Positions 1 through 41,951 of a stretch of DNA of 41,951 nt are shown here, one piece after another. Position numbers and translations under genes: made by a program. Origin of the DNA: Syntrophobacteraceae bacterium (lineage in GTDB: Bacteria > Desulfobacterota > Syntrophobacteria > Syntrophobacterales > Syntrophobacteraceae); NCBI GenBank assembly GCA_029974695.1, contig JARKQW010000140.1, forward strand, positions 1 to 41,951, read 5' to 3'. The notes beneath the pieces were generated by a model. The model was not told where the DNA came from. It saw nothing but the letters and a program-made list of their open reading frames with translations, and did not search any database. Numbering within the stretch: position 1 is the stretch's first letter; the number at the start of each line of letters is the position of its first letter.

Positions 1-3000
1 TCGACGTCCTGAAAGAGCTTCATCTCATTTTCGAACTGAAAGTGGTGCCGGAGCCTGGCGTAAACAGCTTCCCGAAACGGCCCCCCTCTCGGATCGTCGT
101 AGATCCCCTCAGGATGGAGAAAGGCCGAAACCCCGCTCTTGGCCCCGATCATCCAGGCCTGGGGGAGGAAGCACTTGTAGAGGTTGGTCTGCACACCCTT
201 GAGGGACGGGTAGTTCTGAAGGCCGTTCAGAAAATTCTGGAGCCCCTCGGCTTCTTCGAATGCCTGCAAGTAATCGCTCCGCAGGTCATACCGGGCCAGG
301 GTCTCCTTGCGAAGGGCGGCGAGTTGCGGGGCCGTGAAGGACTTGAGCACAAAAAGGGGCTCCCTGTCGCCCATGACGCCCCCCTCGTTCCATTCCACCT
401 TGATCCACGGGGGGTTCCCCAGCACCAGGTCGAAGCCTCCGCGGTCGGCGAAGACCTCCGCGAATTCCAGTTCCCAGTGCAGGAAGCGGTACCGGGCCGA
501 CAGCTCGCAAACCACTTCGAGGCGCGGAATCTCCCGACAGAGCCTCTCCACGTCCACCATGCCGAATTTGTCGGGGGCGGGCATGGAGAGTTGTTTTGGC
601 CGGTTGTCCGGGAAAAGCCGGAGCTGCCCCTCGGGCGGGGTGGTCTCCAGGACGTTTCCCTCGAGGATGAGGGACAGGTCGAAGAAGTATTCCTCGCGGG
701 TGGGCAGAAGATCCGCCTTTTCCATGGGCCAGAACCACAGGGCGCACCAGTAGTCCATGACCAGCTTCAGTCGCCGATAGGCACTGGAGTTGCGGACGCC
801 CCTGGAATGGATCCTTTCCAAGAAGCGACGGTCCTTCTCGGACGTGGTGAGCGCCGGCCGGTTTGCCCCGCTCTTTGCCTCAGCCCCTTCCATGCCAAAG
901 ACCGACATGGAATCCGTGGTCTCGCGCCGGACGTCCCTCCGGTCCCGCGTGTGCCGGTCCCACAGGCGGTCGATTTCCCCGGAGAGCCTCTCCAGCCGGC
1001 TCACTTCCCGGTCGGTGAACGGCCTGGTGAAGTCCCTGCGCCACTGGTTGACGGCCCGGACGGCATCCCCCGCCATCTCCTTCACCACCCGGTCCGCGTA
1101 ATCGGCCATGCCCCGGTCCCCCACCAGGAAGTGGTATACGCTTTTCGGGGGTCGCTCCTCCCCGGGCATGATCCTCGTCGGAACTGCATCCAGCCAGACC
1201 TTGTCGGTTCTCTTGGCAGGTTTCAGAAGCTCCGACGCAAAGACCCGGCGCCTGGCCCCGATGAGGGAGTTCCCCGACACGAGCTGCATGCCGAACCAGG
1301 GGACATGGGCCCCCTCGTGGATGGTGTTGAGCCAGAGCGACACCTCGGCAAGTTCCACCGCCACGGGATTCAGGTCCACCCCGAAGACGTTGTTGTCCGC
1401 AAGGACCATCTTGACCTTCTGCTTTTCGACTCCGTAACGGTCGTGGGGAATAATCCGGCCCGTCTCCCTCTGTTTCCGCTGCAGATAGGCCTCGGCCAAC
1501 TGGTTCACGGCTTCGTTGAGGAACGCCGCGCTCCCCATGGCCGGCTCGCACACGGTAAGCTTCAGGATCTCGTCGGCCGTCCTGTCCTTGAGGAGTTCCT
1601 TCAGGGCGTACTTCACGAGGCAACGGGTCAGGACTTCAGGGGTGTAGTAGGAAGCCGACTTCTCCCGGTCCCGCCCCGCAAGGCGGTAGATGAACGTCCC
1701 CCTGGGGTACATCCTGAGGCTGCCGTCCTCGTTGTAAACCTTTTCTTGATCCGAGTACTTGGGGAGGTCCTCGGCTTTGACGAAGTAGGCCGTGTTCAGG
1801 GGATCGTGACTCTCCCCGGCCTTCTTCACCTCGTAGAGGTCCGTTTCAGCGAAGAAGCCCCGGTAGGAAAGGAGGGCTTCGTAAACGGCTCCGAGCTGGT
1901 TGATGCCGAGCTGTGCATAGGAGATCCGTCCCCGACGGTCCCTCCGGTTGCCGCCCCTGGAGAGGGACATGAGTTCGATGACCTTCTGGAGCACCTGGTT
2001 TCGGAATTTCACCTTCCTGAGGATGGGAGTGCGCGCCGGGTCGAAGAGGTGGGAGCGCAGGGGCGGGATGCGGAACGTGTGGTGCGCCGGGGCGGCGACC
2101 ATTCCGAGCTGTCTGCCCGGGCCATCCTTTTCCGGCGGGAAGCCTTCGTAGATCATCTTGAAGAGAAGCTCCAGAGATTCGTGGAGGAAGGTCCCGTTCC
2201 TCGACTCTTCCGTGGTGAGCTGCACCAGCTCCAGGTCCCGGAGGCTCTCCATGCTGTAGCCCAGCCGGTAGGGATCGGCCTTCATGGGGGCAAAGCCGAG
2301 CTCCGGGCGGGCTTCGATGTAAAAGAGAAAGAGCAGCCGGTACATGTAACGCAGACATTCCAGGGTGAGGTCCCCGGCAAGTTCCCGTTCGTAGACCTTT
2401 TCATGGAGCTTTTCCCGGAGGTACCGGACCGCTTCGTTCCCGATGAGCTCGATGGCTTCCCGGAGGGCGTACTTGAGGTCCTCGGAGACGGCGAATGCGT
2501 GCTTGTGGGAGTTTTCGTCCAGGGTGTCGAGCAGGGAGAGCCCTTCGGACGGGCACACGCTTTCCCGGTGGAGAAGGGCCGCCATGGCCTGAAAGGTGGT
2601 GGGTTCCTTTCGGTCGAAGATCTCCTTCAGGTCGAAGCGAAGGAGCCGCTTCTCGTTCCACTTGCTTCGGTCGAGGAGCAGGAGCTGCGCATCCGATGCC
2701 AGGATCACCCACCGGGGGGGCTCGGACAACCGGAAAACCCTCCGGGTGATAAGGTCCTCGAGGCTCATTTCGAGAATGCCGGGGTCCACCTCGACGCCCT
2801 CGGGATATTGGGCCGCCTGGAGCGGCACTTCCAGGGGGTCCTCGTCCTCGCCGGGCGTGGTCAGTGCATCGAGAACCCAGAGCTCGGGAGCGCCACCGGG
2901 ACGTTTCACTTCGCCCATGACCGGGATCCGTTTGCCGTCGTCCAGTTCCTTGAGGTCGAGGGAAAAGGGATAGCCCAGGACCTGGAGGAGGACCTGGAGG

Positions 3001-3242
3001 AATTCCCTCTGGACGGCGACCCGCTCGCCGGCCTTCCGCTCCCGGCCGACCCGGCTTCTCATGGCGAAGAAGTCCCGGGCGAGGGTTCTCAGCTCCCCGT
3101 ATGGGGGGCGGATGCCCTCCTCCTCGTCCCGGCGCTTCCATTCCTTGAAGACGTCCTTGAGGTCGTTTTCCAGGATGGCGCTGAGGTAGTGGTGGCTGTA
3201 GAACTCGTTTTCGTTGGTGATCCCCGTGAGATTCATCGCCAT
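1..3242 (-). CDS. Large gamma-class N6-adenine DNA methyltransferase (Eco57I/PglX/DrmMI-like); C-terminus cut by window edge
   Basis: Not in the supplied ORF track because it has no stop inside the window. Reverse complement from ATG 3242..3240 reads MAMNLTGITNENEFYSHHYLSAILENDLKDVFKEWKRRDEE. The same frame was hand-checked at 1679 (AGRDREKSASYYTPEVLTRC), 1559 (LTVCEPAMGSAAFLNEAVNQ, SAM motif I-like) and 407 (ARYRFLHWELEFAEVFADRGGFDLVLGNPPWIK, motif IV NPPW). All listed minus ORFs in 1..3267 lie in the other two frames. The start overlaps the helicase stop (TGATG). Confidence 0.85.
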   Translation of the reverse strand, partial: MAMNLTGITNENEFYSHHYLSAILENDLKDVFKEWKRRDEEEGIRPPYGELRTLARDFFAMRSRVGRERKAGERVAVQREFLQVLLQVLGYPFSLDLKELDDGKRIPVMGEVKRPGGAPELWVLDALTTPGEDEDPLEVPLQAAQYPEGVEVDPGILEMSLEDLITRRVFRLSEPPRWVILASDAQLLLLDRSKWNEKRLLRFDLKEIFDRKEPTTFQAMAALLHRESVCPSEGLSLLDTLDENSHKHAFAVSEDLKYALREAIELIGNEAVRYLREKLHEKVYERELAGDLTLECLRYMYRLLFLFYIEARPELGFAPMKADPYRLGYSMESLRDLELVQLTTEESRNGTFLHESLELLFKMIYEGFPPEKDGPGRQLGMVAAPAHHTFRIPPLRSHLFDPARTPILRKVKFRNQVLQKVIELMSLSRGGNRRDRRGRISYAQLGINQLGAVYEALLSYRGFFAETDLYEVKKAGESHDPLNTAYFVKAEDLPKYSDQEKVYNEDGSLRMYPRGTFIYRLAGRDREKSASYYTPEVLTRCLVKYALKELLKDRTADEILKLTVCEPAMGSAAFLNEAVNQLAEAYLQRKQRETGRIIPHDRYGVEKQKVKMVLADNNVFGVDLNPVAVELAEVSLWLNTIHEGAHVPWFGMQLVSGNSLIGARRRVFASELLKPAKRTDKVWLDAVPTRIMPGEERPPKSVYHFLVGDRGMADYADRVVKEMAGDAVRAVNQWRRDFTRPFTDREVSRLERLSGEIDRLWDRHTRDRRDVRRETTDSMSVFGMEGAEAKSGANRPALTTSEKDRRFLERIHSRGVRNSSAYRRLKLVMDYWCALWFWPMEKADLLPTREEYFFDLSLILEGNVLETTPPEGQLRLFPDNRPKQLSMPAPDKFGMVDVERLCREIPRLEVVCELSARYRFLHWELEFAEVFADRGGFDLVLGNPPWIKVEWNEGGVMGDREPLFVLKSFTAPQLAALRKETLARYDLRSDYLQAFEEAEGLQNFLNGLQNYPSLKGVQTNLYKCFLPQAWMIGAKSGVSAFLHPEGIYDDPRGGPFREAVYARLRHHFQFENEMKLFQDV

Positions 3243-6103
3243 CAGTCGGCCCCCTTGAGCACGGCAACCACCTGGATGTAGGGGTTGTCCTCGGTGGTCA
3301 TGGTTTCTTCGATCCAGTTGAAATACTCGTCGAAGATGCGGTCGATCTCCCTGCGTTCCTTCTCCTTCCTCCCCTGAACGAGTTTTTCCGGAAGCTGCAT
3401 GGACTCGAACCGCGCCTCCAAGTGAAGGAACTGCTTTTTCCTGAGCCTCTCCAGGGCATTGAGGTGCTCATTGAGCTTCTCGTTGATGCGGTCCTCAAAA
3501 TCCTTTCGTTCCCGACTCATCCACGCCCCGGCCCGGGCCACGGCTTCGGGAAGGAGCTTGAGGAGGGGCTCCAGGTCCATGTCGTTTCCGGTGTTGGGGA
3601 AGTTCCTGCTTGCCAGTCCGGTGCGATCGAGGAGGCTTTGAAAATCCTCGATCCCGTGGAAGTGACGGTTTCGAAACGAGACCCCGATCCATCGGTGTAT
3701 TAGGGGGTGGCTCCTGCGGTTGGGGATGAGGCCCGAGAGGATGAAGACGACTTCCCCGGGTTCTAGGGCACCCTGGAGGCCCAACACCGGGGCTTCATGC
3801 CGGCCGAAAGCGGCGACCACCTTGTCGTTCACCCATTCGAGGACCGGGTTCAGGGTCCAGAGGAAGTGGATGTTCGGCCAGGCGTTCTCGTCCTTGCGGC
3901 TCCGTTTGATTTCCCCCTGGATCGTCGCCGGGTCGGACGAAAGGGTGAAAACGCCGTCCTCGGGCCAGATCTCCCGGGGAAGAAACCGGAATCGCTGTTT
4001 CAGGTCTTCGGGAGGGGTGAGGTCAACGCGGCGCCGTTCAGGGAGGAATTCCACCTGGAGGGGCTGCGACTGCCTGAGGTGCCGGACGGCCGCCTCCAGG
4101 TAAGCAAAATCATCCCGAAAGAGTGTGGGCATGGAGCGGGTCACGGCCGGCGCATCGCTGCCGGTGGGCGGCTCCTCTTCTCCCATGAGCAGGGCCAGGG
4201 GGTCGAACGCCTTTGCCTGGAGGGAGGCTTCGAATTCCCCGGGGCTCTGGTTTTCTTCCATGGCGCGGGCGGTGATTTTTTCTTCCTCCTCGATGTCGTA
4301 GACGCCCATCAGAGCGCTGGGGTCCCCGATGTTTTTCACCGCCTGTTCGTCCTTTTGGATGAGGAGTTCGAGGATGCGGGTGTCCCCCCGGATTTTGGCA
4401 TTGTCACTATGGGTCACGAGATAGAGGATCTGCGGGGTGTGCTCCTGCCCGTAGCGGTCGATGCGGCCGTTGCGCTGTTGAAAGACCATGAGGGACCAGG
4501 GGATGTCGAAATGGATCATGCGATGGCAGAGGAAGTGGAGGTTGATGCCCTCCGAGGCCACGTCCGATGCGATGAGGAGCCGCACGGGTGCCTCTTCCTT
4601 GCCGAAATCCTCGACGATGCGCTGCTGTTCGATGTCCGAGAGGGTCCCGTAGAGCACCTCGACCTGATTTTCGTGCAGCCCGAGCTCTTGTTTCAGGTGC
4701 CTCTGGAGGAATCGCAGGGTCTCGATCCGTTCCGTGAAGATGACCAGTCGGTCCCGGGTGTCTTTGCCCGTCCATCCCAAACCATGCCGGGTGTCCCGGA
4801 GGAGTTCCACGAGCTTTCGGTATTTGCCGAAATGCTCCGGAGTGATCCTTTCGACTTCCCGGGCGAGGTCTTCCAGGGTCTGAACGTCCTCGTCCCAGGA
4901 GGCGTCTTCGGACTTCCTGAGGCGGTTCACCCGGTTTCGGATGGTTTCGAGGCATGCGGCGGGGCTTGAAAAGAGGGCCTTCTCGAGGGTGGTCTTGAAG
5001 AGTTCCCCGGCGGGCGCGGTCCGGTCGATGCGGGTGAACTTGAGATCCACGAAGGCGTCGAACGCCGCTTCTTCCCGGACGGACGCCCTGCAGGGCACCT
5101 GACGGATCTGTCTTTCCTTGAAGGCCTTTTCCACCTGGTTCTGGATGTCCTTTTTGAAGCGGCGGATGAAGAGGCCCTTGATGTCTTCCCGGGTGTAGTC
5201 GTCGGGGTTTGCGATGGCCGTGGGGTCGAGCATGTTCATGATGCTTGCGAAACTGCGGGCCTTTCCGTCGTGGGGAGTGGCGGAGAGCATGATGAGCGTG
5301 TCCGAGCGCTGGGCCAGGAGCCTGGCCAGCTTCGCCCGCAGGGATGAACCGCCGTCCCGTTCCGCGACATTGTGGGCCTCGTCGATGACGATGATGTCCC
5401 AGTAGGCGTTTTCGAGGTAGGTTCGGTATTCGGTGTCCTGTTTCAGGGTGTCGATGGAGATGATGGCCCTGTCGTAATAGTAGAAGGGGTTGTGGTTGGT
5501 GGGGATGCGGCTGCGGATCCGCTGGATCCCCACGGAGTCCAGCCGGGTGAGGGGGATGGTGAAGCGGCTCCACATCTCCTTCTGGAACTGAGTGAGCATG
5601 CTCTTCACCACAACCACCAGGATGCGTTTCCCTCGGCCCCTGCGGATGAGTTCACTCAGAAGGATCCCGGCTTCCAGGGTCTTTCCCAGCCCCACGGCAT
5701 CGGCGATGAGGATGCGCTGCCTCGGTTGCCTGAGGGCCTGGACGGCCGGGACCAGCTGGTAGGGGACGGGGTCCATGGCGGCCCGGTGGCCGATGTAGAG
5801 GTTCTCGTCCGTTGGAGGTGCCTGGCGAAGGAGGCTCTCCATGTAGAGGAGAGACGCCTGGTAGGAACTTGAGGAGTCCCGAACCAGATTCGTTTTCGCC
5901 GGGTCGAGAACTTCGATGGGTTTTGCCAGATCCTCGACCTCCGTGAGGTATACGGCCTCCTTGTCTCTCACCAGCTCCGATATGCCGACCACCGTGACGG
6001 CCTGCCCCCCGGTGGAAGTTCGATCGACCTTGCGCACCAGCCATTCCGCGTCGCGCACGAGCACCCTGGCTCCCGGCGCCGGGACATTGCCTTTGAGGTT
6101 CAT
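3242..6103 (-). CDS. SNF2/RapA-family helicase (DrmD-like)
   Basis: ORF 3242..6208. Motifs: ADAVGLGKT (Walker A), VIDEAHNV (DEAH), LMLSATPHDGK (motif III), LIASDVASEGINLH (motif V), QQRNGRIDRYGQ (motif VI), plus about 330 aa of C-terminal extension. Preferred start is ATG 6103 (MNLKGNVPAPG), preceded by GAAGGAAGCAAGG. The in-frame ATG at 6208 is possible but lies in low-GC, non-coding-looking sequence. Confidence 0.9.
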   Translation of the reverse strand: MNLKGNVPAPGARVLVRDAEWLVRKVDRTSTGGQAVTVVGISELVRDKEAVYLTEVEDLAKPIEVLDPAKTNLVRDSSSSYQASLLYMESLLRQAPPTDENLYIGHRAAMDPVPYQLVPAVQALRQPRQRILIADAVGLGKTLEAGILLSELIRRGRGKRILVVVVKSMLTQFQKEMWSRFTIPLTRLDSVGIQRIRSRIPTNHNPFYYYDRAIISIDTLKQDTEYRTYLENAYWDIIVIDEAHNVAERDGGSSLRAKLARLLAQRSDTLIMLSATPHDGKARSFASIMNMLDPTAIANPDDYTREDIKGLFIRRFKKDIQNQVEKAFKERQIRQVPCRASVREEAAFDAFVDLKFTRIDRTAPAGELFKTTLEKALFSSPAACLETIRNRVNRLRKSEDASWDEDVQTLEDLAREVERITPEHFGKYRKLVELLRDTRHGLGWTGKDTRDRLVIFTERIETLRFLQRHLKQELGLHENQVEVLYGTLSDIEQQRIVEDFGKEEAPVRLLIASDVASEGINLHFLCHRMIHFDIPWSLMVFQQRNGRIDRYGQEHTPQILYLVTHSDNAKIRGDTRILELLIQKDEQAVKNIGDPSALMGVYDIEEEEKITARAMEENQSPGEFEASLQAKAFDPLALLMGEEEPPTGSDAPAVTRSMPTLFRDDFAYLEAAVRHLRQSQPLQVEFLPERRRVDLTPPEDLKQRFRFLPREIWPEDGVFTLSSDPATIQGEIKRSRKDENAWPNIHFLWTLNPVLEWVNDKVVAAFGRHEAPVLGLQGALEPGEVVFILSGLIPNRRSHPLIHRWIGVSFRNRHFHGIEDFQSLLDRTGLASRNFPNTGNDMDLEPLLKLLPEAVARAGAWMSRERKDFEDRINEKLNEHLNALERLRKKQFLHLEARFESMQLPEKLVQGRKEKERREIDRIFDEYFNWIEETMTTEDNPYIQVVAVLKGAD

Positions 6104-6954
6104 CCTTGCTTCCTTCAGTTTTGCTGAATCCACGCAAAGAAAACCAATGCCAAACTCCGTTTGCCGCAAAACCCGTCTGGGTGCGGAAAAAGACCCGTCA
6201 TGGTTCATGGTTGCCGCGACATTGGGGCGTCAGGAATCCCAGTGCCCGCATGATTTCCAGGTAGCGGTATAGTGAAACAACTCCGCCATTCCAGCAAGAC
6301 CGAAAACATCCCGCCACGGTAGGATGGAGAGTCATGGGTGCTGATCGGGGTGTAGCGGCCCAAGAAAAGGTGGCCGTCCGCATGGAGAATGTACCGAAAG
6401 GGTATCATCGTTTCCATGATGTCGACTTCAACGGTTTCAACATCGACTAGGTCGCCGCGGGACCTGGTGGAATCTTTCGCATCGAAACCAAGAGCCACAG
6501 GGGAGGTATCGCTTCGAACGGTGACAATCTACTGCTGAACGGCAAGACTCCCGGACCCGGACGCCAACCCAGGATCGTGAACGATTCTTCCGGAAACAGA
6601 CATCCAAAGAATGGAGGGTCAAGCCTCCCTCTGCTTAGAGAATGCTTACGCGAGGATTCGTGAACCGGTGAATGCCATCACCATGTCCGGTATCGGCTAC
6701 CGGACTGGATTCCTCTGTCGGCAGCCCCATATGTCATCAAGCGGGAAGATGTGGAGCGGATTGCCCGCATTCTTTCTTGGTGAATTTCAAGGAATCGGCG
6801 CAAAGGAAGGCAGCCGTCGGGCCGACTTCTTGTCGTGGCATGGCATACTGCGTTCACCCTTCAATTGCCCACGGTTTCGTGGTATAGACCTAGGCACCTA
6901 CGGCAGCCGTTCATCCGATGTCGAGTTACACGATTCCGAGAGCATCGGGGCTTC

Positions 6955-7024
6955 ATGCCCGCGAAGGCGGGCATCCAACGGGTAGGCACCCTCTTTCCGA
7001 ATTCCCGCTTGCGTGGGAATGACG
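6955..7024. repeat. Pair of inverted REP-type GC hairpins ('PAKAGIQ / RLRGNDE' repeat family)
   Basis: ATGCCCGC-GAAG-GCGGGCAT (6955..6974) and ATTCCCGC-TTGC-GTGGGAAT-GACG (7001..7024). Spurious ORFs across them translate to MPAKAGIQ, SRLRGNDE and MPAFAGM, the typical signature of this intergenic repeat family in proteobacterial genomes. Confidence 0.6.
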
Positions 7025-7168
7025 AAAGGGAGTTCCGACCGCCCAAATCGCTCCATCCGGGCTGGTGCTGTGGGGGTGTCCAAGATACACTGTGAAGAGC
7101 AGCATACCCCTCTGGTCTCGCAATCGCACAGTTCGCTCTCCGTCAGGCAAACCGGCGGAACCACACCT

Positions 7169-7295
7169 GATGGCCCCGTAAGAGTTCGTTCTTCTCGGGA
7201 CGACACCTCATGAATTCAATCGGTTAGAGCCGAAGAAACGGGCTCTTCAGGACTTTTTGCGAAATCGTCCATGATTGCAATAGGTTGTTCGTCGT
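7169..7295 (+). repeat. Dispersed ~125-nt repeat, copy 1 (core GAATTCAATCGGTTAG)
   Basis: Aligns by eye at roughly three-quarters identity with 16616..16740. Shared blocks are GATGGyCCyGTAA, ACGrCACC, GAATTCAATCGGTTAGrG, GCTCTyC, CyTTTT and TTGsAAT. Confidence 0.6.
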
Positions 7296-7346
7296 CGGGG
7301 GCTCATGACCCGAAGGTCGGAGGTTCAAATCCTCCCTGCGCTGCCA
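7279..7346 (+). pseudogene. tRNA-Met(CAT)/fMet-like 3' fragment; no matching 5' acceptor strand
   Basis: CTCATGA anticodon loop, CCCGA, variable loop AGGTC, T-arm GGAGG-TTCAAAT-CCTCC, then CTGCGCT-G-CCA. It is nearly identical to my recollection of E. coli tRNA-fMet (TCGTCGGGCTCATAACCCGAAGGTCG..GGTTCAAATCC). However, it has 2 extra G in the anticodon stem, and the required 5' acceptor AGCGCAG is absent within 150 nt upstream. Confidence 0.55.
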
Positions 7347-7821
7347 TGAGCAAACCGGGGAACTCGGGGGCGGACCTTCGGTCCCTTTTCCTGGGGGACT
7401 TTCGTTCTCCAGCCTTCACACGGACGGTTGGAACTTCCAACCGATCCCCTCGAACCGGCCGCGAGGGAAGAACCGTGATGAAGTCGTGCGCCTCGGTAGG
7501 CGGCGCACCATCGAGGGGTGCTGGGACGGGGGCGGGAATGGATCGGGATTCTCCTTCGAACGTGAGATCCGAGAGTGTTCGTTTCGACGGAATACGTCGC
7601 CCTCCGCCTTCCGGTTGCCCGTCCTCGTCCGATTGACGCGGAGTTCGCCGGTTTTATGGGAAGCGCCCCGGGAATGGACAGGAATCCACATCGCAACGCG
7701 GCTCATGGGATTGGTCCCGGCTGCCGTCGCCGTTGAGGTCGTTCTCGGCGGGGTGGCGGTCGTTTTTCGCGGCTTTGTCCAACGGCAAGGGTCCCATGGG
7801 TCTGGAGAAGGAGGGAGAGCC

Positions 7822-9489
7822 ATGAGGAGAGGGTACACGATCGGCTTGGTTCTGTTGTTCCTTGGCTGGTGGCTGTCGAGTGTTGATGCGGCCACCTACT
7901 ACGTGAGACCGGACGGGGGCACGGCCGCCCAGTGCACGGGTCAGGCCGACGCGCCGTATCCCGGCACGGGAGTTCGACAGGCGTGCGCCTGGGCACATCC
8001 CTTCTGGGCCCTGGACCGCTCGGGAAACTGGAAGATCCATGGGGGCGACACCCTCATCCTGGCGCCAGGCAATTACAGAATGGGCTTCGGAGCCCCCAAC
8101 ACCCGTTGGTGCTCCCGGGATTATCCCTGGGACTGCCACCTCCCGCCCCTGCCTTCGGGCCCCGCCCCGGACCAGCCGACCAGAATCCTGGGGGACGGCT
8201 GGGACCGGGGCTGCGTCAAGAAACCCCGGCTCTGGGGGACCCAACGAGCCCTCCAGGTGTTGGATCTGACGGACACCTCCAACGCCGTGATCGAGTGTCT
8301 GGAGATCACCGACCGCTCCGGCTGCGCACTGGATCACTGCAAAGCATCCGTCCGGTGTCCCAGAAACGACTACCCGTTCGGCAACTATGCAGACCTGGGG
8401 CTTTATGCGGAGGACTCTTCCAACGTGGTGTTGAGAAACCTGGACATCCACGGTATGGCATGGGGCGGCATTCGGGCGGGTCGGATCAAGGACTGGCTTG
8501 TCGAGGACGTACGCCTCGCAGGCAACGGGGGAGTGGGGTGGGATGGAGATATCGGCCGACGCAGCTCCAATCGGGGTACCCTGACCTTTCGAAGGATGAC
8601 CGTTGAATGGAACGGATGCCCCGAATCCTACCCCGGCCGGGTCCCCAAAAACTGCTGGGGCCAGGAGACCTGCGGCGGGTATGGGGACGGCATGGGACTG
8701 GCCCGCTCCGGGGGACATTGGGTGGTCGAGGATTCCGTGTTCCGATACAACGTCTCCGACGGACTCGACCTTCTCTACGTGGGGGTCGATTATCCCAAGT
8801 CCCTGATCGAGTTGAGAAGGTCCATGGCTTACGGGAACGGAGGAAACCAGTTCAAAATCGGGGGGGATTCGACCGTCGTCAACTGCCTTGCCGTGGGCAA
8901 TTGCGGGTTCTTCTACGGAAAGTCCTATGCCCGAAAGATGGGTCCCGTGGACTCCGGCGATCATTGCCGTGCCGGGGGAGGGGCCGTTGCCGTCTTTCTG
9001 GGCCGGGGAGACACCGCATCCATCGTCAATTCCACCATTGCAGGCCAAGGTTGGGCACTGTTGGACGCCGCCTGCATCACCAAGGACTTTCCGGACCAGC
9101 CGTCCTGCAACGGAACGGAGTCGCTCACCCTCATGAACAATGTGTTTCAGGGCTACCAGGTCTTCTACCTCGATTACAAACGACTGACGGATTTCGTGGG
9201 GGATGGAGATCCGGATAACTTCACATCGTCTGCCCGGGTCGACTACAACATCATCCACAAGGCGGAAGTTTCGAGTCCTACGGGCCCCAACAACCTGTTC
9301 GAGAACCCACGGTTGGAGAACGGCGCAATTCATGTTTTCGACGGGCACCTGCGGTCCGGCAGCCCGGCCCGGGATTCCGGGTTGCCCGTGGGCAGCGTTT
9401 CCGGGTTGGTTCCCGGGGAAGACATCGAGAGGAATGCCCGGCCTGTGGGCAACGGAGTGGACCGGGGCGCCTACGAGTACGGGAACTGA
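7822..9489 (+). CDS. Exported right-handed parallel beta-helix repeat protein
   Basis: Lies in ORF 7486..9489. ATG 7822 is preceded by GGAGAAGGAGGGAGAGCC. Signal peptide MRRGYTIGLVLLFLGWWLSSVDA. N-terminal YYVRPDGG and C-terminal DIERNARPVGNGVDRGAYEY are typical of the pectate-lyase-fold beta-helix family. The 718-aa minus ORF over it is an antisense shadow. Confidence 0.8.
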   Translation: MRRGYTIGLVLLFLGWWLSSVDAATYYVRPDGGTAAQCTGQADAPYPGTGVRQACAWAHPFWALDRSGNWKIHGGDTLILAPGNYRMGFGAPNTRWCSRDYPWDCHLPPLPSGPAPDQPTRILGDGWDRGCVKKPRLWGTQRALQVLDLTDTSNAVIECLEITDRSGCALDHCKASVRCPRNDYPFGNYADLGLYAEDSSNVVLRNLDIHGMAWGGIRAGRIKDWLVEDVRLAGNGGVGWDGDIGRRSSNRGTLTFRRMTVEWNGCPESYPGRVPKNCWGQETCGGYGDGMGLARSGGHWVVEDSVFRYNVSDGLDLLYVGVDYPKSLIELRRSMAYGNGGNQFKIGGDSTVVNCLAVGNCGFFYGKSYARKMGPVDSGDHCRAGGGAVAVFLGRGDTASIVNSTIAGQGWALLDAACITKDFPDQPSCNGTESLTLMNNVFQGYQVFYLDYKRLTDFVGDGDPDNFTSSARVDYNIIHKAEVSSPTGPNNLFENPRLENGAIHVFDGHLRSGSPARDSGLPVGSVSGLVPGEDIERNARPVGNGVDRGAYEYGN

Positions 9490-9780
9490 TCGCCGTTTCG
9501 GGCGGGAGGGAGCGCCTTCACGGGAACCAGCAACCCGATCGAGACGCCTGCGGGCTTCCGGCGAAAAGTCTGCCCACCCCCCATTGGGATTGGGAGGTCG
9601 GGAGCGAGGGGGAATCTCTCCCCTCGTTCCCGAACCGGCACCCCATCTTCTCGATAAGCGCCCCCTCGGCGAACTGCTCTTCGATCTTGGCCGCAAGCCG
9701 CGTTGTCCTCTCGTCGAACGGCTCGCCGTCATCCTGCTGTGCCTCGGCGCAGATGCAGCGGCGACCCTTTGCCGCCCCGC

Positions 9781-9832
9781 GCTTCCCCAATGGGAAACGG
9801 ACGTCGGCACGGACCGGTTTCCATGTTACTAC
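9781..9832 (+). repeat. Dispersed ~50-nt conserved block, copy A
   Basis: GCTTCCCCAATGGGAAACGGACGTCGGCACGGACCGGTTTCCATGTTACTA versus 16870..16920 GCTTCCCCAATGGAAAATAGCCGTCGGCATGGACCGGTTTCAATGTTAGTA. Weaker similarity continues about 150 nt to the left in both copies. Confidence 0.6.
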
Positions 9833-10063
9833 GGGTCTTGTGGCGCGTTGAACTCCGAGCTTTTGACTCCCGGATCTTTGGCCGTGTATCTGAAGACTCC
9901 CGGACGTCACCCGTCGGATGGAAGCCAAAGCGGCTCCGCCCCGGGAGAATTCAAAGCTCACGGCTGAAGGCTAATCGCTTGTGGATAAGACCCAACCGGT
10001 ACATCCGGCGGAGGACTTTCAGCCGCTGCTGATCCGCAGGTTGGGCCGACATGAGGAGGGAAC

Positions 10064-10585
10064 GTGATCGTTCGGCCGACAGCGACGAAGAAGAGACCCG
10101 CTTCCCCTGTTGCCTATACGGCAGTGCTGCTTGCGGTACTGACTCTGATGCTCGGGTTTTTCCGGGCATCCACGGCAACGAGCACAGGAGAAGGGACAAA
10201 TACCATGGAGGAAGACATCTGGAAACTGGAAGAGGCATACTTCACGGATTTGTACAAAGCCGAGTACGAAGGTGTTTTGGAGCTTGTGCATCCGCAGTTT
10301 CTCGGATGGCCCGGCAACCTGCCTAAGCCCGTCGGCAAAGAAGAGAGTGCGGCGTTCATGAAGAAGTTGGTCCCACAGCCAACGCCGTGCGCCGTCAGGA
10401 TTGAACGTGGTGGTCTGCAGATATCGGGAGATACGGCATTGACTCAGTATACCGTATACGTGAGCTGTTCCGAGGGGAGCGAAAGGATGAGCACGCAGGG
10501 GTCGCGGATCACCCACACGTGGGTTATGAGAAACGGGCGATGGCAGCTACTGGGCGGTATGAGTCGCGAGGTCAAGCAGGAGTAG
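10064..10585 (+). CDS. NTF2-like (DUF4440/SnoaL-like) protein with N-terminal signal/anchor
   Basis: GTG start after GAGGAGGGAAC. Hydrophobic N-terminus VAYTAVLLAVLTLMLGFF. The C-terminal ITHTWVMRNGRWQLLGGMS is typical of DUF4440-type NTF2 folds. Confidence 0.7.
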   Translation: MIVRPTATKKRPASPVAYTAVLLAVLTLMLGFFRASTATSTGEGTNTMEEDIWKLEEAYFTDLYKAEYEGVLELVHPQFLGWPGNLPKPVGKEESAAFMKKLVPQPTPCAVRIERGGLQISGDTALTQYTVYVSCSEGSERMSTQGSRITHTWVMRNGRWQLLGGMSREVKQE

Positions 10586-11027
10586 GTCGGAGGAAAGTCC
10601 CCGACCTGAGATCGTGCGGGTTGCTTCGCGTCCGGTGATTTGGGCACCCGCCCTCTTCCTATCCTCCGGGCTGCCCTCTCCATGACTCCTTGCTCCTATT
10701 TTTGAAACTATCTTCTTGAAGATTCCTCGCGGCTGTGGTACTGGCACATCGAATTCAGCTCCGGAAGCTGAGGAAACTCTCCGGCGTTTTTCCTGAAATC
10801 ATCGACACTTCGACTTCCAACCGAAGCCATGAAGGCTTTACGACCGCAAGGGCCGGAATCCTTCGTGGCTTTTTGTGTTCTATCCAGGTCATGAAGCATC
10901 CCCCCCGGAAGGTCGCTCTTTTTCCTTCTTTCTTGTCCGTTTTTTGATTTCCATTCATCCGGTACCGCTTTCGGAAGGGCCACTCCGGAGCGGGCGCGGC
11001 TTGTATGGGAGAAAGGAGCAGAGTAAG

Positions 11028-13070
11028 ATGAAGAGAGGGTTTGTGCTTCTTGTCTCGGGGGCGGCATTTTTGCTTTCACTCTTTTCCGTCGTGGTGTGCG
11101 CCCAGACAACACCGGGTCAGTACGGCGGTGAGACGGCGGAGATGGAGGCCATTGTGGTAACGGCATCCAAGGCGCCGAAGGCTAAATCGGATGTAACACA
11201 GGCTGTGGATACGCTTACCGAGGAGGAAATCGATACCTACCTCGGCAGCAAAAGGAACATTCAGGAGCTGCTTATGTATCAGCCGGGTTTTTTCATCGAC
11301 GTGCTGTCGCGAAACGACGCCAACTGGGGCTCGGTGGGGGGGCTCCCGCACAAATACAGTACCTTCATGCTCGACGGGCTTCCAATCGACTCCTTCGTCG
11401 ATCCTCAGAGCCTGGATCCCTGGGCTTTCCAGAGGATCGAAATCCAGCGCGGCCCGGCGTCGGTGCTCTACCCGAACTATCTCTTCATGGATTTCGCGGG
11501 AAACGAAACGCCCCTTGCCGGAACGGTGAACCTGATCCTGCGGGACCGAATCGACAATCCCATGACGAAGCTCTCCGCGGAGTACGGCTCATACAACACC
11601 ATCAATGGGCGCTTCTATCATCAGAACAAGGTGGGCAACTTCCACTTCTTCCTGGGCGGCCAATATGAGCAGTCGGACTACACGAACTACGGCACCGACC
11701 CTTCCTGGCTGAACATGATCGACGACCCGGAATACCGGAAAATCAGGCTCTACGGCCATGGGACCTACTTTTTCGGCAACTCCGACGAGCATAAGCTTTC
11801 GGTGTTTGCGCACAATACCTGGCACGACGGTGACGCGGGGCGACCCAACCGCGATTTCGAGCACCAGTACACGACCCTCAACGCCGACTATCAAGTCCCC
11901 ATAAGCCCCTGCGTCATGGCCCGCGCCAAGGTCGGCTATCGCAACTACGACCGCACCTGGGAGGAAGACAACTTCCCCGCGAACCTCGCCTTGCGGGAGG
12001 AAGACGGCGTTAAGCAGGAGATCGTTCCAGGAGACTTCTCGGTATCGTTCAAGCACCTCGACGGAGGCTTGTTCACCGCCGGCACCGATTTCCAGGTTGC
12101 CACCTACAAGACCTTTGCCGAAGTGACTCGGAAGGTTACCGGCAACGATGCCACGGCTAGCCAGAACGGAGTATACGTGCAGGAGGAGTACAAGTGGAAA
12201 GACTGGGTGTTCCGGGCGGGAGGCCGATACAACTACACGCATCATGACTATGACCGCATCGGCGGGGTGGTGCCCGGAGTTGATGATGCATCCTGGGACA
12301 AGCTGCTGTGGAGTGCGGGTGTGCGTTACAATGTCCTCGAGTCTCTGTCTTTTTACTCCAATGCAGGCACAAGCTTCGTGGTCCCCGGGATCAAGTCCAT
12401 CGGCGGCACGCTCAAGCCCGAGGACGAGGGCGTGCCCGGCAAGAACGGGCAGCTTCCCAATCCCGACCTGAAGCCCGAAAGCGGACTCGGTTGGGATTTC
12501 GGCATAGACTACCGGGCCACAAAACGCCTGTCCCTGGGTGCTCGAGTTTTCCTCAACAAGGTGGACGATCAGATCGTGGATATCGTTGTGAGCCGGGACC
12601 CCTCTCAATCCAAGTCCGTCAATGCGGGGAAGACGACCGCCTATGGCGTCGAGATCGAGGCCAAGCACAGGCTGAATTCCTGGCTACAGTGGTTCGCCAA
12701 CTACACGTACACCAACAGCAACGTGGAAAACCCGACAAACCCCGACCAGGACGACGTCGAAGTTCCCTTCGTTCCGGAGCACATGGGAAACATAGGCTTT
12801 CAGGCTTTCCTTCCGTACGACATAATGGCAGCAGCGTGGCTACACGTGGCGGGGGAGATCTTCGACAGCACATCCAAATCAAACAGGAACGGGTTCACCC
12901 ACTACGAGCTCATCAACGCGAAGATTCAAAAGGCGTTGGTCAAGAAGGAGGCCTACAAGCTGGACTGCTATCTCGATCTCTACAACATCACCAACAACAA
13001 GTTCACGATGCCGTGGCAGTTCCAGGACCCGGGGTTTGCCGCGTCGGGTGGGCTGAAGTTTGTGTTCTAG
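11028..13070 (+). CDS. TonB-dependent outer-membrane receptor
   Basis: Lies in ORF 10875..13070. ATG 11028 follows GAAAGGAGCAGAG. Signal peptide MKRGFVLLVSGAAFLLSLFSVVVCAQ. Plug region (IVVTASK..., QRIEIQRGPASVLYP). The beta-barrel ends in the terminal F (GGLKFVF). Confidence 0.9.
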   Translation: MKRGFVLLVSGAAFLLSLFSVVVCAQTTPGQYGGETAEMEAIVVTASKAPKAKSDVTQAVDTLTEEEIDTYLGSKRNIQELLMYQPGFFIDVLSRNDANWGSVGGLPHKYSTFMLDGLPIDSFVDPQSLDPWAFQRIEIQRGPASVLYPNYLFMDFAGNETPLAGTVNLILRDRIDNPMTKLSAEYGSYNTINGRFYHQNKVGNFHFFLGGQYEQSDYTNYGTDPSWLNMIDDPEYRKIRLYGHGTYFFGNSDEHKLSVFAHNTWHDGDAGRPNRDFEHQYTTLNADYQVPISPCVMARAKVGYRNYDRTWEEDNFPANLALREEDGVKQEIVPGDFSVSFKHLDGGLFTAGTDFQVATYKTFAEVTRKVTGNDATASQNGVYVQEEYKWKDWVFRAGGRYNYTHHDYDRIGGVVPGVDDASWDKLLWSAGVRYNVLESLSFYSNAGTSFVVPGIKSIGGTLKPEDEGVPGKNGQLPNPDLKPESGLGWDFGIDYRATKRLSLGARVFLNKVDDQIVDIVVSRDPSQSKSVNAGKTTAYGVEIEAKHRLNSWLQWFANYTYTNSNVENPTNPDQDDVEVPFVPEHMGNIGFQAFLPYDIMAAAWLHVAGEIFDSTSKSNRNGFTHYELINAKIQKALVKKEAYKLDCYLDLYNITNNKFTMPWQFQDPGFAASGGLKFVF

Positions 13071-13328
13071 TGCGATGTCAAAGGTGTCCTACCGGGTCCG
13101 CGACGGGCGGCAGGGTGGGCAAAAGCAGAGGGTTGCCGGTCCCGGATCGCACAACGGAGGCGGATAATACTGCGCCCACCCTACGATTTCAACCGGGCGA
13201 AGCTGAAATGACGGAGCACCCGCAGCGAACGGTGTAGGGTGAAATCCGGACAGTAGGAGGCAGACCGGCGGACGGCGATTCATATCCGCTCTTTCCCGCT
13301 CACCGTTCCCTCCCCTGGAAGGACAGCG

Positions 13329-14366
13329 ATGAATCGGTTCTCTTTTCTTCGGGCGTTTCTGCTGGGGATCGTTCTTGTTTCACCGGGAATCATTCCCCAC
13401 GTGTGCATTGCGTCCGAGTTGGTCGCATCCTCGAGGATCACGGTGACGGATTTTCGCGGGAAGACGATTTCCCTGGACCGCCCCGCCGGGAGGATCGTCT
13501 GCCTTATCGAGAGCGCCCTCAGCGGACTGTACATGTTGGGGGCCGCAGACCGCGTGGTCGGCATCTCCGCCAATGTCTACCAGGGTGACGTTTATCCGTA
13601 CTACGCCGCCATGGACCCGAGAATTGCCGAAAAGAGCCTCCCTGCTCCGGGGAATTGGGATTTCGTCAACATCGAGCGGGTGATTGCCCTCGATCCCGAT
13701 CTCGTCATCATCTGGTCCCGTCAGGAAGAGTCCATACGAGCCGTTGAGGAGCGGGGCATCCCGGTGTTCGGGGTCTTTATCGGGTCATTCGAGGACATAT
13801 ACCGGGAGATGCGCGCCCTGGGAAAGCTGACGGGGACCTCGGAGCGGGCAGGGCAACTGATCGACGCCGCAAAAGAAGAGCTTACGCGGATCGGAGCGAA
13901 AACACAAACCGTCGGCAAGCGTCCGAGGGTCTATTTCATGTGGTCTCAGGGAGAGCTCGAGACATCGGGAAGCAAGAGCACCGTGCACGAACTGATCACC
14001 CTGGCGGGAGGCGAGAACGTGTGCGGAGGCATCGAACAGGAGCACCTGGTGGTGAACATGGAGAGGGTCCTGGCGTGGGACCCCGAGGTCATAGTCCTGT
14101 GGGTCAACGAAAGAAAAGGACCAAAGGACATCCTCGATAGCCCTATATGGCAGGGCGTGCGGGCGGTGCGGACTCAAAACGTCCACGAGCTTCCGGATGT
14201 CTTTTCAAGCGATCTTTGGACCCTCAAGTTCCAGTATGTAGTAAAGCTGCTGGCCGAATGGTGCCACCCGGACGTCTACGGTGAAGCGGACCTGGAGAAG
14301 GAAAGGCGGGAGATCTTCGTGAAGCTCTACGGTGAGAAGATCTTGCCTGCCCTTTCCCCCCGGTAA
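13329..14366 (+). CDS. Periplasmic binding protein, iron-siderophore/cobalamin type (Peripla_BP_2)
   Basis: RBS GGAAGGA. Signal peptide present. RIVCLIESALSGLYMLGAADRVVGIS and IALDPDLVIIW are typical of the FepB/BtuF class. Confidence 0.85.
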   Translation: MNRFSFLRAFLLGIVLVSPGIIPHVCIASELVASSRITVTDFRGKTISLDRPAGRIVCLIESALSGLYMLGAADRVVGISANVYQGDVYPYYAAMDPRIAEKSLPAPGNWDFVNIERVIALDPDLVIIWSRQEESIRAVEERGIPVFGVFIGSFEDIYREMRALGKLTGTSERAGQLIDAAKEELTRIGAKTQTVGKRPRVYFMWSQGELETSGSKSTVHELITLAGGENVCGGIEQEHLVVNMERVLAWDPEVIVLWVNERKGPKDILDSPIWQGVRAVRTQNVHELPDVFSSDLWTLKFQYVVKLLAEWCHPDVYGEADLEKERREIFVKLYGEKILPALSPR

Positions 14367-14400
14367 ACCAGTTCGACTCGCAACCGCCGAGAGGTGTCCT

Positions 14401-15411
14401 TTGAAACGTCCCGCGATCCGTTGGATTCTCTACGGCCTTCCTGTTCCCGTGCTGGTCCTCTCCCTTCTTGTGGGACCCTCCGACGTGATGTCTCCCGGTC
14501 AGGCGGTTTTGTGGATGGCGCGTAGGCTTGCGGGATTCTCCGGGCAGGCGGACGCAAAAGAGGCGCTCGTGAGCGCCATCCTCTGGAACGTGCGTCTTCC
14601 GAGGGTCCTTCTCACCTTTCTGGTAGGGGGCGCCCTGGCTGCGTCCGGCAACAGCATCCAGGCTCTCTTTCGCAATCCGCTGGTTTGCCCCTATCTCTTG
14701 GGACTTTCTTCGGGGGGCGCCTTTGGAGCGGCATTGGCGCTCACCACTTCCTGGATACCCCTCCAGCCCTCGGCTTTTCTCTTCGGGCTGCTCGCCGTTA
14801 CATCGAGCTACCTTCTTGCCCGCGTCAGGGGTCGGATTGCGACGGTTTCTCTCATTCTCTCCGGAGTCATCGTCTCCGGGATCTTCACCTCGCTTCTTAC
14901 CATCCTTCAGTTCTTGACCGACCCCTTCAAGCTCCAGACCATCGTGCACTGGACCATGGGAAACCTCCACAACGCCACCTGGGAGAAGGTACGCTCGGCA
15001 GCCCCTCTCATTCTTGCAAGCACGGCATGTCTCTTCCTTATGCGATGGCGCATGAACGTCCTTGCCCTCGGAGACGAGGAAATGCGGGCGGTGGGACTCA
15101 ATCCCGAGCGGGAAAAATTGCTGCTCATCCTGCCGGCAACGCTGGCCGCATCCGCCTCCGTGGCCGTCGCCGGCGTCATCGGCCTGGCAGGTCTGATGGT
15201 GCCTCACATGGTGCGGATGATGATTGGGCCGGACAATACGCACACCTTGCCCGCATGCTTTGCTTTCGGGGGATCTTTCCTCCTCCTCGTGGACAACCTG
15301 TCGAGAACAACGGCTTCCTTCGAACTCCCCGTGGGGGTGTTCACGACGCTGGCGGGCGGCCCCTTTTTCATCTTTCTTTTGAAAAGGGCCGGGATCGGAT
15401 GGGAAACATGA
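14401..15411 (+). CDS. ABC transporter permease, FecCD/BtuC family
   Basis: Polytopic membrane protein in ORF 14332..15411. A TTG at 14401 after GAGAGG avoids overlap with the binding-protein gene; the 14332 start is also possible. The C-terminal TTLAGGPFFIFLL is typical of FecCD. Confidence 0.8.
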   Translation: MKRPAIRWILYGLPVPVLVLSLLVGPSDVMSPGQAVLWMARRLAGFSGQADAKEALVSAILWNVRLPRVLLTFLVGGALAASGNSIQALFRNPLVCPYLLGLSSGGAFGAALALTTSWIPLQPSAFLFGLLAVTSSYLLARVRGRIATVSLILSGVIVSGIFTSLLTILQFLTDPFKLQTIVHWTMGNLHNATWEKVRSAAPLILASTACLFLMRWRMNVLALGDEEMRAVGLNPEREKLLLILPATLAASASVAVAGVIGLAGLMVPHMVRMMIGPDNTHTLPACFAFGGSFLLLVDNLSRTTASFELPVGVFTTLAGGPFFIFLLKRAGIGWET

Positions 15412-16196
15412 ATGACGCCCTACGAGTTGAACGCCTGTCCTTCCGCTACGGCAAAAGATTGGTCCTTGACGACATTCACCTGGTCATGCGGGAAGGAACA
15501 TTCACCGTGCTCCTCGGGAAGAACGGGAGCGGCAAGTCCACGCTCCTTCGCGTCATGGCCGGCCTGGCCCAATGTGGGAGCGGCAAGATAGAGCTTCTGG
15601 GAAAGGACCTTCGGAGCCTTTCCGCCTCGAGTCGGGCAAGGATTTTAGGGTTCCTGCCGCAGCAGCACCGGCCCGTCTTTCCCTTTTCCGTGGAAGATGT
15701 GGTCTTGACGGGGCGGGCATGCCATGTGACGTTGATTCCAGGAAAAAAGGACCGTGAAAAGGCGTTTGAAGCCATGGACAGGGTAGGAATCATGCACCTT
15801 GCGGGACGATCCTTTACGGAGCTCTCCGGCGGCGAGCAACAGATGGTCATGATCGCCCGCGTGCTGGCCCAGGAGCCCCGCATCATCCTTCTTGACGAGC
15901 CAACCGCCCATCTCGATTTTGTCAACCAGGCCCGACTGCTGGATCTCATCAGGGAACTGGTGGATTCGGGACTCACTGTGGCGGCCGTCCTGCACGACCC
16001 CAACCTCGCCTTCCTCTACGGCGATGAATTCGTATTTCTGAAAAACGGGCGGCTGCAGTCCGTGAGCAGCTCCCAAAAGCCGTGGGACGGAAGCCTTCTC
16101 AATGCGGTCTATGAGATGGACGTTCATACCGTTCCCTATGGCAAGCGCGCATTGGTCATTCCCGGAGGGGATAAGAAATCCGTTGACCACTCTTGA
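15408..16196 (+). CDS. ABC transporter ATP-binding protein (FecE/BtuD-like)
   Basis: Lies within fused ORF 14685..16196. An ATGA overlap with the permease stop gives start 15408; ATG 15399 is an alternative. Walker A GKNGSGKST, signature LSGGEQQ, Walker B IILLDEP. Confidence 0.9.
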   Translation: MNDALRVERLSFRYGKRLVLDDIHLVMREGTFTVLLGKNGSGKSTLLRVMAGLAQCGSGKIELLGKDLRSLSASSRARILGFLPQQHRPVFPFSVEDVVLTGRACHVTLIPGKKDREKAFEAMDRVGIMHLAGRSFTELSGGEQQMVMIARVLAQEPRIILLDEPTAHLDFVNQARLLDLIRELVDSGLTVAAVLHDPNLAFLYGDEFVFLKNGRLQSVSSSQKPWDGSLLNAVYEMDVHTVPYGKRALVIPGGDKKSVDHS

Positions 16197-16615
16197 CCGG
16201 ATGCCTGCGCCGTCATTCCCCTCCGGGCCGATTGTTGTCCACAAACAGAAATGTCCTCTTTTGCCGGAAATCCCCGAAAGCGACAAACCACAAGTCGGAA
16301 GGTCAACGACATCGAGACGCCTGATTCAGGGAATTGGCGACAACCGTGTCGTTCGGGCTACCGCATTGCGGTGCCTTGCGGGTCATGCCGGTGAGGACAC
16401 GGACTCGAAAAAGACCCTCCATAACCCGATGGGGCCGGGGGTAACGGAAGGTCCCCCATCGAAAATCACCGGTGCCCGTGAGGGTCGTCCTGAGGGTTTC
16501 GCGGCCCGCAAGTCTCGAAACATGCGAAGGGGTTAGGGGCAGCGGGGTATCCTTTGTGGGGGCGGCATCCGGTCCCGCTTGTCTGCCGCACGGTCGGGTC
16601 TTTCTTCCATAAATT

Positions 16616-16740
16616 GATGGTCCTGTAAAAGTCTCTTTCTTGGAACGGCACCGAAGGAATTCAATCGGTTAGGGTCGAGGAGACGCGCTCTCCGGGGCCT
16701 TTTCCCAAACCATCATAAATTGGAATGCGTCTCTTCGACA
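16616..16740 (+). repeat. Dispersed ~125-nt repeat, copy 2
   Basis: See 7169..7295. This copy is directly continuous (about 130 nt) with the 16870..16920 block. Confidence 0.6.
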
Positions 16741-16869
16741 GCCGTTTTGCCCAGTGCCGGGTCATCGACCCGGGAGCGGACCACCGTTGGGCGACGGCAA
16801 CCGGAAGCGTGCCTGAAATCCGGGGCGACGGCGGCGCATTCGCTGTTGGGGGGGAACTCTTCCTTCCCG

Positions 16870-16920
16870 TGCTTCCCCAATGGAAAATAGCCGTCGGCAT
16901 GGACCGGTTTCAATGTTAGT
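16870..16920 (+). repeat. Dispersed ~50-nt conserved block, copy B
   Basis: See 9781..9832. Confidence 0.6.
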
Positions 16921-16991
16921 ATAAAGTTACGCAGGATTCGTGCAGATCACTCGTGGATGGGCCCTGAAGGTTCACGGGGGGGACGTTCGAG

Positions 16992-18635
16992 ATGGAGACT
17001 GCTTTCCGGCAGGAGACTCCGGGCCTGGGCAAAGAAGCAAGGCGCGGTGGAGAGGGGACATTCGAGATGGAGATTCCTTCCTCGAAGGATGAGCGCAGCT
17101 CCAACCCTAGAAAGACCAGACCCGTCCTGGTCATGGGCGCAACGGGATACATCGGGGGCCGCCTGGTGCCGTTGCTTCTCGAGTTGGGATACACGGTGCG
17201 GGTGATGGGACGGTCTTTGCCCAAGCTGGAATCGCGGCCCTGGGCAACTCATCCGAGGCTCGAAGCGGTGCAGGGGGACGTGCTGGACATCCACTCCCTC
17301 AAGAAGGCGGTTCAAGGGTGTTGGGCGGCTTTTTACCTGGTCCACTCCATGAACACGTCCACCAGTGATTTCAGCTACTTGGACCGGGTTGCCGCCTGGA
17401 ACATGGTGGAAGCCTCGGGTAGTTCGACCCTCGAGCGCATCATTTACCTCGGGGGGTTGGGGGATGAGAGCGACCCGGCCCTGAGCAAGCACCTCCGTTC
17501 GCGCCTCGAAGTGGCCCGAATTCTGCGCTCCGGGTCCGTCCCGGTCACGACCCTGCGGGCCGCGATGATCCTGGGGTCCGGAAGCGCCTCCTTCGAGATC
17601 CTGCGGTACCTCGTCGACCGGCTCCCCATCATGCTCGCACCCCCCTGGGTGCACACGCCCGTCCAGCCCATCTGCATCCGAAACGTCCTCCATTACCTGG
17701 TGGGCTGCCTGGAACACGATGAAACCGTCGGGCAGGCCTTCGATATCGGAGGACCCGAGATCCTCACGTACGAACAACTGATCAAGATCTATGCCCAGGC
17801 AGCCGGGTTGCGGGAAAGGGTGGTGATTCCCGTTTCTTTCATATCCCCTCGGTGGAGCCCCCTTTGGATCTCCCTGGTGACCCCGGTACCCGCGCCCCTG
17901 GCACGAGCCCTGACCGAAGGGCTCCTGAACAAGGTGGTTTGCCGCGACGAACGCATACGCCGGATCATTCCCCAGGAGTTGATGACCTGCCGACAGGCCA
18001 TCGATCGCGCCATCGAAAAGATCGAGCGGCATCGGGTCGAGGCCTGCTGGACGGATGCGGGCCGACTCCTCCCTCCCGAATGGAGCTACTGCGGAGATGA
18101 GCCTTACGCGGGGGGAACGGTTTTGGCCTGTGCCTATCGGGTGCGGATCAAGGCATCCGCCGGGGAAATCTGGGAGCCCATCGTCCGGATCGGAGGCCAA
18201 ACGGGCTGGTACTACGGCGGGCCCCTGTGGCGAATCCGCGGGTGGTTGAACAAGCTCATCGGGGGGCCCAGCCTCATGCGGGGAAGGCGGGATCCCCGGA
18301 CGCTCTATGTGGGCGATGCCCTGGATTTCTGGCGGGTGCTCGAAGTCTCCGCCCCTTTCCGGCTTCTGCTCCTCTCGGAAATGAAGCTCCCGGGCGAGGC
18401 GATCCTCGAGTTCACCATCTCTCCCGGGGGACAGGGGGAATGCGAGCTCCGGCAGGTTGCGCGCTTTCTGCCCAGGGGCACCGTCGGGCTTCTCTACTGG
18501 TACAGCCTGTACGGCGCTCACCAGTTGCTCTTCAAGGGAATGCTTCGCACCATTGCCCGAGAGGTTGGAAAGCCAATCGTGAAAGGACCCGAGCGGTTCG
18601 AACCCCGGTTGGATCTGGTCTGTCGGATCGACTGA
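16992..18635 (+). CDS. NAD(P)-binding SDR/NmrA-like protein with C-terminal DUF2867-like domain
   Basis: Rossmann motif VLVMGATGYIGGRLV. The C-terminal WRVLEV...LLLLSEMKLPGEAILEF...LYWYSLYGAHQLLFKGML is typical of DUF2867. An alternative in-frame ATG at 17067 sits in a duplicated initiation region. Confidence 0.85.
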   Translation: METAFRQETPGLGKEARRGGEGTFEMEIPSSKDERSSNPRKTRPVLVMGATGYIGGRLVPLLLELGYTVRVMGRSLPKLESRPWATHPRLEAVQGDVLDIHSLKKAVQGCWAAFYLVHSMNTSTSDFSYLDRVAAWNMVEASGSSTLERIIYLGGLGDESDPALSKHLRSRLEVARILRSGSVPVTTLRAAMILGSGSASFEILRYLVDRLPIMLAPPWVHTPVQPICIRNVLHYLVGCLEHDETVGQAFDIGGPEILTYEQLIKIYAQAAGLRERVVIPVSFISPRWSPLWISLVTPVPAPLARALTEGLLNKVVCRDERIRRIIPQELMTCRQAIDRAIEKIERHRVEACWTDAGRLLPPEWSYCGDEPYAGGTVLACAYRVRIKASAGEIWEPIVRIGGQTGWYYGGPLWRIRGWLNKLIGGPSLMRGRRDPRTLYVGDALDFWRVLEVSAPFRLLLLSEMKLPGEAILEFTISPGGQGECELRQVARFLPRGTVGLLYWYSLYGAHQLLFKGMLRTIAREVGKPIVKGPERFEPRLDLVCRID

Positions 18636-19051
18636 TCCTCCGGGTGCCTCGATGCCGAAGGTCCCGAAGGGGCGGCAGCCAAGGCCGCGGACGCCGTCCC
18701 GAGATTCAGCGGGCGATAAGGATGTGCCGGCGGCAAGCGGGCGGGGCACCCCGGGAGGCGACATGGGTCGGCCTCAACGTCCCCGACACCTGCCGAAACT
18801 CCCTCTCCGGAAAACGCCCGGCACGATCGAGGATGTGCTTGACGGGAGCTTCGGCCCAAAGTATCAGAGTCAGTGCTTTCGTTCCGTACCACACAGACCC
18901 CCCGAGGGGGAGGGCGTTTCCGCATCCCCTCCCCCGCTTGTCTCCTAACAGCAACCGTACCGATCCGAAAAATTCTCCTTTTTTTCGAGTCGTCTCGGGA
19001 GCGTTGTCCCTTCTTACGGCCACACACTGCGAAGCAGCCAAAGGATGATCT

Positions 19052-22000
19052 ATGAGCCCCATGACGCTGGAACAGTTGAAAGGGAGAATGGCGGACAACC
19101 GCGAATTCCAGGACTATTTGAAGTGGCAGGAAAGCCGGTCGGGCCGGAAGATCCTGGACGACGTGGCCCTGCTGAGGGCCTACCAGGGGTACCTCCTCGA
19201 ACACTTGGGCGATGTCCGGGGCCAGCTCATGGACGAGTCCGACCTTCGCCTCTCCCTGGTGCTGGCCCTCCATTTCAACCCGCTGTTTCAGCAGGAATTC
19301 CGGGCCGGAAATCCCACCCTCGCCCAAAGGTACGACAAGGAAACGGCCGTTCAGAGCTCCGGACCGGTCAACGAGCTCATGGCCCAGGTTTTCAAGCAAT
19401 ATGCGGCCTGGCTGACCCGGGAACTGGACGACACCATGTTCCGGCTCGAGGAGGCCGGGACGGACGAAGTCCTCCAGTACGAGAAACGACGGGCGTTGGA
19501 GCTGCGGTTCGGAAAGCTCTTCGACCGGGAGCTTCGCCTGGCAAAGGAGGAAGGCTACACCCTCCAGCTGGCCGTCCAGGAGAAGGAACAGACCAAGAAG
19601 GAGGTCATGGAGTTCCTCTCCCAGGACGCTTCTTCGCGCGTCACTCGATTTAATTGGGCGATTTTCGGAAACAGCGACAAGACCTCGGCGGGAATCGACC
19701 TCCTCAATCGGGAGATCACACGGTGCAACAGGGTTTCCGGGATCATGCGCGCCATGCTGCCCCGTTACGCCGCTCACCCGAAAAGCCGGGAGATCCTCGA
19801 GACCCAGATCGCCCTGGCCGAATCCCGCCGGACCGAGGCCGAACACTACATCGCCCGGCTCAAGGAGTGCAAGAGGGTCAAGAAGCAGGCCCGGATCTCC
19901 TGGCAGGAGAAGACGGCGGAGTCCGAAGCCTTGCTGAAACAGACGGATGTGGAACTCCTCGGCGTGAGTGAGGACCTCCTGCGCGGGGTCCGGCAGGTGG
20001 TTCCGTCCCTGCGGGAACAAGAAGCGCAGATCGGGACTCGCCTCAAGGAACTGGAGAAGACCGTCCGGGAGATTCCCCGTCTCTATGAGGAGCAGGAAAA
20101 GCAGACGAACGAGCTCGTGCGAATCGAGTCCATCCTGGCAGGGGACCCTATCCGGTTGAAGTACCTTGGCAACCTGGGATTCAAGGCCGGCTCCCTCCCG
20201 GCCCTTCGCCGGTCCATCGCCGAGAGGGCCCGGCTCATCGAGGAGACCGAGCTGCGCCAACGGCACCTGAGCGAGGATCTCGCCTTTCTCAATGCCAAGT
20301 ACAACGCCATGTTCGATCGGACGGAAGCGGCCCTCAACGACCAGCAAGAGCTCAATCGGCTTCGGGCCAAGGCCCACGACGAGCTCCAGTGGCTCCAGAG
20401 CCTTCCCCGGATTCACAGGGCCCTCAATGTTTACTGTTCCACGGCCACCGTGACCTTCGAGCTTTTTCTGAGCATCGGCCAGATCGCTGCGGGCCGGGCC
20501 TGCGGTCCCGTCGGGGGGACGGCCGTCGCGGCCATGGGCATCGCCGGCATGCCCATCACCTATGGATTGAGCCTTCCTCTTTCGGGGGCGCTCCTCACCA
20601 ACATACAGCCCTACGACACGGGGCAGCTGGGCATTTCCCTCAAACTGGGCTTCTCCTGGGGTGCGGACTTCCAGCCGGCCACCAAGGACAGCCTGGAAGC
20701 GAGCGTGGGCATGGCCATTGTCTACGATGCGTCCCTCCAGGTGTCCGACACCCGCGGGTTCTCGACGGTGAGCACCATCACCCTGGCTACGACGGCGGAG
20801 GCCGCCATTCCCGGCGCCCTTCGGGCAGCCATCGAGATGGAGCTCATCAAAGAGAAACGGGTGATGACTTTCAAAGATGTCTATCACTGGGCGGCCTGGA
20901 TCGGCCAGAAGTGGGCCAACCTCCGCGCCTGGGCGGTGGCGGCCCGGCTTTACCGGGGAGGAGGGACCTCTCAACCGACGGCGGAGGACCTCAAGCGCCT
21001 TCGGGAAGTTGCCGACATCTCCCTCAAGAACGACAAGCCGACCCGGGACATGCTCGAGAAGGTCTTCAAGTACATGGGGGAACCCATTCTGCGGACGGAG
21101 TGCAAGGAGCTCTTTCCGCACATAGGAGCGGAAATCTCGGCGGCGGAATTCTTCAGTCTCAAAGGAGCCCGGGAGCGCAGGTCCGAGCCCAAGTTCATCC
21201 GGAGGAACAGCGACATCAAGACGGGGGAAGTATACGACGAAGAGAGAAAAGGGGATCAGTGGAGCCGATCTTTGACCGTGGGAGCGGGAATCCAGGTGCA
21301 GGCGGATTATTCCAATGTTGAAAAGGACCCCAATCCCGACAACGTAGGGGAGTCCCTGACCTTCACCATCTCCCTGCCCATATTCGATCAGAATGCCCAA
21401 TGGATCTCGACCCCGGCAATGGATCCCTCGAAGGGGGCCATCGGCACCTGGGTGCAGAGTCACCTGGCGCCTGCGGCCAACAAGATATCGAACTTCACGA
21501 ATCCGGGGGTGTTCAATCTCTTCAAGAGTTCCCTGGCCACGAATCCTTTCCTGAGTCTCAGCACCGGCCTGGCCCTGGGCACCGTCCAGGTAGCCCTCTT
21601 TCTTTCGACCCTCACCAAGCGTCCGGCCCCCGACGGCAAGACCGGCAAATGGGTCCTTTTTTACTGGCGCCCCGTTTTCAGCACGGCCACCGAAATCCAG
21701 AGGACCGTTCCCCTGGGCTACGGGTTCAACATGGTGCTGGGAGGAAGCGTGTCCTTGTCCCGCACCTACCGGGAACAACTGGGGGACAACACCATCGTGT
21801 ACCTCCAGATCGTGTACAACGGTCTCATGAATATCTCCCTGCCCGGCGACGACGGCAATCCCAGACCCCCCGAGGCCCGCGGTCCGGCGCTCTGGAAGGA
21901 ATACGTGGACACGCAAAAGAAGACCATTTGGAGGATGATGCACAACATCACCCTTCCCCATACCTGGATTGCCGCCGAGGTGAATGACCGGGAAGGAGGC

Positions 22001-23698
22001 GCGAAACTCATCGCCGACCTCAAGAGAATCATGCCCGCGCCCGCCCGCCGTTCCTCCAAGGGGCTGCCCTCCCAGCATAAAGCTCCCTACGTGGACGTGG
22101 ACGCCCCGGAGTCCTACCCCGACTTCAGCCAAACGTTGTTTGACAAGGCTTTTGACCCCTTTCAAAGGCACCTCGAAGATTTTCGCAAAAGCGATTACCT
22201 CACCCACAAGAACAAAGACTGGCATCGCATCCCCATCCAGGGAGGCACCTTCAATTGGTCCATGAATCCCATCGTCATTGCCGGGGAACTCTACCGAACC
22301 CACACGACCCAGTACAAGCTCGAGAAGGGCGTGGTGGACGCAAGAACCGCCCTGGGTCATCGAAAGGGGGCCTCCCAACAGGTCCTGGCGGACGTCAAGA
22401 TGGTGCCCGACGAGCAGGCCCCCAACTGCATGTTGTGCGGGGTCGCCTTCAGCTTCATTCGCCGTCGGCATCACTGTCGCGAATGCGGGAAGGTCTTTTG
22501 TGCCGATTGCTCGAGCCACAACATCGAGCTTCCCCACAGGAGCCAATTCAAACCCGTCCGGATCTGCAACACCTGCTATGCGCGGCTCACCGCGGCGCCC
22601 AAGCAGCCTGCCCAGGCCCCGAGCGGCCACAAAGACCCCGGCGCCGCCGACCATGGGGAACCTCTCCCGCAGGTTCGGAGCCCGGTGAGCCAACCCCACA
22701 GGGAAGGCCTCCCCGCAGCGACCCACAGCCCGGTGAGCTCTCCTCAGAAGACGGGGATGTTGACATCGGCCTACGTTTCCTCGCAGGTTCCCGGAAAGGA
22801 AAGCCTGCTCACGTCCTTCCGCCGAAGCCCGGAGGCTCCCAGAGGGGAAAGCCCGCTCTCATCGTCTGGTTCCAACCTGGGCGCCCTCGATCCAGACGGC
22901 GGCAGGGTGCAGGCCCCGGTGGTGCGGGGAGGGGAGGTCCGATCGGAGTGGGGAGAGGGGAAAGACGAAATCACCGTGCTGGACGAGATGGAGCACGAGC
23001 GGTGGTGGAGCACTCGGATCGCCAGGCCCGTTCCCAGCAGCGCGGACCGCCAGGCCTACATCGATTTCGCCGTTTCCGATGCGCAGGCAGCCCAGGCAAT
23101 GAGAGAGGAAAGCCCGGCAAGCCGGGAGGCTCAGAAAAGCAAGGGCAAAATCTCTCCTGGCGGCAGGTCCTCGAGACTGAAAGGAGTGACGGTTGCCGAA
23201 GAAGGAAGGAATCCCATTGTCGGCAAGGAGTTGACCAATTACTTCGACATTACGGATGTCTCGGCGGATGGGAATTGCCTGTTTCGATCCATGGCCGTCG
23301 CTCTGCAAAGGCCCGAGAATCAGCACAAGGCCTATCGGCGCCTGGCGGTGGAACATATCTTCCTGCACCCGGCGGATTTTGAGACCGTGTACCAGGGCAA
23401 CGTCCCGGCCTATCTTTACACCATGTCGGAGACGGCACGGCACCCCGAAGACAAGGCACGGTGGGGTGGTTCCCCGGAAATCCTCGCGCTAAGCCGGATT
23501 CTGAAGCGGGAAATCATCGTCTATGCCTGTACCTTCGATTCCCCCACCGCCTGGGAGCTGAACCGGACGGTCCTGTTCGTGCAACAGCACGCCATGGGTG
23601 ACGGTCCCTTCAAGCCACCCCGGGAGGCGGTCCCCATCTACATCGCAAACCAGGGGGGAAACCACTACGTCTGCCTGAAGCCCAAGGCCCGGCGGTAG
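19052..23698 (+). CDS. 1548-aa multidomain protein: coiled-coil N-terminus, bilobed hydrophobic segment, unknown beta-rich core, FYVE zinc finger, P/S-rich linker, C-terminal OTU cysteine protease
   Basis: ATG 19052 follows AAAGGA. The amino-acid composition is balanced and protein-like (K, N, Y, W, F, I), unlike the 1402-aa antisense ORF, which is G/R/P/L-rich. FYVE: MVPDEQAPNCMLCGVAFSFIRRRHHCRECGKVFCADCS...VRICNTCY. OTU: DVSADGNCLFRSMAVAL ... GGNHYVCL. Confidence 0.9.
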   Translation: MSPMTLEQLKGRMADNREFQDYLKWQESRSGRKILDDVALLRAYQGYLLEHLGDVRGQLMDESDLRLSLVLALHFNPLFQQEFRAGNPTLAQRYDKETAVQSSGPVNELMAQVFKQYAAWLTRELDDTMFRLEEAGTDEVLQYEKRRALELRFGKLFDRELRLAKEEGYTLQLAVQEKEQTKKEVMEFLSQDASSRVTRFNWAIFGNSDKTSAGIDLLNREITRCNRVSGIMRAMLPRYAAHPKSREILETQIALAESRRTEAEHYIARLKECKRVKKQARISWQEKTAESEALLKQTDVELLGVSEDLLRGVRQVVPSLREQEAQIGTRLKELEKTVREIPRLYEEQEKQTNELVRIESILAGDPIRLKYLGNLGFKAGSLPALRRSIAERARLIEETELRQRHLSEDLAFLNAKYNAMFDRTEAALNDQQELNRLRAKAHDELQWLQSLPRIHRALNVYCSTATVTFELFLSIGQIAAGRACGPVGGTAVAAMGIAGMPITYGLSLPLSGALLTNIQPYDTGQLGISLKLGFSWGADFQPATKDSLEASVGMAIVYDASLQVSDTRGFSTVSTITLATTAEAAIPGALRAAIEMELIKEKRVMTFKDVYHWAAWIGQKWANLRAWAVAARLYRGGGTSQPTAEDLKRLREVADISLKNDKPTRDMLEKVFKYMGEPILRTECKELFPHIGAEISAAEFFSLKGARERRSEPKFIRRNSDIKTGEVYDEERKGDQWSRSLTVGAGIQVQADYSNVEKDPNPDNVGESLTFTISLPIFDQNAQWISTPAMDPSKGAIGTWVQSHLAPAANKISNFTNPGVFNLFKSSLATNPFLSLSTGLALGTVQVALFLSTLTKRPAPDGKTGKWVLFYWRPVFSTATEIQRTVPLGYGFNMVLGGSVSLSRTYREQLGDNTIVYLQIVYNGLMNISLPGDDGNPRPPEARGPALWKEYVDTQKKTIWRMMHNITLPHTWIAAEVNDREGGAKLIADLKRIMPAPARRSSKGLPSQHKAPYVDVDAPESYPDFSQTLFDKAFDPFQRHLEDFRKSDYLTHKNKDWHRIPIQGGTFNWSMNPIVIAGELYRTHTTQYKLEKGVVDARTALGHRKGASQQVLADVKMVPDEQAPNCMLCGVAFSFIRRRHHCRECGKVFCADCSSHNIELPHRSQFKPVRICNTCYARLTAAPKQPAQAPSGHKDPGAADHGEPLPQVRSPVSQPHREGLPAATHSPVSSPQKTGMLTSAYVSSQVPGKESLLTSFRRSPEAPRGESPLSSSGSNLGALDPDGGRVQAPVVRGGEVRSEWGEGKDEITVLDEMEHERWWSTRIARPVPSSADRQAYIDFAVSDAQAAQAMREESPASREAQKSKGKISPGGRSSRLKGVTVAEEGRNPIVGKELTNYFDITDVSADGNCLFRSMAVALQRPENQHKAYRRLAVEHIFLHPADFETVYQGNVPAYLYTMSETARHPEDKARWGGSPEILALSRILKREIIVYACTFDSPTAWELNRTVLFVQQHAMGDGPFKPPREAVPIYIANQGGNHYVCLKPKARR

Positions 23699-23916
23699 AA
23701 TCGTTGCGCCCGCTACCAGAAACATCCCGGGTCGAGGGGGGTTGGGACTGGTCCACAAATTCAGGGCATGGTAGGGATCGGTCCTCCGGGAAACGGTTGA
23801 GAGCAAGGGCCCGAACCTAGGGCCGGCTCAACGGAAGAGGTGGAGAAAGGAACCGGCACGGGGTTGCCGCGGATGATTCCCTGGATTGAGCGATTTGGCC
23901 GGCACGCATCCCGTTT

Positions 23917-23945
23917 CGTCATTCCCGCGGACAAACGGGAATCCC
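23917..23945. repeat. REP-type hairpin (same family as 6955..7024)
   Basis: CGTC-ATTCCCG-CGGACAAA-CGGGAAT-CCC. It shares the CGTCATTCCCnCG...CGGGAAT core with the reverse complement of 7001..7024. Confidence 0.5.
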
Positions 23946-24065
23946 TGAAAGGCGTGCATACCCTCCGGGTGCTGGGTGCCGGCCTGCGTGGACCTGACGA
24001 GGGGATGGTCTCGGAATCGCTCAAATCAGGGATTCGCCATGCGTGCCGGATTTGGTCGTGAACCG

Positions 24066-25331
24066 ATGGCGAGAACCATGAAGAAAGAAAATACGGAACC
24101 CGCTTCCCCGGGGAACCTCCGGGAATCTCCCGGTCTGAAATGGATCGTCTTCTCCCTGGTTTGTGCGGCGTTTACCACCGTTTATATCACCCAGCCCGTA
24201 CTGCCCGTGATCCGGGCAGAATTTCACGTGAGTGAGACTCGGGCCTCCTGGACCATCGCCGCGGTCGTCCTGGGAATGGCCCTCTCCAACCTGCCTTTCG
24301 GGATGCTCTCCGACCGATATCCCCTGCGGCCGATCATTCTGACCGGCGGCGCAACGGTGGCCTCGGCCGGGTTCCTTTGCGCCGCGACTTCGAGCCTGGC
24401 GGTGCTCGTGGGCGCCCGATTTGTCCAGGGCCTTTTTCTTCCCTCACTCACCACCTGCCTGGCCGCGTACCTGGCCCGCAGTCTTCCGCCCGCATCCCTC
24501 AACGTGGTCATGGGTACCTACGTGTCGGCGACGGTGGCCGGAGGGTTGGGGGGCCGTCTTCTCGGCGGCTGGATTCATCCTCCCCTCCACTGGCGGTTCG
24601 CATTCGTGAGCGCCTCTCTCATGCTCCTGGGGGCGACCCTTGCGGCGGTGAAGCGACTGCCGGGCAACGGGCCCGTTCGTCCCGCGGATACCCCTGCCGC
24701 AGGGTTCCTTCGGTTGCTTTCCCGAAAAGAGTTTCTCCGGACCTACCTGGTGGCGTTTGGAGGGTTCTTTGCCTTCTCGTCCGTCTTCAATTATCTGCCC
24801 TTTTATCTTTCGGGGTCCCCTTTCGGGGCTTCCACCGAGCTCATTACGCTACTGTATCTTTCCTACACTGTGGGGATGGTGGTCGGTCCCCTGGCAGGTA
24901 AGGTCAGCAACTCCATCGGCAACGGCAACACCATGATCCTGGGTGCCGGCATCTTGGGCCTTTCCATCGTCGCGACCCTCATTCCGTCCCTGCTGCTCAT
25001 CATCGTGAGCCTTGTGGGAATCTGCATCGGGTTTTTCGCCGTCCATGCCTCGGCTGCCGGCTCTCTGAACCGCAAGTTGACCGGAAACCAGGGCAGAGCC
25101 AATTCCCTCTACGTCCTGTTTTATTACCTGGGGGGAGCGGTAGGAATCTACCTGAGCGGTCACGCATACGCGTTGTGGGGATGGGCCGGTGTGGTCGGGG
25201 TGACCGTGTCGATGCTCGTGATTCCTCTGGCAACGGGGGCTGCGGAAAGGAGAGAGGTAGGGAGAGCCCTGAGAAAGGCGGGTCCGTTGTGGATGCGTTC
25301 GGTCCAGGGGAGCGGGCTTCGGAAGCGGTAG
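24066..25331 (+). CDS. MFS transporter
   Basis: About 12 predicted TM segments. The loop motif GMLSDRYPLRPI is typical of MFS. The start is uncertain: ATG 24066 (MARTMKKEN), 24039 or 23976. Confidence 0.85.
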   Translation: MARTMKKENTEPASPGNLRESPGLKWIVFSLVCAAFTTVYITQPVLPVIRAEFHVSETRASWTIAAVVLGMALSNLPFGMLSDRYPLRPIILTGGATVASAGFLCAATSSLAVLVGARFVQGLFLPSLTTCLAAYLARSLPPASLNVVMGTYVSATVAGGLGGRLLGGWIHPPLHWRFAFVSASLMLLGATLAAVKRLPGNGPVRPADTPAAGFLRLLSRKEFLRTYLVAFGGFFAFSSVFNYLPFYLSGSPFGASTELITLLYLSYTVGMVVGPLAGKVSNSIGNGNTMILGAGILGLSIVATLIPSLLLIIVSLVGICIGFFAVHASAAGSLNRKLTGNQGRANSLYVLFYYLGGAVGIYLSGHAYALWGWAGVVGVTVSMLVIPLATGAAERREVGRALRKAGPLWMRSVQGSGLRKR

Positions 25332-25429
25332 AATTTTACGGAGTCCTCGGGCAACAGCCTAAGGGCCGCCACTTCGCCCGGGGGTCCCCGCACCCCGGGA
25401 CGAAGCGGAGTTCCGGCACGAAGGATCTG

Positions 25430-25834
25430 TCACGCGTCGGTAAGGTTAAGAACCGGGACCCGGAAAGCGTAGTTGTCCCGGTAATAACGGAACCGGTATT
25501 CTTCCGGGATCTTGGGCCGAAAGGGGTTGGTAGCGTTCTGTTCGGTCTCATCCGCTGCGAGGAAGAGAGCCGGGTTTTCCAGGGTCCCTCGGGCGGAGGT
25601 TGTTCCGGGAAAAGGGGTCCCCAGGGCGAGACTCAACGCCAGGACCGCCAACCCGAGGCCCAGCCTTCGCAGCAGGGCACTCAGCCGTTGACGGACCGAG
25701 GTCTTTTCTTCGTGGGTCTCGTGCACTCGGGAGTTCCGGCACCCCTGAAGCTTTCCGGATCCCAGGTTTCTCCACGGGGTCGATTCCCGGACTGAGAGCG
25801 TCTTTCGAATCAGTGTGCTCAGGATTCCCAGCAT
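25430..25834 (-). CDS. Hypothetical single-pass membrane/exported protein
   Basis: ATG 25834 has a strong SD (CCAAGGAGAACGACC-ATG). Central hydrophobic helix LGLGLAVLALSLALG. The C-terminus has non-degenerate composition (NPFRPKIPEEYRFRYYRDNYAFRVPVLNL). Confidence 0.5.
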   Translation of the reverse strand: MLGILSTLIRKTLSVRESTPWRNLGSGKLQGCRNSRVHETHEEKTSVRQRLSALLRRLGLGLAVLALSLALGTPFPGTTSARGTLENPALFLAADETEQNATNPFRPKIPEEYRFRYYRDNYAFRVPVLNLTDA

Positions 25835-26418
25835 GGTCGTTCTCCTTGGCTGTAGGATGTTCGTTCCTTGCGGAGGTTTCCCGGAGGCCCTGTTTCAGGA
25901 CTGCGAGACGGCAGGTTCCTTCGGCAGATTCCTCTTTTCAAGCTAGAACGTGCAGGGTTGGTGTCAAGGAACCGGGCCTTCGAGGGGCCCGGCCGGGTGG
26001 GAGCGGGTCTCTCATGACCGTATTCCCCTGGGATTCCCGGCCCGGTGGGATTCCCGGCCCGGACACGGCCCATGGCGGTCGTTCACCGAAGACTTTGATT
26101 CCCGACGCACAGGGGTCCGGTTTTTGCCTGGCTCATCCTTGCCGGGTCTGATATCCTGATTGCGTCCGCCCCTGCTCTGGGTGGTTTTCCCATAGAACCC
26201 GTTTCCGGATCCTCGAGGGTCCCCGCTTGGAAATGGGCCCGGCATGCCGGTTCGGGGCATTCAGGGACGTTCTTCTTCGGAGAGTGGTCCTTCCGCCATG
26301 GGCCCGCCGGACACGAGCCTCACCGTGGGCGGCATCCTTTCGCAGAAGAGGCGTCGAGATGGGTTTTGCCGGGGAACCGGACAACGATGGACGGACCTCG
26401 TGTCAGGGAGGAAGAGTG

Positions 26419-27615
26419 ATGCAGGTTTTCACTGTGGTTTGCCTGTTTGCGTTCACGGTGTTCGCTCCTGCCGTGTCTTGGGCAACTTCCCCCCGCTCGC
26501 CGGATCTGGGTTCTGCGGTGTCGGGGACGATCAAGATCGGAGGAGCCTTCTCTCTGACGGGGGGCGGTGCTGCCCTGGACCTCGAGGCGGCCGACGGGGC
26601 CAGGTTGGCCTTGACGGAGATCAACAGGGCCGGGAAGACCCTGGGCAAGACTATGGAACTGGTAATCCGGGACAGTCAATCCCGTCCGGACCTGGCGGAA
26701 CAGATCGCCCGACAGTTGGTGGAGAAGGATCGCGTGGTCGCCATCCTGGGATACAGCGACACCGATTCCGCATTGGCCGTAGGGCCGGTCATCCGGAAAC
26801 ACAGGATCCCCTTCATCACGGTGGGAGCGACCTCCCCCAAACTTCCCGAGCAGGTGGGAGAAATGATGTTCCTGGCATGTTTCGGCGACAACGTGCAGGC
26901 GGCGGCGGGAGCCGAGTTCGCCTTCAAACACCTGGGTGGCGGCGCTTGCCTCCTTTGGGACAAAGGGATGGACTACACTCGCCTTCTGGCCGGGTATTTC
27001 AAGCGCCGGTTCATTGAGCTGGGGGGCAGCGTTGTGATCGAGGAGCCCTTCGACGATGAAACGTCGGATTTATCCGTCCAGATTCAGCAATTGAAATCCC
27101 TGCCCCGGTCCCCGGATTTTTTTTACATAGCCGCCATGCCCTACAATGCCGGGATGGTGATTCGGCAGTTGCGGGAGGCCGGGTTTTCGGCCCCCGTCCT
27201 GGGAGGCGATGGGTTTGACACACCTCAAATCGTAGAGATTGCCGGACCTGCGGCCGAGCGGGTGTTCTTCACCACCCATGCGCTGGTGGACCCCACCCGG
27301 GGAAAAGAGGAAATGAAGAGGTTCATCACGGCCTTCATGGCGGAGTATGGGCGGGAACCCCGGAATTCCTTTGCGGCCCTGGGATACGATGCCATGCGCC
27401 TGGTGGTGGACGCCGTCCGTCGAGCGGGTTCCACGGAGCCCAGCTCCCTGAAGCACGCCCTGGAGGAAACCAGGGAGTTTTCGGGGCTTACCGGGACGAT
27501 CACCCTGAGCACAAAGTCCCACATTCCCCAAAAATCCGTTACCATCCTCGAGATCAAGGACGGCAAATTCCGCTGGGTGGAAGATCTCGTTCCCCAGTCG
27601 GTCCCTTCTCCGTAG
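26419..27615 (+). CDS. ABC-type substrate-binding protein, LivJ/LivK (Peripla_BP_6) family; orphan
   Basis: ATG 26419 follows GGGAGGAAGAG. Signal peptide MQVFTVVCLFAFTVFAPAVSWA. IKIGGAFSLTGGGAALD and GYSDTDSALAV are typical of the family. No cognate permease or ATPase genes are adjacent. Confidence 0.85.
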   Translation: MQVFTVVCLFAFTVFAPAVSWATSPRSPDLGSAVSGTIKIGGAFSLTGGGAALDLEAADGARLALTEINRAGKTLGKTMELVIRDSQSRPDLAEQIARQLVEKDRVVAILGYSDTDSALAVGPVIRKHRIPFITVGATSPKLPEQVGEMMFLACFGDNVQAAAGAEFAFKHLGGGACLLWDKGMDYTRLLAGYFKRRFIELGGSVVIEEPFDDETSDLSVQIQQLKSLPRSPDFFYIAAMPYNAGMVIRQLREAGFSAPVLGGDGFDTPQIVEIAGPAAERVFFTTHALVDPTRGKEEMKRFITAFMAEYGREPRNSFAALGYDAMRLVVDAVRRAGSTEPSSLKHALEETREFSGLTGTITLSTKSHIPQKSVTILEIKDGKFRWVEDLVPQSVPSP

Positions 27616-27773
27616 GCTGGAAGGCCGGGGGCCAGGGGCTTTAGGCTAGAGGCCGGGAAGCGAGAAGGCACGTGGGGCGGGCTGCGCTTCGCTCCACCCA
27701 CCCTACCTCCCGGCCGGTCTCGCCCCATGCCCCTGTCGTGTCCTGCCGCCCGGCAGGCCCGGATCTAGGGCGT

Positions 27774-28166
27774 TCAGTACTCCCGGGCGCCCTTGCCCGT
27801 AAGCCAGGGGGTAACGGGCAGGTTGAAGTGGCTGATGGTGGAAACCAGCTCGATCCAGTTTTTGAACTCCTTTTCTTCCCGGAGGATCAAGACCACGCCC
27901 GGCGTCTTTCCCGCTCGCATTCCGTGGACGAGTGCCCTGCCCAAAGCGCGGTCCCAATGGGCGGCGAAGGAAAACTCGACGGCATGAGTCTCCGTCACGC
28001 AGTGGGCCCGCCCTCCGCCCGGGAGAAGCACGTCGGTTCGGCCTCCGTGTTCCGCACACCACGAGTCCCGAAAGGGTTTTTCCGGATCGACGTTCTTGGC
28101 AAAGCCCGCTCCCTGGGAGAAAAGGAGGATGACCCACAGGAGCAGGAAGATCGATTTGTATGCCAT
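27774..28166 (-). CDS. Hypothetical exported protein
   Basis: Signal peptide MAYKSIFLLLWVILLFSQGAGFA from ATG 28166; the track start 28172 is TTG. I recognise no family. Confidence 0.55.
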   Translation of the reverse strand: MAYKSIFLLLWVILLFSQGAGFAKNVDPEKPFRDSWCAEHGGRTDVLLPGGGRAHCVTETHAVEFSFAAHWDRALGRALVHGMRAGKTPGVVLILREEKEFKNWIELVSTISHFNLPVTPWLTGKGAREY

Positions 28167-28367
28167 GGCCAAAGGGTTTCCTTTTCTTTGAGGACCGGCG
28201 TTTCCGGAGTACGGTTGCGGGGGACGCTTCGGGTCCTTGGATGGTCCGTCCTGGTTAGCGCTTTACAAAAACCGTCAACGGATTTAATTATGAAACGTCT
28301 TATTAGCAAGAGTTGAGAGCAGGAAAGAGAATGGACGCCTTCATTCCTTAATGGCAGGAGCAGACCG

Positions 28368-29033
28368 ATGAGAATGACCGCAACAAGTCCTAATTGGAAG
28401 GTGTTGGGGCTCTTGGTGGTGGTGTTTGCCGTGGGAGCCTGCGCGGCGAACGGTCCGTACTACACCGTTTCGGAGACGCCTTCGGCCCCTCCCCCGCCGC
28501 CCGCAACGACCGTCGCCCCCCCGCCCGTGTCGACGGGTCTTGCGGTGGGGCGCAATGAATTCAACTACAGCTTCGACCTGATCGATCGGACTCCCTTCAA
28601 TATCGTAGACCTGCCCCGTTCCCTGGATATTCTCTACCGGAAGGGCTACGACGAGGTTCGCCAGAGGGGACAGGCGGACCTGGTCGTTACGGTCACCCTT
28701 TCCGCCGGGGCGGCGGAGAATCCTGAGAAGAGAGTAGGCCATGCGGTGGGTGGAGCCTTGGGAGGGGCCGCCATCGGTGCCATCATCGGAGGAGCCCTGG
28801 GAGATCCCGGGACGGGGGCCGCCTTGGGTGCAGCCAGCGGAGGCGCAGCGGGGGCCCTGGCACCGGCCGCCGATTACATGGTGAGAATCGACGTGGAAGT
28901 ATACAGTAGGGAGTTGGGCAGGAGCACCTACGAAAGCCGGACCATCAACGTGTCCCGTATTCCCCCCCACGCCGTGCCGGGGGTTGTGGACCAGGAAGTC
29001 TCCGCCATCTTCCGAAGCCTGCCCGATCGTTAG
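28368..29033 (+). CDS. Probable lipoprotein with glycine-zipper segment
   Basis: Signal plus lipobox-like LLVVVFAVGAC. Pro-rich spacer. Glycine zipper GGALGGAAIGAIIGGALGDPGTGAALGAASGGAAGA. Confidence 0.7.
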   Translation: MRMTATSPNWKVLGLLVVVFAVGACAANGPYYTVSETPSAPPPPPATTVAPPPVSTGLAVGRNEFNYSFDLIDRTPFNIVDLPRSLDILYRKGYDEVRQRGQADLVVTVTLSAGAAENPEKRVGHAVGGALGGAAIGAIIGGALGDPGTGAALGAASGGAAGALAPAADYMVRIDVEVYSRELGRSTYESRTINVSRIPPHAVPGVVDQEVSAIFRSLPDR

Positions 29034-29067
29034 CATTCTCGTCCCTTTCCTGCATTCTCTTCTTATG

Positions 29068-29108
29068 GAAAAGCACGGGCTCTGCCGGGTCCCGTGCTTT
29101 TCGTCCTT
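29068..29108. terminator. Hairpin terminator between convergent genes
   Basis: 11-bp perfect stem AAAAGCACGGG (29069..29079) / CCCGTGCTTTT (29091..29101) with an 11-nt loop, followed by a T-rich tract CGTCCTTTT. Confidence 0.5.
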
Positions 29109-29113
29109 TTGGG

Positions 29114-30175
29114 TCAGGACTCCTCCACAATTCCGTTCTTCAGGTCGTGCAGGGTGTGAATGGGCAGGACCAGGGGGGTCTTGCGCACGGGCTCATAGGC
29201 GTATCGATAAGAGGTCCCCGAGTTCCCTTGTGCCCGCATAACGGCCCAGCCCCGGAGCAAATAAGGGCACGAATCATTGAAACAGATGTAGACAAATTCA
29301 ATGTCCCAGTTGCTGAAGGGACTGACGGGAAACCTCCATTTCTTGAGGCCGGAACCGCAGTGCGGGCATGTCCGCCACTCTCCTGCAACCCGCTCGGCCG
29401 GCGTTGCGCACGCAGCAGGAGGTTCTTCCTCCAGTTGCTCCGGTGCGGGCCGCTCTCTTCTCCCCGAGGAAGATCCCTCTTTTTCCGCGTAGACGGCAAA
29501 GACGGGGTCGCTGGGAATGCCCAGGTGGGCGTACTTGTCGTCGGAGGGGCGGGGTTTTCCGCTGGATTCGAAATGGCGAGGCTCTAGAAAGCCCGGAGTG
29601 GTTCGAAAGAAATCCAGGACCAGACGGAGTCGTTCCTCTTCGGTGGAATTCTTCCAGATCCGGGTGGCCTTTTCGGGGAACATCCGGTTGGAAAAGATCA
29701 CCAGGAACAGTCCGCGGGGCTTGAGAACCCGGTTGACTTCCGCGAACACTTCCCGGGGCTTCACGAGGTAGTCCACGGACACCGTGTTGAGGACCACGTC
29801 GAAGGTGTCCGAGGGGAACGGCAGAGAGGGATCCATGTTGAGATCGTGGAGGACCCATTCGGTGAGGCGCTGGTTTGCCGCCAGTTCGTTGGGATTCAGC
29901 CCCAGTCCCACGGTCCTCGAAGGGTGCATTGTTTCGGGGAGATGGGAGTCCCAACCGGCCATGAGGTCCAGGATGGTCGGCGAATCCTCCACCACCAGCC
30001 GACCGATGATCCTCCGGACGGTGGACAGGGCAAGGGAATCCAGGTGGGAGACGAAGCGGTCCCGGGCGTAAAAGAGGGAATCGGGGGATTCGTCAAGCCG
30101 GGAGAAAGCGTCCGGGGGGAATCCGTTGTGGTTCGTGCGGGGCTCCGGTGCCGATGTCGTATCGTTCATAGTCAT
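29114..30175 (-). CDS. Class I SAM-dependent methyltransferase with C-terminal 4-Cys zinc-ribbon-like extension
   Basis: ILDLMAGWDS (motif I-like), FDVVLNTVSVDYL, LKPRGLFLVIFSN. C-terminal CPHCGSG...CFNDSCPY. Confidence 0.8.
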   Translation of the reverse strand: MTMNDTTSAPEPRTNHNGFPPDAFSRLDESPDSLFYARDRFVSHLDSLALSTVRRIIGRLVVEDSPTILDLMAGWDSHLPETMHPSRTVGLGLNPNELAANQRLTEWVLHDLNMDPSLPFPSDTFDVVLNTVSVDYLVKPREVFAEVNRVLKPRGLFLVIFSNRMFPEKATRIWKNSTEEERLRLVLDFFRTTPGFLEPRHFESSGKPRPSDDKYAHLGIPSDPVFAVYAEKEGSSSGRRERPAPEQLEEEPPAACATPAERVAGEWRTCPHCGSGLKKWRFPVSPFSNWDIEFVYICFNDSCPYLLRGWAVMRAQGNSGTSYRYAYEPVRKTPLVLPIHTLHDLKNGIVEES

Positions 30176-30420
30176 CCTCCATAAAAAAAGCCGAGTTTCT
30201 AAACCCGGCTCGTGGCCCCATTTCTGGGCAGGTTTGCGTGGATTCTTCCAATTTTGGCTTTACTTAATTCCTGCAGGGGAAATGTCAAGGAGGGGAAGAC
30301 GGGGGTCCCGGTTTTTGGGGGCCTACGGGCGCAGGAAGGGTCGGGGGGGCTGCACGGGAGACGTCCCATCGATTCCGGTCTTTGGACTCGATGGGAAGGC
30401 GGACCGGCGACTTGCCCCGG

Positions 30421-30870
30421 CTACTCCACCGACAGGAAATGAGAACTGAGTGCGCCGTCGAGAAGCTGGAAAGACCGAACGCGGATGGGAAGGACCCGGG
30501 CGGCCGGGTGATGAATCAGCCCCCGGATATGGGGGTGCACCTCGAGCATGTTGTCGAGGATGGCCGCTTCCAGACGTTCATCTTCCAGGGGTGAATAGGT
30601 GCCGGTCACGGTGAGGGCCTGGATCCGGGACGGGTCCCCCGGGGTTTGGGTACGGCTGTCCACGAGCAGGCTCACTTGGGGGTTCAGAGAAATGTTTTGA
30701 AATTTTCGAGTGTTGGCTAGAGTTACCAGGTAGATCACCCGTGCGTCTTCCCCACAGAGGTAGGCCATGAGCGAACAGTGGGGCCTGTTTTCGTGACAGG
30801 TGGCAAGGACGCACAAGCGGTTGTCCCGGAGAAGCCCTTTCATTCGCTCGATCAACGGTTCTTCAGCCAT
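30421..30870 (-). CDS. Pyridoxamine 5'-phosphate oxidase-like FMN-binding family protein
   Basis: Lies in ORF 30421..30954. ATG 30870 (MAEEPLIERMKGLL) follows AAGAAGGG. LCVLATCHENRPHCSLMAY and NPQVSLLVD are typical of the PNPOx-like split barrel. Confidence 0.7.
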   Translation of the reverse strand: MAEEPLIERMKGLLRDNRLCVLATCHENRPHCSLMAYLCGEDARVIYLVTLANTRKFQNISLNPQVSLLVDSRTQTPGDPSRIQALTVTGTYSPLEDERLEAAILDNMLEVHPHIRGLIHHPAARVLPIRVRSFQLLDGALSSHFLSVE

Positions 30871-30988
30871 GGTACCCTTCTTCCGCGGATTCAAGCCTCC
30901 CGCGGTGTGGGACCGCGCAGGAAGTTTGCTGAAGTTAGGCAGGCCTGAATCCAAGTTCTTTTCAATGGACCAATGTCGGTAGGGCCTG

Positions 30989-31339
30989 TTATTTGGGGAC
31001 CGCTGTGGACTGAGGACCCCCCTTTGGATCGTCTTTCGTTCCCATGGTAGGAGTCCCTTCCTTCTTCTCCGTCATGGGGGCTTTGGGCGCTTCGGTTCCC
31101 TCTTTGGGTTTCACGGTCTGGTCTGCTTCTCCGGCGTCCTTGGTGCCTCTTCCGGGCGTGCCTTCGCGTTTTTCCTTCATTTCGGGCGTGGCTTGCTCGG
31201 ACTTGTCGGGCTTGACGGTCTGGTCTGCTTCGCCGGCGGCTTTGGTGCCCTTGGTCGGCGTTTGGGCCATGACCTGGCTCGCTACAAACATGCAGCAAAT
31301 AGCAAGAACGAGTGCGATCAGAATCCTGGACTTCCTCAT
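30989..31339 (-). CDS. Small secreted low-complexity protein with internal tandem repeat
   Basis: Strong SD AAGGAGGGTTC-ATG. Signal peptide MRKSRILIALVLAICCMFVASQVMA. Repeat GTKxAGEADQTVKP occurs twice; the nucleotide repeat GGTCTGGTCTGCTTC is at about 31106 and 31218. Confidence 0.7.
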   Translation of the reverse strand: MRKSRILIALVLAICCMFVASQVMAQTPTKGTKAAGEADQTVKPDKSEQATPEMKEKREGTPGRGTKDAGEADQTVKPKEGTEAPKAPMTEKKEGTPTMGTKDDPKGGPQSTAVPK

Positions 31340-31677
31340 GAACCCTCCTTATCGAACAACTAGGCCTTGCCTAACTTCAGCCGATCAGAAATGTGGTGCC
31401 TTGCAGTCAAGAAGATGGTTTGTGTGAAATGATATGCTCGATACAGGGGGAAATTCTAGTGATCTTGCAGGAAAACACAATGAAATTCTGAAGGGTGGAA
31501 TCAAGAAGCTGCACCGGACCCGGGTCCGGCCGGGAAATCGCCTCTTTCCTGTAGCGGCGGGGAGGTGCGGGTGGTCTGCGACCGGCCCCGGAGAGGGTGA
31601 AACCCGGGGATCGGTCCCGGCGGCCGCGCGAAATAGAACTTCGTCCCCGGGACCGACGGCGGACGGTTCCGTTGGTG

Positions 31678-32865
31678 TCAGATGAAGCGCTTGTGGGTTT
31701 CTTTAAGATACTTCTCTTCCAGGAGCAGGGTGATCTTCTTGACGATGTTGCGCCGAATATCGAGCTCGACGGGGAGATTGGGGTCCTGGTGGGCTTCGTT
31801 GACCCGGGTTCCCACCACGAAGAAGATGACGTCGCTGTCCAACAGGATCGAAGCGAGGGTCGTGGCGGCGTTGGACCGCATGAGCTCGGGTTTTTGTCCG
31901 CGTTCCAGGATTTCGGAAACCTTGCTCAGGGTCAGGGTGCCTTCGGTGATGAGGTCGATTCCTTCCATTTCCGAAGAGGGGGGGATCTCGGGATCCAGGT
32001 TCTCGAGGTCCATTTTGATCTCCCGGTCCAGTTCCCGTCCGACGATGGAAGCGGTGGTCCCGCCGCAAATGACGATCCGTCCGGTGAAGGAACGCACCAG
32101 GTTGGCCAGTTCGGCGTCCTTGGATTCGGAAAACGGGGGACCCGTAAGGACCAAGAGGGTTCGTGGGTGTCGCAGGTACATGACCCCGCAGGAGATGTCG
32201 TCCTTGGGTTCATAGGCATCGATTTGTCGGGCGCGGAGGGCAATCTTCATGGCCAGTTGACGGGAGGAGATGCCGTCCTGCCAACTGATCCACTTGAGGG
32301 CCTGTTCGATGACCCGCCTTCGTCCCCAGCCGATAGGATAATCCGGCCTCCCCATGCCCGCCTGACTGACGCCGTCGGAGAAGAAAAGGACCCGGTCTCC
32401 TATGTGCAGGTCGAACTCGGAAAAAACCACCTCCCGGTCGTGCCACCTCTCGAGATGGATGGGGGTCTTGGGGACGGAGACGGGTTCTCCGTCCCTGAGC
32501 AGCACGTATTCCGGGTTGCCGTGCTCGATGATGCGGGCGTGCCCGATGCTGTTGACGTCCACGATGGTGAAGGTGGAATAGCTGATCATGCGCACTTTGC
32601 ATACCGGAAGGGTGTCCATGATCACCTCGGCCGTCTCCCGCACATCGGCGTAATTCGAAATATACTTGATGGCCATGGTGGCCGTGAGGGTAGCCAGGAC
32701 ATTGGCCTTGACGCCGCTGCCCAGGCCGTCCGAGAGTACGGCGATGACCCGGTTCTCCTCCCGGATCTTCTGCATGAGGAAGACGTCTCCCGCCACGAAT
32801 TGCTTGTTCTTGCAATACTGGTAATGGTCGATGTCCAGGAAGAAATCCCTCGTGGTCTTGATCAT
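31678..32865 (-). CDS. PP2C-type (SpoIIE family) serine phosphatase with extra C-terminal domain
   Basis: VLSDGLGSGVKANV and VLFFSDGV are metal-binding Asp motifs. ATGA overlap with the hydS stop. Confidence 0.85.
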   Translation of the reverse strand: MIKTTRDFFLDIDHYQYCKNKQFVAGDVFLMQKIREENRVIAVLSDGLGSGVKANVLATLTATMAIKYISNYADVRETAEVIMDTLPVCKVRMISYSTFTIVDVNSIGHARIIEHGNPEYVLLRDGEPVSVPKTPIHLERWHDREVVFSEFDLHIGDRVLFFSDGVSQAGMGRPDYPIGWGRRRVIEQALKWISWQDGISSRQLAMKIALRARQIDAYEPKDDISCGVMYLRHPRTLLVLTGPPFSESKDAELANLVRSFTGRIVICGGTTASIVGRELDREIKMDLENLDPEIPPSSEMEGIDLITEGTLTLSKVSEILERGQKPELMRSNAATTLASILLDSDVIFFVVGTRVNEAHQDPNLPVELDIRRNIVKKITLLLEEKYLKETHKRFI

Positions 32866-34583
32866 TCCAGCTCCGGCGTTGTCATGGAATGGATGATGGA
32901 GTTCAAAATCACCTCGGTTTCGGCGGCATTCTCACCCAACAGGTAAGCGATTTGTTGAACTGTGGCCAAGTTCTTCTTGATGACGTCCTGAGCTTTGTGA
33001 ATCATGGCCTCTTTGTGAATCGTGGGCTTGGTGATGTCCTGGAAGATCCCGCAGGCCACCCGGTTTTTCTCAATGGAAAAGATGTCGATGTGGAAGACCG
33101 ACTTCTTGTAGCGCAAGTCGCGGTTGAGGATGTCTTCTCCCTTTTCCAGGACGGTCTTGAAGAGGGAATAAAAGGGGGCGATCTCCCGCAGAGGCACTCC
33201 TTCCAGGCCGGGGGAGGCCTTGAAGGCCTTTTCCACGTCGGCTCCCAGGATCTTGGCGAAATTGAGATTGCATTCGATGATCTGGAGTTCCTCATCCACC
33301 AGCACGATGCCGCTGGGGGTCTTTTCCATGAGGGCATTGGTCTTCTTCTGGGCCAGCTTTCGCATGTAGGCCACGCACATGACCTTTTCGGCCTTGCCGT
33401 CGATGAGGGCCTTGGCAAGCTCACGGCAGTTGTCGTAGCCGCAGCCTCCGCAGTTGAGTTCGTCTTCCGGGCCGTACTTGTTGAGGGTCTGGAGGGTCTG
33501 GCGAATGATGCTGTCGCTGTATTCCTTCACGGGCACCGGGTCCGGTTGAAAGCCTTTCCAAACGGGGGCGGCTAGAGGGCGTGGGATCATGGACTGGGGA
33601 TAGCTTGCGTAATGGATGACCTGGTAGCGCTTCCAGGCGGTGGCGTTGCGCTGATTGGCCTTGGGACCGTTGACGCACCCTCCTTCGCAGGCAAGCAGTT
33701 CCAGGAAGAGGGGGTGGGTGAGGCGCATCTCGCCGAGCCCCGCCAGGGCTTTGTGAATGTTGCGAATGCCGGAAAAGGACATGCATTCCGCTTCCATGAC
33801 GCTGCACCCGGCCTTCACTCCCGCCACCATGCCGCCGTCGATGGGGTACAGGGCACCCTCCTGGGCCGAGGAGGGAACAAAGACGTCATCCTCTCCTCTC
33901 TCTGCCGTGTCGAAGGAAAAAGGCTCGCTCATGAACCATCGTCGGAGGTCCTCGAAGGTGAGGGCGACATCCAGCAGGTGGGGGTTCGCGTCCGCCTCTC
34001 CCTTTTTGGCGATGCATGGGCTGAAGAAGACGATCCCGATATCCGGGCCGTAGGTCTCCCGCAGCAATTGGCCGTGGGCCAGGACCGGGGAGACGATGGG
34101 AGACAGGCAGGCGGCATACTGGGGATAATATTTGCCCAAGAAGGTGACCACCACCGGACAGGCCGTGGATATGACCACTCGAGGCGTACGATCTTGAAGC
34201 AAAGCGGCAATGCTGCCCGAAACCCTTTCGGCCCCCAGGGCGGTTTCGGAGACGCCGTAAAACCCCAGACGCTTCAGGGCCCGAATGATCGCGTGGGCCG
34301 GAACGTCCGGGAACTCACTGATGAAGGACGGAGCCAGGGAGGCAAAGACCTTTTTCTTCTCTTTGAGAAGGGTCTGGGCCCGTTGCAGGTCGTCGCGCAC
34401 ATGCTTGGCTCCGTTGGGACAGATCTCCACACAGTGGCCGCACAGAATGCATAACTGGGGGATGACCGCCGCGCAGGCGTTTTCGACCTTGATGGCCTTG
34501 ACGGGGCACTCGCGAATGCACTTGAAGCAGTCCTGGCATTCGGTCCTCTCCGTATAGATGATGGGAGCGGGCAGAAGGGTCAT
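32862..34583 (-). CDS. Sensory-type [FeFe]-hydrogenase homologue (HydS/HfsB-like, group C): 2x[4Fe-4S] + H-domain + Cys motif + PAS
   Basis: N-terminal CQDCFKCIRECP and CILCGHCVEICP. H-cluster motifs: L1 STACPVV (canonical TSCCP), L2 SPCIAKKGE, L3 ELLACEGGCVNG. Then CGGCGYDNC and a PAS-like C-terminus. Confidence 0.85.
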   Translation of the reverse strand: MTLLPAPIIYTERTECQDCFKCIRECPVKAIKVENACAAVIPQLCILCGHCVEICPNGAKHVRDDLQRAQTLLKEKKKVFASLAPSFISEFPDVPAHAIIRALKRLGFYGVSETALGAERVSGSIAALLQDRTPRVVISTACPVVVTFLGKYYPQYAACLSPIVSPVLAHGQLLRETYGPDIGIVFFSPCIAKKGEADANPHLLDVALTFEDLRRWFMSEPFSFDTAERGEDDVFVPSSAQEGALYPIDGGMVAGVKAGCSVMEAECMSFSGIRNIHKALAGLGEMRLTHPLFLELLACEGGCVNGPKANQRNATAWKRYQVIHYASYPQSMIPRPLAAPVWKGFQPDPVPVKEYSDSIIRQTLQTLNKYGPEDELNCGGCGYDNCRELAKALIDGKAEKVMCVAYMRKLAQKKTNALMEKTPSGIVLVDEELQIIECNLNFAKILGADVEKAFKASPGLEGVPLREIAPFYSLFKTVLEKGEDILNRDLRYKKSVFHIDIFSIEKNRVACGIFQDITKPTIHKEAMIHKAQDVIKKNLATVQQIAYLLGENAAETEVILNSIIHSMTTPELE

Positions 34584-34589
34584 TCCTCT

Positions 34590-34853
34590 CTACTCCTGGA
34601 TCTTCAGGTGTTGGTCGAGCAACGCAAGGATCGTCGCGGAATCCACGCAGTTGAAGACCTGGCCGTCAACGGTCAGATTGGGTCCGTCCTTGCACAACCC
34701 TTCGCATAGATGTCCTTTCATGACCACCTTGCCGCAAAGACCATGGCGCTCGATGTATTCCTTGATGAGTTTGATGTTGCGCTTGTTGCCTCTGGAAAAG
34801 CATGAACTGCCCATACAGATGGCCAGTTCCAGGGGTTGTTTCGTGCCGCTCAT
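34590..34853 (-). CDS. Thioredoxin-like [2Fe-2S] ferredoxin (NuoE-like)
   Basis: Cys pattern C-x4-C ... C-x3-C (CMGSSC ... CEGLC). ATGA overlap with the hydE stop. Confidence 0.8.
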   Translation of the reverse strand: MSGTKQPLELAICMGSSCFSRGNKRNIKLIKEYIERHGLCGKVVMKGHLCEGLCKDGPNLTVDGQVFNCVDSATILALLDQHLKIQE

Positions 34854-35953
34854 GGTTGTTCTCCAAATTGTTCAACACCCATAAGGATCTTGCTCCCGGG
34901 GACCCTCAGGCATCCTGGAGACCGCTTCCCCGGGCCTTTGCCGACGGTACGTCCCATGGACCGTATGCGGTCCCGGATCTCACCTGCATCGAACGAGGTC
35001 CGACCGGTCCCTGCCTTCTTGGGGTAGATTTCGTACCTGCTGCGGTATGGATGGGGGGTGAGGTTCGGCATGACGACGTTGGCGCCCCGCTCGAGGCCCA
35101 GTTCGTACCCGCGCTCGGGATTCAGGGTCGCCAGGGCGGTCGTGCTGGGAATGTTCGCCTCGGGGCAAAAAATCCTGGACAATGCAATTACCTTGGTCAC
35201 CATGAGCTCCGTCGCGGGGACCTGTTCCCCGTCGGTCCTCGAGAATCGCCGGGGAGAGGTGCCCAGAGGCGTTGCCGGGTGAGGCAGAAACGGACCCACC
35301 CCGATCATATCCAGATCCAACGACCGGAACAACAGGATATCCTCCACCAGGCTGCGGTAACTCTGACCGGGGATTCCGATCATGACGCCGCTGCCGATTT
35401 CATACCCCAGCCCTCGAAGGGACCGGAGAATGGATAGGCGGTCCGAGGGGATCGAGGAAAGGGAAGGGTGGATTCGTCGGTACAGGGCGGCATCGGACGT
35501 CTCGAATCGCAGGAAGTAACGGTCGGCTCCGGCTTCCCTCCACAACGCCAGTTCGCCGTAGGACCGTTCTCCCAGGCTCAAGGTCACGGCCAGGGAGCTT
35601 TCCTTCTTGAGTTCCCGGATTACCGAGGCCACCCAGTCTGCGGAACATCCCGGGTCTTCGCCTCCTTGCAACACCACCGTGCCGAATTGCAGCCTCTGCG
35701 CATGGCGGGCGCTCTCGAGGATCTCCCGGCGGCTCATCCGGTAGCGCTCGATGAGGGAGTTGTCCGCGCGCAACCCGCAGTAGAGGCAACGCCGCCTGCA
35801 GAAGCTCGAGATCTCGATCAATCCCCGCAGGTGGACCTCGTCTCCCACGGTCCGCCTGCGGACGGTGTTCGCCCATTCCCAGAGGGATTCGATCTTGTCC
35901 GGGTCTTCCTCCCGGAGCCATCCGAGCAGTCCGTCGCCGTCCATGGGCTTCAT
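34850..35953 (-). CDS. hydE: [FeFe]-hydrogenase H-cluster radical SAM maturase HydE
   Basis: Lies in ORF 34850..36229. ATG 35953 (MKPMDGDG) overlaps the hydF stop (ATGA). Radical SAM CRRRCLYC. The length of 367 aa and the biotin-synthase-like core are typical of HydE. Confidence 0.85.
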   Translation of the reverse strand: MKPMDGDGLLGWLREEDPDKIESLWEWANTVRRRTVGDEVHLRGLIEISSFCRRRCLYCGLRADNSLIERYRMSRREILESARHAQRLQFGTVVLQGGEDPGCSADWVASVIRELKKESSLAVTLSLGERSYGELALWREAGADRYFLRFETSDAALYRRIHPSLSSIPSDRLSILRSLRGLGYEIGSGVMIGIPGQSYRSLVEDILLFRSLDLDMIGVGPFLPHPATPLGTSPRRFSRTDGEQVPATELMVTKVIALSRIFCPEANIPSTTALATLNPERGYELGLERGANVVMPNLTPHPYRSRYEIYPKKAGTGRTSFDAGEIRDRIRSMGRTVGKGPGKRSPGCLRVPGSKILMGVEQFGEQP

Positions 35954-37185
35954 CGCGGTTCCTTGAGGTCCCGATAGGTCTCCAGTGCGGCCGGAAAAGG
36001 CTCCAGCGCCCGCTCCAGGATCCCCAGACTGTAGGCGATCACGACCCCGTAATTGGTGATGGGAACCCCGGCCTGTCGGCAACGAAGGATCCGGCCGAGC
36101 ATCTCCCTGCGATTCCACATGCAGGCCCCGCAATGAATCACCAGCCGGTAGGGAGAAAGATCTTCGGGGAAGTCGTGTCCCTGAACGTGCCGGAACTTCA
36201 GCCGGGAGCCCACATGTCGGGTGAGCCACTGGGGGATTTTGATCCGCCCGATGTCCTCCCCGATGGGATGATGACTGCAGGCCTCGGCAACGAGGACCTG
36301 GTCCCCGTTCCTGAGTTCTTCCACAGCCATGGCTCCCCGGACCTGGGTGATGAGGTCCCCCTTGAATCGAGCGAAAAGAATCGAGAAGCTGGTCAAAGGG
36401 ATCCCCGGAGGCACCACGGCGGCCACCTCTCGGAAAGCCTGGGAGTCGGTGATCACCAGTCGCGGCGGGTTCCTCAGCTGTTGAAGGGCCTTTCGCAGTT
36501 CCCGATCCTTCACCATCATGCAGTAGGCATCGCTGTCCAGCAGGTCTCGAATGGTCTGGACCTGGGGCAAAATGAGCCGTCCCTTGGGGGCTTCCTTGTC
36601 AATGGGAACCACCAGGACCGCGAGTTCTCCCGCTCCCACCAGGTCGCCCGCAATGGCGGGGTTGTCGATGAGCTCGGCCGGGGCCTGGTCCAAGAGAGCC
36701 CGGCGCAGCGCCCCCAGCCCCTCTCCGGTCAACGCGCTCACCCGCACCACGGGAATATCGGGCGGCAAGGAGGCTGAAAGGGAGTTCGAGTTCCCCGGAC
36801 TGAGGTCGCACTTATTGACGACGATTACCCCGGGGATCTTCCGGGATTGCAATTCTTGCACCACGAGCTCTTCGAAGGTTGTCCAGGTGCCCGCTTCGGT
36901 CACGAGGACTCCCAGGTCGGTCCGGTCGAAGACCTGGCGCGTCTTGCGGGTGCGCAGGTCCCCCAGGGCCCCCTCGTCGTCCAGGCCCGCCGTGTCGATG
37001 AAGAGCACCGGCCCCAGGGGGAGCAGTTCCATGGGCTTTTCCACCGGGTCGGTGGTGGTGCCCGCCACCTCCGATACGATGGCGACCTGCTGGCGTGTGA
37101 TCGCATTGAGCAGGCTCGATTTGCCCACGTTGCGCCGCCCGAACAACCCGATGTGGATGCGCATGCTCTTGGGTGTCTTCTGCAT
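35950..37185 (-). CDS. hydF: [FeFe]-hydrogenase maturation GTPase HydF
   Basis: ATG 37185 (MQKTPKSMRIHIGLFG). G1 GRRNVGKSS, G3 DTAG, G4 NKCD. C-terminal FeS motif CSHHP...HCGAC. Length 411 aa. Confidence 0.85.
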   Translation of the reverse strand: MQKTPKSMRIHIGLFGRRNVGKSSLLNAITRQQVAIVSEVAGTTTDPVEKPMELLPLGPVLFIDTAGLDDEGALGDLRTRKTRQVFDRTDLGVLVTEAGTWTTFEELVVQELQSRKIPGVIVVNKCDLSPGNSNSLSASLPPDIPVVRVSALTGEGLGALRRALLDQAPAELIDNPAIAGDLVGAGELAVLVVPIDKEAPKGRLILPQVQTIRDLLDSDAYCMMVKDRELRKALQQLRNPPRLVITDSQAFREVAAVVPPGIPLTSFSILFARFKGDLITQVRGAMAVEELRNGDQVLVAEACSHHPIGEDIGRIKIPQWLTRHVGSRLKFRHVQGHDFPEDLSPYRLVIHCGACMWNRREMLGRILRCRQAGVPITNYGVVIAYSLGILERALEPFPAALETYRDLKEPR

Positions 37186-37364
37186 GAAATCCCCGTCCTG
37201 CGGTTCTTGTTCGCCGGATGCCCTCGGCATTTGGCCGTCGGCAAGGAGGGATGGGTTCAAGGTCCCATCCGGGTTTTGCGGTGGGGCCCCCGAAACGGCA
37301 CACGCCCTCGGGGGCGGATGAACCCTTCGAACCGTGTCGAGAGAATCCGGCGGGATCCGCGCCG

Positions 37365-38789
37365 TCAAATGTAGACGTCCCGATGGCCCTTGCGAACCCG
37401 ATCCAGCATTTTTGCGGCCGTTTTCCCGTGCCGGTCGTCCATGCGGTCCAGATGGGTCCGGATGAGCTTCTCGCCTGCGGCCAGGGTTTCCGGGGAGGCA
37501 TAGTCCAGCAGGTACTCGAGAAACGTCGACAGGGCGTTGGGATCGCACCGGTGCTTGATGTCCCCGGGCTTGGCCAGCTCCATGAAATCCGCCCCCGTTC
37601 GCCCCAGGCGATAACAGGCGGTGCAGAAGGAAGGAATGTAGCCCATGGCGGACAGGTCGGCAACGACCTCGTCCAAGGAACGATGGTCCCCCAACTGGAA
37701 CTGGGCGTCCTCCTCATGAATCCCGTCGGAATATCCCCCGGGGTTGGTGCGGCTCCCGGCGGAGATTTGGGAGACTCCCAGGGCGAAGGTGTTTCTCCGG
37801 ATTTCCGGCGTCTCCCGCGTGGACATGATCATGCCCGTGTAGGGCACTGCCAGGCGGAGAATGGCCACGAGCTTTTCGAAATCCCGGTCGCTCACGGGAT
37901 GCGGGGGATTGTCGGCGATTTCGGAACCCGCGGCGGGCTCCATGCGGGGAACACTGATGGTATGGCACCCCACCCCGAACGTGCGCTCCAGGTGTTGAAT
38001 GTGCTGCAGGAGGGCCAGGACCTCGAAGCGCCAGTCGTAAAGCCCGAAGAGCACCCCCATTCCCACGTCGTCGATTCCGGCTTCCATGGCGCGGTCAAAG
38101 GCCGTGATGCGCCATTCGTACTCCCGCTTGCGCCCCTTCGGGTGCATCCGTGCGTAGGTTTCCCGGTGATAGGTTTCCTGGAACAGCTGATAGGTCCCGA
38201 TTCCCGCGGCCTTGAGCTCCCGGAACTCTTCGAGGGTGCAGGGGGCCAGGTTCACGTTGACCCTGCGGATCTCTCCCCGGTGAACCCGGGTCTTGTAGAC
38301 CGTGGCAATGGAGTTGAGAATGTAGGAAAACCCCTCGGCAGGATAGCCTTCCCCCGCCACGAGCAGGAGTCGCTTGTGGCCCTGCCCCACCAGGATTTCC
38401 ACTTCCCGGGCGATTTCTTCCTGGGAGAGGGCTCGGCGGCGGATGTCCCGATTGCCGGCCCGGAAGGCGCAATAGAGGCATTCGTTATGACAGTAGTTGG
38501 AAATGTAAAGGGGAGCAAACAAAACGATGCGGGGGCCGTAGACGGCTTCCTAGACGGATCTTGCCGTGGAGAAGAGCTCCCCGATCAGCTCGGGGTCCCG
38601 GACGGACATCAGGGCGGCCACTTCCTCGGGGTCGAGCCCTTTCAGTTCCGTTGCCCGGGCAAGAATCTCGCGAACCCGCACGGGATCGTCCCCGGGATGC
38701 GGCCCCTCGAGAGCGGCCGCAACGGTAGATTCATTCACGAAAGAGCTGCTTGTGTTCGATCGAACCATAACCTTCACCCGAGCGGTCAC
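37365..38789 (-). pseudogene. hydG: HydG radical SAM maturase interrupted by one in-frame TAG (38552..38550)
   Basis: Track ORFs 38550..38789 and 37365..38522 are in the same frame. Read-through gives ...ELFSTARSV*EAVYGPRIVLFAPLYISNYCHNECLYC. Radical SAM CHNECLYC. The C-terminal CTAC-x22-C auxiliary cluster motif is intact. Total 474 codons, the normal HydG size. Confidence 0.8.
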
Positions 38790-38862
38790 ACGTCAATTGT
38801 GACAGCGATCGCAAGCAAGAACTGAAGAACCACCGGGACGGGGAACCGAGTCAATCGCTGTG

Positions 38863-38890
38863 ATTTTATTCCCTTTGACAATTCTTTCAA
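38863..38890 (-). promoter_or_regulatory. Candidate sigma70-type promoter for hydG
   Basis: Minus strand: TTGAAA (38890..38885), 16-nt spacer, TAAAAT (38868..38863), about 70 nt upstream of the hydG start. Confidence 0.3.
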
Positions 38891-39026
38891 GACGTTCCTG
38901 CGGAAAAAGCGGTGTCGCATTCGCTCCCCATGCCCCATGAAATTCTCGAAAAGGTATGGTAGGTATAGGGGTGCGCACGCGGGCCTTGTCGGTGCCGTCC
39001 AACAACCCCGGGGGACGATTGCTTCC

Positions 39027-39536
39027 ATGAAGACGATGCAAAGTGGGCTCATCCGTTGGCGGACGATCTTGAGGTCGGCAGGATTCGCCCTTCTGCTCAC
39101 CGGGATCGCTCCCCTCTTTTCCGGTCCCGCCTGGGCCATCCAGTCCCATCCCGCCCCCGAGGGGCTTTATGCCCATCAGCTGGCTCATTTTCTCTTCATC
39201 GTGGCCATGGCCCTTCTTTCCTACTGGCTGCAGGTGAATCACTTCACGGTCCAAAGAGGTTGGCGCCTCATTCAGGTCTCCTGCCTCCTGTTTCTTGTCT
39301 GGAACGGGGTGGCGATCCTGGGCCATTGGTCGGAGGAAATGCTTCCTGCCGGGGTTCTGTTGGGGAATTCCGACTGGGGCCAACGGATCCTCTTCCAGGG
39401 AAACCCCGCGGCCTACCTCTACTTTGTCCTCAAGATGGACCACCTGGTTTGTGTGCCCGCCATGGCTTGCCTGCTCCTGGGAATTCGCAGCCTCTACCGG
39501 GAGGCCCTCAAAGAGCGGGGACCCTCCCATGGTTGA
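39027..39536 (+). CDS. Hypothetical integral membrane protein
   Basis: Lies in ORF 38937..39536. ATG 39027 (MKTMQSGLIRW). About 4 hydrophobic helices. Its 3' end overlaps the kinase start by 8 nt. Confidence 0.6.
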   Translation: MKTMQSGLIRWRTILRSAGFALLLTGIAPLFSGPAWAIQSHPAPEGLYAHQLAHFLFIVAMALLSYWLQVNHFTVQRGWRLIQVSCLLFLVWNGVAILGHWSEEMLPAGVLLGNSDWGQRILFQGNPAAYLYFVLKMDHLVCVPAMACLLLGIRSLYREALKERGPSHG

Positions 39537-41079
39537 TTCCTGGTCCATGGCCCCCGTCTGGTTTACCGACGTGGGGGGGTCGGCCCTCATGATCCTTTTG
39601 TCCCTGGGAGCCGTGGTGTATGCCGTTCGCCTGGTCAGGGTGCAGCCTTCCAATGTCCTTTGGACCTATCTCCTCTGGCTCACCGCGGCCCTCTGCGGTT
39701 TTGCCCTGTCCCGGGGAGTGGGGCACATCGCCAAGAGACTCCTATTGCTCATGGAGATGCCGGATATCTGGGCGGTATTGAAGCCCTACAGCGGCTCCTT
39801 CAATACCCTCGCCTTCGCGGTGGTGGCCGCCATTACGTTCTTTTTCCAGCGGGTGCACCGGATCCACACGGAGATCCTTCGGGACCAGGAGGCCCTGGAA
39901 CGGGCTTCAGCCGAAGTGATGCGCCTCAACCTCGGCCTGGAATCCCTGGTCGAGCAGCGGACTCACGAACTGAGCCGATCCGAGAGGAGATATCGCCGCA
40001 TTTTTGAAGGTTCCATGGACATGATTTTCGTCCTGGACGCAGAGGCCCGCTTCGTGGACATCAACGGCGCAGGGGTCGAAGCCCTGGGGTATTCGTCTCC
40101 CGAAGAAGTGGTGGGAAAGGTTTCCTTCGAACAGGTCTTTGCCTGCCGTGCCCAGTACGGGGAACTCATGGGCGATCTTTCGTCCCGGGGGTACGTCCAG
40201 GCCCGGGAGTGCACCCTGGTTGCCCGGGACGGCTCCGAACGGTTCATCCTTCTCAGCGCCACCGTGCGGAAGGACGACCGGGGCCGTGTCCAGAGCTTCG
40301 AGGGCATCGCCAAGGACGTGACCGCCCGGGTCCACATGCAGCGGCAGCTCCAGCAGGCAGACAAGCTGGCTTCCCTGGGACAGATTTCCACGGGAATCGC
40401 CCATGAAATCAACAACCCCCTGGGAATCATGTTGGGCTACACCCAGCTGCTCCTTCGAGACATGCAGCAGGGGAGCCAGCTCCACGACGATCTCAAGACC
40501 ATCGAAAAACACGCCCGCAACTGCAAGGTTGTGGTGGAAGATCTGCTCAAGTTCGCCCGGGGCACCCGAACCCGCCGCACATCGGTCAATGTCGGCCAGT
40601 GCCTGCGCGAGGTGTTGTCGCTGCTGGCACACCAGTTCGAACTGGACAACATCCGGATTCAAACGGAGATCCGGGAGGATTTGCCGGAGCTCCGAGCCGA
40701 TGGGGAGAAGCTCAAACAGGTCTTCATGAACCTCCTTATGAACGCCAAGCAGGCCATTTCCCAATCGGGCACCATCACCGTCCGGACCCGGCCGGACCCG
40801 CGGGAGGACGCCCTCCTGGTTTCCATTTCCGATGACGGTTGCGGCATTTCTCCCGAGAACCTGTTCAAGATCTTCGACCCGTTCTTCACCACCAAACCCG
40901 TGGGGGAAGGGACCGGCCTGGGACTTTCGGTGAGCTACGGAATCATTCAGGACCACCAGGGGCGTATCGACGTCTCGAGTCGCCCCGGCAGGGGAAGCAC
41001 CTTCACCGTGGTCCTCCCGGTGAGCCCCCCCGCGAACGAATCCCCCGGCTCCTCTCCCGTGGAAAGAAGACAACCATGA
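39529..41079 (+). CDS. Membrane-bound PAS sensor histidine kinase
   Basis: Lies in ORF 39295..41079, start ATG 39529. About 4 TM segments, a coiled coil and a PAS domain (RRYRRIFEGSMDMIFVLD). H-box ISTGIAHEINNPL, N-box MNLLMNAKQA, G-boxes DDGCGI and GTGLGLS. Confidence 0.9.
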   Translation: MVDSWSMAPVWFTDVGGSALMILLSLGAVVYAVRLVRVQPSNVLWTYLLWLTAALCGFALSRGVGHIAKRLLLLMEMPDIWAVLKPYSGSFNTLAFAVVAAITFFFQRVHRIHTEILRDQEALERASAEVMRLNLGLESLVEQRTHELSRSERRYRRIFEGSMDMIFVLDAEARFVDINGAGVEALGYSSPEEVVGKVSFEQVFACRAQYGELMGDLSSRGYVQARECTLVARDGSERFILLSATVRKDDRGRVQSFEGIAKDVTARVHMQRQLQQADKLASLGQISTGIAHEINNPLGIMLGYTQLLLRDMQQGSQLHDDLKTIEKHARNCKVVVEDLLKFARGTRTRRTSVNVGQCLREVLSLLAHQFELDNIRIQTEIREDLPELRADGEKLKQVFMNLLMNAKQAISQSGTITVRTRPDPREDALLVSISDDGCGISPENLFKIFDPFFTTKPVGEGTGLGLSVSYGIIQDHQGRIDVSSRPGRGSTFTVVLPVSPPANESPGSSPVERRQP

Positions 41080-41951
41080 AGGACCCCTCCATGTCCCTGC
41101 CTTCTTCGGCAACGCCGCCCGGGCCCCCGGACCCCGATTCCGACCGGGACGACCCGAAGCCCGTATCCAGGCTCCTCATCGTCGACGACGAGGAAGACAT
41201 GCTCCGGCTGCTCAAGCGCAGTCTTCCGCCGGACCTGGCCTGCGAGGTGGAAACGGCCTCCAATGCCCTCCGTGCCTTCGAAGTGCTCGAGGCCGCACCC
41301 TTCGATGTCGTCCTGGCCGACATACGCATGCCCGGCATGGACGGCATGGAATTCCTGGAGCGCCTTCAAAAAGAGCACGGCGAAATCACCGTCGTGATGA
41401 TGACCGCCTACGGAACCATCGATCTTGCCGTTCAGGCCATCAAGAGCGGGGCCTATGATTTCATCACCAAGCCTTTCGAACATGAAAAGCTGGTTCACCT
41501 GCTGGAAAGGGCCTTGGAACGAAGCCGGCTGGTTCACGAAAACCTGCGCCTCCAAAGACGGCTTCGGGATCACGAGAGCTTCCAGGAGATCATCGGTGCC
41601 GGGTCCCGGATGCAGAAGGTCTTCGAAATGGTTCGCCTGGTCAGCAAAACGGACGTCACGGTGCTCATCACGGGGGAGTCGGGTACCGGAAAAGACATGG
41701 CGGCCCGAGCGATTCACCGGCTGAGCCATCGGAGCGCCGGGGCGTTTGTGACCATCAACTGCCCCAACCTTCCCGAGAATATCCTCGAGAGCGAACTCTT
41801 CGGATACCGGAAAGGCGCCTTCACTCATGCCACCCAGGACAAGAAGGGTCTTTTTCTCGAGGCCCAGGGAGGCACGATTCACCTGGACGAAATCGGGGAC
41901 ATTTCCCTCACCCTCCAGAGCAAGCTCCTGCGAGTCCTCCAGGAAAAAGAA
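41076..41951 (+). CDS. Sigma54-dependent (NtrC-family) response regulator; 3' end cut by window
   Basis: Not in the ORF track because it has no stop in the window. ATG 41076 overlaps the kinase stop (ATGA). Receiver domain LLIVDDEEDM...DVVLADIRMPGMDG...TAYG. AAA+ domain Walker A GESGTGKD, ESELFGYRKGAFTHA, Walker B IHLDEIGD. Confidence 0.9.
   Translation, partial: MKDPSMSLPSSATPPGPPDPDSDRDDPKPVSRLLIVDDEEDMLRLLKRSLPPDLACEVETASNALRAFEVLEAAPFDVVLADIRMPGMDGMEFLERLQKEHGEITVVMMTAYGTIDLAVQAIKSGAYDFITKPFEHEKLVHLLERALERSRLVHENLRLQRRLRDHESFQEIIGAGSRMQKVFEMVRLVSKTDVTVLITGESGTGKDMAARAIHRLSHRSAGAFVTINCPNLPENILESELFGYRKGAFTHATQDKKGLFLEAQGGTIHLDEIGDISLTLQSKLLRVLQEKE

Follow-up and report, generated by a model that had tools for sequence, protein, structure and literature searches.

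Legionella pneumophila LotA has been reported to reach the PI3P-positive vacuole of the pathogen through a lipid-binding region, which would pair a PI3P address with an OTU domain just as is proposed for the protein described here, and Francisella OpiA acts on phagosomal PI3P. LotA (Lem21), the other Lot effectors and ChlaOTU are OTU-fold deubiquitinase effectors, and the characterised bacterial deubiquitinases of the OTU fold and the CE clan come from pathogens or obligate intracellular bacteria, which deliver them through T3SS or T4SS (PMC7396840). The subtype-ii T6SS has been described as Francisella-only (PMC12955703), and injected toxins of eCIS bear the eCIS_core/DUF4157 domain at their N-terminus as a marker specific to eCIS (PMC8213781). 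The literature consulted on FYVE domains in connection with T6SS, Syntrophobacter or prokaryotic horizontal gene transfer describes no FYVE finger in a bacterial effector.

Here, we analyse a gene of a Syntrophobacteraceae bacterium that lies in a 41,951-nucleotide stretch of DNA (assembly GCA_029974695.1, contig JARKQW010000140.1; referred to as the window) and whose product joins a FYVE finger and an OTU domain to a helical N-terminal module and a beta-rich core. An earlier note, made from the sequence alone, had proposed the protein as a candidate effector targeting eukaryotes or, alternatively, as part of a ubiquitin-like system.

An Intact Gene Native to Its Genome

The features of the locus are the following.

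19041-19045, + strand: Shine-Dalgarno-like AAGGA, 6 nt upstream of the ATG (read from the sequence)
19052-23698, + strand: complete ORF, with the parts in the order N-module, core, FYVE, linker, OTU
19052-20404 (aa 1-451), + strand: N-terminal helical module, L/E/R/A/Q-rich by composition, present in the FYVE-bearing subfamily only
20405-22387 (aa 452-1112), + strand: core domain, about 14-16 long amphipathic beta-strands (predicted)
20417-20611 (aa 456-520), + strand: G/A-rich helical hairpin at the start of the core (Kyte-Doolittle, model)
22400-22591 (aa 1117-1180), + strand: FYVE zinc finger, with RRHHCR at 22463-22480
22592-23233 (aa 1181-1394), + strand: linker, S/P/A/G-rich and presumably disordered (composition)
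22757-22768, + strand: GMLTS in the linker, degenerate form of the family short motif [QK]xSL[LM]
22802-22816, + strand: ESLLTS in the linker, family short motif [QK]xSL[LM]
23234-23686 (aa ~1395-1545), + strand: OTU cysteine-protease domain (PF02338 and family profile)
23276-23278, + strand: codon of the OTU catalytic Cys1409, in the DGNC loop
23663-23665, + strand: codon of the OTU His1538, in the NHY motif

The protein is encoded by a single uninterrupted ORF of 1548 aa plus a stop codon, as the earlier note had stated, and the frame recurs intact on three independently assembled contigs of 41,951, 76,214 and 16,058 bp. The assigned start is supported by the N-terminus MSPMTL.QLK, which is conserved with homologues, together with the AAGGA sequence upstream. 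No sigma-70 consensus promoter was found across positions 18500-24100, terminator-like sites around the ORF showed no excess over chance, and an Rfam scan of the 42-kb window returned no RNA families. The N-terminus, MSPMTLEQLKGRMADNREFQ, contains no signal-like segment, in agreement with the proposed lack of a Sec signal, and NCBIfam, including its FPI families, returned no family for the 1548-aa protein.

The GC3 of the ORF is 0.795, compared with 0.71-0.80 in the neighbouring genes, and its codon-usage cosine is 0.975, which bears out the earlier impression of native codon usage and GC; the FYVE and OTU segments share the codon usage and GC3 of the remainder, and the values are uniform over all sub-domains. 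A 61%-identical orthologue is carried by a 716-kb bacterial contig and another orthologue by a 2.9-Mb contig. One relative is apparently split in one MAG, into pieces of 713 and 403 aa.

The gene is neighboured by an NmrA/DUF2867 protein and an MFS transporter. As noted before, the window holds no secretion or injection genes along its 42 kb; no E1/E2/Ubl or CBASS/Bil-type genes lie near the gene, no immunity-like small gene adjoins it, and PADLOC gave no defence-system match.

Domain Architecture

The FYVE finger, which had been recognised by eye, matches PF01363 with 77.2 bits (cut-off 27.8, E=1e-21). The FYVE domains of EEA1, ZFYVE16, Vps27 and Hrs match it with E-values of 1e-16 to 1e-11, and that of EEA1 is the most similar (E=1.3e-16). 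All eight Zn-ligand cysteines are present in four CxxC pairs (C1126/1129, C1142/1145, C1150/1153, and C1172/1175) and are invariant in an alignment of eight family members. The RRHHCR motif is intact in the window protein and fully conserved family-wide, RIC stands in place of RVC, and the WxxD position reads MVPD in the window protein and in its relative P0005, and WVPD in most relatives. The finger may bind PI3P.

The proposed C-terminal OTU protease was likewise recovered, with 48 bits against PF02338 (cut-off 23.3, E=2.3e-12). In a family profile, 140 of 144 positions (3-142) align with vOTU and OTUD5/3/1 at E-values of 5e-10 to 5e-9, placing C1409 and H1538 in register with the catalytic residues of OTUD5 and vOTU; the Cys and His are invariant across seven family OTUs. 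The acidic third residue of the OTU triad typically sits at His+2 (PMC7396840). This position holds Val in the window protein and Ser, Gly or Thr in its relatives, in place of an acidic residue or Asn. Another position may provide the acidic residue, as happens in some OTUs, and the substitution is therefore compatible with activity. The domain is a putative deubiquitinase. The short motif [QK]xSL[LM] occurs 21 times across the linkers of the family, compared with 2.7 occurrences expected from shuffles.

The N-module gave weak coiled-coil-type matches to Pfam only, and a local HMM built from it found 20 proteins, all of them FYVE-bearing. The core has no Pfam, NCBIfam or PDB sequence match, as had been anticipated from its appearance; a search of its profile against PDB sequences yielded nothing, the lone match being a designed binder at E=0.048. 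An AlphaFold2 prediction of the core from 17 sequences (pLDDT 71.6, pTM 0.72) consists of long amphipathic beta-hairpins, with strands at pLDDT ~90 that fall into three blocks with helical inserts between them and a helical tail last. The predicted core looks like a beta-barrel-type meander. Foldseek searches of both core models against PDB and BFVD returned only outer-membrane barrels at low TM-score, the best being FadL (E=5e-8, with a TM-score of just 0.17/0.24). This similarity is local only, with TM-scores of 0.1-0.3 (<=0.25 where quoted elsewhere) and an rmsd above 19 Å. The TM-scores are too low for homology of the core to outer-membrane barrels to be drawn from these matches. On the strength of the model, the core may associate with or insert into membranes.

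The segmentation given in the earlier note proved broadly right, and the model corrected it at two points. The stretch FLSLSTGLALGTVQVALFLSTL, previously called a hydrophobic helix, is predicted to be a long beta-strand (pLDDT ~90). The segment described as hydrophobic and bilobed (aa 456-520) is only moderately hydrophobic: its 19-residue Kyte-Doolittle maximum of 1.4 lies under the usual transmembrane threshold of 1.6, and it is modelled as short helices with low confidence (pLDDT 35-82). This hairpin is missing in many distant core homologues, whose matches begin at profile positions ~45-100.

A Family with Interchangeable Proteases

Judged by sequence, the FYVE-bearing proteins with the N-module and the core are an undescribed family of about 20 clusters, each consisting of a 440-aa helical N-module, a ~660-aa core, the FYVE finger, and a swappable C-terminal cysteine protease. 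Members occur in Syntrophobacteraceae, Smithellaceae, Desulfobacteraceae, Myxococcales and a cultured methanotroph, and the family is deep, with identities among members of 24-63%. The C-terminal protease is an OTU, a CE-clan/OtDUB-like domain, or of an unrecognised type. A CE-clan fold stands in place of the OTU in P0005, P0008, P0022 and P0026, and that of P0005 matches Orientia OtDUB (E=5e-8) and also ChlaDUB2. For P0007, P0020 and P0021, searches of PDB sequences with the C-terminus had no significant match, and these domains are putatively protease-like by their Cys/His motifs only.

The core alone is seen by profile search to define a wider family, with 116 clusters (50% identity) at E<=1e-3, including 36 at E<=1e-30. 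Within this wider family, P0118 carries a USP deubiquitinase (UCH, E=1.9e-14), P0058 has the layout eCIS_core+UCH+core, and some members appear, from a sequence motif only, to have OTU-like segments inserted in the core; many other members have neither a protease nor FYVE. That one scaffold carries deubiquitinases of several folds is difficult to account for unless their substrates are of the ubiquitin type.

A conserved gene neighbourhood was considered and rejected: each Desulfobacterota and Myxococcota locus has flanking genes of its own, with no recurring secretion family, and the neighbours of 14 other family loci in these phyla are housekeeping genes.

Association with Injection Systems

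The Methylomagnum ishizawai homologue P0020, which has the core, FYVE and a full N-module (full-length coverage by the local HMM, E=2e-36), lies inside a Francisella-type T6SS operon. Its gene is co-directional with the operon genes, with gaps of 63 and 37 nt, and the operon encodes a short Francisella-type VgrG, TssF/IglH, DotU, TssG, an IglI-family protein (E=1e-98), a PAAR-like IglG, ClpV/ClpB, TssM and IglE. In a syntenic Methylobacter cluster, the slot of P0020 is occupied by an unrelated 505-aa DUF6765+FYVE protein, so that FYVE recurs as a feature of the cargo slot of this T6SS type. The methanotroph T6SS clusters also encode VipA/VipB/TssK/TssE and a ClpV-like ATPase. For the full architecture, the link to T6SS thus comes from one genome and, by analogy of the slot, from a second; no T6SS/VgrG/PAAR or other injection genes were found within 10 kb of the 14 other family loci. 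IglI-family T6SS loci are widespread among environmental bacteria and occur in at least one 'Deltaproteobacteria' MAG, which makes such a system plausible for the window organism at the level of lineage only.

Distant core members begin with eCIS_core/DUF4157 (E=5e-9 to 1e-25), and the Aquimarina core member is the third and last of tandem eCIS_core genes. The window protein has no match to PF13699 (eCIS_core). The neighbours of one distant core member are CopN/HrpJ, CesT and a GH77 enzyme, and give it the context of a chlamydia-like T3SS. There is no resemblance to the translocation regions of clostridial or MARTX-type toxins. The evidence speaks neither for nor against the analogy with self-translocating toxins raised in the earlier note, and points to delivery by a contractile injection system.

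Proposed Function and Alternative Explanations

On balance, we favour the view that the protein is an injected, PI3P-targeted, membrane-anchored deubiquitinase directed against eukaryotic grazers. The window gene would encode an orphan cargo effector. A contractile injection system, most likely a T6SS of the Francisella-island type with its genes elsewhere in the genome, would export the effector into a eukaryotic cell, for example a phagocytic protist that has taken up or come into contact with the bacterium. The 440-aa, subfamily-specific N-module is a candidate loading or recognition region. The amphipathic hairpin and the beta-barrel-like core would associate with or insert into a host endomembrane, and the FYVE finger would make the protein specific for early phagosomes and endosomes rich in PI3P. 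A flexible linker of 210 aa would let the OTU strip ubiquitin, or a ubiquitin-like protein, from proteins on that membrane; phagosome maturation, ESCRT sorting or xenophagy, where they depend on ubiquitin, would be blunted as a result. The earlier suggestion of an effector aimed at eukaryotes is strengthened by the swapping of proteases, the homologue embedded in a T6SS and the eCIS marker on distant core homologues.

Several observations count against this reading: no injection gene lies in the window or within 10 kb of the 14 other family loci, the T6SS link for this architecture comes from one genome plus the slot analogy, MVPD replaces WxxD, Val stands at the OTU His+2 position, the likeness of the core to membrane barrels is local only and the hairpin falls below the transmembrane threshold. 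In addition, no interaction of Syntrophobacteraceae with eukaryotes is known.

It is less probable, and in our judgement unlikely, that the toxic part is the core, as a pore of the beta-barrel type or a toxin that disrupts membranes, delivered into or onto grazers or competitors, with FYVE only steering it to a membrane and the deubiquitinase only shielding the effector from host ubiquitination and degradation and having no role in trafficking. The core does hold, in eCIS_core fusions, the C-terminal position usual for toxin domains, many core-family members lack both protease and FYVE, and the predicted long amphipathic strands are like those of membrane barrels. However, the resemblance to barrels is confined to local stretches, the window gene has no small immunity-like gene beside it, and the recurrent association with deubiquitinases of several folds suggests that the protease is central in this subfamily. 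The difference between the two readings is mainly one of emphasis, as the delivery route and the eukaryotic target are common to both.

A role within the bacterium, in which the OTU would cut a bacterial Ubl conjugate or another peptide bond in stress or antiphage functions and FYVE would be a generic zinc finger or anionic-lipid binder, appears improbable. This explanation would place the protein in the envelope or cytoplasm of its producer. It accords with a chromosomal gene of native codon usage among housekeeping genes in a free-living clade, and bacteria do possess defence systems that conjugate Ubls and have dedicated proteases for their deconjugation. Against it stand the full conservation of the PI3P-specific RRHHCR motif in the family, relatives that have effector-typical CE-clan and USP deubiquitinase folds or lie in T6SS/eCIS contexts, and the lack of a signal peptide for envelope targeting. 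The lack of E1/E2/Ubl or CBASS/Bil-type genes nearby and the empty PADLOC result likewise tell against it, and against the ubiquitin-like system that had been offered as the alternative in the earlier note.

A prokaryotic partner as the target, for example Asgard or other archaea with a ubiquitin-like modifier and ESCRT living syntrophically with Syntrophobacteraceae or Smithella, would suit host clades that are classical syntrophs, but is highly improbable: PI3P is not known from membranes of archaea, the known targets of Francisella-type T6SS and eCIS are eukaryotic, and the family extends to aerobic methanotrophs, Myxococcales, Aquimarina and a chlamydia-like context, none of which has such partners in common with the syntrophs. 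One preprint reports an interplay of ubiquitin and ESCRT in Asgard archaea (bioRxiv 10.1101/2023.07.25.550441), which counts in favour of such a target. The possibility of a chimeric assembly, of contamination from a eukaryote or of a non-functional gene acquired very recently, as might be suspected from two overwhelmingly eukaryotic or viral modules and from the split relative, is effectively refuted by a contig that is bacterial throughout, the three independent copies of equal length, the orthologues on the 716-kb (61% identity) and 2.9-Mb contigs, the uniform GC3 and codon usage across sub-domains, and the depth of the family (24-63% identity).

Broader Implications

More tentatively, and with doubt outweighing confidence, environmental bacteria that are neither pathogens nor symbionts may widely use Francisella-type T6SS or eCIS with this hitherto unrecognised effector superfamily as payload, so that a general "phagosome sabotage" against protist grazing would predate and parallel that of Legionella, Francisella and Chlamydia. 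The users of the effectors would be free-living syntrophic Desulfobacterota, Myxococcota and methanotrophs. The core would insert into endomembranes of the eukaryote from either the cytosol or the lumen, carrying PI3P (FYVE) or ubiquitin (UBA-like) readers and interchangeable deubiquitinases.

If the favoured reading is true, anaerobic syntrophs and methanotrophs hold dedicated weaponry against eukaryotes that reads host phosphoinositides through a genuine FYVE domain, and a new, widespread module of ~600 aa with a membrane-barrel-like predicted fold serves as the scaffold for at least three deubiquitinase folds. The Francisella-type T6SS would have an environmental reservoir with FYVE-tagged cargo, and the predator-prey interactions of methane-cycling sediments would become experimentally approachable, because Methylomagnum ishizawai is cultured. 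The family would also be a source of new PI3P-targeted deubiquitinase tools.

Comparison with Known Systems

The Lot proteins and ChlaOTU differ from the window protein in being T4SS or T3SS substrates of intracellular pathogens, in binding PI3P, where this is reported, without FYVE, and in having neither the N-module nor the beta-rich core. Outside the OTU fold, their sequences show no detectable relationship to the window protein, and the closest OTUs by profile are OTUD5/3/1 and the nairovirus vOTUs, not the Lot proteins. The window protein has an OTU and not the CE-clan domain of OtDUB (Orientia), ChlaDUB1/2 and RickCE, a fold that is found in its relatives P0005, P0008, P0022 and P0026. 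The ChlaDUBs are membrane-anchored too, and the anchoring module predicted for the window protein is different and new.

The best Foldseek matches of the core, namely FadL/TodX, the OprD/Occ porins and autotransporter translocators, resemble it in their long antiparallel amphipathic strands; in contrast to these barrels, the core is internal, has helical inserts and lacks both a signal peptide and a C-terminal beta-signal. Chlamydial Inc effectors have a bilobed segment of 40-60 aa with two transmembrane helices; aa 456-520 of the window protein are G/A-rich with a hydropathy maximum of 1.4 and a low-confidence model. EEA1 shares with the window protein a long helical region beside FYVE, a coiled coil preceding a C-terminal finger in its case, but has no homology beyond the finger, no beta-rich core and no protease.

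Toxins of eCIS with an N-terminal DUF4157/eCIS_core have the same layout as the distant core members, which sit in tandem eCIS_core arrays; the window protein lacks eCIS_core and has the 440-aa helical module as its N-terminus, and no eCIS structural genes were seen. Homology to Francisella PdpC was considered and rejected, PdpC being alpha-helical with an MCF-like triad (PMC12955703). The cargo of the Francisella T6SS(ii), comprising PdpC, PdpD and OpiA, consists of large effectors whose genes lie in or go with a T6SS of the IglI/IglG/IglE type, a system that works from inside the phagosome; the window gene itself is an orphan, whereas its Methylomagnum homologue occupies a position within the cluster comparable to that of the Francisella cargo.

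Integrity of the ORF and identity of its domains

The 1548-aa protein is encoded by one unbroken ORF at window positions 19052-23698 (+), with an AAGGA ribosome-binding site 6 nt 5' of its start and an N-terminus (MSPMTLEQLK) that is kept among aligned homologues. The window is a complete NCBI contig, and further 1548-aa copies lie on two other independent contigs (76 kb and 16 kb), bearing out the uninterrupted ORF described in the earlier note; a partial copy bears the database name 'FYVE zinc finger domain-containing protein [Syntrophobacteraceae bacterium]'. In the cluster of P0004, a relative with a C-terminal OTU domain, an orthologue is present in two pieces, P0264/P0265 (713 + 403 aa), on a 146-kb NCBI contig, which could reflect a frameshift or gene decay in one MAG. 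Codon usage and GC had been judged native by eye, and the measurements agree: GC3 is 0.795 against 0.71-0.80 for adjacent genes, the codon-usage cosine is 0.975, and the segments encoding FYVE and OTU have the same composition as the remainder of the gene.

Domains and motif sites of the query
aa 1117-1180: FYVE finger (Pfam 77 bits, cut-off 27.8, E=1e-21)
From aa 1405: OTU protease (Pfam 48 bits, cut-off 23.3, E=2.3e-12)
Window 22757-22768 and 22802-22816: [QK]xSL[LM] sites in the FYVE-to-protease linker

Both domain calls hold, and sequence searches of the PDB back them (EEA1 FYVE, E=1.3e-16; OTUD1, E=1.4e-4); no NCBIfam model matches any part of the query. The FYVE finger has eight of eight Zn-ligand cysteines and an intact RRHHCR, with RIC in place of RVC, and its sole deviating motif is WxxD, which most relatives have as WVPD and the query as MVPD. 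When seven family OTU domains are combined into a profile, it aligns from one end to the other with nairovirus vOTUs and with human OTUD5, OTUD3, and OTUD1 (E=5e-10 to 5e-9), and both the DGNC loop (C1409) and the histidine of NHY (H1538) fall in register; the residue at His+2 is valine in the query, not the acidic residue usual in OTUs (PMC7396840). Because significant domain profiles, native composition, and 1548-aa copies on independent contigs coincide, the observation is confirmed, and none of the objections that the earlier note had raised against itself (profiles below significance, a chimeric or eukaryotic contig, frameshifts in independent assemblies) applies.

Genomic surroundings in the window

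By gene content, the contig is ordinary bacterial DNA, and an Rfam scan of the window gave zero matches.

Features of the window
42-3281 (+): 1079-aa ORF beside the SNF2 helicase at the contig start
3242-6208 (-): DrmD-like SNF2 helicase, strong DISARM DrmD match (PADLOC, E=1.5e-106)
Directly upstream of the target gene: NmrA/DUF2867 protein
Directly downstream of the target gene: MFS transporter
In the window: TonB-dependent receptor with FecCD/ABC/periplasmic-binding-protein importer
In the window: [FeFe]-hydrogenase with radical-SAM and HydF maturases
In the window: PAS histidine kinase

The 1079-aa ORF is without a Pfam or PADLOC match, and together with the helicase it could belong to a defence system cut off by the contig end. 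Annotation of the window genes revealed no secretion-system gene, as had been claimed, and no E1, E2, or Ubl genes.

A family defined by its core

In the initial homologue search, prokaryotic relatives numbered only eight (24-99% identity), all of them from metagenomes or from MAGs of Syntrophobacteraceae and Syntrophobacter. In their alignment, the conserved block spans query aa 1 to ~1180, comprising the helical N-terminal region (N-module), the core, and FYVE, and is followed by a variable linker and an exchanged C-terminal domain. A core-only profile (aa 452-1112), searched against 1.84 billion representatives, matched 116 clusters at E<=1e-3, of which 36 reach E<=1e-30. A FYVE motif follows the core in ~20 of the 116, and precisely this FYVE-bearing subset has a detectable 440-aa N-module. 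Database entries for the family carry automatic names only ('FYVE zinc finger domain-containing protein'), and searches of the literature turned up no account of it.

Family members and their C-terminal domains
Methylomagnum ishizawai: cultured methanotroph, complete genome
Myxococcales, Desulfobacteraceae, Smithellaceae, Smithella, Syntrophobacteraceae: members
Aquimarina litoralis: member
Query, P0002-4: OTU
P0005, P0008: CE-clan Ulp-like domain (weak Peptidase_C48/RickCE matches; Orientia OtDUB, E=5e-8; ChlaDUB2)
P0007: unrecognised Cys-containing domain
P0006: no C-terminal domain

The exchange of deubiquitinase (DUB) classes extends to distant members: P0118 has a USP/UCH domain at its C-terminus (E=1.9e-14), and P0058 combines eCIS_core, UCH, and core. 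P0079, P0086, and P0130 have apparent OTU-like Cys/His segments (GDGHC...GHYW) between core beta-blocks, judged by motif, and one gene of this set (L020:10001-14917) comes straight after a small PG_binding_1 protein gene. In several FYVE-less members, the post-core stretches look UBA-like by eye. At least five distant core members begin with eCIS_core/DUF4157 (E=5e-9 to 1e-25), a domain that is eCIS-specific and N-terminal in injected toxins (Geller et al., PMC8213781), and the Aquimarina member is the last in a run of three consecutive eCIS_core genes.

The Desulfobacteraceae MAG Bpl_3 (JAAELK01; L006, L007, L008) holds at least three core-family paralogues on separate contigs, which often adjoin more large ORFs (600-1000 aa). 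Tandem paralogues, a 1682-aa FYVE+OTU protein and a 1208-aa FYVE-only protein, occur in a metagenomic island (L003:4328-13627) with PhdYeFM, PemK, and ParE toxin-antitoxin genes, Fic, an integrase fragment, and a Y1 transposase. Directly upstream of the gene for P0008 in Syntrophobacter sp. (L002:5993-9529), a secreted S/T/G-rich protein of 1132-1178 aa is encoded, which has a signal peptide and matches no Pfam family; a patatin-like phospholipase appears once among the neighbours over loci L005-L014.

In the Desulfobacterota members, the short linear motif [QK]xSL[LM] occurs in 1-4 copies per linker (21 observed versus 2.7 expected from shuffles), within the presumably disordered FYVE-to-protease linkers of P0002-P0008, P0019, P0022, and P0026. 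It mismatches the dileucine and clathrin-box consensus, and may be a host-protein docking motif.

Predicted structure of the core

AlphaFold modelling of the core reached pLDDT 61.8 and pTM 0.64 with seven sequences, and pLDDT 71.6 and pTM 0.72 with 17 diverse cores, with all five models agreeing and the strands at a pLDDT of ~90. The predicted fold has ~14-16 long antiparallel strands of 17-25 residues each in three blocks, with helical inserts between the blocks and a helical tail at the end. The stretch previously read as a hydrophobic helix (aa 832-853) is modelled as one of these long strands, and the proposed hydrophobic bilobed segment (456-520) stands as a G/A-rich hairpin of moderate hydrophobicity, modelled at low confidence. 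Foldseek matched the model exclusively to outer-membrane barrels (FadL, E=5e-8, then TodX, OprD/Occ porins, BamA, autotransporter translocators, and CdiB), at TM-scores of 0.1-0.3 and rmsd >19 A. Membership in a known barrel family was rejected because the core has no signal peptide, is an internal domain, and has no sequence similarity to barrels; we read it as a membrane-barrel-like beta-meander without a solved homologue.

Injection-machine contexts of relatives

Methylomagnum P0020 matches the query across the entire N-module (E=2e-36) as well as in the core and FYVE, and its Cys loop (NGDCLF) is OTU-like. Its gene is co-directional within a T6SS operon (gaps of 63 and 37 nt) that is Francisella-island-like by NCBIfam, with short VgrG, TssF/IglH, DotU, TssG, IglG PAAR-like, ClpB/ClpV, TssM, IglE, and an IglI match at E=1e-98.

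T6SS clusters compared
L015:1-20837 (FXAM01000001.1): Methylomagnum cluster
L022:1-20945 (JAUXVR010000034.1): syntenic cluster of a Methylobacter MAG

The Methylobacter order is VipA, VipB, TssK, TssE, VgrG through IglI and IglG, an AMP-binding gene, the cargo-gene position (slot X), ClpV, and TssM. There, slot X encodes a 505-aa DUF6765+FYVE protein (L022:13082-14599) with the finger alone in common with the query, a second, unrelated bacterial FYVE architecture. The AMP-binding enzyme gene is conserved before the slot in both clusters. Both slots hold FYVE proteins, and such proteins thus recur in the cargo slot of this T6SS type. Both clusters are of the Francisella pathogenicity island (FPI) type and belong to free-living methanotrophs, and the IglI family comprises at least 213 clusters in environmental data, with a 'Deltaproteobacteria' MAG among the sources; this breadth is notable because a 2026 paper calls T6SS(ii) unique to Francisella (PMC12955703). 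PdpC, a large FPI effector, was rejected as a relative, being alpha-helical and MCF-like.

One result counts against the link to an injection machine: a secretion gene within 10 kb was found at 0 of 14 other Desulfobacterota and Myxococcota family loci, whose neighbours are alaS, recA, nadA, and similar genes; in these lineages the family gene is an orphan. The FYVE-less P0044 (1324 aa) at L018 lies near CopN/HrpJ, a CesT chaperone, and a GH77 enzyme (L018:87-1510, 5853-9827), with a near-identical copy on a 2.86-Mb contig. This locus looks like a chlamydia-like T3SS neighbourhood, which suggests that the core also serves T3SS effectors.

Proposed mechanism

On balance, we lean towards an injected, PI3P-addressed, membrane-associated DUB effector directed against a eukaryotic cell. 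The protein would be exported as orphan cargo by a contractile injection machine, for which an IglI-type T6SS is the most plausible candidate, and the N-module is a candidate for the part that mediates loading. The hairpin together with the core would attach to a host endomembrane or insert into it, and FYVE would confer specificity for PI3P on the early phagosome or endosome. The 210-aa flexible linker would tether the OTU deubiquitinase, removing ubiquitin or Ubl from proteins at the host membrane and interfering with phagosome maturation or xenophagy. Of this picture, the analysis shows directly which domains and motifs are present, that DUB classes are exchanged in modular fashion, and that relatives are associated with T6SS and eCIS; export of the query, its eukaryotic target, lipid binding, catalysis, and membrane insertion are inferred.

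The main rival keeps the delivery route and target and makes the core a toxic pore-forming part with the DUB as accessory, which is conceivable, if rather unlikely. A cell-autonomous bacterial role is improbable, since no genes of a Ubl system were found, the PI3P motif is conserved, and the relatives are of effector type. An archaeal partner as the target is very unlikely, and an artefact hardly credible.

Comparison with known systems

Functionally, the closest systems to this proposed injected DUB effector are PI3P-addressed DUB effectors such as Legionella LotA, which reportedly resides at the PI3P-positive pathogen vacuole via a lipid-binding region, and the membrane-anchored ChlaDUBs. 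By sequence, the closest OTUs are of the OTUD and vOTU types, and the delivery context of the relatives resembles those of FPI T6SS cargo and eCIS DUF4157 toxins. In contrast to LotA, ChlaDUBs, FPI cargo, and eCIS toxins, the query has a genuine FYVE finger and a new N-module and beta-rich core, while its family resides in free-living syntrophs and methanotrophs and exchanges deubiquitinase folds in the manner of polymorphic toxins. We classify the query as a putative secreted, membrane-targeted DUB effector on a new scaffold.

Follow-up and report, generated by a model that had tools for sequence, protein, structure and literature searches.

A candidate modular effector combining a FYVE zinc finger with a predicted OTU deubiquitinase in a Syntrophobacteraceae bacterium

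What would a bacterium do with a FYVE zinc finger? Syntrophobacteraceae are known as free-living syntrophs, and we know of no eukaryotic host or target for them. We analyzed a 41,951-nt stretch of DNA from a sediment-type, anaerobic Syntrophobacteraceae bacterium (the window), in which a reading of the sequence alone had picked out a complete canonical FYVE finger within a bacterial open reading frame. The product of this gene is a modular effector candidate of 1548 residues, and that reading had not picked up that the finger makes up only aa 1117-1180 of it or that a predicted OTU protease lies at its end. Our preferred reading, to which we give a probability of roughly 0.6, is that this large protein is delivered by the bacterium into eukaryotic cells, where it would dock on PI3P membranes and remove ubiquitin. 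NCBI already labels the window protein as a FYVE protein, and we found no published study of it. Its parts are as follows.

19052-23698, + strand: whole gene, 1548 aa and stop, in the order carrier module, FYVE, linker, OTU
19052-20416, + strand: N-terminal helical/coiled-coil region (aa 1-455)
20417-20611, + strand: Gly/Ala-rich hydrophobic helical segment (aa 456-520, ...FELFLSIGQIAAGRACGPVGGTAVAAMGIAGMPITYGLSLPLSGALL...)
20594-22144, + strand: β-rich conserved carrier core (aa 515-1031), with invariant columns in homologue alignments
22400-22591, + strand: FYVE zinc finger (aa 1117-1180, the span of Pfam FYVE PF01363)
22592-22942, + strand: low-complexity linker, Ser/Pro/Ala/Gly-rich and predicted to be disordered (aa 1181-1297)
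22943-23221, + strand: conserved helical region ahead of the OTU domain (aa 1298-1390, DEITVL...WWSTRIARPVPS...YIDF)
23222-23695, + strand: predicted OTU cysteine-protease domain (aa 1391-1548)

The gene and its FYVE finger

GC at the three codon positions is 0.61/0.445/0.795 in the gene, the same as in its neighbours, and for this reason 19052-23698 (+) was taken as the coding strand. A 1402-aa open reading frame on the opposite strand (18518-22726) was rejected, as its codon-position GC shows an antisense signature. A plausible Shine-Dalgarno sequence (AAGGA) lies 8 nt upstream of the start, and the initial MSPMTLEQLK is common to the window protein and two relatives (P0002 and P0004). Introns are absent, and inspection of the protein sequence revealed no N-terminal signal peptide. 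The neighbours in the window are bacterial (a TonB-dependent receptor, periplasmic binding proteins, an ABC ATPase and MFS), and Pfam scans of the window's open reading frames add HydF, radical-SAM and histidine-kinase genes. The neighbour proteins match NCBI entries named Syntrophobacteraceae bacterium at at least 90% identity. The gene is found on bacterial contigs of 42, 76 and 716 kb, and no relatives were found in the viral contigs of IMG/VR. The gene is native to the Syntrophobacteraceae chromosome, and the neighbours, their names and the matching codon-position GC uphold its description as a bacterial open reading frame.

The finger peptide, MVPDEQAPNCMLCGVAFSFIRRRHHCRECGKVFCADCSSHNIELPHRSQFKPVRICNTCYARL, is encoded at 22400-22588 (+). 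Against PF01363, whose gathering cutoff is 27.8 bits, it scores 83.2 bits in isolation (E 1.4e-23) and 77.2 bits as part of the whole protein. The next-best Pfam families (FYVE_CARP1-2, FYVE_2, IBR, B-box and zinc ribbons) all fall below their own cutoffs, so that FYVE is favored over RING, PHD or zinc ribbon. Eight cysteines form four CxxC pairs with the spacing of FYVE domains (C1126/C1129, C1142/C1145, C1150/C1153 and C1172/C1175); all align to EEA1 cysteines and are invariant in the eight closest homologues. The basic pocket motif is intact (R1138-R1139-H1140-H1141-C1142-R1143, then E-C-G), and the RVC motif reads R1170-I-C1172, with Arg and Cys kept and a conservative Val to Ile change. 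RRHHCR and R-I-C line up position by position with their counterparts in EEA1, Lst2 and endofin. The WxxD motif appears as M1117-V-P-D1120, in which Asp1120 is kept and the Trp to Met replacement is the sole deviation; six of the eight closest homologues have the Trp, as do almost all of the other bacterial FYVE domains that we collected. The finger also has a hydrophobic turret loop (S-F-I). The phmmer comparison with EEA1 gave 68 bits (E 4.5e-18), with every signature residue aligned. The CxxC pairs, the pocket and RIC are as the sequence-only reading had them, and so is MVPD with its Trp to Met change. By its motifs, the segment at aa 1117-1180 is a canonical FYVE finger whose predicted PI3P pocket residues are intact.

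The AlphaFold (AF2) model reaches a pLDDT of ~70 over the finger only. When the modelled finger was searched with Foldseek, the 13 best PDB matches were all FYVE domains, and PHD fingers appeared in the list only at E ~1. The rmsd was 1.6 Å for endofin (3t7l, 63 columns), 1.7 Å for Vps27 (1vfy), and 1.9 Å and 2.2 Å for EEA1 with inositol 1,3-bisphosphate (1hyi and 1joc). As modelled, the finger adopts the FYVE fold of two β-hairpins and a C-terminal helix around the two predicted zinc sites, and this superposition on solved domains at 1.6-2.2 Å, together with the profile score, bears out the claim of a complete finger at this position. Neither of the two outcomes named as refuting in the sequence-only reading, a better score as RING, PHD or zinc ribbon or a failure of the pocket to superimpose, came about.

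Eukaryotic FYVE domains (EEA1, Hrs/Vps27, endofin/ZFYVE16, Lst2 and RUFY1) belong to the same fold and family and are 48-50% identical to the window finger over ~63 residues. They share with it the four CxxC pairs, R(R/K)HHCR, the Arg of RVC, the Asp of WxxD and the hydrophobic turret loop. The window finger differs in being bacterial and in having Met for the WxxD Trp. Compared with the eukaryotic matches seen here, only the window protein combines FYVE with a carrier module and an OTU tail.

Rare as it is in bacteria, FYVE is not confined to this one: when 185,579 species genomes were scanned for the strict motif, ~20 FYVE loci came up, several of them from cultured Burkholderiaceae, Pseudomonas, Sorangium and Roseomonas. 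At least two of the loci look like eukaryotic or viral contamination. The FYVE in a Granulicatella bin is a yeast Fab1 contaminant, and the one in a Dehalococcoidia bin is a contaminant on an AT-rich contig with PI3/4-kinase and FYVE. An alignment of ~35 bacterial FYVE domains shows no change in the Asp of WxxD, HHCR or CG, and most of the domains retain the Arg of RVC; one subfamily reads xKHHCR rather than R(R/K)HHCR, and its turret loop is longer. The PI3P pocket appears to be under selection, since it is kept while carrier identity drops to 23%. Another Syntrophobacteraceae MAG encodes a second architecture, a metallophosphatase with two FYVE domains, which suggests a repertoire of predicted PI3P-directed proteins.

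The carrier module and the exchange of tails

In the carrier module, which spans ~1100 aa and has a pLDDT of 56 in the AF2 model, a coiled coil is followed by a hydrophobic helical segment rich in Gly and Ala and then by a β-rich core. Residues 1-455 are rich in L, E and R, and the model places helices over 6-450, very long ones at 243-363 and 381-450. Conservation across 28 relatives picks out a motif at the N-terminus, M..(12)..N..F...L..Y..WL. Pfam and PDB searches with this region returned coiled-coil noise only. The hydrophobic segment is kept in all family members, with F469, L471, G476 and G481 invariant and Kyte-Doolittle maxima of 1.3-1.4 at aa 484-497; aa 456-520 could possibly form a membrane-inserting hairpin.

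The core is recognized by the motifs YDTG..G.SLKLG.S.G, D.R.F, YHWAAW, NPDN.G, RTY.E.LG.NT..Y...VY.G and RP....G..LW. A homologue of the core is found in the eCIS-linked DUF4157 protein P0061, as its C-terminal domain (hhalign probability 99.5%, E 9e-23, query 515-1031). The low-confidence AF2 model shows long β-hairpins at 524-607, 703-774 and 836-905. Neither Pfam, NCBIfam nor PDB matched the core, we found no solved structure that resembles it by sequence or fold, and homology of the carrier to known translocation domains was not detected. The searches pulled the core faintly and non-significantly toward β-barrel porins. The core could serve in loading, membrane insertion or translocation, or have a toxic activity of its own.

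The linker that follows the finger has a pLDDT below 40 and no secondary structure in the model, and its length and sequence differ among homologues. In the region ahead of the OTU domain, W1318, W1319 and P-V-P-S are invariant in OTU-type homologues; its modelled helices are of low confidence, and it could be an extension that binds substrate or ubiquitin. The OTU domain matches Pfam PF02338 at 48 bits (cutoff 23.3, aa 1405-1496). Its catalytic-Cys motif, D1406-G-N-C1409 (nt 23267-23278), aligns with OTUD1 and OTUD3, and the catalytic His was assigned by motif to His1538 in GGNHYV (nt 23654-23671); both motifs are invariant in homologues. A phmmer search of all PDB chains (E <= 0.01) matched OTUD1, OTUD3 and three viral chains, the latter replicase or RNA-dependent RNA polymerase chains, and no chain named as a Legionella protein was among these matches. 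Human OTUD1 is the best solved relative (E 7.5e-6). The OTU part of the AF2 model is weak (pLDDT below 50). From these matches, aa 1391-1548 are a papain-like OTU protease with Cys/His motifs and a predicted deubiquitinase.

The carrier defines a rare family, which accounts for 46 clusters in a set of 1.84 billion representative proteins. FYVE is present in ~20 of these clusters, and ~24 have the core without FYVE or a recognisable deubiquitinase. The architecture is kept from 99% down to 23% identity over many independent assemblies, with catalytic and pocket residues retained. FYVE-bearing members have as tail either an OTU or a clan-CE (OtDUB/ChlaDUB-like) deubiquitinase. The clan-CE domain, present in P0005, P0008, L004, L005, P0031 and P0033, sits at the position of the OTU in the window protein, and most other FYVE members end in OTU-like Cys/His tails. 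The alternative-tail profile matches Orientia OtDUB (E 5e-13) and ChlaDUB2 (3e-3); Peptidase_C48 and RickCE_cat match four of four alternative-tail members and LupA two of four. One relative lacking FYVE (P0053) has a UCH/USP tail. The predicted enzymatic tail is exchanged among carrier-family members, which have OTU, clan CE and, once, USP.

Injection-system neighbourhoods and known effectors

The eCIS_core domain (DUF4157), which marks eCIS toxins (PMC8213781), was identified in three distant relatives (P0053, P0054 and P0061). In two metagenomes, P0061 adjoins AAA, Pvc16_N, sheath and two gp19 tube genes, an eCIS operon. Three FYVE-bearing relatives (P0021, L004 and L005) adjoin DUF4280, ClpV-like and orf1198 genes, and IglE_N was detected at one of these loci only (in L033). 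In Francisella IglG, DUF4280 forms the PAAR-like spike tip (PMC5349215), and the DUF4280/ClpV-like/IglE-type cluster resembles, in its predicted genes, a Francisella-type type VI system. The visible part of the three DUF4280/ClpV-linked loci contains no sheath, tube or VgrG gene. These loci count as about one lineage because they come from closely related Desulfobacteraceae-like genomes; their apparatus genes are 77-87% identical, and the family genes of P0021 and L004/L005 only 24-25%.

A tblastn search of the 42-kb window for homologues of sheath, tube, PAAR-like, ClpV-like and Pvc16 proteins found none, and Pfam scans revealed no injection-system, PAAR, VgrG or secretion gene among its open reading frames and no eCIS_core in the window protein. 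Most family members likewise have no injection or secretion genes within 10 kb. Only relatives lie next to such clusters, and the neighbourhood thus gives no grounds to class the window protein as contractile-injection cargo. Its predicted tie to contractile injection is the homology of its carrier.

The core is shared with the C-terminal domain of the DUF4157 proteins P0053, P0054 and P0061, and eCIS DUF4157 toxins (Geller et al. 2021, PMC8213781) and the window protein both have a modular toxin/effector architecture with long linkers, but the window protein lacks DUF4157 and the window lacks eCIS genes. Genes similar to those of the Francisella T6SS-ii (IglG DUF4280 and, in one case, IglE) adjoin the three FYVE-bearing relatives, where only a cluster fragment is visible. 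The organisms are unrelated, and the window locus has no DUF4280, ClpV-like or IglE_N gene. The early PI3P-stage phagosome would be the target of both systems, and the Francisella T6SS effector OpiA is a PI3-kinase.

LotA of Legionella pneumophila (Lem21), which is delivered by Dot/Icm type IV secretion, follows the same functional logic, joining an OTU-class deubiquitinase and a PI3P-binding module in one bacterial protein, as predicted for the window protein. This OTU deubiquitinase needs its PI3P-binding region to localise to the vacuole and to remove ubiquitin; the binding is placed in the C-terminal region and not termed a FYVE finger (PMC7472693). The OTU domains of LotA are N-terminal, whereas that of the window protein lies at the C-terminal end, and nothing homologous to the 1100-aa carrier is present in LotA. 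By its predicted activities, the window protein resembles LotA functionally, not by family. The clan-CE effector deubiquitinases (Orientia OtDUB, Chlamydia ChlaDUB1/2, Rickettsia RickCE and Legionella LupA) have homologous CE domains in sister members of the family. The window protein has an OTU instead, and the producers, Desulfobacterota of a free-living type, are no obligate intracellular pathogens. A secreted FYVE protein acting inside a eukaryotic host is described for the oomycete Phytophthora sojae (PsFYVE1; bioRxiv 10.1101/2021.12.02.470886). Its producer is a eukaryote with its own FYVE repertoire, and PsFYVE1, as presented there, has neither a deubiquitinase nor the carrier module.

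Proposed role and rival explanations

The sequence-only reading had left the ligand of the finger between a eukaryotic membrane and a novel bacterial ligand. A eukaryotic PI3P membrane becomes much more likely given the rest of the protein and its relatives: the same polypeptide ends in a predicted OTU deubiquitinase, homologues exchange this tail for a clan-CE deubiquitinase, and the genes of relatives adjoin contractile-injection genes. Injection into eukaryotic cells seems the most likely delivery because FYVE and OTU ride on a carrier with injection-linked relatives. The protein would be loaded onto, or travel with, a contractile injection machine whose genes would lie at another place in the genome, and the most plausible targets are protists of anoxic habitats, either bacterivores or hosts. 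In the target cytosol, FYVE would dock on a PI3P-rich early endosome, nascent phagosome or autophagosome precursor, with the long coiled coil possibly oligomerising for higher avidity. The OTU domain, on a flexible tether of ~120 residues, would strip ubiquitin from membrane-associated substrates. Sorting that depends on ubiquitin, maturation of the phagosome or xenophagy would be dampened as a result.

An unlikely rival is that the protein is an antibacterial contractile-injection toxin or acts inside the bacterium. FYVE would then bind a ligand other than PI3P, for example an anionic bacterial lipid, the core would be the toxin or membrane-acting part, and the OTU, CE and USP tails would cut bacterial ubiquitin-like conjugates or be general proteases. 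T6SS and many eCIS toxins hit bacteria (PMC8213781; PMC5349215), the longer turret loop of the xKHHCR subfamily could mean a shifted ligand, and no association of the producers with eukaryotes is known. The ~24 core-bearing clusters without FYVE or a recognisable deubiquitinase point the same way, and therefore the function of the core would be independent of FYVE. However, neither the window protein nor its closest relatives have lost any of the PI3P-contacting signatures. Recruitment of three deubiquitinase folds, the CE type being closest to the effector deubiquitinases of obligate intracellular bacteria, is otherwise hard to explain and favors a ubiquitin-type substrate. The flanks of family genes are not syntenic, and no small conserved immunity-like gene was found beside them. 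Eukaryotic host cells are also the target of Francisella-type (IglE/IglG) systems, as described in PMC5626337.

Delivery to eukaryotes by another route (outer-membrane vesicles, lysis in the phagosome with AB-type self-translocation through the carrier, or a type III/IV system encoded outside the window) is, in our judgment, quite improbable. It would fit the missing signal peptide, the window gene and most relatives having no injection genes nearby, and a carrier with an amphipathic/hydrophobic helical segment, long β-hairpins and the faint, non-significant porin pull. Where secretion-related genes were found next to family members, though, they were always those of contractile injection, and known translocation domains have no detectable homology to the protein. 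Contaminant FYVE matches in public 'bacterial' MAGs, such as the Granulicatella and Dehalococcoidia bins, raise the further idea that FYVE and OTU are a horizontally acquired, functionless eukaryotic gene fragment, or the contig mis-binned eukaryotic or giant-virus DNA. Genomic context and conservation effectively refute it: typical bacterial genes flank the gene on all three contigs (42, 76 and 716 kb), it has no introns, a plausible Shine-Dalgarno sequence and a GC3 (0.795) equal to that of its neighbours, IMG/VR holds no relatives, and the architecture persists from 99% to 23% identity with its catalytic and pocket residues.

Beyond the preferred reading of a eukaryote-directed injected effector, a broader proposal is tentative. 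Syntrophobacteraceae, Desulfobacteraceae and a Myxococcales-labelled MAG, lineages seen as anaerobic syntrophs and sulfate reducers that live freely, might use a contractile injection system to inject a polymorphic family of FYVE-anchored deubiquitinases into anaerobic protists and reprogram the PI3P-stage phagosome or endosome, with the core as a new translocation or membrane-acting fold. Such reprogramming would serve resistance to digestion, or intracellular or epibiotic symbiosis, and would reveal a hidden eukaryote-interaction toolkit in the very group of bacteria that syntrophy models of eukaryote origins invoke as a partner.

Phosphoinositide docking combined with ubiquitin editing is a central effector theme in Legionella, Chlamydia, Orientia and Francisella. 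As far as we found, the lipid binding of known effectors of this kind is a bacterial invention, LotA being the case compared. Here, a predicted eukaryotic PI3P reader is fused to eukaryote-type deubiquitinases on an undescribed, injection-linked carrier of 1100 aa. If the preferred reading is true, the protein would be a natural compact PI3P-targeted deubiquitinase and its carrier a candidate cargo or translocation module for engineered injection systems. The family would be a clean case in which eukaryotic domains were captured and the OTU, CE and USP tails then exchanged like cassettes. It would also point to unrecognised predator-prey or symbiotic interactions of Desulfobacterota with anaerobic protists.

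FYVE finger and protein architecture

The gene encodes a long N-terminal module of about 1100 residues (the carrier), a zinc finger, a linker and a protease.

Features of the window protein (aa, residues of the protein)
19052-23698, + strand: whole open reading frame, 1548 aa
aa 1-455: part (a), long helices or coiled coil
aa 456-520: part (b), conserved Gly/Ala-rich hydrophobic helical segment
aa ~515-1031: part (c), β-rich core with strongly conserved motifs
aa 1117-1180: FYVE finger
C1126/1129, C1142/1145, C1150/1153, C1172/1175 (+ strand): zinc-ligand Cys pairs
R1138-R1143: basic motif of the PI3P pocket; R1170: Arg of the RVC-type motif
~120 residues after the finger: disordered, Ser/Pro-rich linker
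between linker and OTU: conserved helical stretch
C-terminal: OTU protease with D-G-N-Cys1409 and His1538 (Pfam 48 bits, cutoff 23.3)

The sequence-only reading had proposed a canonical FYVE finger, and profile, alignment and fold comparisons bore this out. The 63-residue peptide encoded at 22400-22588 (+) scored 83.2 bits against Pfam FYVE (PF01363; E 1.4e-23) in isolation and 77.2 bits within the full protein, for a curated cutoff of 27.8. None of the FYVE_CARP1-2, FYVE_2, IBR, B-box or zinc-ribbon models reached its Pfam cutoff. Among all PDB sequences the best match was EEA1 (68 bits, E 4.5e-18), followed by Lst2, endofin/ZFYVE16, Leishmania LM5-1, Vps27, RUFY1, WDFY3 and Hrs; the scores of the first five are too close to single out a donor lineage. 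In alignments to EEA1, Lst2 and endofin, the eight Cys, RRHHCR, CG and R-[VI]-C all fall on their counterparts. The predicted signature motifs are present as eight Cys, RRHHCR and R-I-C, and WxxD survives only in part, as M1117..D1120. Met1117 at the Trp position is the sole departure from the consensus; of the eight closest homologues, six keep the Trp.

An AlphaFold model of aa 1097-1548 was poor overall (mean pLDDT 39), with values of ~70 across the finger and below 50, unusable, in the OTU part. The modeled finger superimposed on endofin at 1.6 Å over 63 columns, on Vps27 at 1.7 Å, and on EEA1 with inositol 1,3-bisphosphate at 1.9-2.2 Å. The 13 best PDB matches were all FYVE domains, and a PHD finger appeared only at E ~1. 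Both checks that could have overturned the sequence-only reading, on zinc-finger class and on structural superposition, came out in its favour, and the analysis as a whole supports and extends that interpretation.

Among solved structures, those nearest to the OTU domain are the human proteins OTUD1 and OTUD3, together with viral OTU domains from replicase or RNA-dependent RNA polymerase chains. No N-terminal signal peptide was found in the window protein. The carrier (parts a-c) had no Pfam, NCBIfam or PDB match by sequence or fold, and NCBIfam holds no family for the window protein or for three other bacterial FYVE proteins. The β-rich core is marked by the motifs YDTG..SLKLG, D.R.F, YHWAAW, NPDN.G and RTY.E.LG.NT..Y..VY.G. 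Foldseek returned nothing significant for an AF2 carrier model built from 8 sequences (pLDDT 56); the best hit was OmpF (E 1.8e-3, TM <0.2), and a porin-like carrier was dropped as unsupported. A 28-sequence carrier profile retrieved only coiled-coil noise (SMC, moesin, IncA) from PDB sequences.

Carrier family and exchange of tails

A word-indexed search recovered only eight clusters of carrier relatives. An exhaustive phmmer search with the carrier, covering 1.84 billion representatives, raised the number to 46 (28 at E<1e-30). Further members come from reference genomes (Syntrophobacter, Syntrophobacteraceae, Desulfobacteraceae, 'delta proteobacterium' and Myxococcales-labelled MAGs), and metagenomes contribute two more. 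The FYVE finger occupies the same position in about 20 clusters and is absent from about 24. Where it is present, the PI3P-pocket residues are kept, even at 23% carrier identity; in one subfamily the motif reads xKHHCR and the hydrophobic turret loop is longer.

Most FYVE-bearing members end in an OTU domain or a divergent OTU-like Cys...His tail. In clusters P0005, P0008, P0031 and P0033 and loci L004 and L005, a clan-CE protease follows the finger. The CE-tail profile matches Orientia OtDUB (E 5e-13) and ChlaDUB2 (E 3e-3), and Pfam recognised Peptidase_C48 and RickCE_cat in all four members tested and LupA in two of them. P0053, a distant relative lacking FYVE, has a USP/UCH domain. A single carrier has thus acquired three unrelated deubiquitinase folds, our strongest argument that the substrate is ubiquitin or a ubiquitin-like modifier.

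The genes flanking the window gene are not conserved beside its homologues. The window gene and P0033 each have an MFS gene downstream; these two MFS genes are not homologous, so the adjacency is a coincidence. Immediately upstream of the FYVE-CE gene P0008 (L032, 6131-9529) is a gene for 1132 aa with no Pfam match and no detectable similarity to the carrier, which might encode a partner or second effector of P0008.

Genomic context and links of relatives to contractile injection

The window also encodes an SNF2 helicase, a TonB-dependent receptor, periplasmic binding proteins, an ABC ATPase, an NmrA/DUF2867 protein, an MFS transporter, a methyltransferase, a PAS-containing [FeFe]-hydrogenase-like sensor, a radical-SAM enzyme, HydF and a histidine kinase. 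Proteins at least 90% identical to these neighbours carry the NCBI name 'Syntrophobacteraceae bacterium'. The window gene is present on 16-, 42- and 76-kb contigs, and a 61%-identical orthologue adjoins DsrC and aldehyde oxidoreductase genes on a 716-kb contig. Its codon-position GC (0.61/0.445/0.795) matches that of its neighbours. No carrier-family relatives were found among IMG/VR viral contigs, and a viral origin was rejected on that search. Together these observations lead us to reject contamination or recent unameliorated transfer, and the claim that the open reading frame is bacterial holds. That the gene is a contaminant or a functionless relic is hardly credible, being effectively refuted by this context and by the conservation of the protein.

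Searches around the gene turned up no σ70-like promoter, tRNA or Rfam element. Two long antisense ORFs, at 18518-22726 (-; 1402 aa) and 42-3281 (+; 1079 aa), have codon-position GC that peaks at position 1 (0.78 and 0.83, respectively), the mirror of a real gene on the opposite strand, and are therefore artefacts of high GC. A second assembly (L028) is 99.5% identical to window 18335-33599. The match breaks off abruptly within the NmrA/DUF2867 gene, some 700 bp upstream of the FYVE gene, where L028 has a FliJ-like gene instead (L028 1-792; window upstream of 18335), reflecting either a strain rearrangement or a chimeric assembly. A regulatory hydrogenase cluster at 31678-37548 (-) looks like a HydS-type H2-sensing module with maturases.

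Hydrogenase cluster of the window
31678-32865, - strand: SpoIIE/PP2C-type phosphatase
32862-34583, - strand: PAS-containing [FeFe]-hydrogenase-like sensory protein
34850-36229, - strand: radical-SAM maturase-like gene
35950-37548, - strand: HydF

The window and most homologous loci have ordinary metabolic neighbours, and no genes of an extracellular contractile injection system (eCIS) or a type VI system (T6SS) were found in the window or in the other loci of this kind examined. Links to contractile injection come from relatives. Three distant ones begin with an eCIS_core/DUF4157 domain, a specific eCIS marker found N-terminal to toxin domains (Geller et al., PMC8213781). One, P0061, lies directly upstream of genes for an AAA ATPase, Pvc16_N, a phage sheath and two gp19 tube proteins in two metagenomes, and hhalign shows the last 526 residues of P0061 to be homologous to aa 515-1031 of the window protein (probability 99.5%, E 9e-23). 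P0061 and P0053 have extra enzyme-like domains between eCIS_core and the common β-core; that of P0061 could be another toxin module. FYVE-bearing P0021 (in L033), L004 and L005 adjoin a gene cluster that also includes an IglE_N lipoprotein, seen in L033.

Domains and genes linked to injection systems
L025 5879-10690, aa ~210-520: USP-type deubiquitinase of P0053
L030 4433-8065, aa ~330-480: extra domain of P0061, …VVYHCTDNASAENIIKEG…GPGFYTH…
L033 14779-24611; L004 286-3393; L005 2-4120: DUF4280 (PAAR-like), ClpB/ClpV-type ATPase and 1198-aa protein genes

In Francisella IglG, DUF4280 is the PAAR-like domain at the spike tip (PMC5349215), and IglE belongs to the Francisella type VI system (PMC5626337). 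The cluster, on Desulfobacteraceae-type contigs, looks like one section of a Francisella-type type VI system; a PDB search found no relative of its 1198-aa protein. Between these loci the apparatus genes share 77-87% identity, against only 24-25% between the family gene of P0021 and those of L004 and L005. This is the pattern of exchangeable cargo beside a spike gene. The three loci derive from related genomes, their visible sequence has no sheath or tube genes, and the window has nothing of the kind; for the window protein, contractile injection is therefore inferred from its relatives, with a probability of about 0.45.

Two other accounts accept a functional bacterial protein. It could have an antibacterial or intracellular role, with the finger binding another ligand; we consider this account unlikely, but keep it because about half of the carrier family is without FYVE and deubiquitinase domains and no host is known for the producers. 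That the protein is a eukaryote-directed effector delivered by another route seems to us rather improbable.

Other bacterial FYVE proteins and proposed function

Across 185,579 species genomes, scanning for the strict motif found about 20 FYVE loci, so the domain is rare in bacteria, not unique to this protein. At least two loci resemble contaminants. In a 'Granulicatella sp.' MAG (L013, URWJ01000074.1), a >1970-aa protein that combines a FYVE finger with long Asn/Ser runs of low complexity looks by eye like yeast Fab1/PIKfyve, a probable contamination of the bacterial bin. An AT-rich contig of a Dehalococcoidia MAG (L011, PABN01000061.1), with FYVE plus a PI3/PI4-kinase, looks eukaryotic or giant-virus-like and is also probable contamination.

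Leaving aside the contaminants and the carrier family, the remaining proteins have their finger at the C-terminus or close to it. Several come from cultured isolates, namely Caballeronia choica LMG 22940, Paraburkholderia sp. UYCP14C, Pseudomonas huaxiensis, Sorangium sp. So ce726 and Roseomonas acroporae; their proteins, and that of an Acetobacteraceae MAG, have 330-440 aa and the finger at the extreme C-terminus. The Sorangium and Acetobacteraceae proteins apparently have an N-terminal domain in common, judged by eye. A JAMM deubiquitinase identity for the Caballeronia and Paraburkholderia proteins, suggested by an HxH...SxxD motif seen by eye, was unsupported by Pfam and PDB searches.

FYVE loci outside the carrier family
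L014 9254-10249; L015 9248-10249; L016 8900-10198; L017 8924-10234; L020 ~9500-10234; L008 215-1426: isolates, with one Acetobacteraceae MAG
L012 1589-3094; L010 6506-7513; L018 8762-10351: other enzyme-plus-FYVE MAG loci

Beyond the finger, Pfam recognised only a GDSL lipase and a metallophosphatase in this set. The lipase is in Kuenenia, and a Pirellulales protein shares its C-terminal part; another Syntrophobacteraceae MAG combines the calcineurin-like metallophosphatase with two FYVE fingers. These fusions suggest a wider, unstudied set of putatively PI3P-directed bacterial enzymes.

Once delivered into a eukaryotic cell, the window protein would dock through its FYVE finger on PI3P-rich membranes (early endosome, young phagosome or autophagosome precursor), while its flexibly tethered OTU domain would strip ubiquitin off nearby substrates. 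Ubiquitin-dependent sorting, phagosome maturation or xenophagy would be disturbed as a result. The analysis itself establishes the domain identities, the conserved pocket and catalytic motifs, the exchange of tails and the injection genes beside relatives; PI3P binding, deubiquitinase activity, secretion and the target organism belong to the proposed model. Bacterial deubiquitinases anchored to PI3P are already known as effectors: in the Legionella OTU deubiquitinase LotA, a PI3P-binding C-terminal region is needed for vacuole localisation and ubiquitin removal (PMC7472693). The window protein, proposed to function like LotA, is placed outside the Lot family, because its OTU matched no solved Legionella protein in a PDB sequence search and because its predicted lipid reader is a true FYVE finger.

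NCBI labels the window protein automatically as 'FYVE zinc finger domain-containing protein'. We found no description of a bacterial FYVE protein in full-text literature, a body that mostly omits subscription journals and in which absence is no proof. What is new here is the captured eukaryotic reader, a new carrier linked to contractile injection, and the unexpected lineage. We tentatively suggest, while holding it doubtful, that supposedly free-living Desulfobacterota may inject FYVE-anchored deubiquitinases into anaerobic protists.

Follow-up and report, generated by a model that had tools for sequence, protein, structure and literature searches.

To our knowledge, nearly all deubiquitinase (DUB) effectors described in bacteria belong to intracellular pathogens or symbionts, including Legionella, Chlamydia, Rickettsia, Orientia and Wolbachia. 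The lipid-targeting modules of these effectors are usually unrecognisable by sequence (PMC13435680). Legionella LotA (Lpg2248) is a Dot/Icm OTU DUB with a C-terminal PI3P-binding region that is needed for vacuole targeting and ubiquitin removal (PMC7472693). The canonical OTU arrangement is C...H-aromatic-D/N/E. Mutation of the acidic residue in different OTUs led to complete, intermediate or no loss of activity, and in A20 and ceg23 the acid is supplied from upstream of the Cys (PMC7396840).

Reviews describe Francisella as the only holder of the subtype ii type VI secretion system (T6SSii) (PMC10653695, PMC12955703). The sole characterised T6SSii acts on eukaryotic phagosomes, and the Francisella system injects OpiA, a PI3-kinase that produces PI3P on the phagosome (PMC10653695). 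Another Francisella effector, PdpC, carries an MCF-like triad and is not a DUB (PMC12955703). In the toxins of extracellular contractile injection systems (eCIS), the tag is typically separated from the toxin by a long spacer (PMC8213781).

Here we describe a 1,548-aa protein encoded in a 41,951-nucleotide contig of a Syntrophobacteraceae bacterium (hereafter the window), in which an OTUD-like OTU domain is joined to a FYVE finger of textbook eukaryotic type. The hosts of this protein and its relatives are free-living syntrophs, sulfate reducers and methanotrophs, and we know of no eukaryotic association of these organisms. Our literature searches returned no paper on a bacterial FYVE-DUB or on a T6SS-linked FYVE protein.

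The OTU domain and its predicted catalytic residues

By its sequence, the 3' end of the ORF 19052..23698 (Table 1) encodes a true cysteine protease of the OTU family, with Cys1409 as the predicted nucleophile and His1538 as the predicted general base. The assignment is based on the Pfam match, full-domain matches to solved structures, invariant motifs and a level of conservation equal to that of the other folded modules. The Pfam OTU profile (PF02338) aligns to aa 1405-1496 (E=2.3e-12; 48 bits; gathering cut-off 23.3), well above what chance would give. The best sequence matches of the family profile among solved structures span the entire domain and are OTUD1 (3e-12), OTUD5 (6e-12), OTUD3 (3e-11) and the nairovirus vOTUs (1e-10). 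Legionella Lot structures (LotA/B/C) were not recovered by this profile at E<=0.01. The OTU domain is 62-64% identical to those of the orthologues.

Table 1. Features of the FYVE-OTU gene and their positions in the window
Feature	Residues	Position	Strand	Remarks
Whole gene	1548 aa + stop	19052..23698	+	coiled coil, beta-rich core, FYVE, linker, OTU
N-terminal helical/coiled-coil region	1-448	19052..20395	+	63% identical to orthologues
Conserved ~660-aa beta-rich core	449-1109	20396..22378	+	no known family
FYVE zinc finger	1117-1180	22400..22591	+	Pfam PF01363, E=1e-21
Ser/Ala/Pro/Gly-rich low-complexity linker, ~200 aa	1186-1385	22607..23206	+	low conservation
OTU cysteine protease domain	1382-1545	23195..23686	+	Pfam; family profile vs structures
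Predicted catalytic Cys codon	1409	23276..23278	+	D-G-N-C-L-F-R Cys loop
Predicted general-base His codon	1538	23663..23665	+	G-G-N-H-Y-V His loop

In the family profile Cys1409 and His1538 align with the catalytic Cys and His of solved OTU DUBs. The Cys loop (D1406-G-N-C1409-L-F-R) aligns with DGNCL[FY]R of OTUD1 and OTUD3, and H1538-Y1539 aligns with the H-Y-D/N of OTUD1, OTUD3 and OTUD5. Both Cys1409 and H1538-Y1539 are invariant across 8 diverse OTU domains of the family. The same holds for the wider motifs DGNC..FR, WG..E and HY, even though some of these domains are only 34% identical. The corresponding peptides begin at aa 1406 (DGNCLFRS), 1471 (WGGSPEIL) and 1535 (GGNHYVCL).

These results bear out the original prediction, made from the letters of the DNA and accompanied by the proposal of an OTU profile search, that the protein ends in an OTU-family protease. 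Both catalytic codons lie exactly where it had placed them, and the Cys-, variable- and His-loop peptides that it quoted are all present in the translation. The Cys-His order agrees, and the spacing, given as about 130 aa, measures 129 residues. The interval 23235-23695 that it gave locates the domain correctly, with the small reservation that 23235 falls on the second base of codon 1395. The family HMM sets the limits at aa 1382-1545 (23195-23686).

The domain shares with the OTUD and vOTU proteins the Cys loop, a W/H-G..E variable loop, the H-Y His loop, the C...H order and a spacing of ~110-130 residues. It differs from them by a ~12-residue insertion before the His loop, and by its setting in a bacterial protein with a FYVE finger and a 1,100-aa N-terminal scaffold. 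A further difference lies at His+2, where the Asp/Asn of these proteins, or any canonical Asp/Asn/Glu, is replaced by Val1540. This Val is found in all four close orthologues. Family relatives have V/S/G/K/T at this position, and D/N/E occurs in 0/8 of the diverse OTU domains. The Val could reduce or alter the activity of the domain. The close orthologues all have Asp1402 (Cys-7), and it is conceivable that this residue serves as an A20-like upstream acid.

An AF2 model of the OTU domain from a 5-sequence alignment reached pLDDT 40 and pTM 0.32, too low for a confident structure, and fits an OTU only in the order of helices and strands. A homologue search queried with just the OTU domain (aa 1380-1548) gave no matches and missed even a 99% identical protein, which we read as a limitation of the index for short queries.

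The gene and its genomic setting

At the locus, no long ORF other than this gene has family support. The gene is uninterrupted, without introns, and is preceded by a ribosome-binding site (AAGGA at 19041-19045, 6 nt 5' of the ATG). The GC content of 0.61-0.63 is similar to that of the flanks. The genes on both sides are bacterial, and the neighbours encode transporters, an NmrA-like protein and an MFS protein. Genes for [FeFe]-hydrogenase maturation are also present in the window. A 99% identical protein (P0001) and full-length orthologues with 60-61% identity occur in metagenome-assembled genomes (MAGs) of Syntrophobacteraceae. The gene thus recurs in independent assemblies, and one orthologue lies on a 716-kb bacterial contig. 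Another, with an OTU-like tail, is found in the complete genome of the cultured Methylomagnum ishizawai (WP_085212325.1). The bacterial neighbours, the uniform GC content and the recurrence in independent assemblies, including the 716-kb contig, establish the gene as truly bacterial.

Searches for functional partners were negative within their scope. There are no T6SS or eCIS genes within the 42 kb of the window, and no E1, E2, Ubl or JAB genes in the window or in the neighbourhoods of the homologues. The PADLOC defence-system models gave 0 matches. The T6SS cargo markers PAAR, VgrG and MIX were not detected in the protein by Pfam or NCBIfam.

FYVE finger, linker and N-terminal modules

The FYVE finger matches that of EEA1 (1hyi) with E=3e-18. 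The sequence RRRHHCRECG at aa 1137 fits the R(R/K)HHCR motif, and the RVC-type motif reads R-I-C. All eight Zn cysteines (C1126, C1129, C1142, C1145, C1150, C1153, C1172, C1175) are invariant in the family. The WxxD motif reads M-V-P-D here, versus W-V-P-D in three relatives (P0002-4). Apart from this Trp to Met replacement the finger is canonical, and it is predicted to bind PI3P.

The architecture of a FYVE finger tethered to the OTU domain through a long linker, also foreseen by the original prediction, stands. The FYVE match is significant (E=1e-21), and the ~200-aa linker is 24-30% identical to those of the orthologues with ~50 gapped positions, as against 62-77% for the folded modules. 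The linker is the sole poorly conserved part of the protein and carries 12/23 of the differences from P0001.

Pfam detects only weak coiled-coil-type matches in the N-terminal region (COG3_N, E=0.015). The core opens with a Gly/Ala-rich hydrophobic segment. A core profile recovered 120 representative clusters at E<1e-3, 36 of them at E<1e-30. The AF2 model of the core (pLDDT 78, pTM 0.81) has long antiparallel strands. Against the PDB, Foldseek found no more than a local similarity to outer-membrane beta-barrels (E~7e-6, TM 0.17-0.27), too low for us to accept such a barrel as the fold family of the core. Foldseek of the core model against BFVD returned nothing.

A modular family with exchangeable C-terminal domains

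The sequences indicate a modular family consisting of a coiled coil, a new ~660-aa beta-rich core, a FYVE finger, a disordered linker and an exchangeable C-terminal module. The C-terminal module is an OTU domain, a CE-clan Ulp-like DUB or another Cys domain. In a census by family HMM of 31 FYVE-bearing sequences, OTU was found in 11/31 and CE in 6/31. Six paralogues (P0005, P0008, L008, L009, P0022, P0026) have the CE-clan domain where the window protein has OTU, and the close ones share its scaffold. The CE-clan domain has matches to Orientia OtDUB (6ups, E=7e-8), ChlaDub2 (E=4e-3) and RickCE_cat. One distant relative, P0059, has a USP/UCH domain (Pfam, E=1.5e-17) together with eCIS_core. An approximate USP7-based probe sequence missed this USP-bearing relative that Pfam detected. 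By these matches, the C-terminal module is interchangeable with other deubiquitinase folds.

DUF4157/eCIS_core, a marker of eCIS toxins, was found in three distant core-module relatives only (P0058, P0059 and P0063). Pfam detects no DUF4157 in the window protein or in its FYVE-bearing relatives.

The closest homologues are annotated as Syntrophobacteraceae or Syntrophobacter MAGs, and the family extends to Methylomagnum (an aerobic methanotroph), Myxococcales and Desulfobacteraceae. Several further assignments were considered and rejected. These are a 1132-aa ORF upstream of P0008 as a paralogue (hhalign probability 0.2%), a diphtheria toxin catalytic domain in the tail of the paralogue L005 (sub-threshold similarity, E~0.1), and UBA-like helices in relatives (weak EF-Ts_N and TAP_C matches only). 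For the C-terminal domain of P0007, neither the PDB nor Pfam gave a match.

Linkage of relatives to Francisella-type T6SS clusters

A Francisella-type T6SS cluster adjoins the family gene in 5/20 loci (L003, L008, L009, L012, L017), one of which (L012) is that of the cultured M. ishizawai. The T6SS genes beside the family genes encode IglG/DUF4280, ClpB, a TssM-like protein, IglE and IglI (NF041244, 331 bits). The other 15/20 loci are orphan. Since most loci are orphan and the 42 kb of the window have no T6SS or eCIS genes, delivery of the window protein is deduced from its homologues. A metagenome scan added only 4 further loci. A TssM search yielded 4 proteins and demonstrated no T6SSii in the lineage of the window itself.

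Like the Francisella T6SSii effectors PdpC, PdpD and OpiA, the family proteins exceed 1,000 aa, and in five loci they lie in or beside an IglE/IglI/IglG/ClpB/TssM cluster. They differ from these effectors in having no detectable sequence relation. NCBIfam on the whole window protein gave 0 matches at E<=1, and so no link to curated Francisella island proteins, and the window locus is without T6SS genes.

Discussion

The observations are probably best explained by a secreted, PI3P-anchored OTU deubiquitinase effector directed against eukaryotes. The protein would be injected into a phagocytic eukaryote, most probably a protist that feeds on bacteria, and the likeliest vehicle would be a Francisella-type (subtype ii) T6SS whose genes lie outside the window in the same genome. 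On the cytosolic side of the phagosomal or endosomal membrane, the FYVE finger would bind PI3P, and the flexible linker of ~200 aa would let the OTU domain sweep the membrane surface. There the OTU domain would detach ubiquitin, or a modifier of the ubiquitin-like kind, from substrates associated with the membrane. Its action would blunt xenophagy, the maturation of the phagosome or the sorting that depends on ubiquitin. The original prediction had already proposed a DUB on PI3P membranes, and this idea is strengthened by the swap of OTU for CE-clan or USP domains in paralogues, and by the relatives within Francisella-type T6SS clusters.

The predicted functional logic resembles that of LotA, in which a bacterial OTU DUB is joined to a lipid-binding anchor for a PI3P-positive vacuole. 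LotA, by contrast, uses a non-FYVE helical lipid binder, is a T4SS substrate and has two OTU domains that carry the Lot-specific insertion. The order of modules also differs, and in the window protein the lipid binder is followed by the linker and then the OTU domain. The CE-clan effectors (Orientia OtDUB, Chlamydia ChlaDub1/2, Rickettsia RickCE) correspond in domain type to the paralogues and not to the window protein, which has OTU. They belong to pathogens with an obligate intracellular life, and differ in their secretion routes and membrane anchors. From the eCIS toxins the window protein is set apart by its lack of DUF4157.

The residue at His+2, with Val in four close orthologues and D/N/E in 0/8 diverse domains where D/N/E is canonical (PMC7396840), could mean that the OTU domain is catalytically weakened or dead, acts mainly in ubiquitin binding, or supports a non-DUB activity on the OTU fold. 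The AF2 model at pLDDT 40 provides no structural confirmation that would speak against this. We nevertheless consider it unlikely. Invariance of the Cys, the His, the oxyanion-loop DGN and the WG..E loop at 34% identity is unexpected for a dead enzyme. The effects of acid mutation vary, A20 and ceg23 take the acid from upstream of the Cys (PMC7396840), and Asp1402 is invariant. Paralogues, moreover, swap in intact CE and USP catalytic domains. Viral OTU and papain-like proteases process polyproteins, and the protease might likewise act in cis, or have bacterial or effector proteins as its substrates, instead of deubiquitinating host targets. It could, for example, free its own C-terminal portion from the N-terminal scaffold once it has been delivered. 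Such a role would suit a large, multi-domain protein with a long linker, and self-processing is common in polymorphic toxins. The tag of the distant relatives, DUF4157, is a putative metallopeptidase and has long linkers (PMC8213781). This role is rather improbable, however, as the closest solved relatives are all Ub/ISG15 isopeptidases, and the alternative C-terminal modules are DUB folds (OtDUB-like CE, USP) and not generic processing proteases.

Bacterial E1/E2/Ubl defence systems with dedicated deconjugating peptidases reportedly exist, and provide a precedent for a protein that remains within its own cell and removes a bacterial ubiquitin-like modifier from conjugates, for instance in an antiphage Ubl-conjugation system. 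The orphan state of the gene in an ordinary chromosomal region would agree with this. The original prediction had offered processing of a bacterial ubiquitin-like conjugate as its alternative, but the absence of E1/E2/Ubl/JAB genes from the window and the homologues' neighbourhoods and of any PADLOC match turned out against it. Five loci are linked to T6SS and not to defence islands, and we know of no ligand for a canonical FYVE finger in bacteria, which makes such a role very unlikely. An archaeal partner or competitor with a ubiquitin/ESCRT-like system (e.g. Asgard-type) could be the target in place of protists. Syntrophobacteraceae physically contact archaea, some of which have ubiquitin-like systems, and ubiquitin, E1/E2/E3 and ESCRT are reported from Asgard and other uncultured archaea. 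The closest homologues from Syntrophobacteraceae and Syntrophobacter MAGs, and the [FeFe]-hydrogenase maturation genes, are compatible with such a target. It is nonetheless extremely unlikely, given that the family also occurs in the aerobic methanotroph Methylomagnum, Myxococcales and Desulfobacteraceae, and that we know of no PI3P in archaea. The sole characterised T6SSii, in addition, hits eukaryotic phagosomes (PMC10653695). Finally, FYVE and OTUD-like OTU are typically eukaryotic domains, and the only non-family matches of the full protein are to mammalian ZFYVE26 via the FYVE finger, as would be expected of a eukaryotic gene fragment that had been binned wrongly or joined to a bacterial contig in a chimeric assembly. 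The continuous intron-less ORF with its RBS, the GC content of 0.61-0.63 as in the flanks and the bacterial genes on both sides argue against such an artefact, and the orthologues on the 716-kb contig and in the complete genome of a cultured bacterium effectively refute it.

Three features set the family apart. A FYVE finger of eukaryotic type is joined to an OTUD-like OTU in free-living environmental bacteria, one scaffold family exchanges OTU, CE and USP deubiquitinase folds, and relatives are found in Francisella-type T6SS clusters although reviews restrict T6SSii to Francisella (PMC10653695, PMC12955703). If the PI3P-anchored deubiquitinase effector is confirmed, the family would point to a reservoir, in the environment, of effectors directed at phagosomes. 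Such effectors could be weapons for digestion resistance or against grazing, and could be relevant to how pathogen strategies arose. If the target were archaeal, bacterial effectors would be manipulating a proto-eukaryotic membrane/ubiquitin system in syntrophic consortia of the kind invoked for eukaryogenesis. The cultured M. ishizawai is an organism in which the reading as a FYVE-DUB effector can be tested.

The core would then be a new effector scaffold of ~660 aa. With its hydrophobic Gly/Ala segment it may associate with or insert into the membrane. Its strands at aa 524-607 are strongly amphipathic.

The OTU domain and its conservation

The gene for the FYVE-OTU protein begins behind an intergenic region of 416 bp, with an AAGGA ribosome-binding site 6 nt ahead of its ATG. 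The original prediction placed an OTU-family cysteine protease at the C-terminus. All of the peptides quoted for it are present in the ORF, and the predicted Cys1409 (codon 23276-23278) and His1538 (codon 23663-23665) are separated by 129 residues. The assignment is borne out by a match to Pfam PF02338 (E=2.3e-12, 48 bits, cut-off 23.3). Against the sequences of solved structures, the domain alone matched OTUD1, OTUD3 and nairovirus vOTU (E=7e-6 to 4e-4). A profile built from eight diverse family OTU tails, 34-62% identical to that of the window protein, aligned over its whole length with OTUD1 (4bop, E=3e-12), OTUD5 (3tmo, E=6e-12), OTUD3 (4bou, E=3e-11) and vOTUs (E=1e-10). There the Cys loop of the family, DGNC, is aligned with DGNCL[YF]R and its His loop, H-Y, with H-Y-D/N. 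The motifs D-G-N-C-x-F-R, W-G-x-x-x-E (variable loop), F-x-P and H-Y are invariant in all eight tails, as are one His and one Arg in the first helices. The AF2 model of the domain, from a 5-sequence alignment, has a pLDDT of 40.

Identity to three orthologues is 62-64% in the OTU domain, 63% in the coiled coil, 66% in the core and 64-77% in FYVE, whereas the linker shows 24-30% with about 50 gapped positions. The 99% identical protein P0001 has 23 differences, 12 of them in the linker and none in the catalytic motifs. By these comparisons the OTU domain is under purifying selection. A conserved island, 'DEITVLDEMEHERWWSTRIARPVPS...YIDF', interrupts the variable linker shortly before the OTU domain and is common to the window protein and its closest orthologues (P0002-4). 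It could extend the OTU at its N-terminal side, for instance with a ubiquitin-binding element.

The FYVE finger and the N-terminal scaffold

The FYVE finger is matched by Pfam PF01363 (E=1e-21) and by EEA1 (1hyi, E=3e-18), and contains RRRHHCR, R-I-C and the full set of eight zinc cysteines. In the WxxD motif, the window protein and the homologue P0005 have Met in place of the Trp that is kept in P0002-4; the Met might reduce the affinity for PI3P or the insertion into membranes. Bacterial phosphoinositide binders are usually without FYVE, PH or PX domains (PMC13435680), and our literature search turned up no bacterial effector described as having a canonical FYVE finger.

N-terminal to FYVE are a helical coiled-coil region of ~450 aa and a core module of ~660 aa. 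The core has no Pfam or NCBIfam match, and the literature search found no description of a scaffold with it. From 1.84 billion representative proteins the core profile retrieved 120 clusters with E below 1e-3, 36 of them with E below 1e-30. A confident AF2 model (43-sequence alignment, pLDDT 78, pTM 0.81) consists of long antiparallel strands and helices. Foldseek found no match to this model in BFVD; in the PDB its matches were confined to local resemblance to outer-membrane barrels, FadL, TodX and CdiB among them, with E~7e-6 but a TM of 0.17-0.27. A hydrophobic segment rich in Gly and Ala opens the module, and four of its strands (aa 524-607) have a strongly alternating hydrophobic pattern; membrane association would be plausible.

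A scaffold with interchangeable C-terminal modules

Full-length FYVE+OTU relatives, 60-61% identical, were found in Syntrophobacteraceae MAGs. A GTDB genome scan added MAGs of Syntrophobacter, Syntrophobacteraceae, Desulfobacteraceae and Myxococcales, and one representative is WP_085212325.1 of the cultured methanotroph Methylomagnum ishizawai. An assembly artefact is excluded by one of the full-length relatives, which lies on a 716-kb contig, and by the M. ishizawai locus. A Syntrophobacter sp. copy resembling P0004 (L006) is interrupted by in-frame stops from about residue 740 of its fragment onwards; probable explanations are a frameshifted pseudogene or faulty assembly.

The key point of the family is a constant scaffold with an interchangeable C-terminal module (Table). 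The CE domain of P0005 matches Orientia OtDUB (E=7e-8) and ChlaDub2 (4e-3), and RickCE_cat is matched by P0008 and others. Both OTU and CE versions are present in each of the two main sub-branches. Among 31 FYVE-bearing sequences sorted with family HMMs, 11 had a canonical OTU, 6 had CE and 14 had another module or none, several of these 14 being OTU-like by motif. The distant core relative P0059 carries a USP/UCH domain (E=1.5e-17), which brings a third deubiquitinase fold to the scaffold and, through its eCIS_core, ties the scaffold to contractile injection cargo. Of the indirect evidence for Ub/Ubl deconjugation as the function of the C-terminal module, the strongest is this presence of three unrelated deubiquitinase folds on a single scaffold. 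The literature search found no description of OTU/CE/USP swapping on one scaffold.

P0007 and P0024 have in common a ~230-aa domain ('S/NNCYIDSTLY...') with no match in PDB or local Pfam and only a faint PF27931 in precomputed annotation; it may be another cysteine peptidase. Short UBA-like three-helix segments occur in P0008, just before the FYVE position, and in the tails of the FYVE-less P0031, P0034, P0035 and P0043, with weak matches only (EF-Ts_N E=0.03, TAP_C E=0.44). At L005, two family paralogues stand in tandem, sharing an island with toxin-antitoxin genes, Fic and integrase fragments. Of the two, the upstream one, with 1682 aa and 27% identity to the window protein, combines FYVE+OTU with a ~150-aa tail, 'LIGYHGTS...GPGFYTT', whose likeness to the catalytic domain of diphtheria toxin stays below threshold (E~0.1).

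Features of the window and of family loci (P, homologous proteins; L, their genomic loci)
Feature	Position	Strand	Remarks
FYVE-OTU gene	19052..23698	+	1548 aa; OTU at 3' end
WxxD of FYVE	22397-22408 (aa 1116-1119)		
FYVE, Pfam match	aa 1117-1180		
Linker island	23096-23170 (aa ~1349-1373)		
OTU, Pfam match	aa 1405-1496		
TonB receptor, FecCD/ABC transporter			First in gene list
NmrA/DUF2867 protein			Then FYVE-OTU gene itself
MFS transporter, periplasmic binding protein			Listed after FYVE-OTU gene
[FeFe]-hydrogenase-like sensor, HydF, radical-SAM protein	32862-37548	-	Sensor with PAS domain
SNF2-family helicase	3242-6208	-	
1079-aa ORF	42-3281	+	Adjoins helicase
C-terminal CE-clan Ulp-like domain			P0005, P0008, L008, L009, P0022, P0026
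C-terminal Cys-containing domain outside named families	P0007 aa ~1160-1386 (L004); P0024 aa ~1300-1535 (L016)		After OTU in P0024
Protein stops after FYVE			P0006, P0025
UBA-like segment	P0008 aa ~1140-1170		
P0059	L013:5879-10690		eCIS_core/DUF4157 aa 92-156, USP/UCH aa 218-489, coiled coil, core aa 921-1396
Tandem paralogues	L005:4328-9376; L005:10001-13627		
Syntrophobacter sp. copy	L006:9656-12169		
T6SS cluster	L012:1-20837		M. ishizawai FXAM01000001.1, 1630151-1654356
Other FPI-like clusters	L017:14791-24611; L008:2-4120; L009:292-3384; L003:1-5017; L022:1-14202		
AMP-binding gene	L012:8246-9937; L003:3284-5017; L017:24000-24611		

Linkage to contractile injection systems

The family gene adjoins a Francisella-type T6SS cluster in 5 of 20 distinct family loci. 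In M. ishizawai (L012) genes for a short VgrG-like protein, TssF/IglH, DotU, TssG, an IglI family protein (NF041244, E=1e-98, 331 bits) and IglG/DUF4280 are followed, in this order, by those for an AMP-binding enzyme, the family protein, ClpB, a TssM-like protein and IglE. The same genes are found at L017, L003, L008 and L009, and L022 keeps this cluster order but lacks the family gene. These Francisella-pathogenicity-island-like (FPI-like) clusters come from a cultured methanotroph, Desulfobacteraceae MAGs and metagenomic contigs, in contrast to reviews that name Francisella as the only holder of T6SSii (PMC10653695, PMC12955703). The Francisella system uses ClpB and mediates phagosomal escape, and through its effector OpiA PI3P is made on the phagosome (PMC10653695, PMC12955703). 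Our literature search found no report linking proteins of the FYVE-OTU family to T6SSii-like clusters in free-living bacteria. DUF4157/eCIS_core, which marks eCIS-loaded toxins with long spacers (PMC8213781), is present in three distant relatives. By the T6SS-adjacent loci and the eCIS_core-bearing relatives, the scaffold goes together with contractile injection systems. No T6SS or eCIS gene is present in the 42-kb window, and we infer delivery of its FYVE-OTU protein by an injection system.

A gene for an AMP-binding (acyl/aryl-adenylate-forming) enzyme is conserved in the T6SS clusters of L012, L003 and L017; in the first two it is the immediate upstream neighbour of the FYVE effector gene, and in L017 it lies at the far cluster end. 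The enzymes are 34-41% identical between loci; possible roles are chaperone, modification or lipidation.

Proposed mechanism and alternatives

Both OTU deubiquitinase effectors of bacteria and lipid-anchored deubiquitinases are already known. What the analysis establishes is the domain identities and the family linkage; we infer activity, lipid binding, secretion and host of the window protein. Injected into a phagocytic eukaryote, it would bind PI3P on the phagosome or endosome through FYVE, with the ~200-aa flexible linker as a tether, and the OTU would catalyse the removal of ubiquitin or a Ubl from substrates close to the membrane, thereby disturbing sorting, xenophagy or maturation. The direct precedent is Legionella LotA, a lipid-anchored OTU deubiquitinase (PMC7472693).

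The OTU could instead be a weakened or pseudo-enzyme, because one defining OTU feature is missing, the acid of the canonical triad C...H-aromatic-D/N/E (PMC7396840): the window protein has Val at His+2, and its relatives have S, G, K or T at this position. Mutation of the acidic residue abolishes activity, reduces it or has no effect depending on the OTU, and in A20 and ceg23 the acid comes from upstream of the Cys (PMC7396840). Asp1402, seven residues N-terminal of the catalytic Cys and invariant in close orthologues, is a candidate for such an acid. The OTU might also be a protease that processes its own protein in cis, or its target might be archaeal. The original prediction offered as its alternative the processing of a bacterial ubiquitin-like conjugate; against a deconjugase of this kind working inside the bacterium stand the absence of E1/E2/Ubl neighbours and of a PADLOC hit.

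Genomic neighbourhood

The window reads as ordinary chromosome, with a uniform GC of 0.57-0.64 throughout and 0.61-0.63 over the gene and its flanks. The neighbours of the gene differ among orthologues. The [FeFe]-hydrogenase, HydF and radical-SAM group is consistent with a hydrogen-metabolising anaerobe. The SNF2-family helicase matches the DISARM DrmD (PADLOC E=1.5e-106) and BrxH/DpdE models, and the adjoining 1079-aa ORF has no Pfam or PADLOC match; the two may be part of a defence island.

Follow-up and report, generated by a model that had tools for sequence, protein, structure and literature searches.

The hydG gene of an uncultured Syntrophobacteraceae species is interrupted, in the contig analysed here, by a single in-frame amber codon at a position that is occupied by lysine in every other HydG that we examined. 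From the assembled sequence and its comparison with relatives, we infer that the base is present in cells and that the TAG arose very recently, as a nonsense mutation in a single strain (probability about 0.55). The other reading that carries appreciable weight is a sequencing, consensus or assembly artefact, while decoding of the codon and a split but active HydG are both improbable. Throughout, the window refers to the whole stretch of DNA that was analysed (41,951 nucleotides).

A single amber codon interrupts an otherwise intact hydG

The interrupted gene and the codons discussed below are as follows.

37365..38768, minus strand: hydG, radical SAM H-cluster maturase (identified by translation, TIGR03955, Pfam and 99% identity to the intact protein P0001)
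38550..38552, minus strand: in-frame TAG, codon 73 of hydG (CTA on the plus strand)
38520..38522, minus strand: TTG, codon 83 of hydG, the first in-frame start past the TAG, which begins the 385-aa truncated product (P0126) called for the contig

Read from 38789 to 37365, the minus strand translates as one frame with one internal stop, flanked by the peptides DPELIGELFSTARSV on its N-terminal side and EAVYGPRIVLFAPLYISNYCHNECLYC on its C-terminal side, exactly as the initial annotation had reported. Two starts lie upstream in this frame, GTG 38789 and ATG 38768, and the TAG is in frame with both. The start at ATG 38768 was taken from the annotations of conspecific genes, hence the numbering of the TAG as codon 73; the gene then has 467 codons and ends with TGA at 37365..37367. 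The conspecific annotations thus give 467 aa, in place of the 474 codons proposed earlier.

Apart from the stop, the gene has the features of a complete maturase. The 394 codons that follow the TAG score 502.8 bits against the NCBIfam model for HydG (TIGR03955; equivalog cut-off, 312.15 bits) and cover profile positions 77 to 468 of 470. Radical_SAM and BATS domains are detected with Pfam, and the translation contains both the radical SAM CX3CX2C motif (CHNECLYC) and the C-terminal CX2CX22C motif (CTAC-x22-C), in agreement with the earlier description of HydG as otherwise intact with both cysteine motifs. In all conspecifics, hydG is an uninterrupted frame for one polypeptide of about 470 aa; here it is not.

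The lysine at codon 73 is invariant among HydG proteins

The column of codon 73 is occupied by Lys in all 124 of the best protein homologues, down to 66% identity, and the region of residues 73-82 includes a K-E-x-I-Y-G-x-R stretch that is invariant in these sequences. The residue is also conserved in both solved HydG structures, PDB 4WCX (ARYIKEEIYGNRIV) and PDB 4RTB (ARKVKEEIYGKRIV). At the nucleotide level, we examined 80 loci from GTDB species representatives, of which 4 did not match the motif pattern; the 76 readable loci, from many phyla, all have a Lys codon (AAG in 58 and AAA in 18). The best HydG match in this set comes from the Syntrophobacteraceae MAG Ch74 (76% identity). No stop was found at the site among the orthologues examined, including the 80 species-representative loci. 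The alignment of the TAG with a conserved Lys, one transversion away from AAG, had been proposed in the initial annotation and is borne out by the homologues, structures and loci alike. Because the Lys is invariant in every data set, a stop or a recoded codon at this site is without precedent.

Conspecific contigs carry AAG

Comparison of the orthologous codon in close relatives, which the initial annotation had suggested, gave AAG in all eight conspecific contigs, whose nucleotide identity to the window is 99.6-99.8%. These contigs originate from three NCBI assemblies, one ENA assembly, three JGI metagenomes and one Logan run; seven (L001-L007) are contigs encoding HydG haplotypes, and the eighth (L008) was found by a DNA pattern scan. 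The base that creates the TAG is position 38552, a plus-strand A and thus a T on the coding strand, and is private to the window. A single A-to-T transversion on the coding strand separates it from the AAG (Lys) of the relatives. Given that AAG is found in 8 of 8 conspecifics, the TAG is either a single very recent change or an error.

The alignments with six relatives are gap-free over 33126..41951 (8.8 kb), and the lone 1-base indel occurs in the longer alignment of L001 with the window. Within hydG, the window differs from the conspecific contigs by 6-9 bases. Stop aside, its protein is the same as the haplotype P0124, and its differences from L006 and L007 are synonymous only. A protein search also returned HOV86986.1 (P0001), the HydG of a Syntrophobacteraceae MAG, which is 99% identical, intact (467 aa) and has K73. 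The 90% cluster of this protein holds five full-length haplotypes, with K in 5 of 5, plus the 385-aa P0126, which is the window's own call from TTG 38522. The TAG allele was not seen elsewhere: an exact-pattern scan that admitted both alleles returned one metagenome contig, with AAG, and nothing in the species-representative genomes, and neither truncated product (385 aa and 72 aa) had a further record in exact look-ups.

The remaining genes of the operon are undamaged

The hydG gene is the first in a minus-strand cluster, with hydF, hydE and a HydS-type hydrogenase gene directly downstream on the same strand.

35950..37185, minus strand: hydF, GTPase maturase, intact (TIGR03918, 560.9 bits, profile positions 1-392 of 392; no internal stop; length as in relatives)
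34850..35953, minus strand: hydE, radical SAM maturase, intact (TIGR03956, 294.6 bits, cut-off 254.6; no internal stop)
34590..34853, minus strand: gene for an 87-aa thioredoxin-like 2Fe-2S protein (gene calls and a weak Pfam match in relatives; identical to L001), ending in a genuine TAG stop
32862..34583, minus strand: HydS-type [FeFe] hydrogenase, 573 aa, intact (Pfam Fer4, Fe_hyd_lg_C (H-domain), C-terminal FeS and PAS; no internal stop)
31678..32865, minus strand: SpoIIE/PP2C-type phosphatase, the last gene of the cluster, intact (Pfam SpoIIE, E 3e-10; identical to L001)

We take this layout to be that of a sensory group C (HydS-type) [FeFe] hydrogenase locus in the Greening/HydDB scheme. 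Disruptions in other genes of the operon, which the initial annotation had regarded as a sign of plain pseudogenisation, were looked for gene by gene against the conspecific L001 and none was found; an internal stop occurs in hydG only, and the other genes are undisrupted and of the same length. The earlier statement that hydE, hydF and hydS show no decay therefore stands, with no internal stops and with lengths as in relatives.

Several further features of the operon were observed. At 34584..34592 (minus strand), the TAG of the 2Fe-2S gene is followed 6 nt on by the hydrogenase start in the same frame, so that amber read-through would fuse the two proteins; relatives share this layout, and the same-frame junction is probably a coincidence. 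The spacer between hydG and hydF (37186..37364, minus strand) measures about 180 nt by the profile-supported hydF start, and an alternative 472-aa HydF call made by some pipelines overlaps the hydG stop. Across 34850..37185 (minus strand), a fairly high share of the differences in hydF and hydE among conspecific strains changes amino acids. Relative to L001, hydF has 11 nucleotide differences and 6 amino acid changes, two of these in the doubtful N-terminal extension, and hydE has 7 nucleotide differences and 4 amino acid changes. The hydrogenase and phosphatase genes, unlike hydF and hydE, are nearly invariant among conspecifics. This pattern, in small numbers, may be a hint that the maturases of the species are under relaxed constraint.

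Other features of the window

A 1548-aa ORF with a TAG stop (19052..23698, plus strand) encodes a FYVE zinc finger (Pfam E 1e-21, aa 1117-1180) and an OTU cysteine protease/deubiquitinase domain (E 2e-12, aa 1405-1496), and has no match in PADLOC. The presence of two eukaryote-type domains in one ORF is unusual for a free-living Syntrophobacteraceae-like bacterium. A defence-island-like gene pair occupies 3..6208 (minus strand) and consists of a type IIG restriction-methyltransferase/DrmMI-like gene of more than 1080 aa that runs off the contig end (PADLOC REase_MTase_IIG, E 3e-171) and a gene for a 988-aa SNF2 helicase with a best match to DISARM DrmD (E 1.5e-106). At 10875..15411 (plus strand), genes for a TonB-dependent receptor, a Peripla_BP_2 binding protein and a FecCD permease are all intact and, by their predicted products, form a cluster of the iron-siderophore or cobalamin uptake type.

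Private substitutions of the window: natural variation or artefact

The window represents a haplotype of its own, with 13-30 differences from the other contigs over the 5718 bp common to all. Six changes in these 5718 bp are private to it.

37228 and 37250: substitutions in the hydG-hydF spacer
36733: synonymous substitution in hydF
39510: missense substitution in a small hypothetical gene
38561, minus strand: transversion in hydG codon 70, synonymous for Arg (AGA here, CGA in all relatives)
38552, minus strand: nonsense substitution in hydG codon 73

The private SNP rate, about 7e-4 per base, is of the size that natural strain divergence predicts, and four of the six changes look neutral (two intergenic and two synonymous). 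No motif common to the window-private SNPs, such as a methylation-type context, was seen. Adapter sequence was also looked for around the TAG, where we found scattered 5-mers only and judged them coincidental.

We regard an artefact as a serious possibility, if short of an even chance. The organism would then have AAG, and the contig would be wrong at one or two bases within 10 nt, possible sources being thin coverage at the position, the poor end of a read, or an artefact of templated or chimeric origin. The positions of the private changes speak for it. Both 38552 and 38561 are transversions and lie 9 nt apart, with 38561 upstream on the coding strand, and two of six private SNPs would fall within 9 nt with a probability of about 0.03 under random placement; such clustering points rather to a local error or to one poor read. 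The A-to-T change also converts CCGTCAA to CCGTCTA, an exact copy of a heptamer 12 nt downstream, which fits misalignment on the nearby repeat, whether in the cell, the library or the assembly. The invariance of the residue in every HydG examined points in the same direction, as selection should purge real mutations and not errors, and so does the lack of an independent sighting of the TAG allele or of either truncated product in other samples. If the allele is real, a null allele of a strictly conserved maturase as the population consensus needs relaxed selection or hitch-hiking.

The character of the contig argues against an artefact and favours a nonsense mutation. Aligned with six relatives, it shows no indel in 8.8 kb, and no gene besides hydG is interrupted, so the assembly gives no impression of being full of errors. 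Most of the other private differences look filtered by selection, as natural strain variation would be, and strain divergence of the size seen in the window usually far exceeds the rate of substitution errors in a short-read consensus, which would count here if the contig came from short reads. The lack of further damage to hydG and the synonymous character of its differences from L006 and L007 fit a very young mutation. Because hydG, hydE, hydF and the hydrogenase gene show no further decay, the event is very young if it is real. The gene shows one mark of a nonsense pseudogene, namely, a premature stop relative to intact close orthologues that is due to one base change (AAG to TAG) private to the window, and would be such a pseudogene if the base is present in the organism's DNA.

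Decoding of the amber codon is not supported

Alternatively, the amber codon might be decoded and full-length HydG still made, through a pyrrolysyl-tRNA(CUA), should the genome carry pylTSBCD, through an amber suppressor tRNA of natural origin, or by a high basal level of read-through. We consider this very improbable. Three observations speak for it: pyrrolysine (Pyl) is a lysine derivative and the TAG stands at a Lys site, hydE, hydF and hydS are undamaged, and Pyl systems are present in some Desulfobacterota (PMC1976440; PMC9723677). The distribution of the codon stands against it. The TAG is conserved in no orthologue, even at 99.8% identity, and all readable orthologues have AAG or AAA, so that neither the UAG shared among orthologues that marks a Pyl gene nor the conserved leaky stop that marks read-through is found here. 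Since genomes that are 99.8% identical carry AAG at the site, the TAG is not an evolved Pyl or read-through site.

The use of TAG as a normal stop likewise speaks against decoding. It ends 8 of 28 greedy gene models in the window and about 5 of 17 well-supported genes, one of which is the 87-aa gene of the hydG operon. Genome-wide reassignment of TAG was rejected on these grounds. The base following the hydG TAG is G, and a G in this position would make for fairly efficient termination by release factor 1 (RF1). The 113 nt from the TAG on fold no better than shuffled sequences (z = −0.11), and a PYLIS-like or read-through structure was rejected on this result and because relatives carry AAG in the same sequence. 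No tRNA gene was found in the 42-kb window, and no protein encoded there reaches the cut-off of a Pyl family in a profile search; HydE scores 124.9 bits against the PylB model (cut-off, 348), as expected from radical SAM paralogy. In addition, the known bacterial Pyl proteins are methylamine methyltransferases from a few lineages, including a deltaproteobacterial worm symbiont (PMC1976440; PMC9723677). HydG lies outside the families known to use Pyl, which are these enzymes and a few others, and no such use is documented for maturases.

The narrower proposal, that a Pyl system or a natural amber-suppressor tRNA of the strain decodes the new UAG at Lys73, perhaps as pyrrolysine, and that a full-length, working HydG persists, has a slighter chance still; if true, it would be a case of an H-cluster maturase that tolerates a newly arisen amber codon. 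Of the four explanations offered in the initial annotation, a nonsense mutation and an error thus remain, while read-through or suppression and pyrrolysine insertion find no support in the window or its relatives.

A split or re-initiated HydG, in which the 385-residue product from TTG 38522 retains activity with or without the 72-residue N-terminal fragment, has next to no chance of being correct. In its favour, the radical SAM motif, the BATS domain and the CX2CX22C motif all lie in the C-terminal ORF. Against it, the TTG is preceded by GGCCCCCGCATCGTT, in which we read no Shine-Dalgarno-like sequence, and residues 73-82 with the invariant K-E-x-I-Y-G-x-R stretch would be missing. All 124 homologues and the 80 species representatives have this region within one polypeptide, and the split arrangement is absent from conspecifics.

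Predicted consequences of a nonsense mutation

If the TAG is a nonsense mutation, as we propose, an A-to-T transversion on the coding strand at window position 38552 would have turned Lys73 (AAG) into amber (TAG), and RF1 would end translation of HydG after 72 residues. Re-initiation would have to use the TTG at codon 83, which had been put forward earlier as the re-initiation site and is indeed the first in-frame start after the TAG; no ribosome-binding site accompanies it, and a protein begun there would be without the 82 conserved residues of the N-terminus. The allele is therefore predicted, from its sequence, to yield no working HydG. HydG makes the Fe(CO)2CN synthon of the H-cluster. Without it, the synthon would not be formed, and the co-encoded sensory [FeFe] hydrogenase, as well as any other in the cell, would be left without the 2Fe subcluster. 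Given this established role, the strain would be unable to activate [FeFe] hydrogenases.

If the TAG is real, [FeFe] hydrogenases, including the adjoining H2-sensing HydS-type enzyme, cannot be matured in one strain of this uncultured species of Syntrophobacteraceae, which would add a small point on strain-level variation in the hydrogen sensing or metabolism of syntrophs. An error would illustrate that internal stops in metagenome-assembled genomes need conspecific comparison before recoding is invoked. The hydG TAG raises no new question about the genetic code.

Comparison with known systems

The HydG proteins of Thermoanaerobacter italicus (4WCX) and Carboxydothermus hydrogenoformans (4RTB) are collinear with the HydG of the window over the full length and share its CX3CX2C and CX2CX22C motifs. 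The likeness to TIGR03955 HydG extends to gene order, as the window also has hydG-hydF-hydE beside an [FeFe] hydrogenase. The difference from known HydG is confined to codon 73, where an invariant Lys codon is replaced by TAG. As in group C HydS-type loci with a PP2C phosphatase, the hydrogenase of the window combines an H-domain with FeS and PAS domains at its C-terminus, and a SpoIIE/PP2C phosphatase gene comes after it.

The Pyl genes mtmB, mtbB and mttB of Methanosarcina, Desulfitobacterium and the Olavius delta1 symbiont resemble this hydG in having an in-frame UAG in an otherwise intact enzyme gene. In those genes, however, the UAG is conserved in orthologues, the products are methylamine methyltransferases and pylTSBCD is present (PMC1976440), whereas the hydG UAG is found in one contig and in an unrelated family, with no pyl gene in the window. 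An ordinary internal-stop pseudogene is similar in more respects: it has one premature stop relative to intact conspecific orthologues, the stop is confined to a single strain or assembly, and there is no sign of a recoding apparatus. The hydG of the window differs from such pseudogenes in having no secondary decay, so it is extremely young or not real. The hydG TAG is of a known kind, whether it marks a pseudogene with an internal stop or a wrong base in a metagenome-assembled contig.
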